Shown here piece after piece: positions 1 through 64,000 of a stretch of DNA of 64,000 nt. The DNA lies in the NCBI GenBank assembly GCA_963595255.1, contig CAVBHX010000003.1:20944-84943 (forward strand). Reading direction: 5' to 3'. Under the pieces are notes generated by a model. That model saw nothing but the letters and a program-made list of their open reading frames with translations. It was not told where the DNA came from and ran no database searches. Source of the stretch: a bacterium. Its GTDB lineage: Bacteria > Bacillota > Clostridia > Lachnospirales > Lachnospiraceae. Position numbers and translations under genes: made by a program. Position 1 is the stretch's first letter. The number at the start of each line of letters is the position of its first letter.

Positions 1-248
1 TATCTGACATTATCGGAACTGTCATCTCCCTTCAGCGTAATCTCCACGCGCCCCGTCGGAACGCTCTTGTTCTGATTCACTTCTACAGACTCGATCTTGT
101 CGTTCTGAACCAGCTGTTGGAATTTCTTCCAGGAAATTTCTTTCTCTCGTTGATCGAACTGATTGGTAAACCACAGTGCTGCGAACAAAAATACGACAAA
201 CACGAGGAATACAACACCATTCAGCCCTCTCGCTTTCTTATTATTCAA
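1..248 (-). CDS. ftsH: ATP-dependent zinc metalloprotease FtsH, N-terminal fragment (continues off the left edge)
   Basis: Not in the ORF track. The reverse complement from TTG at 248 (AGGAG about 8 nt upstream) reads MNNKKARGLNGVVFLVFVVFLFAALWFTNQFDQREKEISWKKFQQLVQNDKIESVEVNQ. That is one TM helix followed by an FtsH extracellular-domain-like segment. It lies directly downstream of tilS-hpt, as in Bacillus and Clostridia. Confidence 0.65.
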   Translation of the reverse strand, partial: MNNKKARGLNGVVFLVFVVFLFAALWFTNQFDQREKEISWKKFQQLVQNDKIESVEVNQNKSVPTGRVEITLKGDDSSDNVR

Positions 249-276
249 TTTTCAGGCTCCTTTCTTATGCCGCGCC

Positions 277-804
277 TTATTCCACGCCCTCTACCACTCC
301 GATGAATGGAAGATTTCTGTATCTCTGGGCGTAATCCAGGCCATATCCCACAACGAATTCGTCCGGGATATTGAATCCGACATAATCTACTTTTACATCT
401 TTTACTCTTCTTTCCGGTTTATCCAGAAGCGTACAGAGCTTCATGCTCTTTGGATTTCTCTTAGATAAGATGTCCATCAGATAATATAATGTTCTTCCGG
501 AGTCAATAATATCCTCCACGATCAGTACATCTTTTCCTTCCAGTGTCTCATCTAAGTCTTTTGCGATCTTAACAACACCGCTTGATTTTGTTCCGTCACC
601 GTAGCTGCTGACACTCATAAAGTCCATTGATACCGGAACGGTAATTCTCTTTGCAAGTTCGCACATAAAGAATACACCACCCTTTAATACGCAGATCAGA
701 TGTACCTGCTTTCCGGCATAATCTTTGCTGATCTGTTCGCCAAGCTCTTTGATTCTCTTTGCAACATCTTCTTCAGGAACTAATACTTTTACTTTCTCTG
801 CCAT
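277..804 (-). CDS. hpt: hypoxanthine phosphoribosyltransferase
   Basis: 175 aa. PRTase signature LIVEDIIDSGRTL and typical Hpt N-terminus (VLKGGVFFMCEL). GGAGGAG RBS upstream of the ATG. Confidence 0.95.
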   Translation of the reverse strand: MAEKVKVLVPEEDVAKRIKELGEQISKDYAGKQVHLICVLKGGVFFMCELAKRITVPVSMDFMSVSSYGDGTKSSGVVKIAKDLDETLEGKDVLIVEDIIDSGRTLYYLMDILSKRNPKSMKLCTLLDKPERRVKDVKVDYVGFNIPDEFVVGYGLDYAQRYRNLPFIGVVEGVE

Positions 805-2161
805 CTTCTTCTCCTCCGTTAAATTCTATTTCCAGAATTCTTCTGGTTTTATCTGTAACCTGATATGCCTGGTTCTGTCTGTATCCGATGATCCACAGGA
901 TGTGACTGCCGTCTGCCGCCAGCCAGATCTTCTCCCTGTCTTCTCTCGGGACTTTCACATTGACAAAATACTTTTTCAGGCTCTGTGTACTGCCGTTTTT
1001 GTCAATCGTAATATAGTCTCCAGGCTGCTTATGTCTTATTTTTACAGTGCTCTTAATTATATCATAGTCAAACCATTTCGTGTAGGTTTTTTTAGGAAAT
1101 ACACTGGTTTGTGGTGTTCGTTCCAGTATGCGCATCTGTACCGGCGGCTTAGAATTTTCTCCGGATTTTTCTTTATCCTTCACTTTATGAAGCCAGATTC
1201 CTTCGTAACACCTTTCCCCGGTCATCTCATAAGGCAGCATAATCTTCCGTCCGGTCTGATGTTCCATCAGTTCTTCCACCAGTTTTACGTGGATCTGTTC
1301 AATATCTTTTTTGCGTCCTGCCGTTTCGCACAACAGTTCATGGATCAGAAACGTCCGGACAGTCTCATTTACACTTCGGAAACCCTCTTCCAGGATCACT
1401 ACTCCTTCTGCTTTATCTTGTTTGGGTTTTACGCAGTATTTTCTGCATTTTTCCACTTCCTCTTCCATAAATGCCCACACTGCCCGCATTTGCTCCATCG
1501 TATCCGCCATATGTGAAACAGCTCTTGGATTAATCTCTCGTTCCAGGTATGGGATCACATGATTTCTAAGACGGTTCCTTGTATAATGGTCTTCCAGATT
1601 CGTCTCATCGGTACAATAGTCTATATTATTTTCTTTTAAATATTCTTCGATTTCCTGTCTTCTTACCCCCAGAAGCGGCCGGATATACTTTCCGTCAACC
1701 GGACTGATCCCGCCGATCCCTTTAAGACCACATCCACGGCTTAAATTCCACAAAAGTGTCTCCGCATTGTCATTCTGATGATGCGCCAGCGCGATCCTCG
1801 TTCCGTTTTTCCTGTGACAGACTTCTTCGAATATATGTCTTCTGACATTCCTTCCTGCCTCTTCGAGCGTCAGCTTCTGTTCTTTCGCATATCTTCCGAC
1901 ATCTTCATGAAAAGCCAGAAGTTCAACATCCAGCTTCTCACAAAGGGCTCTGACGTAATTCTCATCTGCATCCGCACTTTCTCCGCGAAGTCCGTGATGA
2001 ATATGCACTGCCGTCAACCCAAACCGCATTTCCTTTTGAAGTTTTACAAGCATGAAAAGAAGGCATACGGAGTCTGCACCTCCCGATACGCCTGCAATTA
2101 CATGATCTTTTTCCTGCAGCATATGGTATTTTTTCACATATGCCCTCACCCGTTCATACAT
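773..2161 (-). CDS. tilS: tRNA(Ile)-lysidine synthetase
   Basis: PP-loop motif SGGADSVCLL and TilS-like C-terminal domain. The ORF extends to 2194, but the ATG at 2161 (MYERVRAYV) has an AAGGAAG RBS at good spacing. Confidence 0.9.
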   Translation of the reverse strand: MYERVRAYVKKYHMLQEKDHVIAGVSGGADSVCLLFMLVKLQKEMRFGLTAVHIHHGLRGESADADENYVRALCEKLDVELLAFHEDVGRYAKEQKLTLEEAGRNVRRHIFEEVCHRKNGTRIALAHHQNDNAETLLWNLSRGCGLKGIGGISPVDGKYIRPLLGVRRQEIEEYLKENNIDYCTDETNLEDHYTRNRLRNHVIPYLEREINPRAVSHMADTMEQMRAVWAFMEEEVEKCRKYCVKPKQDKAEGVVILEEGFRSVNETVRTFLIHELLCETAGRKKDIEQIHVKLVEELMEHQTGRKIMLPYEMTGERCYEGIWLHKVKDKEKSGENSKPPVQMRILERTPQTSVFPKKTYTKWFDYDIIKSTVKIRHKQPGDYITIDKNGSTQSLKKYFVNVKVPREDREKIWLAADGSHILWIIGYRQNQAYQVTDKTRRILEIEFNGGEEDGRESKSISS

Positions 2162-2282
2162 TCCGGTCTTCCTTTTTATCTGATTTGTTTTCATATTTTT
2201 TCGAAATATATAACTCTTTTATTTGTTTCGATATCATGATAAATATATATAATTTCTTATAGAAAGTCAACTTATCGGAAAG

Positions 2283-3689
2283 TCAGCTCACGCCCCACAG
2301 GCCGATCACAAGGATCGTCATATCATCCAGCGGCATTTCTCCCGAATATCTCAACACCTCACTTAGAATGCTTCTTGCAAACTCTGTCGGATTTACAATA
2401 TTCGTGTTTTGAATAATATCTATCATCTGTTCTTCCTGTTCTTTTGCCGGAAGTGCATCCAGAACTCCGTCCGTCACCATGACCACATAATCCCCGGATT
2501 CCAGATCACACACTTCCCGGTCAATCTCAATATTCTGTATAACCCCGATCGGAAGTGTTGTTGATACAATTTTTTCAACTGTATCCTTCTTTTTGATAAA
2601 TGTTGCGGCCGCGCCCGCCTTTACAAATTCACAGCTTCCACGATACAGATCAAACAGACATACATCCAGTGTGCAGAATTTCACTTCTTCCCTTCCGATC
2701 ACCAGTGCCGTATTCATCATCTGCACCGCCGTCTCTACCGGGAATCCTGCCTCTAACAGTTCTTCTAACATTTCTACCACCATCGTACTGTCCCGGAATG
2801 CTTCTTCTCCCGATCCCATTCCATCAGAAAGCGCGATTCCTTTGCGACCTCCCGGCAGATCTTTCATAAGAAAAGTATCCCCCGATATCTGCTCCAGTCC
2901 TTTTCCGATCCGGGCAATCCCCTGAAGCGTCTGGAATTTCGCACCTTCCACACATGCAATAGTGCCATATTCCCCTCCTATCACAAGTCGTTCTCCCTGT
3001 CTTGGGATCATGGTTCTTCCTATACATTTTCCCACCAGAAATGCGATATCTTTTGCAAGGATTACCCGTCCCTTAACCGCTTTTACCGTCAGATGTACCT
3101 CATATTTTCCCTGCTGGGTCATATAAAATACAATCGATAACATCTTTACATTCTCTTTTTTTAAGGCTGTTTTTATACGTTTTTCCAGATATTCATCCTG
3201 AAAGATCCCCGCATCCAGTTCTCTGGTTGTATACTGTATCATCTTTGCAAAGCTTGTAAGCTGTGTGGCATATCCTTCTCTTGTCTGCAGCATCCTGTGA
3301 TTCCACATCAATATCTGTTTGGCATTTTCAAACACTTCCAGGCTTTCCCTTAGGAAACGCGGCGCAAGCATGCATTGCCTTTTCAGTCTTTTTTTCAATT
3401 CCATATTCAGTTCTGCACCATATTCTTCTGCTGCACACATGATTTCATACATCATCTGATATGTTTTCTCCCGCCTCTCGCCGAGACACACTTCTTTTCG
3501 CTCACAACCGGCACAGACATTCCCCGTTACTTTGTCAAACATTTCATCAATTTCTTCTTTGGACAATGTTCCTTTATAATGTTCCATATTTAAAAATGTT
3601 TTTGATAGATGCTGCAGAGACTCCGCAAATTTGTCCATCTGCACCACATATGGATTCACAAATATTTCCTGTTCTTTTATCCGTGCCAC
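2283..3689 (-). CDS. spoIIE: SpoIIE-family PP2C serine phosphatase (central plus phosphatase domains only, no membrane domain)
   Basis: 468 aa with a GTG start. PP2C motifs SDGMGSGEEA and VMVTDGV are present. It occupies the conserved yabP-yabQ-divIC-spoIIE-tilS-hpt-ftsH position. No hydrophobic N-terminal region is encoded. Confidence 0.8.
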   Translation of the reverse strand: MARIKEQEIFVNPYVVQMDKFAESLQHLSKTFLNMEHYKGTLSKEEIDEMFDKVTGNVCAGCERKEVCLGERREKTYQMMYEIMCAAEEYGAELNMELKKRLKRQCMLAPRFLRESLEVFENAKQILMWNHRMLQTREGYATQLTSFAKMIQYTTRELDAGIFQDEYLEKRIKTALKKENVKMLSIVFYMTQQGKYEVHLTVKAVKGRVILAKDIAFLVGKCIGRTMIPRQGERLVIGGEYGTIACVEGAKFQTLQGIARIGKGLEQISGDTFLMKDLPGGRKGIALSDGMGSGEEAFRDSTMVVEMLEELLEAGFPVETAVQMMNTALVIGREEVKFCTLDVCLFDLYRGSCEFVKAGAAATFIKKKDTVEKIVSTTLPIGVIQNIEIDREVCDLESGDYVVMVTDGVLDALPAKEQEEQMIDIIQNTNIVNPTEFARSILSEVLRYSGEMPLDDMTILVIGLWGVS

Positions 3690-3789
3690 TTTATTGCTCC
3701 CCTTTCGACCTTTTCTTTTTATTTCCCCGATAAACAGAAAAAAGCTTCAGGAATCTCTTCCTGAAGCTTATCATTTGTTCCGAGTACTC

Positions 3790-4113
3790 TTATTTTGCTT
3801 TGAAAATTATCTCATTATTATGTACCAGACCCAGCTTTTCTTTCGCTACGTCTTCTACGTATTTGTCTGTTCCGACATATTTATCTAATTCTTTGATCTC
3901 TTTTGACCGGTCTTTTTCTGCCTGGATCTGCTCTTTCAGTTCTGTCTCCTGCGCCTGATATTCTCTGTTCTTCGCCTTTAACGTCATACTGTTCGCAGAC
4001 ACCATAACTGTCAGCAAAAGAACAACAGCACTAATCGCCAGCACACTTCTCTTATGATCCTGAGAACGCCTGCGCTGCCGTCTTCTGCGGTTTCTCTGTT
4101 TTACATCTTTCAT
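3790..4113 (-). CDS. divIC: septum formation initiator (DivIC/FtsB family)
   Basis: 107 aa. Basic N-terminus, a single TM helix (VLAISAVVLLLTVMV) and then a coiled-coil segment. Synteny with yabQ. Confidence 0.8.
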   Translation of the reverse strand: MKDVKQRNRRRRQRRRSQDHKRSVLAISAVVLLLTVMVSANSMTLKAKNREYQAQETELKEQIQAEKDRSKEIKELDKYVGTDKYVEDVAKEKLGLVHNNEIIFKAK

Positions 4114-4176
4114 CTTATTTTACTCACCCTTGTTTGACATCTCTGTCATTCCACTCACCTGTTAATTGCCTTTATT

Positions 4177-4527
4177 CTATCTTTTTTTCCGGCCTTTTTC
4201 AAGTGTTTCAGCCAAAAACCCGCTTCCCGGACATACAATTTTTTGATACCACTTCCTGACAGCCACTAGAAAAACCGACATAGCTGATGCTCCAAGCCCA
4301 ATACCTAGTACAAAATACCACCTTACACTACCACTACTTGTGTAGTAAATCTGCACAAACAAAAAAATTGCGGTTCCGACCCAGTATGCCAGATCTTCCA
4401 GCTCAACGATCCAATGCGTATGATGTATCACATTTCGCAGACAGCTTATGCAGCGGTATACAAGACGTACAATTGCTCCGGACAATATTGCAGAAAGAAA
4501 TATAAATAATTCTTTTGTTATTCCCAT
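4177..4527 (-). CDS. yabQ: spore cortex biosynthesis protein YabQ
   Basis: 116 aa small multi-TM protein immediately downstream of yabP, in the conserved yabP-yabQ-divIC order. Confidence 0.75.
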   Translation of the reverse strand: MGITKELFIFLSAILSGAIVRLVYRCISCLRNVIHHTHWIVELEDLAYWVGTAIFLFVQIYYTSSGSVRWYFVLGIGLGASAMSVFLVAVRKWYQKIVCPGSGFLAETLEKGRKKR

Positions 4528-4578
4528 CTCATATTTCCATCCCGTTTCATAAATTTCACCGGATTTCTCTCCGCTTTT

Positions 4579-4872
4579 TCAGCGAAACAATTTTCCAAAC
4601 AGACTTTCCGCCTGTTTTCCGGGAGACTGTATATCCGAATAAGAGATACTTTCAATGGTGCCGGACAGATCAATCTCTCCCTTTTCCAGATTCACCCGGT
4701 TTACATGCAGATCCGTGCCCTTTACCATGAGCATTCCCTGCTCCGTCTCCAACAATATCTCATTCAGATTAAAAGACAGGACATCCAACACTCCGGTCAC
4801 CAGTCCGGTTTTCCGGTTATTTAATACCAGTTTATGGCTTTTTTGTACTGCTGTGGTCTCCAACCCTATCAC
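4579..4872 (-). CDS. yabP: sporulation protein YabP
   Basis: 97 aa. YabP-like core LVLNNRK..VTGV.DV.SF....I.LET..G.L.VKG..LH. Confidence 0.85.
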   Translation of the reverse strand: MIGLETTAVQKSHKLVLNNRKTGLVTGVLDVLSFNLNEILLETEQGMLMVKGTDLHVNRVNLEKGEIDLSGTIESISYSDIQSPGKQAESLFGKLFR

Positions 4873-4982
4873 AACCTTTCTTACTAATCATATGAACGTA
4901 AATCACAAATTATGACTTTTCATATGATCACTTAAGAAAGGTTGTGCTGATCTGCTGATTTTTCGCAGGCTCTTTATTTATT

Positions 4983-5222
4983 TTATAAATATTTGAACAG
5001 GTCTCCTGCCTCTTCTTTTTTTGTCGTATCCTTGATATCAAGTACTTCTACTTTTACGGTTCTTGTTCCAAACTGGATTTCTATGATATCTCCCGGTTTT
5101 ACCTTTACCGATGCCTTGGCCGGCTTGTCATTCACCAGTACACGACCGGCATCGCAGGCTTCGTTAGCTACGGTCCGGCGTTTGATTAGTCTGGAAACTT
5201 TTAAAAATTTATCTAATCTCAT
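4983..5222 (-). CDS. RNA-binding S4 domain protein (YabO/Hsp15-like)
   Basis: S4 motif MRLDKFLKVSRLIKRRTVANE. The ORF runs to 5288, but the ATG at 5222 is preceded by GGAGAA at 7 nt, and the upstream extension crosses a repeat element. Confidence 0.85.
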   Translation of the reverse strand: MRLDKFLKVSRLIKRRTVANEACDAGRVLVNDKPAKASVKVKPGDIIEIQFGTRTVKVEVLDIKDTTKKEEAGDLFKYL

Positions 5223-5248
5223 ATCTTTATTCTCCTGCATACTTTGGT

Positions 5249-5295
5249 ATCTACAGTGCCTGTAGGTTGCAGCTTCTTTCGAACGCATAACGATT
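5249..5295 (+). repeat. intergenic hairpin repeat, copy A (diverged)
   Basis: ATCTACAGTGCCTGTAGGTTGCAGCTTCTTTCGAACGCATAACGATT. It aligns with copies B and C and carries compensatory changes in the central stem. Confidence 0.7.
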
Positions 5296-5296
5296 G

Positions 5297-5328
5297 AAAA
5301 AACCGGAGGGCATCAAGATACTCTCCGG
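5297..5328 (-). terminator. rho-independent terminator downstream of hup
   Basis: The minus strand reads CCGGAGAG-loop-CCCTCCGG followed by TTTTTT. Confidence 0.7.
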
Positions 5329-5338
5329 CATAAAATAC

Positions 5339-5385
5339 ATCTACAGGACCTGCCACCGGCAGCTCCTTCCGAACGCATGGCGATT
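5339..5385 (+). repeat. intergenic hairpin repeat, copy B
   Basis: ATCTACAGGACCTGCCACCGGCAGCTCCTTCCGAACGCATGGCGATT, 90 nt from copy A and near-identical to copy C at 33764. Confidence 0.75.
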
Positions 5386-5405
5386 TATAAATATTACAAT
5401 TCAGA

Positions 5406-5681
5406 CTACTCGTTGATAGCATCCTTTAATGCTTTACCAGCTTTGAATTTTGGTGCTTTACATGCAGCAATCTTCATAGTCTCGCCTGTCTGAGGATTTC
5501 TTCCTTCTCTTTCAGCTCTCATGCTTACTTCGAAAGTACCAAATCCAACAACCTGTACTTTATGTTCTTTCTTTAATTCTTCTGTAACAACATCGATAAA
5601 AGCTTTTAAAGCTTTTTCAGAGTCTTTCTTTGATAATTCTGCCTGGTCAGCAATTGCTGCGATCAGTTCTGTCTTATTCAT
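5406..5681 (-). CDS. hup: HU family DNA-binding protein
   Basis: 91 aa. MNKTELI... and GFGTFEV..RAEREGRNPQTGE are canonical HU features. Confidence 0.95.
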   Translation of the reverse strand: MNKTELIAAIADQAELSKKDSEKALKAFIDVVTEELKKEHKVQVVGFGTFEVSMRAEREGRNPQTGETMKIAACKAPKFKAGKALKDAINE

Positions 5682-5867
5682 GGATATGTTCCTCCTCTTA
5701 TTTACATTTAGAATTCACGATTTCAATTCTTTTTATACAAAGTCAACGTCCATACCCGTCATATGGCATGCCTTTATGTACTGTTATACCTGTTTTCACT
5801 GTGAATGTCAAGGTAAATCCCCCGTTTTCCCTGTATTTTCAAGCTTTTTCGCTATTTTACCATACCT

Positions 5868-6854
5868 TTAAAGTTCAAATCCAAATACTTCTTTTAAAAA
5901 CATTTTTTTCTCTTCTGTCTGCCTTATCGCAGTCTGAAGCTTTTCTATGTTTTTTACCGATATCCATGCTTTATTTGTACAGTAATACGAATTGGCCGTT
6001 TTCCAGAATTTTTCCGGATAGATCAGACGGATCTTCAGATATTCCATTTCATTCTCCGTAAGCGGATGTATTGCCGAATAGGCATTCAGCATACCATCAC
6101 CCAGGCGGATCTTCCATCCACTTTTTTCCAGAACCTTCCTGAGGAAATAATACAGATCTTCCACCTGAATGTCCCTGCGGAATTTTTCAAAATTGGTTGT
6201 GGCGATTCCTTCTTTTGTCATAATGATATTATGATAATTATACTCTCCATGTATCATGCCGAACTTCTTCATCTCTTCGGCATACAGTTTCTCATAATCC
6301 GACCGCTCCAGTTCTTCCACTGCTGCCTCTGCCCATTGATACATCTGATCAAACTGCTTCAAAAAGGCAAATTCAAACTCACCCTTGGGAACAACTTTTC
6401 TTGTAAATTGCCGGACCTTCTTTAATTCACGATTATGCCGTCTGTATTTTTCATCTGTTTTGGTTCCTTCCGGTATCCCATGTTCCAGTTCATAACGCAT
6501 AATGATATGTAGTTTTGCCAGATTTCCCGCCGCTTCAAATATTTCCCTTGTCTTCTTAATGTCGCATTCACGTCCGGCAAAACATTTCTTCAATATGTAC
6601 CGATCTCCGTTATCCAATGCAGATATATATTCGCTGTTACGGTTCGTGACCACATAATCGATCCGATGATACCCCTGCTCATAAAGCCGTGTATAAAGTT
6701 CACATAACGCAGGGATTCTCTTCTCAGATGTTGTAATCTCCTTTAAAAGGAATAATCCCTTATTTGTTTCGCATAAAACAGCACCCCTGACTTTGCGGGT
6801 GCTGCTTACTTCTATATCATATTGTTCCAGTATTTTTTGTTCAAATTCCTGCAT
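5868..6854 (-). CDS. CotS-family spore coat protein / kinase-like phosphotransferase
   Basis: 328 aa. Protein-kinase-like fold motif IHGEYNYHNIIM, typical of the CotS/YutH family. Confidence 0.7.
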   Translation of the reverse strand: MQEFEQKILEQYDIEVSSTRKVRGAVLCETNKGLFLLKEITTSEKRIPALCELYTRLYEQGYHRIDYVVTNRNSEYISALDNGDRYILKKCFAGRECDIKKTREIFEAAGNLAKLHIIMRYELEHGIPEGTKTDEKYRRHNRELKKVRQFTRKVVPKGEFEFAFLKQFDQMYQWAEAAVEELERSDYEKLYAEEMKKFGMIHGEYNYHNIIMTKEGIATTNFEKFRRDIQVEDLYYFLRKVLEKSGWKIRLGDGMLNAYSAIHPLTENEMEYLKIRLIYPEKFWKTANSYYCTNKAWISVKNIEKLQTAIRQTEEKKMFLKEVFGFEL

Positions 6855-6927
6855 TTATATTCCCCGCGCTTTACATTTGATATTCTTTTTAAATGTATGT
6901 GGGAAATATAAAAAATATTCACTGCTG

Positions 6928-8271
6928 TTATACTTCTTTATCCGGGAAACTATAATTCAACAGGATCTCTTTGGTGTTCATTTCCGGTTTCTCGATCACA
7001 AGGTTCAATAATTCGTTTAACTTTTCCCCGATCTCTTTTCCCGGCTTCATTCCCGCCCGGATCAGATCTCTACCTGTCACAGCCAATTCTTTTAATGAAA
7101 CGCACTGGCCTTTTTCTATAATCTCTGCATATGTCTGTTCTACTTCATCCAGATTTTTTAATTTTTCCGCTCTCTGGTACTCACTTTGCGCCAGAACATC
7201 TGCTCTCCTTACTTCCATATAGTATGGGAAAATGTCTTCTCCGATCTTATTCATTGCCCTTCTGACATTTTTCGGCACGGCCGGCATGCGGTAATCATGA
7301 TTCAGCACAAGTCTTGTAACCTTATGCAGCGTATCATTATCGAACTTTAATCTCCGAAGCACTTCTTTGGCAATCCGCTCACTTCCTAATGCATGCATTT
7401 TAAAATGCGCCACACCGTCTTCATCCATCGTCTTGTATTCCGGTTTGCCTGTATCATGCAGTAACATTGTTAATCTTAAGATCTTATCATTGCGGACATT
7501 CATCATCGCATGAATGGTATGTTCCCCGACTGTGTACATATGATGCGGTGTTTCCTGCTTTGTCTCCATCATACGGTCAAATTCCGGCAAAAATACCTTC
7601 GTAATCCCAAGTTCATAAGCAGTTCTTATAAGCTCCGGCCGGTCAGATGTCAGCATCTTCACCAGTTCTACCTGTATCCTCTCCGCACTGATATTTTCCA
7701 GTGTCGGCGCAAGAAGCTTCATTCCTTCTTTCGTCTCCTCATCAATCTCGAATCCAAGCTGTGCCGCAAATCTGACGCCTCTTAAAATCCGGAGCGCATC
7801 TTCCGAGAAACGTTCCCTGGCATTTCCCACACAGCGGATCATATGCTTTTCCAGATCCTGCATTCCTCCAAAGATATCTACGATCCCATCCTTGTCATTG
7901 TATGCCATGGCATTGATCGTAAAGTCTCGTCTGAGCAGGTCTTCTTTCAGATTTCTTGTAAATGTGACTTCTTTCGGGTGTCTGCTGTCCTCGTATTTTC
8001 CGTCGATTCTGTACGTCGTAACTTCGTATCCCTCATGATTCAAAAGTACGGTTATCGTTCCATGCTCAATTCCCGTATCAAATGTTTTGTCAAATAATGC
8101 CTTTGTCTCTTCCGGCATTGCTGATGTTGTAATATCCCAGTCGCCCGGTTCTCTGCCAAGGATGGAATCTCTGACACATCCTCCGACTGCGTATGCTTCA
8201 AATCCATGCGACTGTAAGGTATGAATGATAAACTGTACATCATCCGGTAATTTTATATTAAAGTTATTCAC
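6928..8271 (-). CDS. cca: CCA tRNA nucleotidyltransferase with HD domain
   Basis: 447 aa. PolyA-pol head motif GGCVRDSILGREPGDWDITT and a C-terminal HD (LLHDTGK). Confidence 0.9.
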   Translation of the reverse strand: MNNFNIKLPDDVQFIIHTLQSHGFEAYAVGGCVRDSILGREPGDWDITTSAMPEETKALFDKTFDTGIEHGTITVLLNHEGYEVTTYRIDGKYEDSRHPKEVTFTRNLKEDLLRRDFTINAMAYNDKDGIVDIFGGMQDLEKHMIRCVGNARERFSEDALRILRGVRFAAQLGFEIDEETKEGMKLLAPTLENISAERIQVELVKMLTSDRPELIRTAYELGITKVFLPEFDRMMETKQETPHHMYTVGEHTIHAMMNVRNDKILRLTMLLHDTGKPEYKTMDEDGVAHFKMHALGSERIAKEVLRRLKFDNDTLHKVTRLVLNHDYRMPAVPKNVRRAMNKIGEDIFPYYMEVRRADVLAQSEYQRAEKLKNLDEVEQTYAEIIEKGQCVSLKELAVTGRDLIRAGMKPGKEIGEKLNELLNLVIEKPEMNTKEILLNYSFPDKEV

Positions 8272-8342
8272 AAATATTTCCTCCGTTTATCCACGTTATC
8301 AATATTCTATATCATACCATATTTTTGCCGGTGGCTGTTGAT

Positions 8343-8382
8343 AAAAAATGGACGGTAGATTTCTAAAATCCACCGTCCATTG
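8343..8382 (-). terminator. rho-independent terminator after proS
   Basis: The minus strand reads AATGGACGGT-loop-ACCGTCCATT followed by TTTTTA. Confidence 0.75.
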
Positions 8383-8400
8383 CTTACAATTACTTTATTC

Positions 8401-9840
8401 TTAGTATGATTTACCCCAGTAAGCCATGTGTTTCGCAGGTTTTCCGCAATAGATACATTTATCGGAAATGAACTCTTCATCTTCGATCAGACATCTTGTT
8501 GCAGCTCCGCCTGTCTGATATTTTACTTCGCCCTCACATTCCGGATCTCCACACCAGCATGCTTTTACGAATCCACGGTTGGCTTTGAACTTCTCAACCA
8601 TTTCATCCATTGTAGTAGCTGTATCAATGTGGCTGTTCAGGAATTCTTCTGCTCTGTTGTACATATCCTGCTGCTCCTGCTCTAAGATCTCGCGCAGTTT
8701 TACTGCGATCTCATCGAGAGATACAACGATCTTTTCACGGTTATCACGACGTACAACAACAACCTGGTTCTTCTCGATATCCTTTGGTCCGATCTCGATA
8801 CGTGTTGGGATACCAAGGATCTCCTGCTCAGAGAATTTCCATCCTGTACTCTTATCAGAGTCATCGATCTTCACTCTGTATCCTGCTTTTTTCAGTTCGT
8901 CAAGCAGTGCATAAGATCTGTCAAGCACGCCTTCTTTGTGCTGGGCGATTGGGATGATTCTACATTCAACCGGTGCTACGTGTGGTGGAAGTACCAGTCC
9001 GTCATCGTCACCGTGAACCATGATCAGCGCTCCGATACTTCTTGTTGACCATCCCCATGATGTCTCGTATGCACTCTGCAGTTCATTGTTCTTATCTACA
9101 TATTTGATTCCAAATGCATCCGGGAATCCTTTTCCGAAGAAATGGCTTGTTGCAGACTGAAGTGCTTTTCCGTCATGCATCAGTGCTTCGATTGTGTATG
9201 TGTCTTCAGCTCCTGCGAATTTCTCATGCTCTGCCTTTCTTCCTGCTACGAATGGAATCGCCATTGTCTCTCTGTAACAGTCTTTGTAAACTTCCCACAT
9301 CTGGATTGTTCTTTCTTCTGCTTCTTCATATGTTGCATGAAGTGTGTGGCCTTCCTGCCATAAGAATTCTCTTGAACGGAGGAACGGTCTTGTTGTCTTC
9401 TCCCAACGGAGAACGGAGTTCCACTGGTTCCATACCTTTGGAAGATCTCTGTATGATTTTACTGTTTTAGCCCAGAGGTCACAGAACAGTGTCTCTGATG
9501 TAGGGCGTACACATAATCTTTCCTGCAGTCTTTCCATTCCACCGTGTGTTACCCATGCAACTTCCGGTGCAAACCCTTCTACGTGATCTGCTTCTTTTTC
9601 CAGAAGTGATTCCGGAATCAGTACTGGCAGGTATACATTCTCAACTCCTGTTTCTTTGAAACGTCTGTCCAGATCTGCCTGGATCAGTTCCCAGATTGCA
9701 TAACCGTTCGGTAAGTAGTTCATGCATCCTTTTACGCTTGAATAATCACAAAGATTTGCCTCACGTACAACGTCTGTGTACCACTGTGCGAAATCTTCGT
9801 CACGAGATGTAATGTTTTTGACTAATTTTTCCTTTGCCAT
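8401..9840 (-). CDS. proS: proline--tRNA ligase (archaeal/eukaryote-like type)
   Basis: 479 aa class II aaRS with a ProRS C-terminal zinc-binding domain ending in ...WGKSY. Preceded by a T-box leader. Confidence 0.93.
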   Translation of the reverse strand: MAKEKLVKNITSRDEDFAQWYTDVVREANLCDYSSVKGCMNYLPNGYAIWELIQADLDRRFKETGVENVYLPVLIPESLLEKEADHVEGFAPEVAWVTHGGMERLQERLCVRPTSETLFCDLWAKTVKSYRDLPKVWNQWNSVLRWEKTTRPFLRSREFLWQEGHTLHATYEEAEERTIQMWEVYKDCYRETMAIPFVAGRKAEHEKFAGAEDTYTIEALMHDGKALQSATSHFFGKGFPDAFGIKYVDKNNELQSAYETSWGWSTRSIGALIMVHGDDDGLVLPPHVAPVECRIIPIAQHKEGVLDRSYALLDELKKAGYRVKIDDSDKSTGWKFSEQEILGIPTRIEIGPKDIEKNQVVVVRRDNREKIVVSLDEIAVKLREILEQEQQDMYNRAEEFLNSHIDTATTMDEMVEKFKANRGFVKACWCGDPECEGEVKYQTGGAATRCLIEDEEFISDKCIYCGKPAKHMAYWGKSY

Positions 9841-9954
9841 GTTTCTCTTCTCCTTTTCAATTTTGGTGGAATCCTTATTCCACGTTATTTTTTTGCCGGG
9901 AGTATCATAGCCTTACAATCGTTTTTGTATGGTCAGTCTCTTTCGAACACATGA

Positions 9955-10195
9955 CACAAAAAACGCCGGGCCTTTCGACTCCCCGTAAAAGGGACCGAAA
10001 AGCTCGGCGGTACCACCCTAGTTAACTGCGACCCTTTCGCAGCTCTCTTCATTGGCCGTTAACGCCGGCTGACACGCTGCACTTTCATGCAGTGGCTCCA
10101 GGACCGGTTCCATGTGATGAACAGCAGATATCTCACACCATATGATATCCTCTCTGTGGCTGGATTCTCATGTACTAATTCCCTTCATTGCCATA
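9955..10195 (-). promoter_or_regulatory. T-box riboswitch leader of proS (Pro specifier likely)
   Basis: The minus strand shows an AGAGA box, a GGUGUGAGA distal-loop motif and GAACCGGUCCUGG containing the CCG/CCU Pro codons. The T-box core UAGGGUGGUACCGCCGAG is followed by a terminator ending in UUUUUU. Promoter TTGACA-17-TAAAAT lies at about 10256..10228. Confidence 0.85.
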
Positions 10196-10274
10196 AAAGC
10201 ATATTTAAAAATGTTGAATTGTCAATTATTTTAATCCATGAAATATGTTTTGTCAAGAAAGCACCTGATTATTT

Positions 10275-11102
10275 TCACACAGAAAGCACTTGATCATTTT
10301 CACACGGTCTTACTGACATATCAAAATTCAGCAATGTTACCGAAGCCACCCGGTCCACATACAATGCATAGATATCGCTGTCCTTTTCCAGGCTTTCCAT
10401 ATCCACAATCTGCTCGCTTTTCAACCGGTACGGCTGACCATAATCCCGTTTCTCCGGCTTCATAAAATAGAAATAATTCTGCCAGCTTAATACCGTTTTG
10501 CGTTCTGGATACGGAAATGGCAGTCCAGCCGGCACATTGATATTCCATGCATCTGCTCTCGCCGCCTGTTTCTCACCTGGATTACTTTTTCCGGGCATTC
10601 CTTCCTCCAGGACCTGACGGATATACCGCTCCAGGATGCTTTGCGCCGCACTCCAGTCCATCTCCCCGAAGTCTTCGGAATGCTGTCTGGAAAGATCCGC
10701 TTCGACAGATACGGCTATTCCCGGGATTCCATGACTGGACGCCTCAAAAAGCGCACCCAGCGTCCCGCTGCAAGTCAGACAGGTCCCAAGATTTTCACCG
10801 TAATTGATCCCGCTTACACAGAGATCCGGTTTCCTGTCCGCGAGTTCCAGCACACCATGCGCCACTGCACGTGCCGGACTTCCATGCACCGCATATGCCA
10901 GCATTCTTCCCGGCACTTTCTCTATGATCCCGTCATCCGGGCATATAGGAAAAGAGCGCCCCATCCCAGTCTGTTGGGTATGAGGCGCTGCAATTAACAC
11001 ATCTCCTGTCTTCGCAGCAACTTGCGCCGCCGCATATAAGCCCGGACTATGAATCCCATCATCATTTGTAACTAAAATGAGTGGTCTGTTCTTCATAATC
11101 AC
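10275..11102 (-). CDS. surE: 5'/3'-nucleotidase SurE
   Basis: 275 aa. N-terminal signature ILVTNDDGIHSPGL. Confidence 0.9.
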   Translation of the reverse strand: MIMKNRPLILVTNDDGIHSPGLYAAAQVAAKTGDVLIAAPHTQQTGMGRSFPICPDDGIIEKVPGRMLAYAVHGSPARAVAHGVLELADRKPDLCVSGINYGENLGTCLTCSGTLGALFEASSHGIPGIAVSVEADLSRQHSEDFGEMDWSAAQSILERYIRQVLEEGMPGKSNPGEKQAARADAWNINVPAGLPFPYPERKTVLSWQNYFYFMKPEKRDYGQPYRLKSEQIVDMESLEKDSDIYALYVDRVASVTLLNFDMSVRPCENDQVLSV

Positions 11103-11124
11103 CTATATCCTTCTGAATTCCATA

Positions 11125-12555
11125 CTATTCAAATAATTCGTATGTCTTCTTCAACACTTCATCTGTGTGTACAGTAATATCTTTATAGATTGGAATCATC
11201 TTCTTATACAGTTCTACATTTTCCGGATTTGGTACAAATGTATCCTGGATCTTAACCATTCCTTCTACTGCTTCTTCGAAGCTTCCATACACACCTGTTG
11301 CAACTGCCGCACAGATTGCAGAACCAAGTCCTGCTGCTCCGTTTACTACATTTCTTACTGCCGGAAGGTTGAATACATCAGCAAAGATCTGCATGAACAG
11401 GTCGCTGTTAGATCCACCGCCTGTGATGATGATCTTATCCAGAGTCACACCAACTTCATTGACCATGTCTTCTGTATGTCCCTTAATCGTCATTGCAACA
11501 GCTTCCAGAATAGAACGGTAAATGTGTCCTCTGGTATGTCTTCCGTCGAATCCGATCATGATACCTTTCTTATAGCGGGCATCTACAGGTGCCAGCCAGT
11601 CAAGAGCTGTCATCAGTCCGTCACTTCCTGCTGGAACTTTTTCAGCTTCCTCGCTCAGAAGTTCTTCTGCGGACATTCCTTTTTCTTTTGCCATCTGAAT
11701 GTAGCTGTCACCTAATACATCTCTGAACCAGCTTACTGTCCACATACCTCTGCGGATTCCGTTGCTGTCATAGAAATATTTATTCGGTACACAAGAGAAT
11801 TTCGGCCATGCATAAGAAGTGCCTTTTAAGTTCTCTTTTCCTTCCATCATAGCGGTTGTGTAGGTTCCAAGTGAGATGCATGCTGTCTTATCGCCCATAC
11901 ATCCGGTTCCGAGACCTTCAACGGCTTTATCGTTCGATGTTGCAACAACCGGAACTCCCTGTGGAAGACCTGTTGCCTTGGCAGCCTCTTCTGTTACATA
12001 TCCAAGTACATCTCCAGGCATTACCAGATCGAACAGCATCTCTCTTGGCATTCCTGTTGCCTTGTATGCTTCCGGATCATCTGACCACCGCCATTTATCT
12101 ACATCTACAGGCCATCCATATTCATAGTTGGCAACTGTATCTTTGCGTTCTCCGGTTAATCTGTGTGTGATATATCCGGAAGAAGCTACGATATATTTTA
12201 CATCTGGATTCACATGCTCATATGGCTGTGATACACGGATATCCATCCAGCTCAGTGCCGGCTGTGCAAGTGTTCCGTCTTCTTTCAGATATGCTCTGCA
12301 GCAACGGATCGTGCAAAGTCCGATTCCCAGGATATCCTTTGGATCTCCTTCGAATTTGTCCATACACTTTTTGGACGCTTTGCAGATTGCATCCCACCAG
12401 TCATCGTCCGGATGTTCTACATATCCCGGCTTTGGAAGATCATATGGGCGGAGCGGCTCTCTTGCCTCACATACAATATTTCCGACTGTATCAAAGATCG
12501 TGATCTTTGCGCTCTGTGATCCTTCATCAATACCCATCAAATATTTTTTACTCAT
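11125..12555 (-). CDS. FGGY-family carbohydrate/polyol kinase (substrate unknown)
   Basis: 476 aa. N-terminal YLMGIDEGSQSAK (actin-like ATPase phosphate-1 motif) and C-terminal GGGSNSDLFMQIFADVF, typical of FGGY kinases. Confidence 0.85.
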   Translation of the reverse strand: MSKKYLMGIDEGSQSAKITIFDTVGNIVCEAREPLRPYDLPKPGYVEHPDDDWWDAICKASKKCMDKFEGDPKDILGIGLCTIRCCRAYLKEDGTLAQPALSWMDIRVSQPYEHVNPDVKYIVASSGYITHRLTGERKDTVANYEYGWPVDVDKWRWSDDPEAYKATGMPREMLFDLVMPGDVLGYVTEEAAKATGLPQGVPVVATSNDKAVEGLGTGCMGDKTACISLGTYTTAMMEGKENLKGTSYAWPKFSCVPNKYFYDSNGIRRGMWTVSWFRDVLGDSYIQMAKEKGMSAEELLSEEAEKVPAGSDGLMTALDWLAPVDARYKKGIMIGFDGRHTRGHIYRSILEAVAMTIKGHTEDMVNEVGVTLDKIIITGGGSNSDLFMQIFADVFNLPAVRNVVNGAAGLGSAICAAVATGVYGSFEEAVEGMVKIQDTFVPNPENVELYKKMIPIYKDITVHTDEVLKKTYELFE

Positions 12556-12594
12556 TGTTATCTACTCCTGTCTTACTCTGAAGTTACTGTCTGA

Positions 12595-13383
12595 TTATCT
12601 TACCAGATATCCTCCGTCTACTACCAGCAATGTTCCGTTTACATAATCTGCTGCTTTACTTGCAAGGAATACCATTGCTCCCATAAGATCCTGTCTTTCT
12701 CCCCAACGGTCTGCCGGAATGTGCTCTTTGATCTTAACGTATTTCGGATCGTCTTCATTTCCACTTCCTGTTCCGGCTGTCATAGCTGTCTGGAAGTATC
12801 CAGGAGCGATACCATTTACCGTGATACCATATTTTCCAAGTTCATCTGCATATGCTTTTGTAAGTCCCATAAGACCAGCTTTCATAGCTGCGTATGCAGG
12901 AGATCCAAGTCCTCCAAGGAATGAGAACAGTGAGCAGATGTTAATGATTCTTCCGCTCTTCTGAGGGATCATGTATTTAGCAACTGCGTGGCTTAAGTCA
13001 AATGCGCCTGTCAGGTTGATTGCGATCATTGGATCCCATTCAGCTCTTCCGAAATCAAGAACATCAGCGATCTTGCAAATACCTGCACAGTTTACAAGGA
13101 TATCGATGCTTCCGTATGTCTCTACACACTTCTCAGCAACTTTGTCGCACATACCATCTTCTGTCAGGTCGCCCTGCATGAATGTATATTTCACTCCGCA
13201 GTCTTCGATTAATTTCTTTGTTGTTCCGTCGTCATCTACATAAGCAAATGTGAAGATGTTTGCTCCTGCTTTTGCAAGTGCCAGTGCAAATGCCTGTCCG
13301 AGTCCACTGTTTCCACCTGTAACAATTGCGTTTTTTCCCTTTAAAGAAAAGAAATCCATTGAAAAATCATTAATATTTAACAT
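12595..13383 (-). CDS. SDR family oxidoreductase (KduD / gluconate 5-dehydrogenase-like)
   Basis: 262 aa. TGGNSGLG cofactor motif, YAAMKAG (YxxxK) catalytic motif and KduD-like N-terminus FSLKGKNAIVTG. Confidence 0.88.
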   Translation of the reverse strand: MLNINDFSMDFFSLKGKNAIVTGGNSGLGQAFALALAKAGANIFTFAYVDDDGTTKKLIEDCGVKYTFMQGDLTEDGMCDKVAEKCVETYGSIDILVNCAGICKIADVLDFGRAEWDPMIAINLTGAFDLSHAVAKYMIPQKSGRIINICSLFSFLGGLGSPAYAAMKAGLMGLTKAYADELGKYGITVNGIAPGYFQTAMTAGTGSGNEDDPKYVKIKEHIPADRWGERQDLMGAMVFLASKAADYVNGTLLVVDGGYLVR

Positions 13384-13459
13384 TATTTTTTACCTCCATT
13401 TTGTCCCAACATTTGTTTTTGCTAAAACGAATTCCTTCATCTGCGCACAATGAAGAAAC

Positions 13460-13568
13460 AAAAAAGAGAGAGTCCCTTCCACCCACACTTTATGTAGATA
13501 AAAGTTACTCTCTCTTTCGCTCTTTTAGTAACTGTCTATATTGTAAATCCAACATCCAAATATGTCAA
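13460..13568 (-). promoter_or_regulatory. promoter plus conserved leader/attenuator L3 (upstream of SDR-kinase-surE)
   Basis: Minus strand: TTGACA(13568..13563)-17 nt-TACAAT(13545..13540). This is followed by CAGTTAC TAAAAGAG CGAA AGAGAGAGTAAC and a hairpin AAAGAGAGAGT...ACTCTCTCTTT plus a U-run (A-run 13460..13465 on the plus strand). Confidence 0.6.
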
Positions 13569-13602
13569 TATCGTGATAATACCAAAAGAACCCGCTTGTT
13601 TT

Positions 13603-13884
13603 TTATGTACTTTGCACAATTCTAAGTTCATTATTCAATACAGGTGTAAAACGTTTCGTCTGAAATTTGCTTGTAAATAATTCACATTTGCACAGGAACA
13701 GATAGAAAACATTCCTTCCGCTTCCATGCAATGTCTCAAAATTCCCCTGACCTTTTGCAATACACAGATCCGCTTCATCGATCAGATATCTCACTTCCGG
13801 ATTGATCTCATCGATCGGTGTTCCCGGTACATCTGTTCCATTCGGCATTACATTTACACTTTGTTCCTGCAGCATGCCAGGCAT
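13603..13884 (-). pseudogene. C-terminal remnant of a DUF89/ARMT1-type damage-control phosphatase
   Basis: The 93 aa ORF contains the C-terminal DUF89 motif KGQGNFETL. About 190 aa of the N-terminal domain are absent, and the upstream space is occupied by glpP (stop at 13921). Confidence 0.55.
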
Positions 13885-13920
13885 ACTGTATCCGCATTCA
13901 TCTTTTCACCTTCTTTATCT

Positions 13921-14499
13921 CTAACAATCCCACACTCTGCGGTTCGACGTTGCAACTGCAATTGCACCTGCTTTTAATGCACCCATTACATCGTCTTTAT
14001 CCTGTGTCAGACCACTTGCCACTACCGGTCTGTCAATCTTTTCTATCAGAAAACTCATAACCTTTGAAAGGCCTGCCGGAAGAAACTCTACAATGTCCGG
14101 ATTGCAGTTCTTGATATGTTTTTCAATATTCGCATACGTAAAACGGTCCATCAGATAAAATCTCTGGATCGTAAACAATCCGACGTCATTTGCCCGTTTG
14201 ATCATTGCCGGTTTCATGCTGATGATTCCATCGGCTTTTGTATATTTCTTCAGGAAATCCACACTGATCTCCTTTGAGGAGAGTCCGACGATCAGATCCA
14301 TATGTACGATCGCCATCTTTCCTGCTGCTTTTACTTTCTCTACAATCTCCGGAATGGTGCAGATATCTCCATAAACAATATATACAATCTCGCAGTCTGA
14401 TTCCGGAAGCGCCTCCAGCCATTCATCATTGATGATCTCCGGAATTACCGGACAGTTCTCTGTTGCTTCCATAAAAAAGTCCTTTGTCAAAGGTTCCAT
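13921..14499 (-). CDS. glpP: GlpP-family (glycerol-3-phosphate responsive type) RNA-binding antiterminator
   Basis: 192 aa. The pattern VHMDLIVGLS...ADGIISMKP..IKRA...GL.TIQRFYL.D......NI.......PD.VEFLPG matches the G3P antiterminator family. Confidence 0.75.
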   Translation of the reverse strand: MEPLTKDFFMEATENCPVIPEIINDEWLEALPESDCEIVYIVYGDICTIPEIVEKVKAAGKMAIVHMDLIVGLSSKEISVDFLKKYTKADGIISMKPAMIKRANDVGLFTIQRFYLMDRFTYANIEKHIKNCNPDIVEFLPAGLSKVMSFLIEKIDRPVVASGLTQDKDDVMGALKAGAIAVATSNRRVWDC

Positions 14500-14502
14500 C
14501 TT

Positions 14503-16104
14503 CTATTCCTCCTTCACAGGCAGACGCGGACTCTCTATAGGCCTTCCATTGCTGTCATAGTCTTCTTTATGCACATCATACTTCTGCGGATTCTTCGCAA
14601 TCTTCAACAGTCCTATGATCATCAAAATCATAATGAACATATTCGGGAATCCTCCCAGGTTCGATGCTGCTTTAATACCATCAATTCCTGCAAAGCTGAT
14701 CAGTATCCATGTTACAACGCCAACTGTGATTCCCCATACGATCTTTAGCCATGGCGCTGCTTCCTGTTCTTCCTGTGTAATACCATATGTGCAAAGTCCT
14801 GCCATCGCATTCGTGTTTGAATCCGAAGCTGTAACAAATGAAATAAATACAATAAACAAGTAAAACGGAATAACAATTACTGCTAATGGAAGCTGTTCAA
14901 ATACTTTATATACAACCGCTTCTGTCCCTTTGTTCAATAGAGTATCATACATTCCGACTCCGTTCAACTCATAATAAATTGTTGCGGTAGAGAACAGTCC
15001 CATCCAGATTGTACTGAAGATGGCCGGAATAACGAAGTTGCATTTGATTGCATCTTTAATCGTATATCCTTTTAAGATCTTTCCAAGGAACACTGCCGTT
15101 ACCGGTGTCCATGAAAGCCAGTTACACCAATAGAAGATCGGCCAGCTTCTTGCCCATGTATCTCCGAATACATCACCGGACATCAGACTCATCGGAAGGA
15201 AGTCCCTGACATATGCACCCCATGATTCTACTGACATATTTAACATATAAGCTGTCGGTCCGAATACCAGAAGAAATGCAAATAATACCATGTATACTTT
15301 TGCATTGATAGATGAAAGAAGTTTGATTCCTTTCATAACACCGGATACACTGGAAATAATGAATGTTGTAACGATTACAACAATAACAATTCCCCACATA
15401 ACCGCACCGCTCTTTATACCGGTAAGATTCTGGATTCCGCCTGCAATTGTGAGTGTTCCGGTTCCAAGTGACGCTGACATACCTGCCACCAGTGTCACCA
15501 GACAAATCACATCGACGACTCCATTATACTTCTTGATTCTGTTACCCAATGCAGGTACCAGTGCAGATCCCATAGAATAGGACTGTTTCATATTATAGAA
15601 TACAAATGCAAATACCAGTGTTGCTACTGTATAGATTGCATATGGTGACCATGTCCATTCCAGGAACATCGTCTTCATAGCAAATATCGCTGCTCCAGGA
15701 GAAGCTGCCTTTACACCTTCAGATGCCGGTGGTGCGTACAGATGATATAACGGCTCTGCACACGCCCAGAACAAGATTCCGGCTGCGATCGTTGTACAAA
15801 GTGTGATCCATACCAGATCCAGGAATTTCATCTTTGGATGTGCTTTGCTGCCGCCAATTCTTACTTTTCCAAGCGGCGAAAAATATACAATAATTACGGT
15901 AATCACACACATAACCGTAACAATATTAAACGCCCATGAAAAATTCTTTAAAATCCAGCCTGTAACCGCATTCAAACCCGCCAGGAATGCATCTCCGTTC
16001 ACAAGGCTGACTACTACCATTGCGATCAATAATAACCACGGTGGGAAGAATACTGCTTTTCTTAATTTTAACTCTACATTCTTTTCTTTTACTGCTGCTG
16101 TCAT
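14503..16104 (-). CDS. BCCT family transporter (betaine/carnitine/choline-type)
   Basis: 533 aa with about 12 TM helices. FSPLGKVRIGG...AAGILFWACAEPLYHLYAPP and WPIFYWCNWLSWTPVTAVFLGKI resemble the BCCT signature regions. Confidence 0.85.
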   Translation of the reverse strand: MTAAVKEKNVELKLRKAVFFPPWLLLIAMVVVSLVNGDAFLAGLNAVTGWILKNFSWAFNIVTVMCVITVIIVYFSPLGKVRIGGSKAHPKMKFLDLVWITLCTTIAAGILFWACAEPLYHLYAPPASEGVKAASPGAAIFAMKTMFLEWTWSPYAIYTVATLVFAFVFYNMKQSYSMGSALVPALGNRIKKYNGVVDVICLVTLVAGMSASLGTGTLTIAGGIQNLTGIKSGAVMWGIVIVVIVTTFIISSVSGVMKGIKLLSSINAKVYMVLFAFLLVFGPTAYMLNMSVESWGAYVRDFLPMSLMSGDVFGDTWARSWPIFYWCNWLSWTPVTAVFLGKILKGYTIKDAIKCNFVIPAIFSTIWMGLFSTATIYYELNGVGMYDTLLNKGTEAVVYKVFEQLPLAVIVIPFYLFIVFISFVTASDSNTNAMAGLCTYGITQEEQEAAPWLKIVWGITVGVVTWILISFAGIDGIKAASNLGGFPNMFIMILMIIGLLKIAKNPQKYDVHKEDYDSNGRPIESPRLPVKEE

Positions 16105-16625
16105 AACTTTTCTCCTCTCTCTATCGTTATGTGCACTATCTTGGAACCAACTTCTCTCAGTATCTGTTCCAGTTCCTGTTCCTCCTTTTCTTTCATGATT
16201 CTTTTCGGAATTGTGAATACTTCCCGGTTCACTCTTAATACATAAATGTTCCCGGAAATATATGCTTCCGTATTTTTATCCGTCATCTCAACGGATTGAT
16301 TCTTATCTCCGTACTGGATTTTATCTTTTTGTATCCTGACATTATAGCTTCCCTTTTCCCATGCAATCTTTTTTGCTCTCCGTTTCCTGCTGAATGCAGG
16401 TACATAGATGATATACAAAAGCAGCAGAACCATAACACCCAGTAACACGATCCAGAAGAATTGCTGTGTATCGCGCATATATGCAATCAATGCGCCCACA
16501 CCGATCAGACTGATCACGCCTACATTTATATCTCTGAACTTCCCCTCTTTTTTGTAATCCAGACACAAAAGTGCCTCCTCTATCTCAGCCCTGGTAAGTT
16601 GATATTGAAACTTCAGTGCTCTCAT
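16101..16625 (-). CDS. YcxB-like membrane protein
   Basis: 174 aa. Two central TM helices and a C-terminal bPH-like region. Start and stop overlap the flanking genes, consistent with translational coupling. Confidence 0.6.
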   Translation of the reverse strand: MRALKFQYQLTRAEIEEALLCLDYKKEGKFRDINVGVISLIGVGALIAYMRDTQQFFWIVLLGVMVLLLLYIIYVPAFSRKRRAKKIAWEKGSYNVRIQKDKIQYGDKNQSVEMTDKNTEAYISGNIYVLRVNREVFTIPKRIMKEKEEQELEQILREVGSKIVHITIERGEKL

Positions 16626-17614
16626 CTCCTCTCTTTTATGATCCTGATCAATTCCGGTACGATTTCGTACAGATCTCCGACTATCGGATAATGTGCGATC
16701 TCGAATATCCTCGCCTCCGGATCTTCATTGATCGCAATAATATTTTTTGTGTTCTTCATACCCGCCATGAACTGTACTGTTCCCGATACGCCGCAGGTAA
16801 TCATATAATCCGGACTCACGGTATTACCTGATAGGCCAATCTGTTCTTTCGGCAACATCCAACCTTTTTCGACAAGCGCGCGGCTGGATGCAAGCTTTCC
16901 GCCTAAAAGGCCTGCCAGTTCCCGTAACATTTCCAGATCTTCTTTTTTCTTCACACCGCGCCCGGCAACTACCAGTATCTTCTCTTCTGTAATCCCTTTT
17001 TCTGTTTTCTCTGCCTTCGACGATATGATTTCTATTCCTTTACTTTCTTTATCTATTTTTTTGTTTACATATTCTGTGACGTTCTGGTCATTCTTATCCA
17101 CCTTCTGCATAACTCCTGGTCTTACCGTTGCAAACTGTGGTCTGCCAAACTGTGTCACAATATCCGCCATAATATTTCCGCCAAATGCCGGTCTCGACTG
17201 GACAAGATTGCCTTCTTCATTGATTGCAAGTCCCGTACAATCCGCCGTAAGACCGGTCTGGAATCTGACTGCCAGTCCCGGTGCCAGCGATCTGCCTTCG
17301 TATGTGCCGCCTACCAGCACGATGGATGGCTTAAGTTCTTCTATGCATTCCGCCATAATCCGCGTATATAACGGTGATTCATATTCATCTTCTGATTCAT
17401 ACAGATATGCTTTTTCAACCGGATAGCCTTTCAACGCTTCCCGGATTCTATCCATATCTTTTCCGATTCCTGCCACATAGACCGGATCTTTTGACACTTC
17501 AGACAACCTGACCGCTTCCCCGATCAGTTCTTCACTTGCTGCATGAAGTTCTCCTTTATAGCATTCCAGATATACCAGGATTCCGGACCATTCTTTTTTA
17601 TCTGCTTCTATCAT
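16622..17614 (-). CDS. etfA: electron transfer flavoprotein alpha subunit (module 2)
   Basis: 330 aa. C-terminal FAD-binding region VVAGRGV...SRALVE.GW....QIG.SG..V.P.Y.I.CG.SG..QF..G. Confidence 0.9.
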   Translation of the reverse strand: MIEADKKEWSGILVYLECYKGELHAASEELIGEAVRLSEVSKDPVYVAGIGKDMDRIREALKGYPVEKAYLYESEDEYESPLYTRIMAECIEELKPSIVLVGGTYEGRSLAPGLAVRFQTGLTADCTGLAINEEGNLVQSRPAFGGNIMADIVTQFGRPQFATVRPGVMQKVDKNDQNVTEYVNKKIDKESKGIEIISSKAEKTEKGITEEKILVVAGRGVKKKEDLEMLRELAGLLGGKLASSRALVEKGWMLPKEQIGLSGNTVSPDYMITCGVSGTVQFMAGMKNTKNIIAINEDPEARIFEIAHYPIVGDLYEIVPELIRIIKERR

Positions 17615-18408
17615 CGTCCATCCTCCTTCAGTAATTCATTCAGAACTTCCGCAATATACCGCGCAGCCTCATTCTTTTCCATACACAAGAGTTCCTGTTT
17701 GCTGGTCCGCTCCGGAGGATAGATCTTCTTTACTCTTGTCGCAGATCCCTTCAGTCCATAATGTTCCGGATCCTGATCTTCCAGATCTCCCATGGAGATC
17801 CGATGGATTTCTTTTTTTCTTCCGCTGATCTTTAACTTAAGAGATGGCATTCTCGGCGGGAATCCGTCACGTTCTACGGACATAAGACACGGAAGTGTTA
17901 CTTTCGCCGTCACTGTTCTGTGTTCCATACAATACTCAACCCCTAACGTATGCTCATCCAGAACATCTATTCCGGTCACCCAGTTCAGTCTCGGTATCTG
18001 CATCCATTCCGCAATCGCACCGCTTACCTGAGCGGTATCGCCATCTGTTGTCTGTCTTCCGCATAAAATCATATCATAATCATCTGCCGACTGTATCGCC
18101 TGCTTCAGTGTATAAGACGTTGCAAGCACGTCCGCTCCGGCAAATGCTTTGTCGCAGATCAGATATCCTTCATCTGCTCCCATTGCAAATGCTTCACGAA
18201 GGACCATCTCTGCTTTATCGGGTCCCATTGTAAATACATGCACTTCCCCGCCACATTGTTCTCTGATACGGAGTGCCGCTTCCAATGCCGCAAGATCATA
18301 TACATTTACAATTGCCTGCAGACCCGAACGATTCATTACACCGGTCTTTTTATCCATATCTCCCTGCGAAGTTGCCGGGACCTGTTTCATACATACCGCA
18401 ATTTTCAT
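17611..18408 (-). CDS. etfB: electron transfer flavoprotein beta subunit (module 2)
   Basis: MKIAVCMKQVP start. The ATG at 18408 avoids overlap with the upstream stop at 18423, while the ORF track extends to 18489. Contains CGRQTTDGDTAQVSG. Confidence 0.9.
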   Translation of the reverse strand: MKIAVCMKQVPATSQGDMDKKTGVMNRSGLQAIVNVYDLAALEAALRIREQCGGEVHVFTMGPDKAEMVLREAFAMGADEGYLICDKAFAGADVLATSYTLKQAIQSADDYDMILCGRQTTDGDTAQVSGAIAEWMQIPRLNWVTGIDVLDEHTLGVEYCMEHRTVTAKVTLPCLMSVERDGFPPRMPSLKLKISGRKKEIHRISMGDLEDQDPEHYGLKGSATRVKKIYPPERTSKQELLCMEKNEAARYIAEVLNELLKEDGR

Positions 18409-18422
18409 ACACATTCTACTTC

Positions 18423-19847
18423 CTATCCCAGTATATTTCCCTGATTCAGTCTGCCTTCTATATCCAGGTGCGCCTTTAACTTTCTGCACAATTCCTGATA
18501 ATCTTCCGGAACGCAGGCACCTAATATCTGACGTTTTAATTTGCCGACACCATGTTCACCTAACAGGACTCCGTGTAAATCTCTGGTACGTTCCGCCCAG
18601 CTTCTGATCAGCCCGATGCCCTTTTCATATGCTTCATAATCCTCCGGCAGGATATTCACATGCAGATGGTTCTCCAGTGCATGTCCGAAGATAGAGCCTT
18701 CCAGACCAGCCTGGCTCATGTCTTTTTCATACTGTTCCAGCAGCTCTTTAAATGTCTGCTCACCGATCACCATATCTGTTCCCAGTTTCGTGATCCGGTC
18801 ATCTTTTCTTCTCTGTTCTTCGATATAAAGGTTGGCCGTCTCAGCCGCCGCATGACGGAATGCATGAAGCTTCTCCACTTCTGTCTCTCCGGACAGTGCC
18901 CATGCCTGATCCGGATCGCTTCCACACTCCATGGCAGCTTCCATCAGGCTTTCGGCGATTACCTCGATCCCTTCTTCACTTCCCTGAAGTTCCGTGTAAA
19001 CCAGTGCCTGAATATTCTCTTCAATATCCGGCAGTTCCTTGATCTTCGTCATCGTCTCTTTTCTGGCTTCGATCAGATTCATACTTCTGCGGTCCATATA
19101 TTCCACTGCCGCAATCTTTGCATCTTCCGCTTCCGGCAACTCACTGCGAAGCATATCTATAAATCCTGCAGCCCCTTCTTTCTCTTCAAAGAAGAAGACG
19201 ATTCCCCATACCGCTTCTGGTTTTGGGATCACTTTCAATGTAATTCTTGTAATGATTCCCGTAATTCCTTCTTTTCCAAGAACCATATCCAGCGCAGCAA
19301 TCGACTCTCCCGGCAGGATCTCTTCTTCCTGCCCTCTGGAAATCTCTCTTACATTGCCTGCACCATCGATCAGACGGATACTTTCTATATAATTCTCCGT
19401 CTCCCCGTACAGCATATGGCTGATTCCCTGCGCACCCGAAGCTGCGATTCCACCGATTGATGCCGATGTCTCTGTCGGATCTGGCGGCCAGAACAGATGC
19501 TCTTTCCGGAATCTTGCTGCAATTTCTTTTCTAAGCTCCATAAGATTGATTCCCGGCTCTACCGTGATCCGTCCGGTTCCGTCTGGTTCTGTCGAATGTT
19601 CAATTACTTTATTCATATGAGACAGATTTAAAATATGACCTCCCATCGGAACCCCGGCTCCTGTAATTCCTGTCTTTGCTCCCTGGATCGTCACCGGTAC
19701 CTGCTCTTCTTTCATCTGTTCTAATATAGCAAGTATCTCTTCTTCTGATTCTGGGAACGAAATGCTGTCCGCATGGCCTTTATATTTCGATTCGTCTATC
19801 AGATAGTCTTCATATTTTTCTTCCATCTGATAAATGGTTGCTGCCAT
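18423..19847 (-). CDS. FAD-linked oxidase (GlcD / D-lactate dehydrogenase-like), module 2
   Basis: 474 aa. VAO/PCMH-type FAD-binding domain (VTIQGAKTGITGAGVP) and C-terminal GEHGVGK motif. Confidence 0.85.
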   Translation of the reverse strand: MAATIYQMEEKYEDYLIDESKYKGHADSISFPESEEEILAILEQMKEEQVPVTIQGAKTGITGAGVPMGGHILNLSHMNKVIEHSTEPDGTGRITVEPGINLMELRKEIAARFRKEHLFWPPDPTETSASIGGIAASGAQGISHMLYGETENYIESIRLIDGAGNVREISRGQEEEILPGESIAALDMVLGKEGITGIITRITLKVIPKPEAVWGIVFFFEEKEGAAGFIDMLRSELPEAEDAKIAAVEYMDRRSMNLIEARKETMTKIKELPDIEENIQALVYTELQGSEEGIEVIAESLMEAAMECGSDPDQAWALSGETEVEKLHAFRHAAAETANLYIEEQRRKDDRITKLGTDMVIGEQTFKELLEQYEKDMSQAGLEGSIFGHALENHLHVNILPEDYEAYEKGIGLIRSWAERTRDLHGVLLGEHGVGKLKRQILGACVPEDYQELCRKLKAHLDIEGRLNQGNILG

Positions 19848-19880
19848 ATCTTCCGCCTCCTTACGTATAATAATTTTTTA

Positions 19881-20834
19881 TTACGATTTTTCTAATATTT
19901 TATTCAGCGCCTCAATGAACGGTTTGAAATCTTCTACGATCACCACATCAGCGTTCTTCATGATCGGCGCATGTTCATCGGTATTAACCGCTGCTATGAA
20001 TTTACTCTTTTCAATCCCCGCATAGAATGCTGCCGCACCGGACACCCCTGCCGTGATACAGATCTCCGGATTCGTCATGGCTCCGGATACCCCGATCAGG
20101 TGAGTCATCGGAAGCCATGCATTCATTGCCGCCGGGCGGCTGACACCAACCTGACCGCCGGTCTTATCAGCAAGTTCCTGTAAAATCTCAATATTTTCCT
20201 TTTTCGAGATTCCCCGTCCTGCCGCGATCAGTACTTTGACCTCTTCCAGCCCTTCTTCCTGATCCTCCGGTTCAAAACTTCGTTCTATAATATAAGCATC
20301 TGCTTCATTTTCGTCACACTTATGTACTTCTATAATCTGCATCTGTCCCGGATGAGGCTCTGTCTTCGTAAGTCCTTTTGCCATACTGATACAGTACGGA
20401 CCTTTTTTCATCCGGAATATTGCCTCCATATGATTGGAATAAACCATCTTTCCGACTTTTATCCCATCTTCTGTTCCATTCTCTATAACAATGCTGCTGA
20501 CCGCTGTAAGAGAGCTGCCGTTAAGTCTTGCCGCCAGTCTGACTGCCAGTTCTTCTCCTGCATAATCACTTCCGAAAATATATACAGCTTCCGGTTCTGC
20601 AAGCTCTTCCAATTCCTTCAAAACATTCTCCGGTACATATTCTTCTGCTGTCAGCACACTTACATTCTCTGTGAGCTTTCCTTCCATCTGTTCTGCATAT
20701 GCTTCATTTTTGCAATACAGATAAGTAACTCCTTCTTCTGCTTCTGACAGATACGCTTCTTTGAACGCTTCCATCTCCTGCATTAACTTCTGACAGTTCT
20801 GCAAGTATCCATTCAATACAAAATGATATCTCAT
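19881..20834 (-). CDS. etfA: electron transfer flavoprotein alpha subunit-like (module 1)
   Basis: 317 aa. C-terminal FAD domain LIAAGRGI...SRPAAMNAWLPMTHLIGVSG....PE.CITAGVSGAAAF.AG. Confidence 0.8.
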   Translation of the reverse strand: MRYHFVLNGYLQNCQKLMQEMEAFKEAYLSEAEEGVTYLYCKNEAYAEQMEGKLTENVSVLTAEEYVPENVLKELEELAEPEAVYIFGSDYAGEELAVRLAARLNGSSLTAVSSIVIENGTEDGIKVGKMVYSNHMEAIFRMKKGPYCISMAKGLTKTEPHPGQMQIIEVHKCDENEADAYIIERSFEPEDQEEGLEEVKVLIAAGRGISKKENIEILQELADKTGGQVGVSRPAAMNAWLPMTHLIGVSGAMTNPEICITAGVSGAAAFYAGIEKSKFIAAVNTDEHAPIMKNADVVIVEDFKPFIEALNKILEKS

Positions 20835-21634
20835 AATTCTTCCAGCCTGCCTTTCAGATAATTTTCGTAAAATTCTGCTGCCTTCTCTTCCGGCGTCTCA
20901 CCTTCGATCACCTGTGCCGCCCGGCTGTGTTCTACCACGTGCAGATCTATAAGTTCTACTCCGGAATCTTCTGTTTTCTCAGGAAATTCTGTTACGTATT
21001 CGATCGGCCGTTTTCCGCGGCTCATCTTATCTTTTAATGTCGGAACTCTTAAGTATGCACACGGTGCATTTCCCACAGCAAGCACACACGGTGTCTTCAC
21101 CGTCCAGATGCGCTTTCCGTCTGCCGTCTCACTGATAACTTTCAGATGTTCTTCATCCACCGGCTCCATTCCGACCACCTGCGTAATGCACGGCCATCCG
21201 AGCTTTTCCGCCGTCAGATATGGTGTCTTCCGGTTATTTCCATCCGAGCTTCCGGTTCCCATGACGATCACATCCTGCATCTGTTCTTTTTTTACATAAG
21301 ATGCAACTATATCAGCAATCTCTTCCGGCACAAATACCTTATCTTCTTCTGATTCTGCCCTGACTGCATGTTCAAAACCAAGTGCGTATAACGTCTTCAG
21401 GAAGTTTTCATGTTTCTTCTTTCCAACCGTCAACGCATTCAGTTCATATACGACGCCAAAGCCTTCTGATAAATCAGAAAGCTTCAACATCATCTCCAGG
21501 GCACCTTCGTCATAACAATTCCACAATAATTTTACATACCCAGTATCTATATGTAACTGTTCATCTGGTGTCCAGTCTTCGTCTGCCACCAGATCATAAT
21601 CTGATACAACTTTAAAACACCCTAATATTTTCAT
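20831..21634 (-). CDS. etfB: electron transfer flavoprotein beta subunit-like, divergent (module 1)
   Basis: 267 aa with EtfB-like length and layout. The DGDTAQV region is replaced by MGTGSSDGNNRKTPYL. Coupled by 4-nt overlap to the downstream etfA-like gene. Confidence 0.7.
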   Translation of the reverse strand: MKILGCFKVVSDYDLVADEDWTPDEQLHIDTGYVKLLWNCYDEGALEMMLKLSDLSEGFGVVYELNALTVGKKKHENFLKTLYALGFEHAVRAESEEDKVFVPEEIADIVASYVKKEQMQDVIVMGTGSSDGNNRKTPYLTAEKLGWPCITQVVGMEPVDEEHLKVISETADGKRIWTVKTPCVLAVGNAPCAYLRVPTLKDKMSRGKRPIEYVTEFPEKTEDSGVELIDLHVVEHSRAAQVIEGETPEEKAAEFYENYLKGRLEEL

Positions 21635-21640
21635 AAGCCA

Positions 21641-23098
21641 TTATTTTCTCAGAGGAATCAGTGTTCCCATGTTCATAATACCGTTTGGATCAAATGCCTG
21701 CTTTAATGTTTTCAGCATGTAGTATGATGAGCCATACTCCTGTGGAGCATATTTTGCTCTTGCTTTTCCAAGTCCGTGATGATGTACGATAGATCCGCCG
21801 TATTTAATAACCTGTTCGCAGATGATCTGGTTGATTCTGTCATGGTATTTGTTGATCTCTTCTTCCGGAGCACAGTCAACTACATTGTAGTAGTATACGA
21901 AATACATATTCGTTCCGTTGATGTAGCTGTGTGAAGAATGTCCACCCATCAATGTCATATCAGGTACTTCTGCAAGGATTCTGTCGCAGGCTGTCTTGTA
22001 GATCTCATAAATGTTATCCCAGCTTCCGGAAACTTCTGTTGTGATACCGATATTATGTGTAGCTTTGATTTCTTCTCTTTCCTGAGCGATCTGTTCTGGT
22101 CCCCAGTTCAGTCCGCTGTACCATTTCTCGATGAGTTTTGGATCTACTTCTTCAAGTTCAGGATGTTTGTACATCATTTCCTTGATTCCTTCTTCGATTG
22201 CTTTTGTAATGTTAGCCGGTCCTTCTGCCATCCAGATCAGGATTGCTTTGTCTTCTTCCAGCCATGAGCTGAAGTGCTGCTGAGCATCCGGTGCATCATA
22301 AAGTCTTGCGAATGATGGTCTGTATCCAGCAACCATAACTTCACGTAAGCAGTCAAATCCAAGTTTCATCTGGTCATTGTCCAGTTTGAATCCGATGTAA
22401 CGGTTGTTTTCCGGCTGCCATTTGAAGAGTTTTAATGTAACTTCTGTGATGAAGCAGAGAGCTCCTTCATTTCCACAGATGATATGTCTGATGTCCGGTC
22501 CAGCTGCACGTCTTGGTACATTTTTGATTCTGCAGATCTTTCCGTTCGGGAATACTGCTTCCATACCAACGATCATGTCTTCGATTCCACCATATAATGT
22601 AGAGAACTGTCCGATACTTCTTGTTGCTACCAGTCCACCGATCTGTGCAAGTGGTTTTGACTGTGGAGAGTGTCCTGTTGTCAGTCCTCTTTCTCTTAAC
22701 ATATCGTCAAGATCCTGAAGAGGTACACCACACTGGCATGTTACCTGCATGTTATACTCATCTACTTTTAATACTTTGTTCATCATAGATCCGTCGATGA
22801 CTACAGAATCTTTTAATGCTGTCTCAAGTCCGCCTTCAATTGCAGAATGTCCTGTTCTTGGTACAACGTTGATCTCGTTATCATTTGCAAATGTAAGTAC
22901 TTCTGATACCTGCTCCGGTGTCTTTACATATACAACTGCTGCCGGGATTGGCTGTGTGTATACTTCACATACCTGTTCATATTTTCTATATCTGTCAATA
23001 CTGCTGTCTTTTAATATCTGTTCATCTGTAATTACCTGTTCTTCACCAAGAATCTTTACTAATCCTTCTACGATCTGTTCTCTTGAAATAATTGCCAT
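21641..23098 (-). CDS. FAD-linked oxidase, alkyl-DHAP-synthase (AGPS)-like, module 1
   Basis: 485 aa. TGHSPQSKPLAQIGGLVATRSIGQFSTLYGGIEDMIVGMEAVFPNG closely parallels the AGPS block TGHEPDS...GGW.STRASG....YGNIED. Confidence 0.8.
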   Translation of the reverse strand: MAIISREQIVEGLVKILGEEQVITDEQILKDSSIDRYRKYEQVCEVYTQPIPAAVVYVKTPEQVSEVLTFANDNEINVVPRTGHSAIEGGLETALKDSVVIDGSMMNKVLKVDEYNMQVTCQCGVPLQDLDDMLRERGLTTGHSPQSKPLAQIGGLVATRSIGQFSTLYGGIEDMIVGMEAVFPNGKICRIKNVPRRAAGPDIRHIICGNEGALCFITEVTLKLFKWQPENNRYIGFKLDNDQMKLGFDCLREVMVAGYRPSFARLYDAPDAQQHFSSWLEEDKAILIWMAEGPANITKAIEEGIKEMMYKHPELEEVDPKLIEKWYSGLNWGPEQIAQEREEIKATHNIGITTEVSGSWDNIYEIYKTACDRILAEVPDMTLMGGHSSHSYINGTNMYFVYYYNVVDCAPEEEINKYHDRINQIICEQVIKYGGSIVHHHGLGKARAKYAPQEYGSSYYMLKTLKQAFDPNGIMNMGTLIPLRK

Positions 23099-23228
23099 TT
23101 TATAAAACTCCTTTCAAACTTCCTATTAATATAGTTGTTCTTCTTCCTTTTTGACCGATGAGCCTCTATAAAACCAGATCTGTGCGCACCTGTTCTGATT
23201 TTATAGAAGTTATTGCATGCTTTGGCAT

Positions 23229-23343
23229 AAAAAAAGAGAAAAGAAACCTGTCAGGAGACATACTCTGTCTCTCAGGTTACTTTTCTCTTAAAATCTCTTC
23301 GGTAACTGGTTTTAGTATAATGCCTTGGGTATCGGATTGTCAA
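23229..23343 (-). promoter_or_regulatory. promoter plus conserved leader/attenuator L1 (upstream of the oxidase/ETF/BCCT/glpP operon)
   Basis: Minus strand: TTGACA(23343..23338)-18 nt-TATACT(23319..23314). This is followed by CAGTTAC CGAAGAG ATTTTA AGAGAAAAGTAAC CTGAGAGAC-loop-GTCTCCTGACAGGTTTCTTTTCTCT and then UUUUUUU. Confidence 0.65.
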
Positions 23344-23418
23344 TTGTGCAGTATTGATGTTTTTGTTACCCCGTTTTTGTGCGTTTTGTACAGTTTATTA
23401 TTTTTTTCTTATTTTTAA

Positions 23419-23508
23419 TTGACTTTTTACACAAAAGACGGTATAGTCGAATCAGTTACAAGAGTATGAGAGAAGTAACGCCACCGGGCATTACTTTTCT
23501 CTTTTTTT
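23419..23508 (+). promoter_or_regulatory. promoter plus conserved leader/attenuator L2 (upstream of the MFS transporter)
   Basis: TTGACT(23419..23424)-17 nt-TATAGT(23442..23447), followed by CAGTTAC AAGAG TAT GAGAGAAGTAACGCC-ACCG-GGCATTACTTTTCTC and then TTTTTTT. Confidence 0.65.
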
Positions 23509-23656
23509 GTTATATGACATTCTATATAATATGATGACTGCAGCATCATATTGTGTTACATCTGATTGTTATACGAATTGTATGAACAAAAAGATTATAA
23601 CAAAAGATACGCACGTTATAATGTATGTCATAATGCTATTTATATGGAGGGAAAAC

Positions 23657-24892
23657 ATGAACAAATCTTTTATTAAAAAATACGGCACGCTGTTACTTCT
23701 GGCGGCCGGAGCCGGAATCATCTTCCAGCTTCCTTATATTCGTGAGACATTTTATGTACCTATTCAGAATGCGATGAATCTGACAGATGCTCAGATGGGT
23801 ATGTTATCATCCGGATATGCAACTATGGCAACTTTTTCTTACTTTGTCGGTGGTATCGTCGCAGATAAATTCTCTGCACGTAAGCTGCTTGCATTTTCAT
23901 TCATTGCAACCGGTATCCTCGGATTATGGTTCTCAACCTTCCCGGGATATAACATCAGCCGCCTGATCTTCGTATTAATGGGTGTATCTACTGTTATTAC
24001 ATACTGGTCAGCTTGTATCAAAGCAACACGTTTACTTGGTGACAGCAATGAACAGGGACGTCTGTTCGGTCTGCAGGAAGGTTTACGTGGAGTTATCAAT
24101 GCCGCAGTTGTATTCGTAATGTCTGCTGCATTCGCTCATTATACAAATGAAGTTGCCGGTGCTGCAGCTGCGATCCGTATCTGTGCAGGTACACTGATCG
24201 TTCTTGGTATCCTTCACTACATCGTAATCGAAGATACCAAATCAGAAAAGACAGAATCTATCGCTACTGTAACAAAGGGTATGTTCAAATGCTTACTGAT
24301 CCCTAGAGTATGGGTTCTGATCGGAATCATCTTTACAGCTTACAGTGTATATGGTCTGATCGGTTATGTTACTACATTTGCACAGCGCTTCTTCGGAATG
24401 ACTGCTGCAACAGCTGCTACCCTTGGTGGTGTACGTTACCTGCTTCAGGGCGCAGGCGGAATCGTTGGTGGATTCCTTGCTGATAAATTCTCACGTGCGA
24501 AAGTTATCGCTGTAGGATGTGTCGGACTTGCTGTTTCTTTCGCAGCTTATGTATTCATTCCTGGAAATGCATCTGCACTCGGTGTTGTTATTGCTAACTT
24601 CTTCATCGGACTGGTATTCATCTATGCCGTAAGAAGTCAGTACTTCGCAATCCAGGATGATGCAGGTATTCCGATTGAATTAAGTGGACGTGTATCAGGT
24701 ATCACATCTGCAATCGGATATCTTCCAGACGTATTCATGTACACATTAGTTGGAAGCTGGATGGACAGCTACGGAAGAACAGGATTCAACATGACATGGA
24801 TCTACGCTGCAGTTGCTGCTGTACTTTGTATCGTAATGGTAGTTCTGCTGAACGTGATCATCAAAAAGAATCCAAAGTCCATTGAAGAATAG
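23657..24892 (+). CDS. MFS transporter
   Basis: 411 aa from the ATG at 23657 (GGAGGG RBS), with 12 predicted TM helices. The track ORF starts at 23507 inside the leader terminator, which is unlikely. Confidence 0.85.
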   Translation: MNKSFIKKYGTLLLLAAGAGIIFQLPYIRETFYVPIQNAMNLTDAQMGMLSSGYATMATFSYFVGGIVADKFSARKLLAFSFIATGILGLWFSTFPGYNISRLIFVLMGVSTVITYWSACIKATRLLGDSNEQGRLFGLQEGLRGVINAAVVFVMSAAFAHYTNEVAGAAAAIRICAGTLIVLGILHYIVIEDTKSEKTESIATVTKGMFKCLLIPRVWVLIGIIFTAYSVYGLIGYVTTFAQRFFGMTAATAATLGGVRYLLQGAGGIVGGFLADKFSRAKVIAVGCVGLAVSFAAYVFIPGNASALGVVIANFFIGLVFIYAVRSQYFAIQDDAGIPIELSGRVSGITSAIGYLPDVFMYTLVGSWMDSYGRTGFNMTWIYAAVAAVLCIVMVVLLNVIIKKNPKSIEE

Positions 24893-25085
24893 ACAAGTGT
24901 CCATATCATTTTCATAAATCTCTTAAGGCGGGTGCCGGTTACGGCATCCGTCTTATATTGTATTTTTAATTCTATTTCCGATCGTTTCCCTGTCATATGA
25001 CGATTCTTTTCTTCTTCGCTTCTTGCAGTTTTTTCCCCGCCATGATTTAATAAGTATAATATTTATTATAACGAAGGAGACTTAT

Positions 25086-25850
25086 ATGGCTACTTTAAAT
25101 ATATTATACGAAGACCCACACATCCTGGTCTGTGTCAAACCACACGGCATCGCAACCCAGAGCAAAAGCATCCGTTACCCGGACATGGTCAGCCTGATCA
25201 AGAATCATCTGGCGAAATCCAGTGGTTCCAGGAACCCTGGCTCAGCTGAGCCTTACCTTGCCGTCATCCACAGACTCGACCAGCCTGTTGCCGGGATCCT
25301 TGTCTTTGCCAAGACACCGGCTGCTGCGAAGGATCTGAATAAGCAGTTACAGAATCAGGGATTTGGGAAATATTACCGTGCCCTTGTCACCAATCCTCCT
25401 TCAGAGGAAGAAGGAACACTCGAGGATTATATGGTCAAAGATGCACGGACGAACACTTCCAGAATCTGTTCTGTGAAGGAAAATGGAGCAAAGATTGCAC
25501 GGCTGCATTATAATACAGTTCCTGCTGATAACCGGCTGTTTACGATACCATCCGGCTCCTCGCACAGCAGCATTTCCGGCACCGGTCTGCAATCATCTGA
25601 TCCCACTGAAAAAAACACTGCTTTTCACGGAACAGAACTGGAGATCCATCTGGACACCGGGCGCCATCATCAGATTCGTGTACAGCTTGCATCTATCGGC
25701 TGTCCAATCGTCGGAGATACAAAATATAACCCGGAACTTGCCGGCACAAAGGGCTGGCAGACAATCCGGCTGTGTGCTTATAAGCTGGATTTTAAACATC
25801 CGGTTACACATAAAGCTATGCATTTTCAGTTAGAAGCTGATCCTGTATAA
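25086..25850 (+). CDS. RluA-family pseudouridine synthase
   Basis: HRLDQPVAGILVFAKT catalytic motif and C-terminal TGRHHQIRVQLA. The start at 25086 has a GGAG RBS. Confidence 0.85.
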   Translation: MATLNILYEDPHILVCVKPHGIATQSKSIRYPDMVSLIKNHLAKSSGSRNPGSAEPYLAVIHRLDQPVAGILVFAKTPAAAKDLNKQLQNQGFGKYYRALVTNPPSEEEGTLEDYMVKDARTNTSRICSVKENGAKIARLHYNTVPADNRLFTIPSGSSHSSISGTGLQSSDPTEKNTAFHGTELEIHLDTGRHHQIRVQLASIGCPIVGDTKYNPELAGTKGWQTIRLCAYKLDFKHPVTHKAMHFQLEADPV

Positions 25851-25895
25851 TTTTTACCTTTTAAAAACAACTGTCATCAACATTGGGGGGTATGC

Positions 25896-25930
25896 AAAAA
25901 GAGAAGTGGGAAATTCCCGCTCCTCTTTTT
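25896..25930. terminator. bidirectional terminator between the rluA-like gene and spoVG
   Basis: AAAAAGAGAAGTGGG-AAATT-CCCGCTCCTCTTTTT. Confidence 0.75.
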
Positions 25931-25948
25931 CGCCGATACATATGTCAT

Positions 25949-26224
25949 CTATGCTTCTGCTACATCCTCTGCCAGAGCTTCTTCATATTTCTCAAGGATA
26001 ATATTCTGAATGCGCTCTCTTGTTCCTGAGTTGATTGGATGTGCAATATCTCTATACTCTCCATCCAATGCTTTCTTGCTTGGCATTGCAATAAAGAGTC
26101 CTTTTTCTCCTTCAATCACCTTAATATCGTGTACCACAAATTCCTCATCCATGGTAATGGAAACGACAGCTTTCAGCTTGCCCTCCTTTGCTACTTTACG
26201 TACTCGTACATCTGTAATCTGCAT
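25949..26224 (-). CDS. spoVG: septation protein SpoVG
   Basis: 91 aa. [11 protein letters not shown]...[17 protein letters not shown] is canonical SpoVG. Confidence 0.95.
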
Positions 26225-26266
26225 GTTGTTCTAGCCCCTTTCTTCTAGCCTTTGTACTGCTTTTTC

Positions 26267-27385
26267 TTAAAGTGCATACCTCTCATTTTTTTCTACGACT
26301 ACCTTCACACCATTTTCACCAACATAGCGTGTGTTCGCCCGGATCGTATCCCGGCTTTCTACAATACAGTTCTCAATATATGCATTGTCTCCGAGATAGA
26401 CATCATTCAGAATAATGGAATTCTTAATGACACAGTTGTTCCCCACGAATGTCTTCTTGAAAAGAATCGAATTCTCGACTGTACCATTAATGATACTTCC
26501 ACTCGCCACAAGGCTGTTCTTAACCATAGATCCCGGGTTGTATTTTGCCGGCGGCAGATCGCTGACCTTGGAATAAATACCCGGCTGTGTCCGGAAGAAA
26601 TACTCACGTACTTCCGGTTTCAGGAAATCCATATTCGTCTGATAATATGCATCCACTGTTGAAATGTTGCTCCAGTAATCTTTTATTTTATAACCGTAGA
26701 TTTTCTTCAGATTCTTATATCTGATAAGAATATCGGTCACAAAATCATGTCTGTCATCTTCTGCGCAATGTTCGATCAGATCGATCAGCTGGCGTCTTCT
26801 GATTACATAGATACCTGTCGATACAATCTGCGACTGTGCCACCATCGGCTTTTCCTCGAACTCTTCAATACGCATCGAATCATTCATCTTGATCGTTCCG
26901 AAACGGCTTGCATCTTCGTTCGGACCAAGTTCTTTGCATACCACTGTAATATCCGCTTTCTTTGCAATGTGATATTCCAGTACTTTGTTATAATCCATCT
27001 TATATACAGCATCACCGGATGTAATGATTACATAAGGTTCGTGACATCTCTTTAAGAAATCCAGATTCTGATAAATTGCGTCTGCTGTTCCGCGGTACCA
27101 GTATCCGTTCTCCGCGGTGATCGTCGGGGTAAATACATATAATCCCCCCTGCTTTCTTCCGAAATCCCACCATTTTGAAGAATTCAGATGTTCATTCAAC
27201 GAACGGGCATTGTACTGTGTCAGAACTGCCACCTTCTGAATATGAGAGTTTGACATATTACTGAGTGCAAAGTCAATCGCTCTGTAACTTCCGGCGATCG
27301 GCATTGCTGCCACTGCTCTTTTATGTGTCAGTTCACGCATCTTATTGCTGTTACCACCTGCTAAAATAATTCCTACTGCTCTCAT
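26267..27385 (-). CDS. glgD: glucose-1-phosphate adenylyltransferase regulatory subunit GlgD
   Basis: 372 aa NTP-transferase plus left-handed beta-helix protein. It lies directly downstream of and overlaps glgC, the Firmicute glgC-glgD arrangement. Confidence 0.85.
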
Positions 27386-28656
27386 GCTCGTTCACCTGCC
27401 TTTATCAATGTTTCTCCACTTTCCAGTACTCCATTCGGGTAATCTTCTTTGGATGTTACTCCACTGATAGCAGTGTTCTTTCCAATCTGCACCCCATCCG
27501 GTATTACAGATTTTTCACCCACGGCAACCAGGCCAAATGAATAAATTGCCGGTTTTAATTTGTTCGGTATATCACTTCCGATGCCAAATGTAGTATTATC
27601 CCCAACCAGGCAATTTTCTGCAATGATTGCCTTGTCCATGACACAATTCTTACCAACCCTGGTATCTTTCATGATAATAGAATCCCTGATCACGGATCCT
27701 TCTCCTATAACAACTCCGGATCCGATAATACTGTTATGTACTTCACCATATACTTCCGCACCGTTACAGATAATACTTCTCTCGATCACTGACTGTGCCG
27801 AAATATACTGTGGCGGCAGAATCTCACTGTTGGTATATATCTTCCAGAATTCTTCATATAAATTGAACTCCGGTATGATATCGATCAGTTCCATATTGGC
27901 TTCCCAGTAAGATCCCAGTGTTCCGACATCTTTCCAGTAACCGTTATATTCATATGCGAACAATCTCTCACCTTTATTGTGACAATATGGAATGATATGC
28001 TTTCCGAAGTCACAACCAGGCTCGTCCTTCAATGTCTCCAACGCTTCCTTCAGGACTTTCCATGAGAATATATAAATTCCCATAGATGCCAGATTACTCT
28101 TTGGTTCCGCAGGTTTTTCCTGGAATTCCTGAATCCTTCCATCTTCATCTGCGATAACAATACCGAAACGGCTTGCCTCTTCCATCGGCACCGGCATTGC
28201 CGCAATCGTCACGTCTGCGTTATTCGCCTTATGATAATCCAGCATTACTTCATAGTCCATTTTATAAATGTGATCCCCTGATAAGATCAGTACATAATCC
28301 GGATCAAACTGCTCCATATAATCCAGATTCTGATAAATTGCGTTCGCAGTTCCGGAATACCATTCACTGCTTCCGCTTCTCTCATATGGTGGAAGAACCG
28401 TTACTCCTCCGTAATTCCTGTCAAGATCCCAGGGAATACCGATTCCTATATGCGCATTCAATCTCAATGGCTGATACTGGGTCAATACACCCACCGTATC
28501 AATTCCTGAATTAATGCAGTTGCTGAGTGGAAAGTCAATAATGCGATATTTACCTCCAAATGCAACGGCAGGTTTTGCAACTTTTGCTGTGAGGACTCCA
28601 AGTCTGCTGCCCTGTCCTCCTGCCAGCAGCATTGCTATCATTTCCTTCTTTCTCAT
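27382..28656 (-). CDS. glgC: glucose-1-phosphate adenylyltransferase
   Basis: 424 aa. LAGGQGSRL...[18 protein letters not shown] is the canonical GlgC N-terminus. Confidence 0.93.
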
Positions 28657-28880
28657 GTCATCACCCCTTCTCAGTAGTCTTGCTTTTTCTATTATACCAT
28701 ACTTCTTCTTACGTAGCTAACAATTTTTACAGTTTTTTTTCGATTTTCGCAAACTTTTTGTTAAATTATTACAAAAACTTACGACTTGGATTTTTTTTGA
28801 TATATGTTTATAATAATATGAAGAACATGTAGTTTTTATGATGATCTTTTTACCTATATTATTAAAAAGGATGGTATATT

Positions 28881-30260
28881 ATGTATAAAATTAATTTTGA
28901 AAAACCTGTACACGTACACTTTATCGGAATCGGCGGTATCAGCATGAGTGGTCTTGCCGAGATACTTTTAAAAGAAGGTTTCACTATTTCCGGATCTGAT
29001 AATAAAGAATCCGCCCTCACAGATCATCTGGAAAAGCTGGGGGCCAAAGTATTCTACGGACAGAAAGCTTCTAATATTATTTCCGGCATCGATGTTGTTG
29101 TATATACTGCCGCAATTCATCCTGATAACGAAGAATTCGCAGAAGCTGTAAAACAGAATCTTCCTATGCTGACCCGTGCAGAACTTCTCGGACAGTTAAT
29201 GACCAACTATGATGTACCGATCGCAATTTCCGGTACCCACGGCAAGACAACGACAACTTCTATGCTGTCACACATTTTACTTGCCGGAGAACTGGATCCT
29301 ACCATCTCTGTCGGCGGCATCTTAAAGGCTATCGGCGGTAACATCCGTGTAGGTAATTCTGAATATTTTGTCACAGAAGCCTGTGAATATACGAACAGTT
29401 TCCTGCATTTCTTCCCGAAGATCGGCGTAATCCTGAATATTGACGAAGATCATCTGGATTTCTTCAAAGACCTGGCTGATATCCGTAATTCTTTCCACCG
29501 CTTTGCGAAATTACTTCCAAAGGATGGAACACTTGTTATCAACGACAACATTCCTGATCTTGAAGAGATCACTGCTGACCTTGACTGCCGCGTGATCCGT
29601 TACGGTAATGACAGCTCTCTTGACTACAGTGCAACCAATATCCTTCATGATAAGAAGGGAGAGGCCTCTTTCGATCTGGTAAAATCCGGTGAATTTATCG
29701 ACCGTATCTCATTATCGGTGAATGGAGATCATAATGTATCCAATGCATTATCAGCCATTGCCGTTGCAGACCTTCTCGGAGTTCCATTTACCAAGATCAA
29801 AGAAGGACTGAAATCGTTCCACGGCACAGACCGTCGTTTCGAATATAAAGGTGAAGTTAATGGAGTTACTGTCATTGATGATTATGCTCATCACCCAACA
29901 GAGATCAATGCAACTTTAACAGCGGCCAAGGAATACCCGCACAAAGAAATATGGTGCATCTTCCAGCCACATACTTATACACGTACCAAAGCATTATTCC
30001 CTGAATTTGTAGATGCCCTGACACATGCCGATCATGTGATCCTCGCAGACATCTACGCTGCCCGTGAGACAGATACTCTGGGCATGTCTTCTGAGATGAT
30101 CGCAGAAGAATTAAAGAAAAAAGGATGCGATGCTTACTATTTCCCAAGCTTTGAAGAGATTGAAAACTTCTGTCTGGACAAGTGCCAGAAAGGGGATGTG
30201 TTGATAACTATGGGAGCCGGAAACGTTGTAAACATTGGGGAAAACCTGCTTAAACGCTAG
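28881..30260 (+). CDS. murC: UDP-N-acetylmuramate--L-alanine ligase
   Basis: 459 aa. VHFIGIGGISMSGLA and GTHGKTTTTSM motifs. Confidence 0.95.
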   Translation: MYKINFEKPVHVHFIGIGGISMSGLAEILLKEGFTISGSDNKESALTDHLEKLGAKVFYGQKASNIISGIDVVVYTAAIHPDNEEFAEAVKQNLPMLTRAELLGQLMTNYDVPIAISGTHGKTTTTSMLSHILLAGELDPTISVGGILKAIGGNIRVGNSEYFVTEACEYTNSFLHFFPKIGVILNIDEDHLDFFKDLADIRNSFHRFAKLLPKDGTLVINDNIPDLEEITADLDCRVIRYGNDSSLDYSATNILHDKKGEASFDLVKSGEFIDRISLSVNGDHNVSNALSAIAVADLLGVPFTKIKEGLKSFHGTDRRFEYKGEVNGVTVIDDYAHHPTEINATLTAAKEYPHKEIWCIFQPHTYTRTKALFPEFVDALTHADHVILADIYAARETDTLGMSSEMIAEELKKKGCDAYYFPSFEEIENFCLDKCQKGDVLITMGAGNVVNIGENLLKR

Positions 30261-30292
30261 TTATCCACATTATCCACACAATTTTATCCACA
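30261..30292 (+). promoter_or_regulatory. cluster of three perfect DnaA boxes
   Basis: TTATCCACA occurs at 30261..30269, 30270..30278 and 30284..30292, all in the same orientation. The cluster lies between the murC stop and an extended -10 promoter (TGCTATAAT, 30342..30350) of the dnaD-like gene. Confidence 0.8.
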
Positions 30293-30405
30293 AAAAAGTC
30301 GGATTTTGACTCAAAAATTTCTTTTTTCCCCGTCTTCCCGGTGCTATAATGTGTCTACGATGAAACGAAAGATACAAAAAGTTCTGGGGAGGACGGGGAA
30401 TTATT

Positions 30406-31524
30406 ATGAAGGAATTAAAACTTACGAAGTATGTACAGACGAACGCAACTGTACTGGACAATGAATTTATCGACCAGTATATGGTCCGAGCCAATGGAGA
30501 ATATGTCAAAGTATATCTCCTGCTTCTCCGTCATATGAATCAGTCCTCCGGATGTCTTTCTGTTTCCGAGCTGGCTGATCTGCTCGAGTGCACAGAGAAG
30601 GATGTACTCCGCGCATTAAGATACTGGAAGAGTGAAGGACTCCTTGATTATCTGGATGACACTCCGGATGATCCGACTCCGCAAAATACGGTCCGTTCAT
30701 CCGTACCAACTTCCGAATTACACGATGTACAGTCCGGCTATATGACTGCGTCCGTTCCATCTATGACAAATCAGATGGATTACCCTGTTGATTCTGTCGA
30801 AGCCCCTGTTTCTGCGGTTCCGGCATCTACAACAAATATTCAGCAGTACCGCAGCCGTAAGGAACGTGCAGAATTCAAAGAATTACTCTTTGTTGCCGAA
30901 CAGTATCTCGGCAAGACACTTTCCGCTACTGATATTGACCAGATTACTTATTTTTATGACACACTGAATATGTCAGCTGAACTTATTGAGTATCTGATCG
31001 AATATTGTGTCGAAAATGGTCACAAGAGTATGCATTATATTAATAAGGTGGCCTTATCATGGCATGAAGAAAACATAACAACTGTGAATCTTGCCAAGAC
31101 AAGTTCATTTCTTTATAATAAGAACTGTTATTGCGTCCTGAATGCATATGGGATTAAGGGCCGCGGTCCTGCCGCTTCTGAGATTGCCTATATCCGCAAA
31201 TGGTCAGAAGAATATGGTTTTGCTCTGGAAGTAATCCTTGAGGCATGTGACCGTACGATGAATGCCATTCATCAGCCAAGCTTTGACTATACCGATTCCA
31301 TTCTGAAGCGCTGGAAGGACAAGAATGTCCGTCAGTTAAAAGATATCGATGCGGTAGATGCTGATTATCGCAAAGAGAAGGAACGTGCGAAAGAGCTCGC
31401 AAAGGAACGCAAAAGACAGCAACAGGCACAGAAGCCTACAATTAACCAGAACAATAAGTTCAACAATTTCGACGGACGTTCTTATGATATGAATGATCTG
31501 GAACGTCGTCTGGTTCAGCAATAA
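30406..31524 (+). CDS. DnaD-domain replication initiation / membrane attachment protein (B. subtilis DnaB/DnaD-like)
   Basis: 372 aa. Winged-helix-like N-terminus and duplicated DnaB_2/DnaD C-terminal-type repeats (ITYFYDTLNMSAELIEYLIEYC..., IAYIRKWSEEYGFALEVILEAC...). Confidence 0.8.
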   Translation: MKELKLTKYVQTNATVLDNEFIDQYMVRANGEYVKVYLLLLRHMNQSSGCLSVSELADLLECTEKDVLRALRYWKSEGLLDYLDDTPDDPTPQNTVRSSVPTSELHDVQSGYMTASVPSMTNQMDYPVDSVEAPVSAVPASTTNIQQYRSRKERAEFKELLFVAEQYLGKTLSATDIDQITYFYDTLNMSAELIEYLIEYCVENGHKSMHYINKVALSWHEENITTVNLAKTSSFLYNKNCYCVLNAYGIKGRGPAASEIAYIRKWSEEYGFALEVILEACDRTMNAIHQPSFDYTDSILKRWKDKNVRQLKDIDAVDADYRKEKERAKELAKERKRQQQAQKPTINQNNKFNNFDGRSYDMNDLERRLVQQ

Positions 31525-31574
31525 AGTATACATATCAGATTCTATTATGCGAATGCAGAGGAGTTTTCCATAAC

Positions 31575-32588
31575 ATGGCACTTTCCAATTCTCAGTACGA
31601 TCATTTAATGCGTACTTATGAACAAAAACAACTGGATAATGAGTTTCAACTCAGAAAACGCTATGAGAAGGCATACGCCCTCATTCCTGAATTAGAGGAA
31701 GTGGATCATTCCATCTCCTCTTTAAGTGTTAAAAAGGCAAGACTGCTTCTGGACGGAGATCAGACTGCTCTTTCTTCTTTAAAATCAGAGCTCAAAGAAC
31801 TCTCCGCCAGAAAGCCGGCTTTATTAAAAGCGCACGGTCTTCCTGCCAATTACCTTGAATTACACTATCAGTGTCCGGATTGTAAAGATACCGGTTATAT
31901 TGGCACACATAAATGTCACTGTTTCAAAAAAGCGATTGTGGATTATTTATATACGCAATCTAATCTCAAAGATATCCTTGACAAAGAGAACTTTTCAACC
32001 TGTTCTCTGTCCTACTATTCCAGGAATCATATCGATCCGCTTACCGGACGTTCTTCTCTGGAATCAATGGAAACTGCATTAAATGTCTGTCACAACTTCG
32101 TAGATACATTTTCTAAAGAATTTCATAACATACTACTGTATGGAGATACCGGTGTCGGAAAGACTTTTCTTTCTCACTGCATCGCAAAAGAATTAATGGA
32201 TTCCGCTTATTCCGTTATTTACTTTACAGCAGCCGGACTTTTTGATATCCTTGCAGAGAATACATTTGGCAAAAGACAGGACAAGGATTCTGATGTATTT
32301 GAACACATCTATGACTGTGACTTGCTGATCATTGATGATCTGGGTACAGAACTGCCGAATTCATTTACTGTATCCCAGTTGTTCATTTGTCTGAATGAAC
32401 GCATATTAAGGCAGAAATCAACCATAATATCTACCAACCTTGCATTGGAAGATATAAAATCAATCTACTCGGAACGGACATTCTCACGAATCAGCAGTAA
32501 TTATACAATTCTGCGTATTACCGGTGACGATATCCGTATCCAAAAAAAATTATTAAACCTGGGAGGTACTAATGATGTTACGCCGTAA
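31575..32588 (+). CDS. dnaI: DnaI/DnaC-like helicase loader ATPase
   Basis: 337 aa. Zn-ribbon-like CPDCKDTGY...HKCHCF, Walker A GDTGVGKTFL and Walker B LLIIDDLGTE. Confidence 0.85.
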   Translation: MALSNSQYDHLMRTYEQKQLDNEFQLRKRYEKAYALIPELEEVDHSISSLSVKKARLLLDGDQTALSSLKSELKELSARKPALLKAHGLPANYLELHYQCPDCKDTGYIGTHKCHCFKKAIVDYLYTQSNLKDILDKENFSTCSLSYYSRNHIDPLTGRSSLESMETALNVCHNFVDTFSKEFHNILLYGDTGVGKTFLSHCIAKELMDSAYSVIYFTAAGLFDILAENTFGKRQDKDSDVFEHIYDCDLLIIDDLGTELPNSFTVSQLFICLNERILRQKSTIISTNLALEDIKSIYSERTFSRISSNYTILRITGDDIRIQKKLLNLGGTNDVTP

Positions 32589-33759
32589 CGATCGTAATCT
32601 TGAGAATATACCGGTAGGAGCACTTGGACTTATTGCTCTTGACGGTTGTACAGAGATGGGAGCAAAGGTAAATGATTATCTCGTAAAATGGAGAAAGGAA
32701 GATGGACATATTCATAAGAACGATGTCGCTTTCACAGGCTATGAGAAAGACACTTACTTAATCGATGCAAAAGTTCCACGTTTTGGTTCAGGTGAAGCAA
32801 AAGGTATTATTAATGAATCCGTTCGTGGTAAAGATCTTTATCTTATGGTCGATGTATGTAACTACAGCCTGACATATTCCCTGACAGGAAATATTAACCA
32901 TATGTCCCCTGACGATCATTATCAGAACTTGAAACGTATTATTGCAGCAGTAGGTGGAAAAGGACGTCGTATTAACGTCATTATGCCATTCTTATATGAA
33001 AGCCGTCAGCACAAGAGAAGCAGCCGTGAATCTCTGGACTGTGCACTCGCTCTTCAGGAGCTTGTCCGTATGGGTGTTGACAATATCATCACATTTGATG
33101 CACACGATCCTCGTGTACAGAATGCGATTCCATTAAACGGATTTGAAACAATCCGTCCGACATACCAGTTCGTCAAAGGTCTTCTCCGTACCTTCAAAGA
33201 CCTTCAGATCGACAGCGATCACATGATGGCAATCAGCCCGGATGAAGGTGCTACAGGACGTGCAATTTATCTTGCCAACGTACTGAACCTTGATATGGGT
33301 ATGTTCTACAAACGCCGTGACTTCTCACGTGTGGTAGACGGCCGTAACCCGATCGTTGCTCATGAGTTCCTTGGATCTTCCGTAGAAGGAAAAGATGTGA
33401 TCATCCTTGATGACATGATTTCTTCCGGTGACAGTATGTTAGACGTTGCCCGCCAGTTAAAACAGCGCAAAGCAAAACGTATCTTCTGCGCGGCTACATT
33501 CGGTCTGTTCACAAACGGTCTGGAGAAATTCGACCAGGCATATGAAGAAGGCATCTTAGATGCTGTTCTGACTACCAACCTGATCTACCAGACACCTGAA
33601 CTTCTGGAACGTCCGTATTACATTAACTGTGATATGAGCAAATATATTGCCCTCGTGATCGACACTCTTAACCACGATGGTTCTATCAGCAGTATCCTGA
33701 ATCCTATCGAAAGAATTCAGAATATTGTCAATAAGTATAAAAATGGTGAAGAGATTTAA
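32572..33759 (+). CDS. prs: ribose-phosphate diphosphokinase (long form)
   Basis: 395 aa. PRPP-binding loop VIILDDMISSGDS and Prs-like N-domain. Confidence 0.85.
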   Translation: MMLRRNDRNLENIPVGALGLIALDGCTEMGAKVNDYLVKWRKEDGHIHKNDVAFTGYEKDTYLIDAKVPRFGSGEAKGIINESVRGKDLYLMVDVCNYSLTYSLTGNINHMSPDDHYQNLKRIIAAVGGKGRRINVIMPFLYESRQHKRSSRESLDCALALQELVRMGVDNIITFDAHDPRVQNAIPLNGFETIRPTYQFVKGLLRTFKDLQIDSDHMMAISPDEGATGRAIYLANVLNLDMGMFYKRRDFSRVVDGRNPIVAHEFLGSSVEGKDVIILDDMISSGDSMLDVARQLKQRKAKRIFCAATFGLFTNGLEKFDQAYEEGILDAVLTTNLIYQTPELLERPYYINCDMSKYIALVIDTLNHDGSISSILNPIERIQNIVNKYKNGEEI

Positions 33760-33763
33760 TAGT

Positions 33764-33809
33764 ATCTACAGGACCTGCCACTGGCAGCTCCTTACGAATG
33801 CACGTGATT
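33764..33809 (+). repeat. intergenic hairpin repeat, copy C
   Basis: ATCTACAGGACCTGCCACTGGCAGCTCCTTACGAATGCACGTGATT, 40 of 46 positions identical to copy B at 5339. Confidence 0.75.
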
Positions 33810-33848
33810 AAAAAATGCTGCCGGGAATTTCCCGACAGCATTTTTTTA
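33809..33848. terminator. bidirectional terminator between prs and the yhaN-like gene
   Basis: AAAAAATGCTGCCGGGAA-TT-TCCCGACAGCATTTTTTT. Confidence 0.8.
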
Positions 33849-35414
33849 AAGTTCTATCTTGTGATAAACAAGTCCGGCTTCTTTCATCACCTGTTCTTCT
33901 CTCTTCTGACAGGTAAATATGATCACTTGTTTCTTATGTTCTTTCAACCATCTGAGTGTCTGAAGCATTCTCTCCTCATCATAATATGCAAATGCATCAT
34001 CCAGTATCACCGGCATCTCTTCCTCACATAAAAGCTCTCCCACTGCCATACGGAGTGCCAGATAGACCTGTTCTACCGTTCCACGGCTTACCTGTTCAAT
34101 CTCTACTCTCTTTTCATCTGTCATAAGCGATACATGAAGTTTTTCATCTGTCACAAGCTTTTTATATTTTCCACCTGTGATCTCACAGATGAATGATGAC
34201 GCTTTCTCATTCAGATCTCTTTTTAGATATCTCCGCATCTCCTCTGACAACTGTTCCAGATGATCTGCCGCCATCTGGACTGCCTGGCGTTTCATCTCAT
34301 ATTCCCTGGAACGTTCATTAACTTCATCCAGTTCCGCGAGCTGTTCTCCCAGGTTGTCATACTGAATTCTCTTCTCTTTTAATTCCGCTGTAATATGCGA
34401 TTTCTCCCAGCGTAACTTCTCTATCGGAACTTTCTCTTCTTCCTGCGTGATCTCTTCAAGGATAATCTCTGGCTCTGTTTTTACCTGTTTTTTTCCAACT
34501 TTCATCCGGTTCCATATATATAAGCCGAACGCAAGGAATAACACAATAGCAATCAGATAATTCCACGGTTTCGAGAACAGGATGACTGCAATCACAATAA
34601 CCAGTGCAAATACCAGAAGTTCCATTGGATGGATCCTCCATTTTTCCGGGCGGATCTCATCCATGACACCTTTTCCATGTTCTTCTTCCCTCTGGCGCTC
34701 TTTTTTCTTTTCTTCTTCCTTTTCCAGCCGATACGCAAGCTCTTCTTCTACGCGTTCCAGTTCTTCTTCCAGATGATGTACATCACGCCAGACAAAAGAT
34801 ACTTCCTGCTCAAGCTTTTCACGTTTCTGCTGCTTTTGAGCCATTTCCATACGGATCTCATTTTCCAGGATCTTCTTCCTGCCTCTTAACTGTTCCAATG
34901 CACCGGCCATGTCAATCTCTCCGTTTCCCGAGGTGTAATAGTTTGTCGCATAATTTTTCAGCTCTGCCACAATACTTTCCCCCATCTGTGCATTCCTCTG
35001 ACTCATGGAAACAGTATTATCGTAACGTTCTGCGTCCATCTCTCCAAGCAGCATCTGAAGATCTCCGTCTTCTACAGACAGTACTTCACCGTCTTCTTCA
35101 CAGATCAGTTCCGCTTTTTTAGAATACTTATCAAAATTTCTTTCGATGCGGAAATGTTTCTCTCCACTTTTGAACTTCAATATACCGGAATAGTAATTAG
35201 GATTTTCCCACGGTTCGTATATGCTGAAAGTATCATTTTGCGCAGCCCGTCCTCTCCCTCTTTCTATTCCGAAAAGCATTCCCCTGATGAATGTATGGAT
35301 TGTAGACTTTCCTGATTCATTTTCCCCGTGAATCAGGTTGATTCCCTCCTCCAGATCTATCTGCCGGTCATGAAATTTTCCAAAGTTTTTTAACAATAAT
35401 TCATTAATCTGCAT
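33846..35414 (-). CDS. YhaN-like SMC/Rad50-type ATPase with a central TM hairpin
   Basis: 522 aa. Walker A GENESGKST, coiled-coil segments and two TM helices (LLVFALVIVIAVILF, LIAIVLFLAFGLYIW). Signature-like SRGTVEQVYLALRMA and Walker B/D-loop PVILDDAFAYYD. Confidence 0.75.
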   Translation of the reverse strand: MQINELLLKNFGKFHDRQIDLEEGINLIHGENESGKSTIHTFIRGMLFGIERGRGRAAQNDTFSIYEPWENPNYYSGILKFKSGEKHFRIERNFDKYSKKAELICEEDGEVLSVEDGDLQMLLGEMDAERYDNTVSMSQRNAQMGESIVAELKNYATNYYTSGNGEIDMAGALEQLRGRKKILENEIRMEMAQKQQKREKLEQEVSFVWRDVHHLEEELERVEEELAYRLEKEEEKKKERQREEEHGKGVMDEIRPEKWRIHPMELLVFALVIVIAVILFSKPWNYLIAIVLFLAFGLYIWNRMKVGKKQVKTEPEIILEEITQEEEKVPIEKLRWEKSHITAELKEKRIQYDNLGEQLAELDEVNERSREYEMKRQAVQMAADHLEQLSEEMRRYLKRDLNEKASSFICEITGGKYKKLVTDEKLHVSLMTDEKRVEIEQVSRGTVEQVYLALRMAVGELLCEEEMPVILDDAFAYYDEERMLQTLRWLKEHKKQVIIFTCQKREEQVMKEAGLVYHKIEL

Positions 35415-35423
35415 CTTTCGGTT

Positions 35424-36479
35424 CTATCCTCTTCTCGTCTCCATCAAAGCCTGCACTCCTTCACAGAGTGCCTGGTACTCCAGACTGTCGGCCGGATAGC
35501 CACTCAGGCTTTCAATATATTGTCCGAGAATGTTTCCTTTATTTTCATTTTTTAATTTTTCAAAGTCATATGCAGGCTTTGTGTGGTCTGTAATCTCCAC
35601 CACATTACCGTATGGATCCATATGATCCAGCTCATACCAGATATCCGGATCTCGATAACCAGTCAGTGTAATCTTATACATGTGCTGCTTTCCCTGCTCT
35701 TCGATCATATCTGCAATCTTCTGCCTCAGTACATGGCCGGTCACAGATTTATCCACCTGTACCTCGCAGTGTCTGTATTCACGCAGTGCATGTGGCACAA
35801 AACGGATCTGACAACCATTTCCGGTGATCTTTCCTTCAATATAACCATGAGCTCCTGTATCACCTACATCCGTCGGCTCCAGCGATCCGGCATATGCCAT
35901 CCGGTTCTCCACCAGCATCTGCGGCTTGTGGATATGTCCAAATGCAACATAATCATACCCAAGCGTCATGATCTGATTACTCTTGATCGGAATATGTTTC
36001 TCATCCCCGCCGTGTGCAAGCAAAATCTCATACTTCTGCCGTCCTTCCGGAACTGCATGATCATATAACGGCTCCAGAATTTCTCTGGAATGATAACTGC
36101 ATCCATAGACAGCCGTCTGGATCCGGTCAAGTTCCACACAGCTCATTTCCTGCGAACAGATCATGTGCACATGCGGTGCCCAGGTAAATGTCCGGTAATA
36201 AGAGTTTTTCCTGATATGATCATGATTCCCGGCGATCATAACAACTTCTGTCTGCTCCAGCATCTCCAGTATGGAATTCATTTCTTTTAATTCTCTTAAA
36301 AGTGGCTGCCTGTGGAACAGGTCCCCCGCGATCAGCAACAGATCTGTCTTTTTCTGATTGCAGATTGTTATGATATCACGAAAGCTGTCCCAGAGCTCCT
36401 GTTCTCTATTTTGACTGTACGCGTTTCCCGCGTCCGGCTTTGCCCCTAAATGCAAGTCTGCGATGTGTATGAACTTCAT
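35424..36479 (-). CDS. SbcD/Mre11-like metallophosphoesterase (YhaO-like DNA repair exonuclease)
   Basis: 351 aa. Motifs IHIADLHLG, AGDLFH, GNHD and GHIH. Confidence 0.85.
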   Translation of the reverse strand: MKFIHIADLHLGAKPDAGNAYSQNREQELWDSFRDIITICNQKKTDLLLIAGDLFHRQPLLRELKEMNSILEMLEQTEVVMIAGNHDHIRKNSYYRTFTWAPHVHMICSQEMSCVELDRIQTAVYGCSYHSREILEPLYDHAVPEGRQKYEILLAHGGDEKHIPIKSNQIMTLGYDYVAFGHIHKPQMLVENRMAYAGSLEPTDVGDTGAHGYIEGKITGNGCQIRFVPHALREYRHCEVQVDKSVTGHVLRQKIADMIEEQGKQHMYKITLTGYRDPDIWYELDHMDPYGNVVEITDHTKPAYDFEKLKNENKGNILGQYIESLSGYPADSLEYQALCEGVQALMETRRG

Positions 36480-37629
36480 CCTCGCTTCCCTCTTTCTGTT
36501 CTGTCTTCTCTTTCGATGGCAGTGTTACGACAAACTGTGTCCGGTTGTCATCACTTTTTGCCAGGATTCTTCCTCCGTGCAGCTCCACGATCTGTTTGGC
36601 AATCGCAAGTCCCAGACCTGCGCCGCCGGTTCCTGTCGATCTGGAACCATCCACGCGATAGAATTTCTCGAATATCGTCTGAAGCATATCGCCCGGGATC
36701 TTATCACCTGCATTGGTAAATGTGATCTCGATGTCACCATCCTTCATTTTCGCTTCGATCCGGATCTCCGTATCTGCATAGCAGTAAGCAATTGCATTTC
36801 TTAAGATATTATCGAATACTCTTGCAAGCTTATCCGGATCTCCGTAGATCATCAGATCTTCTTCTACATCCACTTCACAGGTCAGCTTCTTTTCCTGGAG
36901 GACTCCGTACAGCTCATCTGCAAGCTGTTCAAGCATCATCGTAAGATCAATCTCTACCGGTTCCAGTTCGATATTCTGAAGATTATATCTTGTAATATCA
37001 AAAAATTCATTGATCAGCTCTCCTAATCGGATGGATTTTTCCAATGCGATGTGAGTATATGCTTTTCGTTCTTCTTCCGGCATGTCGGGATGATCTTCGA
37101 GCATCGTAAGATACGCCACGATCGAAGTCAGCGGCGTCTTCAGATCATGCGCCAGAAAAAGCACCAGGTCGTTTTTCTTCTTTTCGCCTTCCGATGCCTC
37201 CAGCTCCTGCCGTTTTAATGTTGCTTTAATCTCATTCAAACGGATCTCTATTGGTTTTAATTCTGTGATCAGATGAATGGGATCTGTAGATTCCGATATA
37301 ATATTTTCAATTCCATGATCAATCTGATCCAGGTATTTTGTCATCTGGGAAAGCGCAACATAAAAAAACAGCGCAAAAAGGATCAGATAACCAACAATCA
37401 TATAAAAGGTCTTGTTATCCCCGATCAATTTCCAGTAAAGCTGAACCGCTGTCTCTTCTTTTATATTCAGAAATACCAGAACATTTACAAAAATTCTGGC
37501 AAAACTGTCATTATAGATTCCATCGATCACAAACTTAAGCAGTACCCCTCCTACCAGAACGGTAAGCGCTGTGACCAGCACCGTCTGCAGGAGGATACTG
37601 AATTTTAATTTCCGATAATTATTCTTCAA
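36406..37629 (-). CDS. sensor histidine kinase (VanS-like)
   Basis: H-box AHDLKTPLTSI, N/G boxes (NILRNAI, GGAGLGLAIA) and two N-terminal TM helices. A likely TTG start at 37629 overlaps the regulator stop (GTTGAAGAATAA). The 3' end overlaps the yhaO-like start by 74 nt. Confidence 0.85.
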   Translation of the reverse strand: MKNNYRKLKFSILLQTVLVTALTVLVGGVLLKFVIDGIYNDSFARIFVNVLVFLNIKEETAVQLYWKLIGDNKTFYMIVGYLILFALFFYVALSQMTKYLDQIDHGIENIISESTDPIHLITELKPIEIRLNEIKATLKRQELEASEGEKKKNDLVLFLAHDLKTPLTSIVAYLTMLEDHPDMPEEERKAYTHIALEKSIRLGELINEFFDITRYNLQNIELEPVEIDLTMMLEQLADELYGVLQEKKLTCEVDVEEDLMIYGDPDKLARVFDNILRNAIAYCYADTEIRIEAKMKDGDIEITFTNAGDKIPGDMLQTIFEKFYRVDGSRSTGTGGAGLGLAIAKQIVELHGGRILAKSDDNRTQFVVTLPSKEKTEQKEGSEDEVHTHRRLAFRGKAGRGKRVQSK

Positions 37630-38308
37630 CCTTATAGCCCACTCCCCACACAGTCTTGATAAAATCAGACTTGCCTGTCGGTGCACTCATCTTCTCGCGG
37701 AGATGACGGATATGCACCATCACCGTGTTGTTACTGTTCTTATAATATTTCTCGTGCCATACTTTCTCGAACAATTCTTCTGAGCTTATAACCTTTCCCC
37801 GGTTCTCACACAGAAGCCATAGGATGTTGAATTCGATCGGTGTCAGTGTCAGCGGCACTTCATTGTATACACACTCATGAGAAGTCCGGTTCAGAAGCAG
37901 CCCTCCGAAGTCCAGGACATCTCCTTCTTCTTTGGTTCCTTCATTATACTGTGTATACCGGCGAAGCTGTGCTTTCACCCTCGCCACCAGCTCCAGTGGG
38001 TTGAACGGTTTCGGAATATAATCATCCGCTCCCAGCGTAAGCCCGGTGATCTTATCCATGTATTCTGTCTTCGCCGTCAGCATGATCACCGGAAATGTAT
38101 ATTTCTGCCGGATCTGCTTGAGGATCTGGAATCCGTCAATATCCGGAAGCATAATATCCAGGATCGCAAGATCGATCTTCGTACTGTTAATACAGTCCAG
38201 TGCATCCTGGCCGTTGTAAAATTTGAATACTTTGTATTGGTCATTCTGGAGATAAAGCTCTACTACATCAGCGATTTCCTTTTCGTCATCTACTACTAAT
38301 ATATTCAT
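37619..38308 (-). CDS. OmpR-family response regulator (VanR-like)
   Basis: MNILVVDDE receiver domain and a winged-helix C-terminus (VWGVGYK). The ATG at 38308 is preceded by GGAGGG. Confidence 0.9.
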   Translation of the reverse strand: MNILVVDDEKEIADVVELYLQNDQYKVFKFYNGQDALDCINSTKIDLAILDIMLPDIDGFQILKQIRQKYTFPVIMLTAKTEYMDKITGLTLGADDYIPKPFNPLELVARVKAQLRRYTQYNEGTKEEGDVLDFGGLLLNRTSHECVYNEVPLTLTPIEFNILWLLCENRGKVISSEELFEKVWHEKYYKNSNNTVMVHIRHLREKMSAPTGKSDFIKTVWGVGYKVEE

Positions 38309-38412
38309 ACTGCCCTCCATTCTATATGGGGACGGCGGATTTTTATAAATCCCCCGTCCCCATATACGCTTTATATACGTTTTTCACGTGTTGTTATCCA
38401 CATGATCCTCTA

Positions 38413-39804
38413 TTACAGTTCACAGTTGTTGACAGTTCTTGGGAATGGAATTACGTCACGGATATTGCCCATTCCTGTCAGGTACATCACGCATCTTTCG
38501 AATCCAAGTCCGAATCCGGCATGTCTGGTAGAACCATATTTACGAAGATCCATGTAGAACTTGTAGTCTTCTTCTTTCAGTCCCAGTTCATCCATTCTTG
38601 CTTTCAGCTTATCGTAGTCATCCTCTCTCTGGCTTCCTCCGATGATCTCACCGATTCCAGGTACCAGACAGTCTACTGCCGCAACGGTCTTGCCATCGTC
38701 GTTCAGCTTCATGTAGAATGCTTTGATCTCCTTCGGATAATCTGTTACGAATACCGGACGTTTGAAGACTTCTTCTGTCAGGTATCTTTCGTGCTCTGTC
38801 TGAAGGTCTGTTCCCCATGTTACTTTGTATTCGAATTTGTCGTTGTGTTTTTCAAGAAGTTCTACCGCTTCTGTGTATGTCACTCTTGCGAAATCAGAAG
38901 ATACTACGTTGTGCAGTCTCTCCAGAAGTCCTTTGTCTACGAATGAATTGAAGAAGTTCATCTCTTCCGGTGCATTCTCAAGAACATAGTTGATAACATA
39001 TTTTAACATTGCTTCTGCAACGAACATATCGTCATCCAGATCTGCGAATGCCATCTCAGGCTCGATCATCCAGAACTCTGCTGCATGACGTGTTGTATTA
39101 GAGTTCTCTGCACGGAATGTCGGTCCGAATGTATAAATGTTGCGGAATGCCTGTGCGTAAGTCTCACCATTTAACTGTCCGCTTACAGTAAGGCTTGTCT
39201 CTTTTCCGAAGAAATCTTTGGAATAATCTACGCTTCCGTCTTCATTCTTCGGTACGTTATTCAGATCCATGGTTGTTACCTGGAACATCTCTCCTGCACC
39301 CTCACAGTCGCTTCCTGTGATCAGTGGTGTATGCACATATACGAATCCTCTCTCCTGGAAGAACTTGTGGATCGCATATGCTGTCAGGGAACGTACACGG
39401 AATACTGCCTGGAATGTATTTGTTCTAGGTCTTAAATGTGCAATTGTTCTCAGATATTCAAAGCTGTGACGCTTCTTCTGAAGCGGATAATCCGGTGCGG
39501 ATGCACCCTCTACTTCTACCGTATCTGCCTGGATCTCAAATGGCTGCTTTGCCTGCGGTGTTGCTACCAGTGTACCTGTAACGATCACTGCAGCACCTAC
39601 ATTTAACTTGGAGACCTCTGCAAAGTTGTCCATCTTGTCGTGGTATACAACCTGTAAAGGCTCGAAGAATGTTCCGTCATTTACCACGATGAATCCAAAT
39701 GCCTTGGATCCGCGGATACTTCTTACCCATCCACCGATGGTTACTTTCTGATCCATGTATGAATCGCTGTTTTTATATAATTCTCTGATTGTTGTCAATT
39801 CCAT
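38413..39804 (-). CDS. asnS: asparagine--tRNA ligase
   Basis: 463 aa class IIb aaRS. OB-fold N-terminus and motif 3 GFGLGFERC. Confidence 0.93.
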
Positions 39805-39964
39805 CCCAATGATTCTCCTTTTTAAAAACTCACATATATTCCTATTATACCATATCGTCCAGATTTATGTTATACTATATTTACTGAATTTACTGTCTTA
39901 CTTATCCGAATTTTTCAGTTAATAAGTCAGATGGAAGAAATATCAAAAGTTAGGAGATCATCAT

Positions 39965-41188
39965 ATGAAGAACTTACTAGTTGCACAGTCCGGCGGACCA
40001 ACTTCTGCGATCAACGCAACTCTTGCCGGAGTAATTGAGAACGCTCTTTCCAGCCCATCCGTAGACAAAATCTATGGATCAGTCAATGGAATCCAGGGAG
40101 TATTAAATGAGAACCTGATAGATCTTAAAACCAAGATCACAAATGTATCGGAACTGGACCTTCTTTGTCAGACCCCTGCTTCTGCACTCGGCTCCTGCCG
40201 TGTGAAATTAAAAGATCCTGCCGTATGTGCAGACGAATACGAGACAATCATCTCTGTTCTGCGCAAATACAGCATCGACTGCTTCATCTACATCGGTGGA
40301 AATGATTCCATGGATACAGTAGACAAGCTTTCCAAATATCTGAACGACAAAGGAATCACAGACATTACCGTGGTCGGCGCACCAAAAACCATCGATAATG
40401 ACCTCTGCGGAACGGACCATTGTCCAGGTTTTGGATCTGCTGCAAAATATATCGGAACCACATTTGCCGAACTGGAACGTGACTGCCACGTATACACAAC
40501 CAAGGCCGTAACAATCGTAGAAGTGATGGGCCGTGACGCCGGATGGCTGACTGCAGCTTCCTGCCTCGCCCGTGCAAATGGTGCGAAAGGACCTGACTTT
40601 ATCTATCTCTGCGAAGTACCATTTAGCATTGACACATTCCTGAAAGATGTGAAAGCAAAACTCGAAGAACAGGATGCCGTGATCATCGCTGTCAGCGAAG
40701 GTGTGAAGAACAAAGACGGTCGCTACATTTCCGAAGAAGTACAGAGCTCCGCTGTCGATTCCTTCGGCCACAGCTATATCGCCGGTGCCGCAAAGGTTCT
40801 GGAAGATGCTGTAAGAAATGAGATCGGATGCAAGGTACGTTCTATCGAGCTGAACCTGATGCAGCGCTGCGCCGCACATCTTGCAAGTGCAACCGACATT
40901 CAGGAATCCAGAATGCTCGGAAAGGCTGCCTGCCAGTATGCACTTGAGGGTGCAGGCGGTATGATGGCTGCTGTGATCCGTACTTCTGATAAGCCTTATG
41001 CTACGGAATTTAAAGCACTCCCGGTATGTGATATTGCGAATGCGATCAAGAGTGTGCCTGCAGATTATATTAATGATGCGGGAAATGATGTAACGGAAAA
41101 GATGGTGGATTATCTGACACCGTTGATTCAGGGTGAGATGAATACGGTGTATGAGAATGGGATTCCGAAGTATATTTATTTGTATTAA
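39965..41188 (+). CDS. pfp: 6-phosphofructokinase, predicted PPi-dependent type
   Basis: 407 aa. GGNDSM (Asp at the position equivalent to E. coli Gly104) and GAPKTIDND (Lys at the Gly124 position) are the residue pair associated with PPi rather than ATP use. Confidence 0.8.
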   Translation: MKNLLVAQSGGPTSAINATLAGVIENALSSPSVDKIYGSVNGIQGVLNENLIDLKTKITNVSELDLLCQTPASALGSCRVKLKDPAVCADEYETIISVLRKYSIDCFIYIGGNDSMDTVDKLSKYLNDKGITDITVVGAPKTIDNDLCGTDHCPGFGSAAKYIGTTFAELERDCHVYTTKAVTIVEVMGRDAGWLTAASCLARANGAKGPDFIYLCEVPFSIDTFLKDVKAKLEEQDAVIIAVSEGVKNKDGRYISEEVQSSAVDSFGHSYIAGAAKVLEDAVRNEIGCKVRSIELNLMQRCAAHLASATDIQESRMLGKAACQYALEGAGGMMAAVIRTSDKPYATEFKALPVCDIANAIKSVPADYINDAGNDVTEKMVDYLTPLIQGEMNTVYENGIPKYIYLY

Positions 41189-41258
41189 GTTGCTGTTGAA
41201 TGCATGAAGCGACGGCTGCCCGGGCCTCCATACTGGCAACAGGAAGGAGGTGAATTAC

Positions 41259-41345
41259 ATGGATTTTTTCGCTTCTCTTATCGTCACTATTATGGGTGGT
41301 GTAATTTGCCATTACATCATCAAATGGCTGGATGGTGATATGTAG
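41259..41345 (+). CDS. 28-aa hydrophobic peptide, Fst/PepA1-like type I toxin candidate
   Basis: Not in the ORF track. MDFFASLIVTIMGGVICHYIIKWLDGDM follows a strong RBS (AGGAAGGAGG, 8 nt spacing). The helix plus WL-charged-tail pattern resembles PepA1 (...IAPVISGCAIAFFSYWLSRR). CCTCC at 41225..41229 could pair with the SD at 41246..41250. Confidence 0.4.
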   Translation: MDFFASLIVTIMGGVICHYIIKWLDGDM

Positions 41346-41393
41346 TCAGTAATGAGCCTGTGGATTTAAGCCCACCACTAAAAAAGGGAATAG

Positions 41394-41424
41394 AAAACCC
41401 CAGAGTTGCCGCTCTGGGGTTTTT
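41394..41424. terminator. bidirectional terminator
   Basis: AAAACCCCAGAG-TTGCCG-CTCTGGGGTTTTT. Confidence 0.75.
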
Positions 41425-41659
41425 GGTGTTAATAGTCAAATTACATGGACTATTCACTTCTCTTTGCCTATCGGCATTATATCATATGCACTTTAACAAT
41501 ACAATATGCAAATTTAATAGAAAGCACGAATAAAATAGGGATAGCCTTGCTTTTCTTACCTTTCCATGCTATACTATCACCCGTCACAAAGCCCACAAAA
41601 CCAAGGTCGAACAGGGCTGACCGCCGCTTTCCGGCGTTAAATGAAGATCCGCTACGGCG

Positions 41660-41703
41660 CGTGTGTTCGTGACCTTCCACACGTAAAACAAAACTAAAGG
41701 AGA
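41660..41703 (+). promoter_or_regulatory. preQ1-I riboswitch
   Basis: CGUGUG-UUCGUGACCUUC-CACACG followed by UAAAACAAAACUAAAGGAG. This gives a P1 stem and an A-rich tail ending in the SD, as in the B. subtilis and T. tengcongensis preQ1-I aptamers. It lies directly upstream of queT. Promoter TTGCTT-17-(TGC)TATACT lies at about 41545..41575. Confidence 0.8.
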
Positions 41704-41711
41704 ATTGAAAA

Positions 41712-42200
41712 ATGAAAAACAAAAATCTTAGTTTCATGACCCAGGCAGCCATGATCGCTGCGATCTATGTGGTGCTGACTTACATCTTTGCACCATTTTC
41801 TTTCGGAGAAGTACAGGTTCGTATCTCCGAGGCACTCACTATTTTACCAGTATTTACACCAGCCGCTATTCCGGGACTCTTTGTCGGCTGTCTGATCGGT
41901 AATATTCTGGGCGGTGCGATCCTTCCGGATATTGTATTTGGCAGTATCGCAACTCTGATCGGTGCATTTTTCACATGGAAACTGCGTGAGCAGAAGCCGG
42001 TTGTCGCAACACTTCCACCGATCATTTCGAATATCATCATCGTTCCGTTCGTACTGCGTTACGGATATGGGGTGACACTTCCGATTCCGTTTATGATGCT
42101 GACAGTCGGAATTGGTGAGGTGATTTCCTGCACCGTTCTTGGTCTGATCGTGTATGGGGCATTGAAGAAATATAAAGGAACACTTTTCCGTACAGCATAA
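41712..42200 (+). CDS. queT: queuosine precursor transporter QueT
   Basis: 162 aa. VQVRISEALTILP.FTPAAIPGLFVGCLIGNILGG is typical of QueT, and the gene has a preQ1 riboswitch upstream. Confidence 0.85.
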   Translation: MKNKNLSFMTQAAMIAAIYVVLTYIFAPFSFGEVQVRISEALTILPVFTPAAIPGLFVGCLIGNILGGAILPDIVFGSIATLIGAFFTWKLREQKPVVATLPPIISNIIIVPFVLRYGYGVTLPIPFMMLTVGIGEVISCTVLGLIVYGALKKYKGTLFRTA

Positions 42201-42281
42201 TTTGTGATATGGAATCTGCGTCCTGTAAGGACTGTTGCCAATGGTTCCTTGGAAACAAAAATAGAATTAAAAAACAAACTC

Positions 42282-42329
42282 AAAAAAGAGAAGCAAGATA
42301 TCATTTACCAACGTCTTGCTTCTCTTTTC
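42282..42329. terminator. bidirectional terminator between queT and ridA
   Basis: AAAAAAGAGAAGCAAGA-loop-TCTTGCTTCTCTTTT. Confidence 0.75.
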
Positions 42330-42365
42330 CTGTTTCCAGCTTCTTTCTCTTTTTATTCTTTTCCC

Positions 42366-42749
42366 TTAATCCTCTTTATAAGCAATGGCCTCTATCTCAA
42401 CACTCGCTCCTTTTGGAAGATTCGCCACCTCAAAAGCACTGCGTGCCGGGCACTCTGAACTGAAGTATTCTTTATATACCTCATTCATTGCTCCAAAATC
42501 TTTGATGTCTGCAAGCAGAACAGTTGTCTTAACTACACTGTCCATGCCAAGTCCGCACTCCTTCAGAATTGCTTTCATATTTTCCAGCGACTGCTTCGTC
42601 TGTGCTTCAATCGTCTCCCCGGCGAATGCTCCTGTAGCCGGGTCAATTGGAAGCTGTCCGGATACATAGATCATATTTCCGGCCTGAATTGCCTGTGAAT
42701 ATGGTCCGATCGCTGCCGGTGCGTTATTTGTTGTAATCTGTTTTTTATT
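42366..42749 (-). CDS. ridA: RidA family reactive-intermediate deaminase (start codon unclear)
   Basis: The ATG ORF (42366..42674) begins at MIYVSGQLP. The in-frame upstream 25 codons read NKKQITTNNAPAAIGPYSQAIQAGN, the conserved RidA N-terminus. They begin right after a TAG, have a GGAGAGGAG RBS upstream and contain no ATG, GTG or TTG. Confidence 0.7.
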   Translation of the reverse strand, partial: NKKQITTNNAPAAIGPYSQAIQAGNMIYVSGQLPIDPATGAFAGETIEAQTKQSLENMKAILKECGLGMDSVVKTTVLLADIKDFGAMNEVYKEYFSSECPARSAFEVANLPKGASVEIEAIAYKED

Positions 42750-42814
42750 CTATCTTATCTCCTCTCCGTATTCCGGCAGAACCGGAATACGCACTGTCAT
42801 TTTCATTAATCAAT

Positions 42815-44167
42815 TTATTGTTCCATAGATTCAATATTGTCTGCAAGGTCATTCGGGATCTCGATATGTTTTACCTTCTCGATTACAAATGCTGCGATAA
42901 TAACGATAACAATATAGCCGATTGAGAATGCTACTCCGATCGGTGTCAGGTCAGAGATCAGAAGTGTTGCCTGAACGATCATAATGCAGAATGTAACTAC
43001 CGCAAATGCAGGAATATATTTCTTTGGTAACTTGAATCTTGATTTCTCATATGCTTCCGGATATTTCTTAACCAGGAAGAGTGAACTCAGTGGAACAAGT
43101 GCCTCAAAGATTGCGCCCATTCCAGTTCCCATTACGGAAATTGTCTCTAATGAGAGGTTTAACAGGATTGGAACGACTGCTACGATATAGAATAATGTAA
43201 CGATATAAGCAGGTGTTCCATATTTATTAACGGTTGCAAGCTTTTTCGGGAACCATCCGTCTTCGCTTGCGATCATGATTGGTTTTGCGATCCATGCAAA
43301 GGTAGCATTCAGGGTAGTTGCCGTTGCGCCGAGTGCTCCGCCTAACATGAATACATAGAATAATGGTCTTGGTAAAACTTCATTTGCAACTGCTGTAAGT
43401 GATTCATTTGCAACGGATTCCCATGGCAGGATACCGGAAGCTACAAGCGCGATTACCGCATATACGACACCTACCAGAAGTGTACTTCCAATCATTGCAA
43501 CCGGAAGATCTTTGGCCGGATCTTTTACTTCTCCGCCAAGCTCCGCAAGTGATAATGCACCACCTGTTGAGAATGTTAATAATGCTGCTGCCGTAAAGAA
43601 TGAACGTGGTCCGTTCGGGAATAAGTTTGATGGATCAAATACATAGCTGTAATTAACACGTACTACACCGAACACGATCAGTGATCCAAGACCGATGATC
43701 AATGCTGCTACCATAACTTTCTGAACAATTGCCGCACTCTTGGTTCCAAACATATTTGTTACATACACGATCGTAACGATGATCAGAGCAACAACTTTGA
43801 TGTTCACACTTGGTACCAGATCCTGGAAATATGTAGCGAATGTAATTGCATACATAGAAACTGTGATCTGCACGATAATGTACATCATAACCTGGATAAA
43901 TCCAACCTTTGGTCCGATCAGACGACTTGGATAACGGTAGCTTCCTCCTGTTGTCGGACACGCTGCTGCCAGCTGTGCATCCGGCAGTAATGATACCGAA
44001 GATATTACAGCCGCAAGGACAAAGGCAAATACAACACCGGTTCCTGTCATTCCAATTCCCACACCACAAAGTGACATAATACCAGCACCAATGATCTGTC
44101 CGATTCCGATACTGAAAAGATCAGTTCTGGTAAGCGTCTTTTTTAACTTTTTCTCTTGATTATCCAT
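42815..44167 (-). CDS. APC-family amino acid permease
   Basis: 450 aa with about 12 TM helices and an APC-like N-terminus (LFSIGIGQIIGAGIMSL). Confidence 0.85.
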   Translation of the reverse strand: MDNQEKKLKKTLTRTDLFSIGIGQIIGAGIMSLCGVGIGMTGTGVVFAFVLAAVISSVSLLPDAQLAAACPTTGGSYRYPSRLIGPKVGFIQVMMYIIVQITVSMYAITFATYFQDLVPSVNIKVVALIIVTIVYVTNMFGTKSAAIVQKVMVAALIIGLGSLIVFGVVRVNYSYVFDPSNLFPNGPRSFFTAAALLTFSTGGALSLAELGGEVKDPAKDLPVAMIGSTLLVGVVYAVIALVASGILPWESVANESLTAVANEVLPRPLFYVFMLGGALGATATTLNATFAWIAKPIMIASEDGWFPKKLATVNKYGTPAYIVTLFYIVAVVPILLNLSLETISVMGTGMGAIFEALVPLSSLFLVKKYPEAYEKSRFKLPKKYIPAFAVVTFCIMIVQATLLISDLTPIGVAFSIGYIVIVIIAAFVIEKVKHIEIPNDLADNIESMEQ

Positions 44168-44185
44168 AACTATATTCTCCTCATA

Positions 44186-45361
44186 TTACGCTAACTCTTT
44201 GAATACCTTTTTGAAACGCTCCAGAGCATCTGTAAGGACACTCTCCGGACAAGCCAGATTGATTCTTTCAAATCCTTCTCCTGTTTCTCCGAACACATAA
44301 CCATGATCCAGGAATAACCATGCTTCGTCTACTAATTTTCTCTCTAATTCCTTACCGGTAAGTCCAAAACATTTGCAGTCGAACCAGCAGAGATATGTTC
44401 CTTCCAGGTCAAATACTTTTACCTTCGGGAAGTTCTTATTCATAAATTCTTTGAACACTTTATAATTGCTCTCTACCGTAGCGATCATCTGATCCAGCCA
44501 TGCTTCTCCCTTGGCATAACCTGCAGTACATGCTGCATAACCGAAAAAGTTGTTATAATCGGTTGCACTGTGAAGGCATGTATATTTATATTTTTCCATC
44601 ATTTCCGGATTCTGGATTATGATATTTGCAAGGTTTAATCCGGCAAGGTTGAATGTCTTACTTGGTGATGTACATACAACCAGTCTTTCATTTAATTTTT
44701 CACTGACCGTTCCCATTGCCACATGTTTGTACTCCGGCATGATAATGTCAAAATGAATCTCATCTGCTACAACGATCAGATCGTTTTCAATACAGATTTC
44801 TGCAAAACGTTCCAATTCTTCTCTTGTCCATACACGTCCAACCGGGTTATGCGGGCTGCAGAAAAGCACCATTTTCGCATCTTTTGCTTTTTCTGCGAAG
44901 TCTTCATAGTCCATTTCGTAGTGTCCGTCCACAAGTTTTAACGGGCTTTCTACCAGTTCTCTTCCGGTATCTCTGATCGCATCAAAGAATGGATAATAAA
45001 CAGGTGTCTGGATGATCACCTTGTCTCCTTCTTCACTGTACGATTTGATACAGTTGTATAATGCAAGGATGACGCCCCATGTCTGCTCTACCCATTCTGG
45101 TTTTACTTCCCAGTCATGACGGTTTTTCATCCAGTTGACCAGTGCATCCATGAATCCCGGTGGATTATATGTATATCCGAACACACCTGTATCTGCCGCA
45201 TCCTTAATTCCCTGAACGATCTCCGGACACGCCTTGAATTCCATATCTGCTACCGAAAGCGGTACAACCTCTGGTCTGAACCCTGTGCTTGTTACGGATT
45301 CCTCCCATTTCATAGCACCGGTATTTTTTCTGGATACTACTGTTTGAAAATCATACTTCAT
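44186..45361 (-). CDS. patB: PatB/MalY-type PLP-dependent C-S lyase (cystathionine beta-lyase)
   Basis: 391 aa. N-terminus DFQTVVSRKNTGAMKWE and PLP-lysine context SPSKTFNLAG. Confidence 0.88.
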   Translation of the reverse strand: MKYDFQTVVSRKNTGAMKWEESVTSTGFRPEVVPLSVADMEFKACPEIVQGIKDAADTGVFGYTYNPPGFMDALVNWMKNRHDWEVKPEWVEQTWGVILALYNCIKSYSEEGDKVIIQTPVYYPFFDAIRDTGRELVESPLKLVDGHYEMDYEDFAEKAKDAKMVLFCSPHNPVGRVWTREELERFAEICIENDLIVVADEIHFDIIMPEYKHVAMGTVSEKLNERLVVCTSPSKTFNLAGLNLANIIIQNPEMMEKYKYTCLHSATDYNNFFGYAACTAGYAKGEAWLDQMIATVESNYKVFKEFMNKNFPKVKVFDLEGTYLCWFDCKCFGLTGKELERKLVDEAWLFLDHGYVFGETGEGFERINLACPESVLTDALERFKKVFKELA

Positions 45362-45564
45362 TACTGATTTACCTCCTCGTTTCTTACTTCCTGCCCTTAT
45401 TGTACAAATCCTGTGTATAGTTTAAAACGTACAAAACGAGTGAAGCCATTTCCTTTTTTTCGTACAATTTGACCTGTATATTCATTGGAATTTTGTCTAT
45501 ATCTGTCGTATCATTATTATATCGACATATAAATTTTATCATTATTATAGAAAGGATTCATCTT

Positions 45565-47142
45565 ATGAAGTTATCATTACCTGCTATCATTGAACGATTG
45601 AACCAACTGTATCCCATAATTGATTATAATGTTGAAAAAGATGAAAATATCATTCAGAGTATTCTCTTTGCCAATCCGGACTTTTCCGGAAAGCACTGTG
45701 TCCTGCATGTCTGTACTGCAGACTCTGAACAGATTTTCTTTCCTCAGGTACCGGACAGTGCCCTGCTTTGTATCGGCGAACTTCCTGCTTCCTTTAAAGA
45801 GGAACCTATCAACTATATCTGTCTTGCCGGATCTGCCGATCCACAGGATGTATATAATACCCTCTCTCTTACATTAGAAGAGCTGCGCTGCTGGGAAGAT
45901 CATATCTATGATCTGTTCATTGCCGGGAAATCTCTGCAGGAGATTTTCGAAGCTTCCACAGAATATACGAACAATCCAATCTATCTTCATGATGCGAACT
46001 ACCGGATACTTGCATACGCCGAACGAAAATCAAATCCCGCAGTGCAAAAATCCTATCCCTGGCTTCGGGACGGAAAAATGCCTCCGGAGGCTGTGATCGG
46101 GCTTTTAAAATCTCCGAAATTCGAAGAAACTTTTTCTACGACCCACGCCACCTACTGGGAAAAAACTGCCATTTATCCGGATGAATACAACTATATATAT
46201 TGTAATATCAAGGTCAACGACAAATTTATGGGGCGTATCTTTATGGATGAACGTAACCGTCCCTTTCGCCAGATTGACTATGTAATCGTTGATAAACTGG
46301 CGGAAATTGTCACAAAGCTGTGTCAGACCAAAAAGCTGGCAACCGATTATCATCTGGATTATATTGCAGATTCTTTCTGTTCGTTACTGGACAATGAACT
46401 GAAAAATCAGAATGATTTCATTGCCTCTTTATCAGAAATCGGCTGGAATCCGTCTGACCACTATATCTGTATCACTATTCCATTGTCGAAGTCTGATTTC
46501 CGCCGCCACATTGCCGGAAGTGTATTAAATATGGTAGAGCAGGCATTTACACACTGTTATACCATCGAATATAAGAAAAATATTGTTGCAATTTTAAATA
46601 CCGAAGGTACGACGGATTATGACCGTCCTTATCTTTGTATGCAGCTTTTCCCTGTCATCCGGGATTTCCACTTGCATGCTTTTGTCAGCAATGAATTTAC
46701 CGATATCCTGGAACTGCCTGAGCATTACAAACTGAACTCTCATTATCAGACAAAACTGGAACAACAGGCAGAGGATCTGGGCGAACCGAATATTTACTTT
46801 TTTGATGATTATCTGATGGATTATATTCTGGATACTCTGGCCGGACAGTGCCCGTCTCATATTCTTTACCCGCAGCCACTGCGCGCTGTCATTGCTTATG
46901 ACCGGGAAAATAATACCGATTATGCCTCTACGCTCAGAGCCTATCTGGAAAATGACTGCAGTCCAGCTGCAGCGAGTCAGGCTTTATTCATACATCGTTC
47001 TACATTCCGGTACCGTTTTGAAAAACTGAACGAAATTGCGGCCATCAATTTCTCCGATCCGGTGATGCGAACACATCTGCTCTTAGCATTCCTTCTTATG
47101 GATATGGATAAACTGGCTGATGCACCAACGGAACTGTCCTGA
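45565..47142 (+). CDS. PucR/CdaR-family transcriptional regulator
   Basis: C-terminal PucR HTH (TLRAYLENDCSPAAASQALFIHRSTFRYRFEKLNEI). The ATG at 45565 has an AAAGGA RBS, and the track ORF starts earlier in AT-rich sequence. Confidence 0.8.
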   Translation: MKLSLPAIIERLNQLYPIIDYNVEKDENIIQSILFANPDFSGKHCVLHVCTADSEQIFFPQVPDSALLCIGELPASFKEEPINYICLAGSADPQDVYNTLSLTLEELRCWEDHIYDLFIAGKSLQEIFEASTEYTNNPIYLHDANYRILAYAERKSNPAVQKSYPWLRDGKMPPEAVIGLLKSPKFEETFSTTHATYWEKTAIYPDEYNYIYCNIKVNDKFMGRIFMDERNRPFRQIDYVIVDKLAEIVTKLCQTKKLATDYHLDYIADSFCSLLDNELKNQNDFIASLSEIGWNPSDHYICITIPLSKSDFRRHIAGSVLNMVEQAFTHCYTIEYKKNIVAILNTEGTTDYDRPYLCMQLFPVIRDFHLHAFVSNEFTDILELPEHYKLNSHYQTKLEQQAEDLGEPNIYFFDDYLMDYILDTLAGQCPSHILYPQPLRAVIAYDRENNTDYASTLRAYLENDCSPAAASQALFIHRSTFRYRFEKLNEIAAINFSDPVMRTHLLLAFLLMDMDKLADAPTELS

Positions 47143-47261
47143 TTTTGCATTTTGTAGGAAAATGGATCTTATTTTGCTACTGTTTGTATCTGTCAAAAAC
47201 AGAGTCTTTGGTGATACCATGATTGCATAAAGTAATACGAACCTCAAAGGAGTATAAGATT

Positions 47262-48449
47262 ATGACCAAAGACCGTTTTAAGAAAAAAATGTTTGTCGTC
47301 GCATTGTTATTTACTACCTTAACAATGATGGCTGAAACACCATTAACTCCGGCATCTGACATACTGTATAAGACCTTCAGTAATACTGCCGCAGTTGATC
47401 TTCTATTATCAATTCCGACATTAATTGCCATGTTTTCTTCTATCATATTTGGCTTTTTAATGTTAAAAATAAATAAGAAATACATTCTGACTTTAGGTGT
47501 CATATGTTACTGCGTCGGCGGCATCTGCGGTCACCTGATCGATTCGCTGGCATTTATGATCGGTATGCGTGCCATTATCGGTATTGGTCTCGGTGCATGT
47601 AACGTATCTGCGATCGCCATCGCCTCCGACCAGTCAGAGACAGAAGAAGAACGGCAGAAGCTGACTTCCTATATCACAGCCGGAATCTCAATCTCTGCTA
47701 TGCTGCTTACTTTTTTAGCAGGACAGCTTACGAATACTTTTGGCTGGCAGTCTGTCTTTACCTTATACTGGTCAGGCATTCCTATGCTGATCCTGGTTAT
47801 ATTATTCGTACCCCGTACAGCCCCTTCCCTTTCCATTTCTGAGGATGCATCTGAAACGGATTCATCCTCGGAAATTAAGAAGATTAGAATATTACCATTT
47901 TCCCTGCAGATGCTTCTGGAATTTTTCTGGTTTCTGACATACGGTGTGGTATTTTTCCAGATCTCTGTATATCTTTCTGATTGCAATATCGGAAATGCGG
48001 CACTGGCAGGCTCGATGTCATCCTTAACTAATTTTGTAGCCTTCTTCTCGAGTCTTGCATTTCCTCATTTCTACAGGAAATACAAATATACAGGCTCCTT
48101 TATACATTATCTTGCACTCTGTGTCGGATACATTATTTTATGGCTTTTCAGAACACCTGCAACGGTTGTTATCGCCTGTGTTCTTCTGGGATATGGATTT
48201 GGTTACTCGCTGAGCTTTTTCTCCATACACCTTGGACAGCTCGTACCTCGTTCCAAATCATCCATCGCAGCAACTGCCTATTCTGCGATCATGGGAATCG
48301 GAATGTTCATGTCAACCTTTACAGTATCAGCTTTGAAGCGCCTGTTGCATACAGATTCTATAACGGATCTGCTGCCTTATATTATTCTTGCTGCTTTTAT
48401 CGGAACCGTATGTTCCCTTGCAGTTAAGATTCTGGAAGAGAAAAAATAA
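47262..48449 (+). CDS. MFS transporter
   Basis: 395 aa from the ATG at 47262 (AAGGAG RBS), with 12 TM helices. Confidence 0.8.
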   Translation: MTKDRFKKKMFVVALLFTTLTMMAETPLTPASDILYKTFSNTAAVDLLLSIPTLIAMFSSIIFGFLMLKINKKYILTLGVICYCVGGICGHLIDSLAFMIGMRAIIGIGLGACNVSAIAIASDQSETEEERQKLTSYITAGISISAMLLTFLAGQLTNTFGWQSVFTLYWSGIPMLILVILFVPRTAPSLSISEDASETDSSSEIKKIRILPFSLQMLLEFFWFLTYGVVFFQISVYLSDCNIGNAALAGSMSSLTNFVAFFSSLAFPHFYRKYKYTGSFIHYLALCVGYIILWLFRTPATVVIACVLLGYGFGYSLSFFSIHLGQLVPRSKSSIAATAYSAIMGIGMFMSTFTVSALKRLLHTDSITDLLPYIILAAFIGTVCSLAVKILEEKK

Positions 48450-48555
48450 TACTTTATTTAATGAAAACCGGATGTGTAAGTACTGACTCCACATCCGGTT
48501 TTATAATTTCTACAGAGAACTTGCTACTGGCAGATTCTCTCGTCTTTATTCTCTA

Positions 48556-51003
48556 TTATCCAATATACGTATTACCGCTTCCTGACGTCATCTGATCCAT
48601 CTCTTCATACTTCACGCTGTGTCTTGTACTGTCATTCAGATCTTCATACACAACATTCGTATCGCTGTATTCCACCAGAATGACGGCATTCTGCGAATCC
48701 AGCATTGCGATGACCGGACGGCCCTGGTTGATGATGTACAGAATCTCTTCCGTCGTACATCCTGTCAGGTCGTAAGCCTCGCCGTTATTGACATCTTTTA
48801 AGATATCAATCGGTTTTTCCTGATTCTTCAGGCGGTCTTTGATTGTATTTAACACATCATCTTTATCAGTGATCGAATACTGCAGGTTGCGGTTACCGCG
48901 CTCCCATACATAATTCTGGGATGAATCGACTACTACACCATTGTAATCATTTGCTTTCTTGATCGCATCTCCGGCCTTTGTATATACGCCCTGTATATCA
49001 CCATGTCCATAGACATAATATTTCTCCGGTGCGTCTTTATCTGAAAATGTGATTGTCTGTGGTCTTTCGAACAGAATCTGTTTTGGCTTGAGCACTTTTG
49101 GTTCTTTGTCTGTGATTCCGTCGTTATACGTCAGTCTTACCTGTGTCTGTTTCAGATCTGTTGCATAAGTTTCCAGTGCGATATTGCTCTTGGTCTTCTG
49201 TTCATTATTCGTAATATAATCCGGTGCTGTTGCTGTATAAGTATCTCCGTCTTTCGATGCACGTTCCAGCGTGATCATATCTTCATCGAATGATGCACTC
49301 AGAATATAAATGCCGTCTGTCTGATATTTTTTGATCACTTTTCCTTTTTGATTCCGGATCTCCAGTTTGTACATTGGAACGGTTGCCTCTCCGGATACGG
49401 TATTTCCTATATCCTCTGTCTTGGCAACTCCATATACAAAATCACTTCTGACAAATCCAAGTGGGCGGATGCATTCTCCTTTTCCGCAGGTTACTTTCTG
49501 CTTCTTTCCTGTCTCTACATTCAGGATCGTCACTTTTGTTGCGGTCTCAAGATCTCCGTTTGCCTGATATGCGATCAGACTTCCGTCTTCCGACACAACA
49601 TACTGCTGTGCATCCAGTCCTTTGACCAGTGCTTTCTTCTCGGCATCTTCGACGCTATACTGATAAAGGGTGCCGTCTACCATTGTGTACAGCATATCCG
49701 TTTTCGCATCGTAATATGACATCTCTCCGAGTTCACTTTCTGCCTGTGCATATGATTTATTTGTGGAAATAAATACTTTCTCTTCCACTGAATTCTTCTC
49801 TATATCATAATAATAGACAGCTACTCCCACTTCTCCTTCGTGCTCGCCGCGGTCCATATAACCGGACACCAGGAAGGTTGTATTGCCTTTGGCATCTACC
49901 TTAAGAAGCTTGATCTTATGATCTGACACCATATTTCTCACATCTGTATTCTCCGCATCTGCGAAACCAAATACCAGTGAAATCTCGTCTGAATCTTTGT
50001 TATAATTCCAGAGTTCATTTGCCTCTACAAATGATACGATCGTGCCATCTTTATTCACCTTATAAGACAGATTTGCAGGCGCGATGCCGAGGATGATTCC
50101 TTTCTCATTCAGAACCTTCTGTGTCGCGTCGAAGATCTGCTCCATTGTCCGATCGTAATCCAGAAGATAGGTTTTCTTGGCATCTGCAATATATCTTACG
50201 CGGAAAAACTCTTTGACCGCATAGCGGTCTGCCTCATTCTCTTCTCCTTTGCAGCTTACCCGGTATTGCAGCTGTACCGACATACAGGTACTGTTCAGTT
50301 CCTTGATGCTCCAGCGCTCTCCCTGTTCTACCTGTGGTTTCAGACTGCCCCATGTGACCTGTTCATAATTCGAATTGATCGTCACGTGCTGAAGTGTGGT
50401 GTTGTCCGCATCATCGGTCGGTTCAAGCGCTGCTCCGACGCCTGCATTTTCCACCTTGCCAAGTGCATTTTCATGATAATCGCTGATATAATTCAGGCAT
50501 TCTGTAACATGTGCATCTTCATCACTGACGATACGGGTATAGAAATATACCGGATCCGCACCATTTCTGTTCAGGCGGACTTCCAGGATCCGCTCTTCAT
50601 CCAGTACTTTTTTCCCGCTCAGATCCAGGGTAAATCCTTTTCCCACCTTTTTAATCTTCTTATGTTCCAGCTCACTTGTACCGTCCATCGTATAGACTTT
50701 GTAGCTGGCTCCCGTGAATTTATTCCCATATGCTTCTACGTTTACATCCAGGCTCTGGTTCGCTACCGGTGTGATCGTGTTGTGCATAGAGGATATATCC
50801 ATGCGTTTTGCATAACCTGTCAGTGTATTGATCTTATATTCTCCATAAGAAAATGATATCTGTGGAAATGTTGCGGCTCCCATATCGGCCGTCATATTGT
50901 CATTCCCCTTATTTGTCACGTAGCTGAATATAATGACAGCCACGATAAATACTGCAGTCAGGATTCCTGCATTCTTTAACCTTTTTTTTAAAGTCAATGT
51001 CAT
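48556..51003 (-). CDS. large membrane-anchored extracytoplasmic protein of unknown function
   Basis: 815 aa. Single N-terminal TM helix (ILTAVFIVAVIIFSYV), a beta-rich middle and a C-terminal roughly 120 aa module with a Cys-helix motif (YDLTGCTTEEILYIINQGRPVIAML). The ATG abuts the methyltransferase stop (TAAATG). Confidence 0.6.
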   Translation of the reverse strand: MTLTLKKRLKNAGILTAVFIVAVIIFSYVTNKGNDNMTADMGAATFPQISFSYGEYKINTLTGYAKRMDISSMHNTITPVANQSLDVNVEAYGNKFTGASYKVYTMDGTSELEHKKIKKVGKGFTLDLSGKKVLDEERILEVRLNRNGADPVYFYTRIVSDEDAHVTECLNYISDYHENALGKVENAGVGAALEPTDDADNTTLQHVTINSNYEQVTWGSLKPQVEQGERWSIKELNSTCMSVQLQYRVSCKGEENEADRYAVKEFFRVRYIADAKKTYLLDYDRTMEQIFDATQKVLNEKGIILGIAPANLSYKVNKDGTIVSFVEANELWNYNKDSDEISLVFGFADAENTDVRNMVSDHKIKLLKVDAKGNTTFLVSGYMDRGEHEGEVGVAVYYYDIEKNSVEEKVFISTNKSYAQAESELGEMSYYDAKTDMLYTMVDGTLYQYSVEDAEKKALVKGLDAQQYVVSEDGSLIAYQANGDLETATKVTILNVETGKKQKVTCGKGECIRPLGFVRSDFVYGVAKTEDIGNTVSGEATVPMYKLEIRNQKGKVIKKYQTDGIYILSASFDEDMITLERASKDGDTYTATAPDYITNNEQKTKSNIALETYATDLKQTQVRLTYNDGITDKEPKVLKPKQILFERPQTITFSDKDAPEKYYVYGHGDIQGVYTKAGDAIKKANDYNGVVVDSSQNYVWERGNRNLQYSITDKDDVLNTIKDRLKNQEKPIDILKDVNNGEAYDLTGCTTEEILYIINQGRPVIAMLDSQNAVILVEYSDTNVVYEDLNDSTRHSVKYEEMDQMTSGSGNTYIG

Positions 51004-52215
51004 TTATACTCCCTCTTTATCCTCTTTCTCCGGATGATCTTTCTTTGAATTTGCGGACTCCGTGTCGAACCCGTCCAACAGACGTCCCAGTGTCGGTGAT
51101 ACCCGGAGTGCTGCTTCACATCTCTTGATGGATGCCTCTATATTATTGTCTTCTTTGGCATGCCGCTTCTTTACTGCACGTATCAGGATATTCTTTGGTG
51201 TATGCTCCATATCTATAAATTCCAGTATCTGCGCTTCATACCCCTCACGCTCCAGATACTGTGCTCTTAAGCCATCTGTGATAAGTGCTGCCATACGTTC
51301 TTTCAGAAGCCCGTATTTTAATATTGGTTCTAATGTCTCATTTTTTATCTGACGGTTCAGTTCATGCTGGCAGCATGGTACCGATAAGATCACTTTCGCA
51401 TCCCATCCCACGGCTTTTGCCAGCGCATAATCGGTTGCGGTATCGCAGGCATGCAGGGTTACCACCATATCTACCTTATTGACACCGGTATAATCCGCAA
51501 TGTCACCCTCCAGAAATCTCAGCTTTTCATAGCCATATTTTTCACTTAATTCATTACAATGACGGATCACATCTTTCTTCAGATCCAGTCCTATGATTCT
51601 TATGTCATATTCTTTCAATTCATGCAGATAATAATACATGGCAAATGTGAGATAAGATTTACCACAGCCAAAATCCAGGATTGTAAGTTCTCTTCCCTTA
51701 TCAAGCTCCGGCAATATATCCTCGATAAATTCCAGGAACCGGTTGATCTGCCGGAATTTGTCGAATTTCGCATGCACGATCTTTCCATCCTGTGTCATAA
51801 CACCAAGATCCTGAAGAAATGGTACCGGGACTCCCTCTTCCAGTACATACTTCTTCTTGCGGTCGTGGCTCATATTGATCTGCTTCTTTTCGCCTTTTTT
51901 CATCTTGCTTTTTATTGTTACTTTTCCCTTTTTGCTTACAAGAATTGTATAAGCTGCTCTTTGTGTCTCCATCTGCATCTGGCGCATATTTTCCATATAC
52001 TTAAGAAGTATTTCACAAGCTTTTTTCTCCTCCACATTCTCGTGAAATGCCTGATTATTCCGGAATGACTCGAGCTGAAAATAAAGGACATCTTTTTTCA
52101 GGATCGGTCTTACTTTCACTTTTTGTACACCGTCTTTATTCTTCGGGTTACTCAGCGTTGCTGATATAAATTCTATATTTAAATTTTCCTGTAATAATTT
52201 GCTTAATTCATTCAT
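51004..52215 (-). CDS. class I SAM-dependent methyltransferase with an N-terminal domain of unknown function
   Basis: 403 aa. Motif I ILDFGCGKSYLT and post-I IGLDL. Confidence 0.8.
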   Translation of the reverse strand: MNELSKLLQENLNIEFISATLSNPKNKDGVQKVKVRPILKKDVLYFQLESFRNNQAFHENVEEKKACEILLKYMENMRQMQMETQRAAYTILVSKKGKVTIKSKMKKGEKKQINMSHDRKKKYVLEEGVPVPFLQDLGVMTQDGKIVHAKFDKFRQINRFLEFIEDILPELDKGRELTILDFGCGKSYLTFAMYYYLHELKEYDIRIIGLDLKKDVIRHCNELSEKYGYEKLRFLEGDIADYTGVNKVDMVVTLHACDTATDYALAKAVGWDAKVILSVPCCQHELNRQIKNETLEPILKYGLLKERMAALITDGLRAQYLEREGYEAQILEFIDMEHTPKNILIRAVKKRHAKEDNNIEASIKRCEAALRVSPTLGRLLDGFDTESANSKKDHPEKEDKEGV

Positions 52216-52358
52216 AATATTATATTCTACTGTTTTTTAGACAGGAGCGCAAGTAGCGTAAATGGCAATTTTATTAATGGTTCCGGAGGATTTGCGAAAA
52301 AGGGACAACGGTAAATACAGTTTGAGCCGGAGGATTTTTAAAAATCCTCCGGCCCAGA

Positions 52359-54965
52359 CTATGAAATCGGGAATTTTATCGTTACTTTAAACAAATCTCC
52401 ATCCAGATACAATTCAAATGTCCCGCCCTGCATTTCTGTCAGCGACTGTGCGATAGACAGTCCAAGTCCGCTGCCTTCCGTACTTCTTGATACATCTCCG
52501 CGTATGAAACGTTCCGTCAGTTCGTCAGCTGAGATATTTAACGGCTGCTCGGATACATTCTTAAGGCTGAAATATGCCATACCATCTTTCTTTTCAAGAT
52601 CAGCATAGACTCTTGTTCCTTGCATTGCGTATTTTGCCGCATTGTTGTATATATTAGACAGCACTCTCCACAACCGTCTTCCGTCTGCGCGGATTACAAC
52701 CTCCTCATTCGGAAGGTTCATCACTTCCTCCAGATCACGCGCCTTGAATTTTTCTTCAAACTCTCCGCTCGTCTGCTGGATCATTTCTACCAGATTCAGA
52801 TTCATGAACTCCAGTGTGATATTGCCGGAGCTTACTTTTGAAGCTTCCACCACATCTTCCGTCAGTGTCTTAAGCCGCTGTGATTTCTGTTCCAGAACTT
52901 CAATATAGCGCTGGATCTTCGGATCCTTAAGGTCCTCCTGCTTTAACAATTCCACATAATTAATGATAGATGTAAGCGGCGTCTTAATATCATGCGATAC
53001 ATTCGTGATAAGATCTGTCTTCAGACGTTCACTTTTCATGCTCTTTGCGAGCGCCGCTTCCAGACCTTCGCCGATGGAATTCACCTTTTCTGCAATTTCT
53101 TTATGCTCTGCCAGCAATCCATTTACCGGGATCTGATAATCCACTTCCCCGCCGGCGATCTTCTCGATCCCGGTCTTGATCTTTCCGGTTCCTTTCGCTT
53201 TCTGTACCATCCAGATAAATGCTGCAACATCTATGATCAACAGAATGACCGCCCATAACCGGTTGCTGATCCAGATACTACTTCCCGCTGATCCAAATAC
53301 GTATGACAGCCAGTGGATCATGAAGAAGATCGCAAATCCCATAATAGATTTCCACAGATGACGGATATTCTGGAACATTTCTTTTACGAAGATCAAAAGC
53401 CATCTGAGCACACTGTTCTTCCATACCGTTCCCGCCTTGATTCTTCTCACCAGACTCAAATATCCGAAAAGAAACATTGCGCAGGTATACAATGCCACCA
53501 CACTTCCAACCACTATTCCCGGCAGATACGACTCCACATTCTCCATATAGATCGTCTCTCCACTTGCATTCTGCCATGTAAATGCCCCGGCCTTTACTCC
53601 TACCAGCGCAACCACCGCCCAGAGTAACAGCACACTTGCAGCTGCCAGTTCTGTCTTAATGTGATCAAATTTCATAAGATGCACTTCTTCGTCTTCTTTA
53701 ACTTTTCCGGCTCCGATCGTAAGAAATACAAGAATGACAAGATATGCCGCTACAGCCGCCATTCCCAGTATTCCGGCCACTTTGGCTCCGGCCCCGTACC
53801 TTGTAAAGATCTCATCCTGTTCATAAAAATTATCTTTTACAGGATAATCCGTATCTACAACAGAGACATATATATAATCTGACGCATCGACATAACCGGC
53901 CACTGTCTCCTGCCACTCCTGTGCCATCGAATCCCCTTTACCGGCTTTTTCAATATTGCTTTCATAATCTGCAAGCTTTGGTCTTACGATTACATATTTT
54001 CCTGATTTTTTCATTTTTTTCAGGTTCTCTTTGTAATTGTCAAAGTTCTGATATTTTTTCTTATTCGTAATGACCGTCTTGTTGTCCAGATTAACATACA
54101 GATACGTTATGTTCGTATTGCCTTCCTGATACTGGTTCTGAGATACCGCATAATTATCAACGTCAGAATAGATCGTTTCGGCTGAATTATTTATCATTCT
54201 GTACGCTTCATTCAGCTTGCCATTCCATTCTTTTGAATTATTCACAAGCTGAAGTACCGTCTCTCCATTTACCGTCTTATAATCCCCGACAACTCTTTCA
54301 CCATCATAATTCCAGCAATTGATATAGACAATCTTTCCATCGATATCCTGAAGTCCCCGGAATCTGGATTCCCCACTGTTGCTCTCCTGATACTCTCCCT
54401 GCTTTAGTTCTGTCAGAATATCATCCGCAGAACTGTCTCCGGTAATTACAAATGACAGCTCTCCGTAATCGATCATCTGTTTAAAATCTTTGTAATGGAA
54501 ATAATGATAAGTTCCGTCTGAACGTTTACATACGATAATACAATCCTGTTTATCTAATTTGCTCCTTGCTGCATCATAATCCGTCATCGATTCCGAGATT
54601 AATTTTCCCCAGGAATACAGATCTCCCAGACGGAACGACAGGCCTGTTTCATCTTTTCCTGTTATCTCACCGGTATCTTCGTATTTTGCCACATCTACGA
54701 TCTTATCCGGATCATATTTGCCATCTGTATCATATAAGGTCTGATACCGGATCTCGTCCAGGATATTATAATTTGCATTCGCCACGGAATCGGCAAATGC
54801 ATTGCTTTCTTCATAAGTCTTCGCCGCATCCGCAGTGAACAGTTCCTGTGTCAGTATCGGATAACGTGTTGCCCACAGTAAACATAATACTCCGATAACG
54901 GCCAGTACGTGTGCCCCCACTGTCAAAAACAATTTTGCTTTGGGCATTCGGTACCATTTCTTCAT
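52359..54965 (-). CDS. sensor histidine kinase with a large extracytoplasmic domain
   Basis: 868 aa. N-terminal TM helix, roughly 370 aa extracellular region, multi-TM block, H-box SHDIKTPLTSI and G-box GSGLGLSIA. Confidence 0.88.
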   Translation of the reverse strand: MKKWYRMPKAKLFLTVGAHVLAVIGVLCLLWATRYPILTQELFTADAAKTYEESNAFADSVANANYNILDEIRYQTLYDTDGKYDPDKIVDVAKYEDTGEITGKDETGLSFRLGDLYSWGKLISESMTDYDAARSKLDKQDCIIVCKRSDGTYHYFHYKDFKQMIDYGELSFVITGDSSADDILTELKQGEYQESNSGESRFRGLQDIDGKIVYINCWNYDGERVVGDYKTVNGETVLQLVNNSKEWNGKLNEAYRMINNSAETIYSDVDNYAVSQNQYQEGNTNITYLYVNLDNKTVITNKKKYQNFDNYKENLKKMKKSGKYVIVRPKLADYESNIEKAGKGDSMAQEWQETVAGYVDASDYIYVSVVDTDYPVKDNFYEQDEIFTRYGAGAKVAGILGMAAVAAYLVILVFLTIGAGKVKEDEEVHLMKFDHIKTELAAASVLLLWAVVALVGVKAGAFTWQNASGETIYMENVESYLPGIVVGSVVALYTCAMFLFGYLSLVRRIKAGTVWKNSVLRWLLIFVKEMFQNIRHLWKSIMGFAIFFMIHWLSYVFGSAGSSIWISNRLWAVILLIIDVAAFIWMVQKAKGTGKIKTGIEKIAGGEVDYQIPVNGLLAEHKEIAEKVNSIGEGLEAALAKSMKSERLKTDLITNVSHDIKTPLTSIINYVELLKQEDLKDPKIQRYIEVLEQKSQRLKTLTEDVVEASKVSSGNITLEFMNLNLVEMIQQTSGEFEEKFKARDLEEVMNLPNEEVVIRADGRRLWRVLSNIYNNAAKYAMQGTRVYADLEKKDGMAYFSLKNVSEQPLNISADELTERFIRGDVSRSTEGSGLGLSIAQSLTEMQGGTFELYLDGDLFKVTIKFPIS

Positions 54966-54977
54966 ATATGCTCCTTC

Positions 54978-55673
54978 CTAAAGCTTTTCTATCTTATATC
55001 CGACACCCCAGACCACCTTCAGATACCTTGGTTCCTTTGGATTAATCTCGATCTTCTCTCTGATATGACGGATATGTACAGCTACCGTATTATCTACTCC
55101 GATAGCATCTTCATTCCAGATACTTTCGTATATCTGGTCAATAGAAAATACTTTCCCCTGATTTTTTACCAGTAACAATAAAATGTTGTATTCGATCGGT
55201 GTCAGTTTCACCGGCTCTCCGTCAACCGTAATTTCTTTCTGATCGTCATCGATCATAAGTCCTCCCACGGTATAAACTGCCTGATTCTCTTTTTCCACTG
55301 TACTTCCAAGCTGTGTATATCTGCGAAGCTGGGATTTTACCCTTGCAGTCAGTTCCAGTGGATTAAATGGCTTGGTCATATAATCATCGGCTCCTACGTT
55401 CAGTCCGAGGATCTTATCGGCATCCTCTGACTTTGCAGACAGAATAATGATCGGCATATTCTGTTTTTCCCGGATTTTTAACGTTGCGCGGATTCCATCC
55501 AATCTTGGCATCATCACATCAATGATCAGAAGATCCACTTTATGCTTATCCAAAAGCTTCAATGCTTCCTCACCGTCGTAAGCTTTTAATACTTTATATC
55601 CTTCCTGCGACAGATAGATTTCTATCGCCTCTACGATTTCTTTATCATCATCACATACCAGTATGTTGTACAT
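54978..55673 (-). CDS. OmpR-family response regulator
   Basis: 231 aa. Receiver domain (ILVCDDD, DVMMP) and winged helix (VWGVGYK). Confidence 0.92.
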   Translation of the reverse strand: MYNILVCDDDKEIVEAIEIYLSQEGYKVLKAYDGEEALKLLDKHKVDLLIIDVMMPRLDGIRATLKIREKQNMPIIILSAKSEDADKILGLNVGADDYMTKPFNPLELTARVKSQLRRYTQLGSTVEKENQAVYTVGGLMIDDDQKEITVDGEPVKLTPIEYNILLLLVKNQGKVFSIDQIYESIWNEDAIGVDNTVAVHIRHIREKIEINPKEPRYLKVVWGVGYKIEKL

Positions 55674-55959
55674 AATTCATCACCTCCCTTATAATATACA
55701 AGAATAACAGCCAATTTTTAAGTACTGCTTCTGTAATTTCTTAAGATATTATGAAATTATTCCTTTCCGCCCACTTTATCAGAGATATGCAGAGTGTTAA
55801 TATTTCGTCAAAAAATAATAAACTATATTTTTCTTAAGCAGATTTTTTATATAATAGATATGGATATCTTTTTAATATTGTTTCATACTGCAAACATTTC
55901 TTTTTTAACCGTTACATTTTAAATATTAAAAATTAACTTAGAAAGAAGATGAAAGTATT

Positions 55960-56319
55960 ATGCATGAACCAGAAATAGAATATCTTATCCGGTCTCTTGG
56001 CATTGGCGCTACTTATCGGGGATATGCATATTTAATTTATGGGACACGCCTTTGTCTGTCTGATGAAAATTACCTCCTTTTCGTCAGTAAGTATCTTTAT
56101 CCAGACATTGCACGTCATTATAATACTACCAGCTATAGCGTTGAGCGGAATATCCGCACCGTTATAAAGGTCTGTTGGGAGCATGGCAATAAATCCCTCC
56201 TCGAAAAGATTGCTTTGCGTCCACTGCATCTTAAGCCGACATCCAGTGAATTTTTTGATATAATAACTGCTCATTTGCGAAAAACTGCCATTTCTGCCTC
56301 TGATCTTGTTCCTGTTTAG
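55960..56319 (+). CDS. stand-alone Spo0A C-terminal (DNA-binding) domain protein
   Basis: 119 aa. GYAYLIYG...LYPDIARHYNTTSYSVERNIRTVI matches the Spo0A_C effector-domain pattern (..T..vERaIRhaI). No receiver domain is present. Confidence 0.75.
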   Translation: MHEPEIEYLIRSLGIGATYRGYAYLIYGTRLCLSDENYLLFVSKYLYPDIARHYNTTSYSVERNIRTVIKVCWEHGNKSLLEKIALRPLHLKPTSSEFFDIITAHLRKTAISASDLVPV

Positions 56320-56418
56320 ATTCTGTTTTTATATGCTTCATTTTTACTTAAGATTTTTTCGAATTCTTTTATGCTTTTAACATATTTTAGACATATTTTC
56401 CATTTATACTAAATGTCA

Positions 56419-56552
56419 GATAGTTGATGAACAACAACTATCACCCCCCTCATAAAGTAACACACCGAAATCACTCTTCGGTGTACACTTTACTCTCATT
56501 CCTTTAGTAATTATAACAACAACAAAAAACTCTCCGGAACGGAGAGTTTTTT
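56419..56552 (+). ncRNA. candidate small RNA, copy 1 of a duplicated structured element
   Basis: TATACT at 56405..56410 lies 8 nt upstream. The element reads hairpin GATAGTTG-ATGAACAA-CAACTATC, then ACCCCCCTCATAAAGTAA, then hairpin CACACCGAA..TTCGGTGT, then CACTTTAC. It is followed by the terminator CTCTCCG-GAA-CGGAGAG plus TTTTTT (56530..56552). Confidence 0.45.
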
Positions 56553-56605
56553 GTTGCGCTTTTTTAATAAAACAGATCACAAGCCACACTGTTTACATAT
56601 TCTTG

Positions 56606-56935
56606 TTAAAATACAACGACAAGCAGCATCTTAAACTGCTCTTTTCCGTGCACTGCATGCGGATGCTTTGCCGGCATAATAATTGATTCACCTTCATGTA
56701 ACTCATATTTTTCGCCGTCGATCGTAATCTCACCTACTCCGTCAAGACAGGTTACAAATGCATCCCCGCCTGATTCATGTGTACTGATCTCTTCTCCTTT
56801 GTCAAAAGAGAATAATGTAACACTCAATGCATCGTTCTGCGCCAGTGTTTTGCTGACTACCTGTCCTTCCTGGTAAGCTACCTGATCTTTTAATACTAAT
56901 ACTTCTGCTTTACTGATATTTTTGATCATACTCAT
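56606..56935 (-). CDS. cupin domain protein
   Basis: 109 aa. Cupin motifs (ISTHESGGDAF...GE...MPAKHPHAV). Confidence 0.85.
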   Translation of the reverse strand: MSMIKNISKAEVLVLKDQVAYQEGQVVSKTLAQNDALSVTLFSFDKGEEISTHESGGDAFVTCLDGVGEITIDGEKYELHEGESIIMPAKHPHAVHGKEQFKMLLVVVF

Positions 56936-57107
56936 ATCTATTAGTCCTTTCTTTTATCCTATTTGTTATTGTATTCCTCAATAACATTTTTCCCTTGTCT
57001 CTTACTATAATACTTTTTTTCGTTCTAAAATGTGGTTTTAACAACAAATATCACATTTTTATAAAATGAACATACTTTGTACACATTTTTTGATTATAAT
57101 AGGAAAA

Positions 57108-57223
57108 GATAGTTGGATAACAACTATCGCCCCCCTCATAAAGTAAAGGCCGCCAGAAGGTCACTTCTGGCGGTCCACTTTACCGGTAATTTCTGCGGAT
57201 GCTTTTACGGCTCCGCTTTTTTT
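57108..57223 (+). ncRNA. candidate small RNA, copy 2 of a duplicated structured element
   Basis: TATAAT at 57095..57100 lies 7 nt upstream. The element reads hairpin GATAGTTG-GATAA-CAACTATC, then GCCCCCCTCATAAAGTAA, then hairpin GCCGCCAGAAG..CTTCTGGCGG, then CACTTTAC. A weaker hairpin GCGGA..TCCGC plus TTTTTTT (57195..57223) overlaps the 3' end of the convergent gene. Confidence 0.4.
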
Positions 57224-58593
57224 AATTGTTCATACCAGGCAGTCGTCTGGTCTTTATCCTTATTATTCATGAATACCGTATATTTCTTTGTCTTAATCTG
57301 TATGACTTCCGATTGTTCCAGCCACACATACATCCGGCATTTTCCCGATTCTGCTCCGTCAAATTTTCCAAGTAACTGTTTTTCATCAGCCGAACCATTG
57401 GTTTTACTAAAATGTTCCTCCGGAAGCCCATTTTTTAATAATTTTACGGATTTTATATCCTCTTTTTTTATCTCCGTATTGGTGTAACCGGATGTGATCT
57501 TAAAACTGCTGCCGCTATCTGCCAGATGTACCGGGACAAAGTCCATCCGGATCATCATAATACATACCCATACCAGCAATATCACCGTACCGGCCAGAAC
57601 TCCGCCAACCATACAACGTCCCACCGGTCTTCCAAGATTCGTTGTATAATTCATACCGTTAAAACGATCCTGGATAAACAGACGGCTGTCATCAGGATTA
57701 CTATACCAGCCATTCCGCCAGTAATAATCGTCATCTACAAACAGCGGCGTCTTATCCATCTGCAAAATTGCCTGTTTGGCTTTTCTCAGATACCAGTATC
57801 CGACAAATATTCCCACAACTGCCAGGAACAATATCACTGTATAAATATATCCAGCCATTTTTACTCCGGCATATATAAGATACAGCGTTGCAATGTCATT
57901 ACAGATACTTTCTGTCAGAAAGCCTGCTGACCAGTATCTTTTTTCCAGGTCATTCAGGCGGCGGTTGATCTGCGAGTCTTCACTGTATACTTTATTTCTC
58001 TGTCTTCTGAATATCCATGCACAGAATAAAAATGTCACCCATACAGCAATCCCGGCCCCAAAGATTGCACCCATCCCAGGAATGTCCTTGATTCCTGCTC
58101 TGACCTTTTCCGATACAAACGGAGCTGCTAAAACTGCCAATGTAAGCAGATGCAGCCACAGCGGAAGTGCCGCCTGTCCGCTTCCTGACGATAATCTGGT
58201 ATCTACCATCATCATCTGTCCACTCTCTTCGCTGCTCCATCCATATGCAACTTTCATATCATAAAGTCTTCTGTGATTCCTGTAAATGAGATAGAGACTT
58301 CCGGCCATAAATTCAATCAACCATACACACCACGCAATCATGAAAATGGAAAAATACCAGAAACACAGACCACAGAGTAGTATTCCTGCAATCAGATTCC
58401 ATACATAGAACCTTTTTAATTTCTTCTTGTAATCCTGGATAAATGCGGTTACTGTTGTTCCTTTGGCATACTGTTCTTCCATATGTACGCCCAGGATCAT
58501 ACCCTCGTAATATTTTGTCTTGCCGCCATATACTCCATAAGTGATCGCAACTAAGAATAAATCCATTAAGACAAACACAATCGCCATCGTCAT
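57205..58593 (-). CDS. multi-pass membrane protein with a C-terminal bPH-like domain
   Basis: 462 aa with about 9 TM helices and a soluble C-terminal roughly 110 aa. There is a 4-nt overlap with the upstream GntR gene. Confidence 0.65.
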   Translation of the reverse strand: MTMAIVFVLMDLFLVAITYGVYGGKTKYYEGMILGVHMEEQYAKGTTVTAFIQDYKKKLKRFYVWNLIAGILLCGLCFWYFSIFMIAWCVWLIEFMAGSLYLIYRNHRRLYDMKVAYGWSSEESGQMMMVDTRLSSGSGQAALPLWLHLLTLAVLAAPFVSEKVRAGIKDIPGMGAIFGAGIAVWVTFLFCAWIFRRQRNKVYSEDSQINRRLNDLEKRYWSAGFLTESICNDIATLYLIYAGVKMAGYIYTVILFLAVVGIFVGYWYLRKAKQAILQMDKTPLFVDDDYYWRNGWYSNPDDSRLFIQDRFNGMNYTTNLGRPVGRCMVGGVLAGTVILLVWVCIMMIRMDFVPVHLADSGSSFKITSGYTNTEIKKEDIKSVKLLKNGLPEEHFSKTNGSADEKQLLGKFDGAESGKCRMYVWLEQSEVIQIKTKKYTVFMNNKDKDQTTAWYEQLKKAEP

Positions 58594-58985
58594 TCTGCTG
58601 CCACCTCCATTCTGCTAAATGCCTGTCTGCAATAATCCAGGAAATCTTTATAACTCATTCCGCGGATCTTCGCTTCTGCACTTAAGAGTTCCAGCTCTTC
58701 TTCTAATTTCTCCTGAAATTCTTCCTGGTGATCTTTCGCTTCATATCCGGGAAGGCAGATCACAGTTCCCCGCCTGCGGTCCGTCTCTATGAATCCTTCG
58801 GATTTTAACAGCTGATACGCCTTACTTACCGTCATGTTATTGATTCCCAGGTCTGCTGCCATCTGCCGGACGGTTGGAAGAAGTTCGCCTTCTTCAAATT
58901 CTCCTTTTCCAATACCCATTACGATCTGGTTGCGGAGCTGGAGGTAAATTGGAATTTCGGATTTCATATTTATTTTTATGATCAT
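58590..58985 (-). CDS. GntR-family transcriptional regulator (YtrA subfamily)
   Basis: 131 aa. Winged HTH LPTVRQMAADLGINNMTVSKAYQLLKSEGFIETDRRRGT and a short C-terminal helical region. Confidence 0.88.
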   Translation of the reverse strand: MIIKINMKSEIPIYLQLRNQIVMGIGKGEFEEGELLPTVRQMAADLGINNMTVSKAYQLLKSEGFIETDRRRGTVICLPGYEAKDHQEEFQEKLEEELELLSAEAKIRGMSYKDFLDYCRQAFSRMEVAAE

Positions 58986-59091
58986 GTGTTAGCCCTCTCT
59001 TTCTTTTTGATTAGCTGTCGTTTTATTCTTCTTACTTTGTATTATATGTCATTATACAAATAATGCAATACTTTTCTTGCATACTTTGGTA

Positions 59092-59150
59092 TAAAAAATC
59101 CGCACAGACACTGGAAATCTTAACATTTCCTCAATCTGTGCGGATTTTTC
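59092..59150. terminator. terminator downstream of the citrate synthase-hydrolase unit
   Basis: AAAAAATCCGCACAGA-loop-TCTGTGCGGATTTTT. Confidence 0.7.
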
Positions 59151-59176
59151 TTCCACATTTTATTCACTTAACAGTT

Positions 59177-60106
59177 TTATCTGCGATTTCTTTCCTCGAT
59201 CCACGCCAGGATATCCTGATACACATTCTGACGGTCTACTTCATTCAATATCTCATGACGGTCGCCCTTATACAGATGGATCGACACATCTTTTATCCCG
59301 GCATCTTTATATTTCTCATACACTCTGGTTACGCTCTTTCCAAACGCACCTACCGGATCGTCGGCTCCCGCTGTGAAAAGCACCGGAAGTGTCTTCGGAA
59401 TCCGGTTCATGCTTCCCTTCCGCACCAGAACCTTCATACCGGTAAACATCTGATAATAGGCTCCCAGTGTAAATGTGTAGGAACACAGCGGATCCTGGAC
59501 ATATTCATCCCGCTTCTTCTTATCGGACGTGATCCATTCTTTCGATGTCTCACCCGGTTCGAATTTTTTATTAAATCCTCCGAAGCTCAGATTATCCACG
59601 AATGTGCTTCTGTATTTCCATCCTTTGAACGCTGCGATGATCCGGCAGACAATTCTTCCGGCACTGAGCGTAAGCGCGCCCTGGTATCCGGTCCCCATAA
59701 TAACGGCTCCCGAAAGTCCGCCTGCATACATCGTCAAATACTGACGCAGCAGGAAGGATCCCATACTATGCCCGAGCATAAAATACGGCACCTCCGGATA
59801 TTTCTTTCTCGTCATTTCCTGCAGCCGGTAAATGTCCCCGATCACATACTGATTGCCTTTGCGTTCATCAAAATATCCCAGATCCGCTTCCGTCTGTATG
59901 GATTTTCCATGTCCCAGATGATCATGCCCGACCACATAGTAACCGTGCCCGCACATAAATTTTGCAAACTCATCATAACGGTCAATGTACTCCACCATTC
60001 CATGGCAGATCTGTAAGATACCTTTTACCTCTCCATCCGGAATCCATTCGATCGCGTGAATCTTTGTCACGGAATCTCTGGACGTATAATAAAATTCATG
60101 TTTCAT
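59177..60106 (-). CDS. alpha/beta hydrolase (lysophospholipase / monoacylglycerol lipase-like)
   Basis: 309 aa. Nucleophile elbow GHSMGS, HG oxyanion motif (ICHGMVEY) and C-terminal DRH. Confidence 0.85.
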   Translation of the reverse strand: MKHEFYYTSRDSVTKIHAIEWIPDGEVKGILQICHGMVEYIDRYDEFAKFMCGHGYYVVGHDHLGHGKSIQTEADLGYFDERKGNQYVIGDIYRLQEMTRKKYPEVPYFMLGHSMGSFLLRQYLTMYAGGLSGAVIMGTGYQGALTLSAGRIVCRIIAAFKGWKYRSTFVDNLSFGGFNKKFEPGETSKEWITSDKKKRDEYVQDPLCSYTFTLGAYYQMFTGMKVLVRKGSMNRIPKTLPVLFTAGADDPVGAFGKSVTRVYEKYKDAGIKDVSIHLYKGDRHEILNEVDRQNVYQDILAWIEERNRR

Positions 60107-61491
60107 GATCTATCATCCATTCTGACATACTCTTTGTATTCGGCCAGCGGTCTGTACGCCGGACGAATAATCTTATCTACATTCTTAAGCTCTTCCAGAC
60201 GGTGCGCGCTCCATCCGACGATACGCGCTGCCGCGAAGATTGGTGTATAGAGTGACGGTGGAAGGTCCAGCATCCGGTACACAAGTCCGCTGTAGAAATC
60301 GACATTGGCATTTACACCTTTGTAGATCTTACGTTTTTCCCCGATGACTTCCGGTGCCATGTGCTCTACCTTCTCATACAGTGCATATTCCTTCTCGCAG
60401 CCCTTTTCTCTTGCAAGCTGTTTTACGAACTTTTTGAAAATGTCGGCACGCGGGTCAGATACAGAATAGATCGCATGCCCCATTCCGTAGATCAATCCTT
60501 TCTGGTCAAATGCTTTCTTATCCAGCAGGTCGTTCAGATACTGGCGTACCTCATCGTCATCTTCCCAGTCGCTGACTTTTTCCATCATATCATCAAACAT
60601 CTGTGTAACCTTGATATTCGCTCCCCCGTGCTTTGGTCCTTTTAAGGATGCCATAGCCGCCACGATCGTCGAATATGTATCCGTTCCGGATGATGTTACC
60701 ACGTGCGTTGTAAATGTCGAGTTATTACCACCGCCGTGATCCATGTGAAGGACAAGTGCCATATCCAGGATCTTTGCTTCCAGCTTGGTATATTTCTTAT
60801 TTTCCCTCAGCATCATCAGAATATTCTCTGCTGTCGATAATTCCGGTGACGGCGCATAGATGAACAGGTCATCACCCATGCGGTAGTTGTACGCATGATA
60901 GCCGTAGACCATCAGCATCGGGAACTGGCTGATCAGATTCAGGCACTGACGCAGTACATTCGGAATCGATGTATCGTCTGCATGCGGATCATATGTATAC
61001 AGACTCAGGATCGATCTGGACAGACTGTTCATCATATCACGGCTCGGCGCCTTCATGATAACGTCACGGACAAATGTCGGCGGCAGTGTACGTCTCTCCA
61101 CCAGTGTCTCGTGGAATGTCTGCAGTTCCTTCTGATTCGGCAGCTCGCCGAACAATAACAGGTAGGCGATTTCCTCAAATCCGTAATGCTTATCTTTTAA
61201 GAATCCCTGCACCAGATCTTTGATGTTATAGCCGCGGTAGTAAAGCTTTCCTGCACATGGCACTTCTTCTCCGTTCACGATCTTCTTCGCACATACGTCG
61301 GAAATGTTCGTGAGTCCCGCAAGGACACCTTTTCCGTTCAGGTCACGGAGTCCTCTTTTGACTTCGTACTTCGTATACAGGTCTTTGTCTATCGCATTAT
61401 TCCTCTCGCAGAGTTCTGCAAAATGGCTGATTTCCGGTGTTACCTCAAATAATGTCTGTGTCTGATCGTCTTTTCTGTCCATCGTCATCAT
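60103..61491 (-). CDS. gltA: citrate synthase
   Basis: 462 aa. Citrate synthase catalytic His contexts (LVLHMDHGGGNNSTF, GMGHAIY) and C-terminal ARIVGW.AH. Confidence 0.9.
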   Translation of the reverse strand: MMTMDRKDDQTQTLFEVTPEISHFAELCERNNAIDKDLYTKYEVKRGLRDLNGKGVLAGLTNISDVCAKKIVNGEEVPCAGKLYYRGYNIKDLVQGFLKDKHYGFEEIAYLLLFGELPNQKELQTFHETLVERRTLPPTFVRDVIMKAPSRDMMNSLSRSILSLYTYDPHADDTSIPNVLRQCLNLISQFPMLMVYGYHAYNYRMGDDLFIYAPSPELSTAENILMMLRENKKYTKLEAKILDMALVLHMDHGGGNNSTFTTHVVTSSGTDTYSTIVAAMASLKGPKHGGANIKVTQMFDDMMEKVSDWEDDDEVRQYLNDLLDKKAFDQKGLIYGMGHAIYSVSDPRADIFKKFVKQLAREKGCEKEYALYEKVEHMAPEVIGEKRKIYKGVNANVDFYSGLVYRMLDLPPSLYTPIFAAARIVGWSAHRLEELKNVDKIIRPAYRPLAEYKEYVRMDDRS

Positions 61492-61516
61492 CCTTTCTTG
61501 TATGGGGATAGCTAAT

Positions 61517-62389
61517 CTATCGGTTCTTACTCAACAGATCGCTTAACTTCGCAAATTCTTCCAGTGTCAGTGTCTCGCCTCTCACGCTCGCACCTTTCCC
61601 AAGTGCCTCGATCGCTGCTTCGACCTCTTCTTTTGTAAAATCTAAAGTTGCCGCATTCTTCAGGCCGTTCGCCAGTGTCTTCCTTCTCTGATTGAAAGAT
61701 GCACGAATGATATTGAACATCAGCTTCTCATCCTGCACCTGTACCGGCTTCTCCTGGTGGCAGGTCAGACGGATGACCGCTGATCCTACCTTCGGTCTTG
61801 GCATGAAGCAGTTCGGCGGAACATTTGCCACGATATACGGATCGGCATAATACTGCACTGCTAACGACAATGCGCCGTAATCCTTATTGCCCGGTCCGGT
61901 CTGCATACGGTCCGCAACTTCTTTCTGCACCATAACTGTGATACTCTCCACCGGAACTTCATTTTCAAAAAGTCCCATAATAATCGGCGTCGTAATATAG
62001 TATGGCAGGTTCGCCACTACTTTGACCGGCTTTCCGTTATTCTCTTCGTCCGCCAGCTTCTTAAGATCCAGCTTCAATACATCTTCATTGATGACACGTA
62101 CATTGTCATATCCGCTTAATGTATCCTCCAGGATCGGGATCAGGTTCTTATCGATCTCCACTGCGATCACCTTTCCTGCCGCCTGCGCCAGATATTGCGT
62201 CATCGTACCGATTCCAGGTCCGATCTCCAGCACCATGTCATCCTTCGTGATATTTGCCGACTGTATGATCTTATCCAATACATGTGTATCGATCAGGAAA
62301 TTCTGACCGAACTTTTTCTGAAATGAAAAATTATATTTCTGCAGAACCTCTATTGTATTCTGCGGATTACCTAACGTTGGTTCTTTCAT
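61517..62389 (-). CDS. rsmA: 16S rRNA (adenine1518/1519-N6)-dimethyltransferase
   Basis: 290 aa. KKFGQNFL, VLEIGPGIGTMT and NLPYYITTPI motifs. Confidence 0.95.
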   Translation of the reverse strand: MKEPTLGNPQNTIEVLQKYNFSFQKKFGQNFLIDTHVLDKIIQSANITKDDMVLEIGPGIGTMTQYLAQAAGKVIAVEIDKNLIPILEDTLSGYDNVRVINEDVLKLDLKKLADEENNGKPVKVVANLPYYITTPIIMGLFENEVPVESITVMVQKEVADRMQTGPGNKDYGALSLAVQYYADPYIVANVPPNCFMPRPKVGSAVIRLTCHQEKPVQVQDEKLMFNIIRASFNQRRKTLANGLKNAATLDFTKEEVEAAIEALGKGASVRGETLTLEEFAKLSDLLSKNR

Positions 62390-62542
62390 AGATCCTCCCG
62401 TGTTGTGTGATTTCTTGATTATTCCCCATTATACAATAATTTGCTTGGGATTGACAGTGATAAAAAATGAAATATGTATAAATCTATATATAAATGGAGC
62501 CGGGGGATTAAAAAAATCCCCCGGCCCCGGTTATATTCCACA

Positions 62543-63949
62543 TTATCCACAGATTTTGTCAATCCATGCGAATAACTCTTCCAGATCGTAGTCTCCGGCA
62601 TGCGGCATGCCCCATGGATACTGAAGTTCTACGTCTACTCCATGATTCTCAAGGCTGGCCGTCAACATTGCCGAGATTGCCAGTGATGTATCTCTGTCGA
62701 CCGCTCCGTGACGGATGCGGAAATGTTCTGCTTTTACTGCTTTGTCATCTGCGATATAATTCATCGGATTCATCATCTTGATCTGCTGCCCGTCGGCAAG
62801 CTCTCCATTCACTGCACTATGTTCTTTACTGAAGGCAGTGAAGTGACGGTATTTTGTATCCGGTGTTCCGAACAGCTCATTTTCCGGCGTTCCCATAGAT
62901 ACGTTATCAAATGCCGGTGTTGCTTTCATACGTGTTCGGAATCTGATGTATTTGTCAAAATCCACTTTTGTTACGGTACCATTTTCGATCGTCATCCAGT
63001 CCAGTCCTGACAGATCGGTGCCTTTTTCATACTCTTTCTGTACACATTTCTTCACATAAGAAAGAACATATTCTTTGAAGCTTCCGTCTCCGTTCTCATC
63101 CAGTTCCAGTGCATTTCCCTCCGTGTCTTTCAAACCAAATCCATTCACATAAGCCGGGAATAATGACTTTAATTCTTCTGCCATCTTCTGCTGTGCTTCG
63201 GTCATCGTTCCTTCATCCACGATGAATGTCGGATCCGTCTCCCCTTCCTGCGGCGGAATCTCTATTTTCTTGGAATAATCATTTAATCCGCAGAATTCCC
63301 ACTCGTATGCCATGTCGGCATGGTCCAGATTGGTAATCGGGCAATAGCAGGATGCCGCATAGATCGCATCGCTTTCTTCTGCTGCTCCAAGCTTTTTTAA
63401 ATATGGCTCATAGTCCGGATGATTGCCTGTGCTTCCAAGAAGAGAAGACATTGCCCCACCGGCACTGGTTCCGTTGGAAATGATCTTATTTACATCTCCC
63501 GGAACAGCTTCTGCATTATGGCGCAGGAAACGGATCGCCGCTTTCAGATCACAAAGTGCTGCCGGTGCACAGCCTAAGAACTTTCCATCTGCATCTTCCA
63601 TCTCTCTTCCACGCGCTCCTGCAGATACTACAACATATCCATGAAGCAGAGCGAAAAATGTTGCATTCGTCTTCCCATGTATGTTCTTTCCCGGACGTTC
63701 CTGTGGTCCCGGCATATATCCACCGATTGTATTCGGCAGAAAAATCGGTGCATTTTCCAGGTTATATCCATTCACAGATTTTCCTTCATAGAATACTTCC
63801 GGCACAAATATGCTGAGTCTCTCCATCTTGTCATCGACCGGATGGGTTACATACGGAAGATTCTCATATGCCCGGTAAGTAAGTGTCTGTCCTTCCATTG
63901 TGACAGTCTCTACTGTATATTTTTCTTGATCGAATACTAATTTACACAT
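62543..63949 (-). CDS. tanB: subtype B tannase (TanB-like tannin acyl hydrolase)
   Basis: N-terminal region LSIFVPEVFYEGKSVNGYNLENAPIFLPNTIGGYMPGP parallels the L. plantarum tannase ([38 protein letters not shown]). Nucleophile motif GTSAGG. The ATG at 63949 (MCKLVFD) has a GGAGAGAAGGA RBS, while the ORF extends to 63982. Confidence 0.8.
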   Translation of the reverse strand: MCKLVFDQEKYTVETVTMEGQTLTYRAYENLPYVTHPVDDKMERLSIFVPEVFYEGKSVNGYNLENAPIFLPNTIGGYMPGPQERPGKNIHGKTNATFFALLHGYVVVSAGARGREMEDADGKFLGCAPAALCDLKAAIRFLRHNAEAVPGDVNKIISNGTSAGGAMSSLLGSTGNHPDYEPYLKKLGAAEESDAIYAASCYCPITNLDHADMAYEWEFCGLNDYSKKIEIPPQEGETDPTFIVDEGTMTEAQQKMAEELKSLFPAYVNGFGLKDTEGNALELDENGDGSFKEYVLSYVKKCVQKEYEKGTDLSGLDWMTIENGTVTKVDFDKYIRFRTRMKATPAFDNVSMGTPENELFGTPDTKYRHFTAFSKEHSAVNGELADGQQIKMMNPMNYIADDKAVKAEHFRIRHGAVDRDTSLAISAMLTASLENHGVDVELQYPWGMPHAGDYDLEELFAWIDKICG

Positions 63950-64000
63950 TGTCCTTCTCTCCTGCCAGTTTGATTTGTTCAAATATTTTTATAGGTATTC

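Follow-up and report, generated by a model that had tools for sequence, protein, structure and literature searches.

Three related leader RNAs in a Lachnospiraceae gene cluster encoding a GlpP-family antiterminator

Described antitermination systems and the Lachnospiraceae cluster

GlpP has figured in textbooks as an antiterminator since the 1990s. For Bacillus subtilis, its binding to the glpD leader and its dependence on glycerol-3-phosphate are well established (Glatz et al. 1996, 1998, as cited in PMC9604022 and PMC10573289), and the 5′ UTR of glpD consists of AGUUAAUAAGAACGGUC-CUGAGAUGAGGAGA-GACC followed by a terminator (PMC9604022, supplement). In the literature searched, the RNA target of GlpP is described only as ‘an inverted repeat’ or a ‘binding site’, in B. 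subtilis, and one comparative study explicitly excluded the GlpP regulon (PMC3750489). Other antiterminators act in comparable ways. HutP is a ligand-activated protein that binds NAG repeats in the hut leader and blocks terminator formation (PMC2425495), while the proteins acting on RAT elements (BglG, LicT, SacY) and the ANTAR proteins (EutV, AmiR, NasR) stabilise a weak antiterminator hairpin over the terminator 5′ arm.

The locus described here lies in a stretch of 64 kb (the window, meaning all of the DNA analysed) from a gut Dorea genome, and is best compared with the B. subtilis glp system (glpD, glpFK, glpTQ). In both cases a PF04309 regulator is encoded with its targets, several operons share a leader, and this leader, with its intrinsic terminator, comes after a sigma-A promoter at each target. 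The foot of the terminator 5′ arm carries a purine-rich element, in which two (A/G)GAG(A) boxes are closed by a short helix; AGUUA is also common to the 5′ ends (AGUUAAU in B. subtilis, AGUUAC in the window leaders). The window regulon differs in that profile searches of the cluster find no glpF, glpK, glpD, glpT or glpQ, in that glpP lies inside a controlled operon, in a helix whose 5′ arm is the 5′ terminus and whose loop has 15-22 nt instead of about 14, and in a protein with T95M and G162S at positions that are near-invariant in canonical GlpPs. HutP of B. subtilis, on the other hand, recognises two sets of three UAG/NAG repeats with no enclosing helix and responds to histidine and Mg2+, and no HutP-family protein is encoded in the cluster. 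RAT is an imperfect palindrome of roughly 29 nt and the ANTAR target consists of two hexaloop hairpins, neither of which is like a helix around a double-GAG loop. Readings of the leaders as RAT or ANTAR targets were rejected, since CAT-PRD and ANTAR domains are absent from all cluster proteins.

The GlpP-family antiterminator (PF04309) is encoded at 13921..14499 (-) and matches the full-length domain with 194 bits. It is the last intact gene of the operon behind leader L1 (14503..23098, -, and then glpP), which encodes an AGPS-like FAD oxidase, EtfB, EtfA, an LctD-like FAD oxidase, a further EtfB and EtfA, a 174-aa protein and a BCCT transporter, with glpP starting 3 nt past the end of the BCCT gene. 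Leader L3 precedes a second operon (10275..13383, -) with genes for a KduD-like SDR (12595..13383, -), an FGGY kinase (11125..12555, -) and a SurE-family phosphatase (10275..11102, -). Leader L2 precedes a divergent MFS transporter gene (23507..24892, +), whose listed ORF starts at a TTG within the U-run of the leader; the real start is probably some 50 codons downstream, since relatives have 401-412 aa. Between glpP and L3 lies a 93-aa remnant (13603..13884, -) of an ARMT1-like (DUF89) damage-control phosphatase, which is full length (about 295-300 aa) at the equivalent position in relatives.

An initial annotation of this DNA had placed the leaders before the SDR-FGGY-SurE genes, the oxidase/Etf-BCCT-GlpP operon and the divergent MFS gene, and the gene calls bear this out. 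Its assignments were right overall, except that the 174-aa ORF, which it called YcxB, has no Pfam or NCBIfam match; the phosphatase remnant is an addition to it. Its statement that the locus has no glpK, glpF or glpD also holds, as neither a MIP channel nor a DAO-type G3P dehydrogenase is encoded. Specifically, the FGGY kinase stays below every NCBIfam equivalog cutoff (110 bits on the GlpK model, cutoff 590; 176 on XylB, cutoff 380), and the MFS transporter scores 19 bits on GlpT.

Anatomy of the leaders and the proposed switch

Each leader follows a strong sigma-A-like (sigma-70) promoter: TTGACA-17-TACAAT for L3 (13540..13568, -; 11/12 matches), TTGACA-18-TATACT for L1 (23314..23343, -; 11/12) and, divergent from the latter, TTGACT-17-TATAGT for L2 (23419..23447, +; 10/12). 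Among the 34 promoter-like sites in 9800..25200, three have 11/12 and four have 10/12 matches, and the leader promoters account for two of the former and one of the latter. The −10 box is followed after 5-6 nt by CAGTTAC, starting at 13534 (L3), 23308 (L1) and 23453 (L2), and the common order in the RNA is (C)AGUUAC, two (A)AGAG boxes, GUAAC (13508..13504 in L3, 23280..23276 in L1, 23475..23479 in L2) and a strong terminator ending in 6-7 U. The promoters and the ordered blocks had been pointed out in the initial annotation, and a base-by-base re-check found their positions and sequences correct. A motif search found no cre/CcpA-like site at the leaders.

An intrinsic terminator is present between promoter and first gene at all three leaders, and in each the two GAG boxes lie at or overlap its 5′ arm. 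In L3 (13456..13522, -; −34.6 kcal/mol, z −6.8; U-run 13465..13460) this arm spans 13522..13507 and contains both AGAG boxes and the G-U of GUAAC, in L1 (23229..23289, -; −27.0 kcal/mol, z −4.3; U-run 23235..23229) it extends from the second AAGAG box through GUAAC, and in L2 (23468..23508, +; −22.5 kcal/mol, z −5.6; U-run 23502..23508) it reads GAGAGAAGUAA. None of 200 shuffles of each leader folded as stably. A simple terminator scan picked up none of the three, because their stems are composite.

The alternative is an antiterminator hairpin, P1. In L3 (13503..13533, -) the arms AGUUACU (13533..13527) and AGUAACU (13509..13503) form a helix of 7 bp, in keeping with the perfect AGTTAC/GTAACT pairing noted earlier, around a 17-nt loop with both AGAG boxes (AAAAGAGCGAAAGAGAG). 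In L1 (23276..23306, -) GUUAC (23306..23302) and GUAAC (23280..23276) enclose a 21-nt loop (CGAAGAGAUUUUAAGAGAAAA), and in L2 (23455..23479, +) the same arms enclose one of 15 nt (AAGAGUAUGAGAGAA). Taken alone, P1 is worth only −3.7 (L3), −1.3 (L1) and −2.6 kcal/mol (L2), against −22.5 to −34.6 kcal/mol for the terminators, and when P1 is enforced in folding the terminator is lost. The suggestion that the GTTAC/GTAAC helix excludes the terminator is thus supported by its overlap with the terminator 5′ arm and by the mutual exclusivity seen in folding.

Within the 64-kb window, a covariance model (R1) finds only these three sites, with 40.7 (L3), 35.6 (L1) and 31.3 bits (L2), and for a strict composite pattern 0.00 matches are expected in shuffles. 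L3, L1 and L2 are likewise the only sites to fit a generic descriptor that combines two GAG boxes with an overlapping terminator and a flanking helix; their helices have 7, 5 and 5 bp, and 30 dinucleotide shuffles lead to an expectation of 0.13 such sites when the helix has 5 bp or more. This descriptor and its shuffle control were used instead of a second covariance model (R2), trained on the anchored canonical alignment only, which failed to recover real leaders because artificial anchors dominated it. No Rfam family matches the leaders at gathering score, nothing rises above chance at E up to 10, and the canonical glp leaders likewise have no Rfam match. The Listeria RNA rli52 (RF01480; its consensus includes AUGUUACCA, 17 nt, then a terminator-like hairpin) reaches a sub-threshold 24 bits (gathering score 70) on one canonical clostridial GlpP leader and has no match on the window leaders; its relation to GlpP leaders is a lead only. 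The sole Rfam match in the window is a T-box at 9987-10197.

We consider it quite probable that the three leaders act as switches for protein-dependent antitermination of transcription and that their reader is the GlpP-family protein of the cluster itself. Transcripts would start at about the A or G of CAGUUAC, and by default the nascent RNA would fold into the strong intrinsic terminator, whose 5′ arm holds the second (A)GAG(A) box and GUAAC, and would end at the U-run. With its effector present, GlpP would bind the 5′-terminal hairpin, in which GUUAC/GUAAC closes a purine loop of 15-21 nt with two (A)AGAG boxes; this hairpin alone is presumably too weak to persist, and GlpP would clamp it. 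Once P1 is clamped and the terminator 5′ arm sequestered, RNA polymerase would therefore read through into the SDR-FGGY-SurE genes, the FAD-oxidase/Etf-BCCT-glpP operon and the MFS transporter gene. The effector is probably a phosphorylated small molecule produced by the FGGY kinase of the cluster, by analogy with GlpK, glycerol-3-phosphate and GlpP, and induction would be self-reinforcing, since glpP sits in a controlled operon.

Conservation of the design and competing readings

In about 25 Lachnospiraceae genomes, including loci with rearranged gene order, these leaders precede the same genes: SDR-FGGY, the FAD-oxidase/Etf operon, and MFS or BCCT. The view that one design marks a regulon thus finds support. 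R1 yields 2-3 matches per locus, and all those with E < 0.01 are in sense orientation upstream of cluster genes. Automatic assignment places 24 at SDR, 18 at FADox1, 8 at MFS and 2 at BCCT genes; most of the 16 unassigned ones were found by inspection at the MFS-leader position, which brings MFS to about 21. In Lachnospiraceae the leaders always go together with an orthologue of GlpP (PF04309) that is at least 61% identical. Loci with such a GlpP contain SDR/FGGY, FAD-oxidase/Etf or BCCT genes in 23 of 24 cases, most with the full set, and the exception (locus L032) has almost no sequence downstream of glpP; loci with a GlpP of at most 44% identity have canonical glycerol genes. They were searched with an alignment of close-relative GlpPs, one of Lachnospiraceae, Listeria and Thermotoga sequences being too divergent. 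Strict co-occurrence with glpP and conservation of the leader blocks upstream of orthologous operons, both named as checks in the initial annotation, are thus found. One locus type (L008-L010, L025 and L026) has the FAD-oxidase/Etf/BCCT operon without a leader. In L008-type loci, a conserved 255-aa ORF without family assignment adjoins glpP.

Canonical glycerol genes next to distant GlpPs are preceded by the design as well: a short helix holds two GAG boxes and shares sequence with the terminator 5′ arm. It is seen at B. subtilis glpD, at a Bacillaceae glpF and glpD and at some 40 clostridial loci; a Clostridiales glpP-G3P dehydrogenase leader reads UUUUACC-GAAAGAGUAUGAGAGCAAAA-GGUAAAA. A double-GAG leader lies within about 350 nt of glpP at 43 of 84 metagenomic GlpP loci. 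The surroundings of glpP in Listeria contain no glp genes. The experimentally studied B. subtilis glpD leader is of related architecture, with helix and two GAG boxes, and this shared design, together with the strict co-occurrence, argues for the GlpP homologue as the reader. The antitermination mechanism belongs to a known type. New are the regulon and a definition of the RNA target that covers the family. Of the earlier claim that both motif and regulon are uncharacterised, only the part on the regulon stands, as the motif is the general target design of the GlpP family, though absent from Rfam.

It is conceivable, if unlikely, that the helix is non-functional and that GlpP reads the single-stranded (A)GAG boxes, perhaps together with the AGUUA conserved at the 5′ end, and directly blocks access to the terminator 5′ arm, as HutP does on its NAG repeats. 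Within the clade the GUUAC/GUAAC arms are near-invariant (51 distinct sequences with one compensatory change and two G-U pairs), so sequence instead of pairing could be under selection there. Moreover, the helix has only 3-4 bp in several canonical subgroups, accounting for many leaders, Bacillaceae conserve a 5′ AAGUUAAU outside it, and some relatives have a terminator whose 3′ arm pairs with the first box and not the second, while both boxes are still conserved. However, flanking helices are enriched, those of at least 5 bp being found in 49% of leaders (17% with shuffled flank) and those of at least 7 bp in 22% (2.3%), with more than 20 different sequences across the family. The clade itself holds the compensatory arm variants AGAAC/GTTCT, AATTACTT/AAGTAATT and AGCCA/TGGTT; in another variant, UGUUACC/GGUAAUA, the GUUAC core is unchanged and the one addition is a G-U wobble. 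Family-wide, double-sided changes occur in 5/5 pairs and the paired share of cells is 87%, compared with 43% in shuffles, a pairing figure inflated because helix positions were picked by best-helix search. For the pair count only, artificial constant anchors were added, as MAFFT slid the unanchored short leaders; a stop-to-stop coding-like filter was discarded, as it wrongly removed true leaders. Support for the GTTAC/GTAAC helix comes from these clade variants and from extensive covariation across the wider family.

That the reader is some other RNA-binding factor or a trans-acting RNA, with GlpP linked through a neighbourhood effect, is very unlikely: the cluster does have conserved family-less proteins (the 174-aa ORF, and the 255-aa ORF of L008-type loci), but the design follows GlpP into glpFK and glpD contexts in Bacillaceae and G3P dehydrogenase contexts in Clostridia that have no such proteins, and binding of the glpD leader by GlpP is known from B. 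subtilis. Riboswitch expression platforms also combine a terminator close to the promoter with an alternative helix upstream of it, yet a protein-independent metabolite riboswitch or a simple constitutive attenuator appears extremely improbable given the strict GlpP co-occurrence, the missing Rfam match, a hairpin worth only −1 to −4 kcal/mol, and the small extent of the conserved part: one helix of 5-7 bp and a purine loop that is of low complexity and varies in length, without any multi-helix aptamer. Practically negligible is the reading of GTTAC-N15-22-GTAAC as a DNA operator for a transcription factor just downstream of the promoter, even if a perfect inverted repeat at about +1 to +35 is in a typical repressor position. 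The arms are 15 to 22 bp apart, with variation both inside a single genome and between species, the element faces the gene in one direction only, overlap with a terminator is constant, no DNA-binding regulator is conserved in the cluster, and the arms at canonical loci change sequence yet stay complementary; variable loop length (15-22 nt) and strand specificity fit an RNA element.

The GlpP subfamily and its possible effector

The window GlpP, as the probable reader of the leaders, has an identity of only some 30-35% to GlpP of Bacillus and Listeria, and its PDB relatives are 3KTS (Listeria GlpP, in the 35% identity range) and 1VKF. Among 235 canonical GlpPs, T95 is invariant and G162 is conserved in at least 90%, whereas in its subfamily at least 90% of 120 members have M at 95 and S at 162, AGGL thus becoming ASGL; the residues conserved family-wide are retained. 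In view of the T95M and G162S substitutions, the effector of the window protein may well be new.

A possible, though on balance doubtful, joint reading is that this subfamily senses the phosphorylated product of the orphan FGGY kinase and not glycerol-3-phosphate, and that the regulon encodes an undescribed catabolic route of gut Lachnospiraceae. Its substrate would then be a glycerol-like or C3 compound with a quaternary amine, which would be imported by BCCT and processed by the SDR, the kinase and the Etf-coupled AGPS-like flavoenzyme, a glyceryl ether or ester head group of betaine or choline lipids being one possibility. On this reading, moreover, the hairpin of helix and two GAG boxes would give the GlpP family as a whole its first defined element for RNA recognition.

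The locus and its relatives offer a compact target definition, a weak hairpin with two GAG boxes at the terminator foot, and suggest that the GlpP family has come to serve a catabolic cluster that is conserved and uncharacterised. This may provide (i) a handle on the substrate of the cluster, (ii) a probable new effector specificity and (iii) a small, portable switch of protein and RNA for use in the synthetic biology of anaerobes. The cluster is conserved in common human and mouse gut Lachnospiraceae, namely Dorea, Extibacter, Faecalicatena, Blautia, Mediterraneibacter and Enterocloster.

Three leaders, their genes and a predicted switch

The promoters, sequence motifs and U-runs described for three leader RNAs (L1, L2 and L3) in the initial annotation were all recovered when both regions were re-read. 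Specifically, the L3 promoter (TTGACA-17-TACAAT, 13568..13540, minus strand) is followed after a 5 nt gap by CAGTTACTAAAAGAGCGAAAGAGAGAGTAACT and then by a long hairpin with six U, the last of them at 13460. The L1 promoter (TTGACA-18-TATACT, 23343..23314, minus strand) leads into CAGTTACCGAAGAGATTTTAAGAGAAAAGTAAC and a hairpin whose seven U stop at 23229, and the L2 promoter (TTGACT-17-TATAGT, 23419..23447, plus strand) into CAGTTACAAGAGTATGAGAGAAGTAAC and a hairpin whose seven U stop at 23508. Scanning 9800..25200 with the promoter consensus returned 34 sites, among which the leader promoters are two of the three 11/12 matches and one of the four 10/12 matches. The remaining 11/12 match (TTGACA-17-TAAAAT, 10256..10228) is the promoter of a T-box leader (RF00230, 110 bits, 9987-10197, minus strand), located directly downstream of the SurE gene and upstream of prolyl-tRNA synthetase (8401-9840).

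The terminators fold at -34.6 (L3), -27.0 (L1) and -22.5 kcal/mol (L2), with none of 200 shuffles as stable, and the composite leader pattern has 0.00 matches in shuffles. A covariance model had been proposed as a check; the one built here (R1) describes the 5′ hairpin P1, in which GUUAC pairs with GUAAC around two (A)AGAG boxes, and its matches in the 64-kb window are the three leaders only. A generic descriptor also returns exactly L1, L2 and L3; it asks for a pair of GAG boxes separated by 2-9 nt, the second of them inside a terminator 5′ arm, together with a U-run and a flanking helix. If this helix must reach at least 5 bp, 0.13 such sites are expected from dinucleotide shuffles.

Pfam and NCBIfam bear out the gene list reported earlier. 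L1 precedes genes for an FAD-oxidase, EtfB, EtfA, a further FAD-oxidase, EtfB and EtfA, a 174-aa protein with no family match in either collection, a BCCT transporter and GlpP (PF04309, G3P_antiterm, full length, 192 aa, 13921..14499, minus strand); L3 precedes a KduD-like SDR, an FGGY kinase and a SurE phosphatase, and L2 an MFS transporter. The reported lack of glycerol genes at the locus also holds in these searches, which returned no MIP channel, GlpK equivalog, DAO-type G3P dehydrogenase, GlpT or GlpQ.

In all three leaders the second AGAG box lies in the terminator 5′ arm, together with GUAAC or a part of it. Therefore, P1 and the terminator are mutually exclusive, and the terminator is lost when P1 is enforced in folding. 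P1 by itself contributes only -1.3 to -3.7 kcal/mol, whereas the terminators reach -22 to -35 kcal/mol. The predicted default is therefore termination, and a factor must clamp P1. GlpP is the sole RNA-binding regulator that accompanies this RNA design through all gene contexts, and clamping of P1 by GlpP is the most likely mechanism: ligand-activated GlpP is predicted to bind the 5′-terminal hairpin and its two GAG boxes, and the clamped P1 would sequester the 5′ arm of the terminator. Because glpP sits in the L1 operon, induction would be self-reinforcing (positive feedback).

Canonical GlpP leaders and the flanking helix

The decisive step of the analysis, made at the level of sequence comparison, is the match to the targets of canonical GlpPs, i.e. 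those encoded with glycerol genes. The B. subtilis glpD 5′ UTR reads AGUUAAUAAGAACGGUC-CUGAGAUGAGGAGA-GACCACAGC... (supplement of PMC9604022), where the terminator 5′ arm starts with GACC. In Bacillaceae, one glpP-glpF-glpK-glpD locus carries AAGUUAAUAGAUGUG-GCGGAGACUUGGAGAAU-CAC... upstream of glpF and a leader of the same type, AAGUUAAUAUUAUGGU-CGGAGAAACGGAGAA-ACCAC..., upstream of glpD. In a Clostridiales locus, where a GlpP 44% identical to that of the window is followed by a DAO/BFD G3P dehydrogenase, the leader is UUUUACC-GAAAGAGUAUGAGAGCAAAA-GGUAAAA plus a terminator, with a loop core, AAGAGUAUGAGAG, that L2 shares exactly. Overall, an element of this type lies within about 350 nt of glpP in 43 of 84 canonical loci (80 metagenomic), with about 0.3 expected from the descriptor's shuffle rate.

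In a less likely variant, GlpP would contact the boxes as single-stranded RNA, much as HutP does, and the helix would be incidental. Covariation in the GTTAC/GTAAC helix, which the initial annotation had put forward as a check, is scarce inside the Lachnospiraceae clade of the window GlpP because the P1 arms are almost invariant there. Several exceptions are nevertheless informative: AGAAC...GTTCT in one MFS leader, AATTACTT...AAGTAATT in locus L037 (a MAG), AGCCA...TGGTT in Enterocloster hominis, and UGUUACC...GGUAAUA in an Anaerovoracaceae MAG, where the GUUAC core is unchanged and a G-U wobble is added. The helices of canonical leaders are diverse (CCUG/CAGG, ACCG/CGGU, GCCG/CGGC, CGCU/AGCG, CGCA/UGCG, GUUUC/GAAAC, UACCUU/AGGGUA and UGUGC/GCGCA). 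A helix of at least 5 bp is found in 49% of leaders versus 17% with a shuffled 5′ flank, and one of at least 7 bp in 22% versus 2.3%; this shuffled-flank control is the fairer statistic. When 55 distinct leaders from both classes were aligned with anchors, double-sided changes occurred at all five pairs. Pairing was seen in 87% of cells, compared with 43% for shuffles and 31-47% with the partner slid; the 87% is inflated because the helix positions were picked by a best-helix search.

The window system resembles, and by most criteria that sequence can test belongs with, the GlpP/glp-leader antitermination of B. subtilis; the criterion that sets it apart is regulon content. Rfam has no family covering either the window leaders or the canonical glp leaders. 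The searchable literature describes a GlpP RNA target in B. subtilis only, and one comparative study explicitly left the GlpP regulon out (PMC3750489). Three things give the system its value: the regulon is new, the effector is probably new as well, and the RNA target of GlpP receives a definition that spans the family.

GlpP-controlled leaders of distant taxa also begin alike, with AGUUAAU in Bacillaceae, with (C)AGUUAC in Lachnospiraceae and, in one Clostridiales MAG, with UCGUUAC, as seen at the B. subtilis glpD 5′ UTR, the further loci L044 (10600-10640 and 13545-13580) and L036 (6390-6400) and the window leaders, and this persists even where the segment lies outside the helix. The shared start may be a second recognition element or, because GlpP has been reported to stabilise glpD mRNA, a determinant of 5′-end stability. 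The Rfam model RF01480 for rli52, a cis-regulatory RNA of Listeria, scores 24 bits at L036 6369-6463 (plus strand), below its gathering score of 70. Its consensus includes AUGUUACCA, followed by 17 nt and a terminator-like hairpin, and rli52 may be the form that a GlpP leader takes in Listeria.

Leaders and gene clusters in relatives

The window organism is a Dorea species, its GlpP being 99% identical to that of a Dorea MAG. GlpP relatives at 61-99% identity occur in about 25 Lachnospiraceae and allied genomes, including Dorea, Extibacter muris, Faecalicatena contorta, Blautia, Mediterraneibacter, Schaedlerella, Enterocloster hominis and an Anaerovoracaceae MAG. In 23 of 24 such loci glpP is accompanied by SDR/FGGY, FAD-oxidase/Etf or BCCT genes, most loci having the full set plus the MFS gene, and the lone exception (L032) has almost no sequence beyond glpP on the downstream side. 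Gene order is frequently rearranged.

The proposed co-occurrence of leaders with glpP is borne out: nearly every such locus has two or three R1 leaders, and all R1 matches with E < 0.01 are in sense orientation upstream of cluster genes. Automatic assignment gave 24 to the SDR, 18 to the first FAD-oxidase, 2 to BCCT and 8 to MFS genes, with 16 unassigned; by inspection most of the latter are at the MFS-leader position, raising that count to about 21. The length of the P1 loop ranges between 15 and 22 nt, with the arms and both AGAG boxes constant. A dimeric DNA operator was rejected as a reading, since such variable arm spacing fits an RNA hairpin loop instead.

Several loci depart from this layout. 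In L008-L010, L025 and L026 (e.g. L009 8990-9986), glpP is co-transcribed from a leaderless promoter with a conserved 255-aa protein that has no Pfam match; the divergent FAD-oxidase/Etf/BCCT operon has no GlpP-type leader, and SDR-FGGY and MFS keep theirs. The Enterocloster hominis locus (L035) has two more divergent leaders about 5 kb from glpP (15491, minus strand, and 15679, plus strand), with the differing arms AGCCA/UGGUU and UAGGUACU/GGUAUUUA and one of them upstream of an MFS gene, which suggests that the regulon can reach past the core cluster. In L037 two copies of the first FAD-oxidase (8392-9840 and 10888-12336), both 86% identical to the window protein, flank glpP, each with its own leader.

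Possible effector and pathway

Compared with 235 canonical GlpPs, the window subfamily differs at a few positions: T95, present in all 235, is M, and G162 of the AGGL loop (at least 90%) is S.

Each of the two FAD-oxidase paralogues precedes an EtfB/EtfA pair of its own, but the two differ in kind. The first (21641-23098, minus strand) has alkyl-DHAP synthase (AGPS) as its nearest solved structure (153 bits), ahead of glycolate oxidase and LctD, and the second (18423-19847, minus strand) is nearest to LctD of the lactate dehydrogenase/Etf complex (122 bits). An AGPS-like enzyme beside a homologue of a G3P sensor hints at a DHAP- or glycerol-derived substrate, and the enzymes together with the BCCT importer suggest a glycerol-like or C3-phosphate compound with a quaternary amine. 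The FGGY kinase is nearest to LsrK and glycerol kinases and falls under all NCBIfam equivalog cutoffs (XylB 176/380, GlpK 110/590); its product would be the effector of GlpP.

The stretch from glpP to L3 contains a 93-aa ORF (13603-13884, minus strand), all that is left of an ARMT1-like (DUF89) damage-control phosphatase, from its C-terminal end. Most relatives, among them Dorea MAGs with 98-99% GlpP identity, have an intact gene (293-323 aa) in this position, which has therefore decayed recently in the window strain.

Follow-up and report, generated by a model that had tools for sequence, protein, structure and literature searches.

The locus raises the question of what is encoded by two homologous units of the same orientation, spaced 690 nt apart, and of what switches them on. 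They are part of a 64,000-nt stretch, called the window here, which was analysed as a whole. In the initial annotation the units were described as promoter-bearing structured RNA elements with an exposed C-rich tract, and all of their features were found at the positions given there. Both units are genes of an undescribed small regulatory RNA (sRNA) family of Lachnospiraceae. The reading we favour, and consider rather probable, is that they are sibling anti-Shine-Dalgarno (anti-SD) sRNAs under two-component control, similar in this respect to the csRNAs under CiaRH and to LhrC under LisRK. The features of the two genes are as follows.

56417..56552, + strand: sRNA copy 1, canonical, about 136 nt with predicted ends (fold z = -8.1; covariance model R1, 100 bits)
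56419-56426/56435-56442, + strand: copy 1 stem P1, GATAGTTG/CAACTATC, with loop ATGAACAA
56443-56460, + strand: copy 1 (A/G)CCCCCCTCATAAAGTAA stretch, identical to that of copy 2
56443-56452, + strand: copy 1 exposed seed 1, ACCCCCCUCA
56453-58/56487-92, + strand: copy 1 helix P2
56462-69/56477-84, + strand: copy 1 stem P3 (hairpin 56462-56484)
56493-56508, + strand: copy 1 exposed seed 2, CUCUCAUUCCUUUAGU
56520-36/56540-56, + strand: copy 1 terminator stem, with the U-run 56547-52 inside its 3' arm
57106..57223, + strand: sRNA copy 2, Dorea-specific subtype, about 118 nt with predicted ends (fold; covariance model, 69 bits)
57108-57115/57121-57128, + strand: copy 2 stem P1, identical GATAGTTG/CAACTATC, with loop GATAA
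57129-57146, + strand: copy 2 (A/G)CCCCCCTCATAAAGTAA stretch
57129-38, + strand: copy 2 seed, GCCCCCCUCA
57139-44/57177-82, + strand: copy 2 helix P2
57148-59/57164-75, + strand: copy 2 stem P3, GC-rich, 12 bp (hairpin 57148-57175)
57195-57216, then 57217-57223, + strand: copy 2 own terminator, a hairpin followed by U7

The arrangement from 5' to 3' is a promoter, hairpin P1, an exposed tract CCCCCCUCAU, an invariant helix P2 enclosing a hypervariable hairpin P3, and a terminator. Canonical copies have an extra exposed tract, CUCUCAUUCCUUUAG, between P2/P3 and the terminator, and copy 2 is without this second seed tract. The C-rich content consists of one C6 run and one UUCCUUU tract, both in linkers, while the P1 and P3 loops have no conserved C-rich motif. 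The 8-bp stem with differing loops and the stretch that follows it were indeed identical in both units, and CACTTTAC is complementary to AAAGT within them, as the pairing proposed earlier requires. The terminator noted after copy 1 is present; it is bidirectional and common to the cupin gene. Copy 2 had been described as running antisense into the membrane-protein gene. It does overlap this convergent ORF (stop codon 57205-57207), but only by about the last 19 nt, and it ends at its own terminator (57195-57223).

Both window units fold far better than shuffled sequence (z from -5.5 to -8.1). The second hairpins, reported as different in sequence and still self-complementary, are confirmed as such, and the same holds across the family: 120 distinct P3 inserts, each folded by itself, all give one hairpin with a stem of 6 bp or more (medians: 10 bp and z = -5.8). 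Compensatory changes on both sides were found for all nine modelled P3 pairs and for three of the nine P1 pairs, in agreement with the earlier view of a structured RNA whose sequence changes under a kept structure. The proportion of paired cells is 92.3% vs 30-52% in slid controls, counted in an alignment that was fitted to the covariance model and leans towards structure. When 134 full-length copies were aligned with MAFFT and analysed with RNAalifold, P1 and P2, which are conserved, were the only helices recovered, since the alignment failed at the variable P3 and at the terminators; folding of each sequence and covariance-model alignment were used instead. In the predicted folds of the 134 unique copies, the mean unpaired probability of seed 1 is 0.90, so the tract described as exposed is so in the family too; for seed 2 it is 0.84. 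The comparative data support a selected RNA structure in the family, and the units look like independent transcription units, with a -10 box conserved at a fixed distance ahead of them and terminators after them. The general traits of trans-acting sRNAs are present: by prediction, an independent promoter, an intrinsic terminator and no co-oriented downstream ORF, together with a structure kept by compensatory changes and a conserved single-stranded seed. A small ORF on the minus strand (ATGAGGGGGGAG..., about 13 aa, read by eye) was rejected because the P1 loops differ in length by numbers not divisible by 3 and no conserved SD precedes it.

The 17-mer of the exposed tract occurs exactly twice in the window vs 0.12 times expected, and two matches were reached in 0 of 100 shuffles. 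With the family covariance model R1 (built from 27 sequences, both window copies included), copy 1 scores 100 bits (E ~1e-18) and copy 2 scores 69 bits (E ~3e-12), and the rest of the window has no further match above 16 bits. One genome scan found the exact motif in at least 119 genomic stretches from more than 15 Lachnospiraceae genera. The search for copies and covariation in relatives that had been suggested for these elements gave 140 copies at 58-113 bits in 99 loci and the window, one match cut off by a contig end being left out of the count, and compensatory stem changes were found among them. There are up to four copies per 8 kb, frequently in tandem. The two units are thus two members of a large multicopy family, not a local duplication. 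The subtype of copy 2 was found with 67-71 bits in Dorea loci L017, L024, L038, L061, and L076, and it is also present in L116; in each of these loci it is accompanied by a canonical copy.

An element that is multicopy and often tandem, with hairpins that could form in DNA as well, might be repeated DNA without RNA function (a REP- or MITE-like element, what is left of a phage or plasmid, or hairpins bound by proteins as DNA), and copy 2, overlapping the 3' end of a convergent ORF, might merely serve the membrane-protein gene as cis-antisense or terminator. We regard this as highly improbable. The position of the element is syntenic across genera, its anatomy is oriented from promoter through hairpins to terminator, no terminal inverted repeats were seen, and copy 2 is kept in 10 strains that have lost most of the membrane-protein gene. 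A match to a mobile element, named at the outset as one of the findings that would speak against an sRNA, was rejected with only four matches in 2.9 million viral contigs and zero in plasmids.

The units had not been recognised as any named RNA family, and scans with the Rfam covariance models, at gathering and E-value thresholds, likewise gave no family that reaches threshold at either element. No matching published sRNA was found in the literature searched for the motif and for sRNAs of Lachnospiraceae, including Dorea, Mediterraneibacter, and relatives. Copy 1 has a sub-threshold match to RsaE of 28.3 bits (E = 0.026), which aligns P2/P3, CUCUCAUUCCUUUAGUA, and the terminator; both are C-rich sRNAs, and RoxS of Bacillus is under the OmpR-type regulator ResD. 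That the units are distant homologues, and so members, of Bacillales RsaE/RoxS is nevertheless very improbable: the match falls far short of the gathering score (79 bits), the aligned region includes neither P1 nor the C6 tract, copy 2 gave no match, and none of 12 further loci did at E up to 5.

The control of these genes was approached through their promoters, in which the following elements were located.

56335..56357, + strand: copy 1 distal module, two 11-bp-spaced boxes (family consensus TCTTAAkAwTT)
56377..56398, + strand: copy 1 proximal module, TTAACATATTTTAGACATATTT, a direct repeat in the -35 place
56405-56410, + strand: copy 1 -10 box TATACT, with no -35 box at 17 bp spacing
57025..57047, + strand: copy 2 distal module, degenerate boxes CTAAAATGTGGT and TTTTAACAACAA (4/12 and 7/12 to the VanR-type consensus)
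57067..57088, + strand: copy 2 proximal direct repeat, TGAACATACTTTGTACACATTT
57095-57100, + strand: copy 2 -10 box TATAAT

Both -10 boxes are those of the initial annotation (starting at 56405 and 57095). The hexamer is nearly invariant; 129 of 130 family promoters have it 6-7 nt ahead of P1 (AGATAG). In a set of 132 promoters, position-specific conservation extends over an upstream segment of about 75 bp, much more than was noted initially. The second tract of copy 1 (56493-56508) had not been singled out there. The proximal module is a direct repeat, TnAACATAyTT / TrGACAyATTT, with an 11-bp period, and its position-weight matrix is nearly exclusive to the family, as 160 of the 173 matches scoring at least 12 in 0.9 Mb are upstream of an sRNA copy. 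TrGACA and TnAACA were rejected as functional sigma-A -35 boxes because they are 11 and 22 bp from the -10 box. Sigma E, K, and H promoters were also discarded, since the spacings do not fit their consensus sequences.

In the distal module, direct-repeat TCTTAAGAA boxes are found upstream of every sRNA copy; they are weak at box 1 of copy 1 and at both boxes of copy 2. The known VanR/VanRG site is (T/C)CGTANGAAA(T/A)T, arranged as direct repeats upstream of -35 (PMC4405338). Against the VanR-type consensus YCGTANGAAAWT, the family means are 8.2/12 for box 2 and 6.5/12 for box 1, vs a background of 4.4 +/- 1.5. In copy 1, box 2 (ACTTAAGATTTT, 56346-56357) is good with 8/12, and box 1 (GCTTCATTTTTA) is degenerate with 4/12. 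The match is partial. At position 3 the family boxes have T where the consensus has G.

Boxes of the same kind are found at a two-component operon near the sRNA genes.

52359..54965, - strand: histidine kinase (HK), 868 aa, VanS-like in its kinase core; the N-terminal part, about 570 aa, is an uncharacterised sensor region
54978..55673, - strand: OmpR/PhoB-family response regulator (RR), VanR-like (NF033117, 288.6 bits, cut-off 350; Pfam Response_reg and Trans_reg_C)
55737..55758, - strand: TTAAG-type box pair AATTTCATAATATCTTAAGAAA in the RR-HK operon promoter (score 16.6 with the matrix from sRNA promoters only)

RR orthologues with 77-96% identity adjoin sRNA copies in 37 loci, and HK orthologues are present in about 30 loci. 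The usual order in the 37 loci is syntenic, HK<RR<>(Spo0A_C or GH25)>sRNA><hydrolase, with the sRNA usually divergent from the RR-HK operon and the next gene downstream convergent (the hydrolase, or in the window the cupin gene). With a distal-box matrix derived from sRNA promoters, 27 of 29 RR promoters reach a score of 14 or more, vs only 21 other matches in 0.92 Mb; about 0.09 RR promoter matches would be expected by chance, as we estimate from the scan counts. The pair is at a fixed position about 70 nt ahead of the SD. As the distal boxes are common to sRNA and RR-HK promoters, we infer that the VanR-like RR activates both. It is our candidate for the activator of the sRNA genes, which are probably induced through this adjacent two-component system. 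The sRNAs would therefore be its output arm. The GH25/LysM genes are not claimed for the regulon because TTAAG boxes are upstream of only 6 of 28, namely those whose intergenic region is shared with the RR. The multicopy family, the divergent subtype of copy 2, and the promoter boxes common to the two-component operon are all absent from the initial annotation.

RR promoters do not have the proximal ACATA/ACACA repeat, which resembles two reversed 0A boxes (0A consensus TTCGNCA) in place of the -35; a second or a different regulator is therefore likely. It could even be the main one, with the same sRNA genes driven by Spo0A or by a stand-alone Spo0A_C paralogue that binds TnAACAT/TrGACAy, expression linked to stationary phase or sporulation, and the two-component link secondary or absent. 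The repeat, nearly exclusive to sRNA promoters, is in the -35 region with 11-bp spacing, and TTrGACA agrees with 6/7 positions of the reversed 0A box. Furthermore, a Spo0A_C-only gene of 119 aa is directly upstream of the sRNA in 18 loci and beside copy 1 too, and canonical TTCGACA boxes are upstream of this gene in L087 and L064. Still, the core C of the box (G of CGAA) occurs in only 3 of 132 promoters, most sRNA-bearing loci are without a Spo0A_C gene, and the distal boxes common to RR promoters are left unexplained, so control mainly by Spo0A is judged unlikely, though it is the most serious of the competing explanations.

Under two-component control, the phosphorylated RR would activate its own operon and all sRNA paralogues. 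The predicted transcription start is 7 nt downstream of the -10 box, so that the RNA would begin with P1, which may shield its 5' end. The transcript would then present the unpaired pyrimidine tract, followed by a rigid P2/P3 hairpin with freely varying stem sequence, and in canonical transcripts the second unpaired tract, and would end at the intrinsic terminator. Both tracts resemble the anti-SD end of 16S rRNA. They may pair in trans with G-rich ribosome-binding sites of mRNAs and repress translation; by analogy with known sRNAs, ribosome-binding sites are probably blocked by this family.

No target was identified by duplex energies within the 64-kb window. Among its 59 ORF starts, the glgC-like gene (-17.8 kcal/mol) and the RR gene (-16.9 kcal/mol) have the best complementarity, only slightly past the 1% tail of random sequence. 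When orthologous starts of RR, HK, and hydrolase were compared, RR was the best of these neighbours (median -14.1 vs -8 to -9.5 kcal/mol), but its duplex is not specific because the RR start has a near-perfect, very strong SD. The empty target search fits a real RNA that, without mRNA pairing, binds or sequesters the ribosome or a protein, for instance one that recognises C-tracts or has a KH domain, or CsrA via GGA motifs in P3 loops. The invariant 17-nt tract is much longer than a seed strictly has to be, and GGA occurs in about half of the P3 apical regions. Such GGA or G-rich loops are not universal, however, and are absent in both window copies; two separate anti-SD-like tracts are present, and exposed C- or CU-rich tracts are an established SD-binding device of sRNAs in low-GC Gram-positive bacteria (PMC4132741). 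Binding of a protein or the ribosome instead of mRNAs is thus considered improbable, and pairing with ribosome-binding sites is preferred.

A wider reading is put forward tentatively. A conserved, uncharacterised two-component system of gut Lachnospiraceae may work largely via sibling anti-SD sRNAs whose promoters integrate VanR-like and 0A-like boxes; it would be a circuit of csRNA/CiaRH type with a separate origin in Clostridia, in which envelope sensing may be coupled to the Spo0A pathway and the sRNAs may feed back on the RR ribosome-binding site. The two-component system is found in abundant human-gut hosts, such as Dorea, Mediterraneibacter, Faecalicatena, Sellimonas, and others. The family is common in gut Lachnospiraceae, often multicopy, and easy to recognise because the 17-mer is invariant; it could readily be proposed to Rfam as a new family. 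Among the Firmicutes that dominate the human gut, post-transcriptional regulation is little explored. Because the sRNA family brings with it a regulator and a DNA motif that can be tested, and a defined seed, it opens a direct way into an uncharacterised two-component system of abundant commensals. It would add a second, independent case of a two-component system that drives sibling sRNAs, beside streptococci and Listeria.

The family is not a member of csRNA, LhrC, or RsaE/RoxS, and its likeness to csRNA and LhrC is functional. With RsaE/RoxS, which is trans-acting, it has in common C-richness, a 5' hairpin, a single-stranded pyrimidine tract, and a terminator, but it differs in the extra P1 and C6 module, in taxon, and in being multicopy. 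The set of at least two unpaired CCCC/UCCC motifs, one of them in the 5' hairpin loop, by which RsaE/RoxS is recognised, is absent here.

LhrC1-5 of Listeria monocytogenes are under LisRK and bind the SD with UCCC motifs (PMC4132741). LhrC is multicopy and strictly two-component-dependent; the present family is multicopy and its dependence is predicted. Redundant CU-rich motifs in single-stranded regions occur in both, those of LhrC binding the target SD. Of the three UCCC motifs of LhrC, two are in loops, whereas here C6 and UUCCUUU are both in linkers. The LisR site of LhrC is undefined and upstream of -53. The Rfam LhrC model had no match in scans of the units and further loci.

The csRNAs under CiaRH in Streptococcus are a precedent for sibling sRNAs driven by a two-component system, and their promoter has NTTAAG-N5-TTTAAG 10 bp upstream of -10 (PMC3091779). 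The traits of csRNA type (several paralogous genes per genome, an unpaired anti-SD-like stretch between stem-loops, a terminator) are all present. The likeness includes sibling sRNA genes, two to six per genome, with their own promoters, in which a good -10 without -35 is preceded by a hexamer direct repeat of 11-bp period ending about 10 bp before it. It also covers short RNAs with stem-loops flanking an unpaired SD-complementary stretch and an intrinsic terminator, an OmpR-family activator (CiaR for csRNA, the VanR-like candidate here), and TTAAG-type repeats, CTTAAG-N5-CTTAAG here vs NTTAAG-N5-TTTAAG. However, the TTAAG-type boxes are here about 45 bp further upstream, at -70 to -48 from -10, and the repeat at the -35 position is TnAACA-N5-TrGACA (AACATA-N5-GACACA). 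The sRNA locus here adjoins the two-component operon and is syntenic with it, and the host belongs to another phylum-level clade (Clostridia). The Rfam csRNA model gave no match in E-value scans, and there is no sequence similarity.

A further comparison is with VanR/VanS of the vanA and vanG operons (PMC4405338), and the best family match of the RR is VanR. Both systems have directly repeated 12-bp sites upstream of -35, the box TCTTAAGAAwTT resembles YCGTANGAAAWT, and the same boxes in the RR's own promoter would fit autoregulation of VanR type. On the other hand, the RR is below the VanR cut-off (288.6 vs 350 bits), no van resistance genes are near RR-HK, and the HK has a large N-terminal region that VanS is without. 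The predicted output of the regulon also differs from that of VanR/VanS, as here it consists of sRNAs.

The feature is real and the initial annotation was right in kind. All sequence features that it listed were found at their coordinates. The units (copy 1, about 56417-56552, and copy 2, 57106-57223, both on the plus strand) are alike beyond chance, because a 17-mer for which the window should have 0.12 occurrences has exactly two, both units fold far better than shuffled sequence (z = -5.5 to -8.1), and the family covariance model gives them 100 and 69 bits, respectively, with no score above 16 bits in the rest of the 64-kb window. The same 8-bp stem GATAGTTG/CAACTATC with unlike loops (P1) starts 7-8 bases past the -10 box of each copy. 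It is followed by an identical stretch (A/G)CCCCCCTCATAAAGTAA, a second hairpin (P3) unlike in sequence between the copies and self-complementary within each, and a short helix in which AAAGT pairs with CACTTTAC.

Features of the window
56405-56410, plus strand: -10 box of copy 1, TATACT, by sequence inspection
57095-57100, plus strand: -10 box of copy 2, TATAAT, by sequence inspection
56377-56398 and 57067-57088, plus strand: proximal promoter module, TnAACATAyTT-TrGACAyATTT, at -28 to -7, by promoter conservation
-70 to -48 of the promoters: distal module, two TCTTAAkAwTT boxes, by promoter conservation
55960-56319, plus strand: stand-alone protein of the Spo0A C-terminal (DNA-binding) domain (Spo0A_C), 119 aa, no receiver domain, between the response regulator operon and the sRNA
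27382-28656 and 26267-27385, minus strand: adjacent pair of glgC/glgD-like nucleotidyl-transferase genes

By sequence comparison, the units are classified as members of a large family and not as a local duplication. One genome per species was scanned with the pattern CCCCCCTCATAAAGTAA-N15-45-TTTAC, and at least 119 stretches were found, nearly all from Lachnospiraceae where the record gives family or genus. Genera among the matches listed are Dorea, Mediterraneibacter (including [Ruminococcus] torques and faecis), Faecalicatena, Sellimonas, Extibacter, and Bariatricus, together with Coprococcus comes, Hespellia, Muricomes, Faecalimonas, and Claveliimonas. The 134 unique copies have one common plan of promoter, P1 (cAGAUAGUUG-loop-CAACUAUCu), CCCCCCUCAUAAAGUAA, variable P3 hairpin, cACUUUACUCUCAUUCCUUUAGAUAACUAUAA, and terminator. 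A covariance model and a search of relatives, which the initial annotation proposed as checks of copy number and covariation, gave 140 copies in 99 loci and the window among the matches listed, some without the exact 17-mer; the model was built on 27 diverse copies. The densest cluster is four copies per 8 kb, e.g., in L055 (L numbers denote 8-kb stretches of other genomes), with three each in L027, L028, L053, and L072. Copy 1 is of the canonical type. In copy 2, the 3' tract CUCUCAUUCCUUUAG is missing and P3 is longer and GC-rich; among the matches listed, the subtype of copy 2 is confined to Dorea loci (L017, L024, L038, L061, L076, and L116), in every case with a canonical copy adjoining. 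A Dorea species is therefore the most likely source of the window, as judged from its closest loci. The 3' tail (56502-56516 in the window; family consensus UAGAUAACUAUAA) repeats AACUAU of the P1 3' arm and might form an alternative structure with the P1 5' arm.

Thousands of public contigs carry the gene for the adjoining cupin protein. Both sRNA units are kept in all ten strains compared, despite internal deletions in the GntR and membrane-protein genes 3' of copy 2. The window has both genes complete, one for a GntR-family regulator and one for a 462-aa DUF5808/bPH membrane protein (57205-58985, minus strand); in L001-L010 no intact one was called in any of the ten, with the adjoining sRNA copy retained, and in L002 and L005, the two read as DNA, they are remnants with deletions of differing extent. 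The alpha-amylase gene upstream is fragmented too in several strains. L001 and L010, two metagenome assemblies of one species, have the response regulator gene (7263-7924 in both) in two ORFs of 79 and 133 aa, through either a frameshift or misassembly.

All 120 distinct P3 inserts of the 134 copies form one hairpin each, 6 bp or longer (median 10 bp; median z = -5.8; per-sequence folding), which agrees with the earlier claim of a structure kept while the sequence changes. In the alignment to the model, pairing holds in 92.3% of cells, compared to 30-52% with partners slid by 1-3 columns, and changes on both sides were recognized in all nine modelled P3 pairs and in three of nine P1 pairs; this alignment is fitted to the covariance model and so biased towards it, while the per-sequence P3 folds are independent. 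P2, the helix enclosing P3, has no variation and is therefore uninformative on covariation. The predicted mean unpaired probability of the two conserved pyrimidine tracts (seeds) across the family is 0.90 for CCCCCCUCAU and 0.84 for CUCUCAUUCCUUU. With high confidence, the comparison points to an RNA family under selection that is structured and transcribed independently. About half of the family P3 apical regions contain GGA (e.g., L014, L023, and L053), and the window copies are without it. GGAG, GGGA, or GGGG is present in 36% of these regions; such G-rich motifs are complementary to the C-tract and may therefore serve in self-sequestration or protein binding in some lineages.

The claim that the units bear promoters is supported by a near-invariant TATACT 6-7 nt 5' of AGAUAG in 129 of 130 copies. 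Strong same-strand terminators with U-runs follow the elements, that described 3' of copy 1 included, and the next downstream gene is usually convergent (hydrolase; cupin in the window). Because of these three properties, the elements are interpreted as stand-alone genes, not leaders. A short minus-strand ORF starting at CAT was ruled out by variable P1 loop lengths. Copy 2 had been described as running antisense into the membrane-protein gene; it does overlap this convergent ORF, but only in its last 19 nt or so, and has its own terminator (hairpin 57195-57216, then U7).

In all paralogues, the promoter is conserved over about 75 bp upstream of the -10 box, with no -35 box at 17-bp spacing in the family promoters and with two direct-repeat modules, each of 11-bp period. 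The distal matrix, trained on sRNA promoters only, was scanned over 0.92 Mb (score at least 14) and matched 122 sites upstream of sRNAs, 27 of 29 promoters of the response regulator operon (estimated chance expectation about 0.09), and only 21 sites elsewhere. In the regulator promoters, the boxes have a fixed position about 70 nt 5' of the SD. A covariance-model match in this region of the window (55659-55755, plus strand) is weak (16 bits, E = 0.3) and probably reflects merely shared AT-rich boxes. The regulator (54978-55673, minus strand) has VanR as its best family match, with a score below cut-off. The footprinted VanR/VanRG site is (T/C)CGTANGAAA(T/A)T, in direct repeats upstream of -35 (PMC4405338), and the distal box resembles it partially (box 2 mean 8.2/12, background 4.4). 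Among 119 listed 8-kb stretches, regulator orthologues are present in 37 (77-96% identity, except for a 25-residue fragment at a contig end), the 868-aa kinase (HK) in about 30, and the hydrolase beyond the sRNA in 45. The locus is syntenic, with the usual order HK<RR<>(Spo0A_C or GH25-LysM gene)>sRNA(s)><hydrolase, where RR is the regulator. This protein would autoregulate its operon and activate the sRNA genes; control by the adjacent two-component system is proposed with moderate confidence.

The main rival or complement is a Spo0A-type protein as second input at the sRNA promoters, because the proximal module resembles two reversed Spo0A boxes and a stand-alone Spo0A_C gene adjoins the sRNA in 18 loci, window included. 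However, the core C of the Spo0A box is present in only 3 of 132 sRNA promoters. Nearly all matches of the proximal matrix (160 of 173) belong to sRNA promoters. The Spo0A_C gene was also found in L015, L017, L022, L024, L029, L031, L038, L061, L064, L076, L087, L109, L111, L116, and others. Three or four canonical reversed 0A boxes (TTCGACA) precede it in L087 and L064, and a TTCTTAAG box (55831-55838) and TATAAT (55850-55855) in the window. In 28 loci of Mediterraneibacter, Faecalicatena, and other genera (L083, 2413-3255, among them), a GH25 muramidase with LysM domain precedes the sRNA, which is directly next on the same strand in 21 of the 28; this neighbour hints at a cell-wall theme. 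Clostridiales-1 RNA has a sub-threshold match in L032 (163-322, plus strand; 34.6 bits against a gathering score of 48), with some 340 nt between the match and the sRNA copy downstream.

Targets were searched at the scale of the window, in the start regions of its 59 ORFs. The glgC-like gene (27382-28656) has the best complementarity to both seeds (-17.8 kcal/mol for seed 1); the regulator gene has -16.9 kcal/mol for seed 1. Random sequence has its 1% tail at -14.6 kcal/mol. Median duplex energies in orthologous start regions are -14.1 for the regulator, -9.5 for the kinase, and -8.0 for the hydrolase. Because the regulator site GGGAGGUGAU is a near-perfect SD, this pairing is only a hint of sRNA feedback on the regulator gene. 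The anti-SD seed would block translation initiation, a mode of action proposed with moderate confidence because of the sRNA anatomy and the established SD-binding behaviour of C/CU-rich sRNAs in low-GC Gram-positives (PMC4132741).

No Rfam family matched the elements at threshold, in accordance with the initial annotation, which had recognized no named family. RsaE was the sole suggestive match for copy 1 (28 bits, gathering score 79) and matched neither copy 2 nor 12 other loci. Membership in RsaE/RoxS, LhrC, or csRNA was rejected, as no family reached threshold. The window has just one Rfam match above gathering score, a T-box leader at 9987-10197 (minus strand, 110 bits). Mobile-element origin is unlikely given four viral-contig matches, no plasmid match in that search, and the syntenic position. 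The elements form a new family within a known type of regulator; its comparative signature is unusually clear, and there is a concrete hypothesis on what regulates it. The csRNAs under CiaRH are functionally the closest; they too come as sibling genes, with promoters that have direct repeats but no -35, a linker of anti-SD type, and a terminator (PMC3091779). LhrC1-5 under LisRK are the next closest (PMC4132741). Unlike both systems, this family has a two-module promoter, a VanR-like regulator next door, an invariant C6 tract, and a clostridial host.
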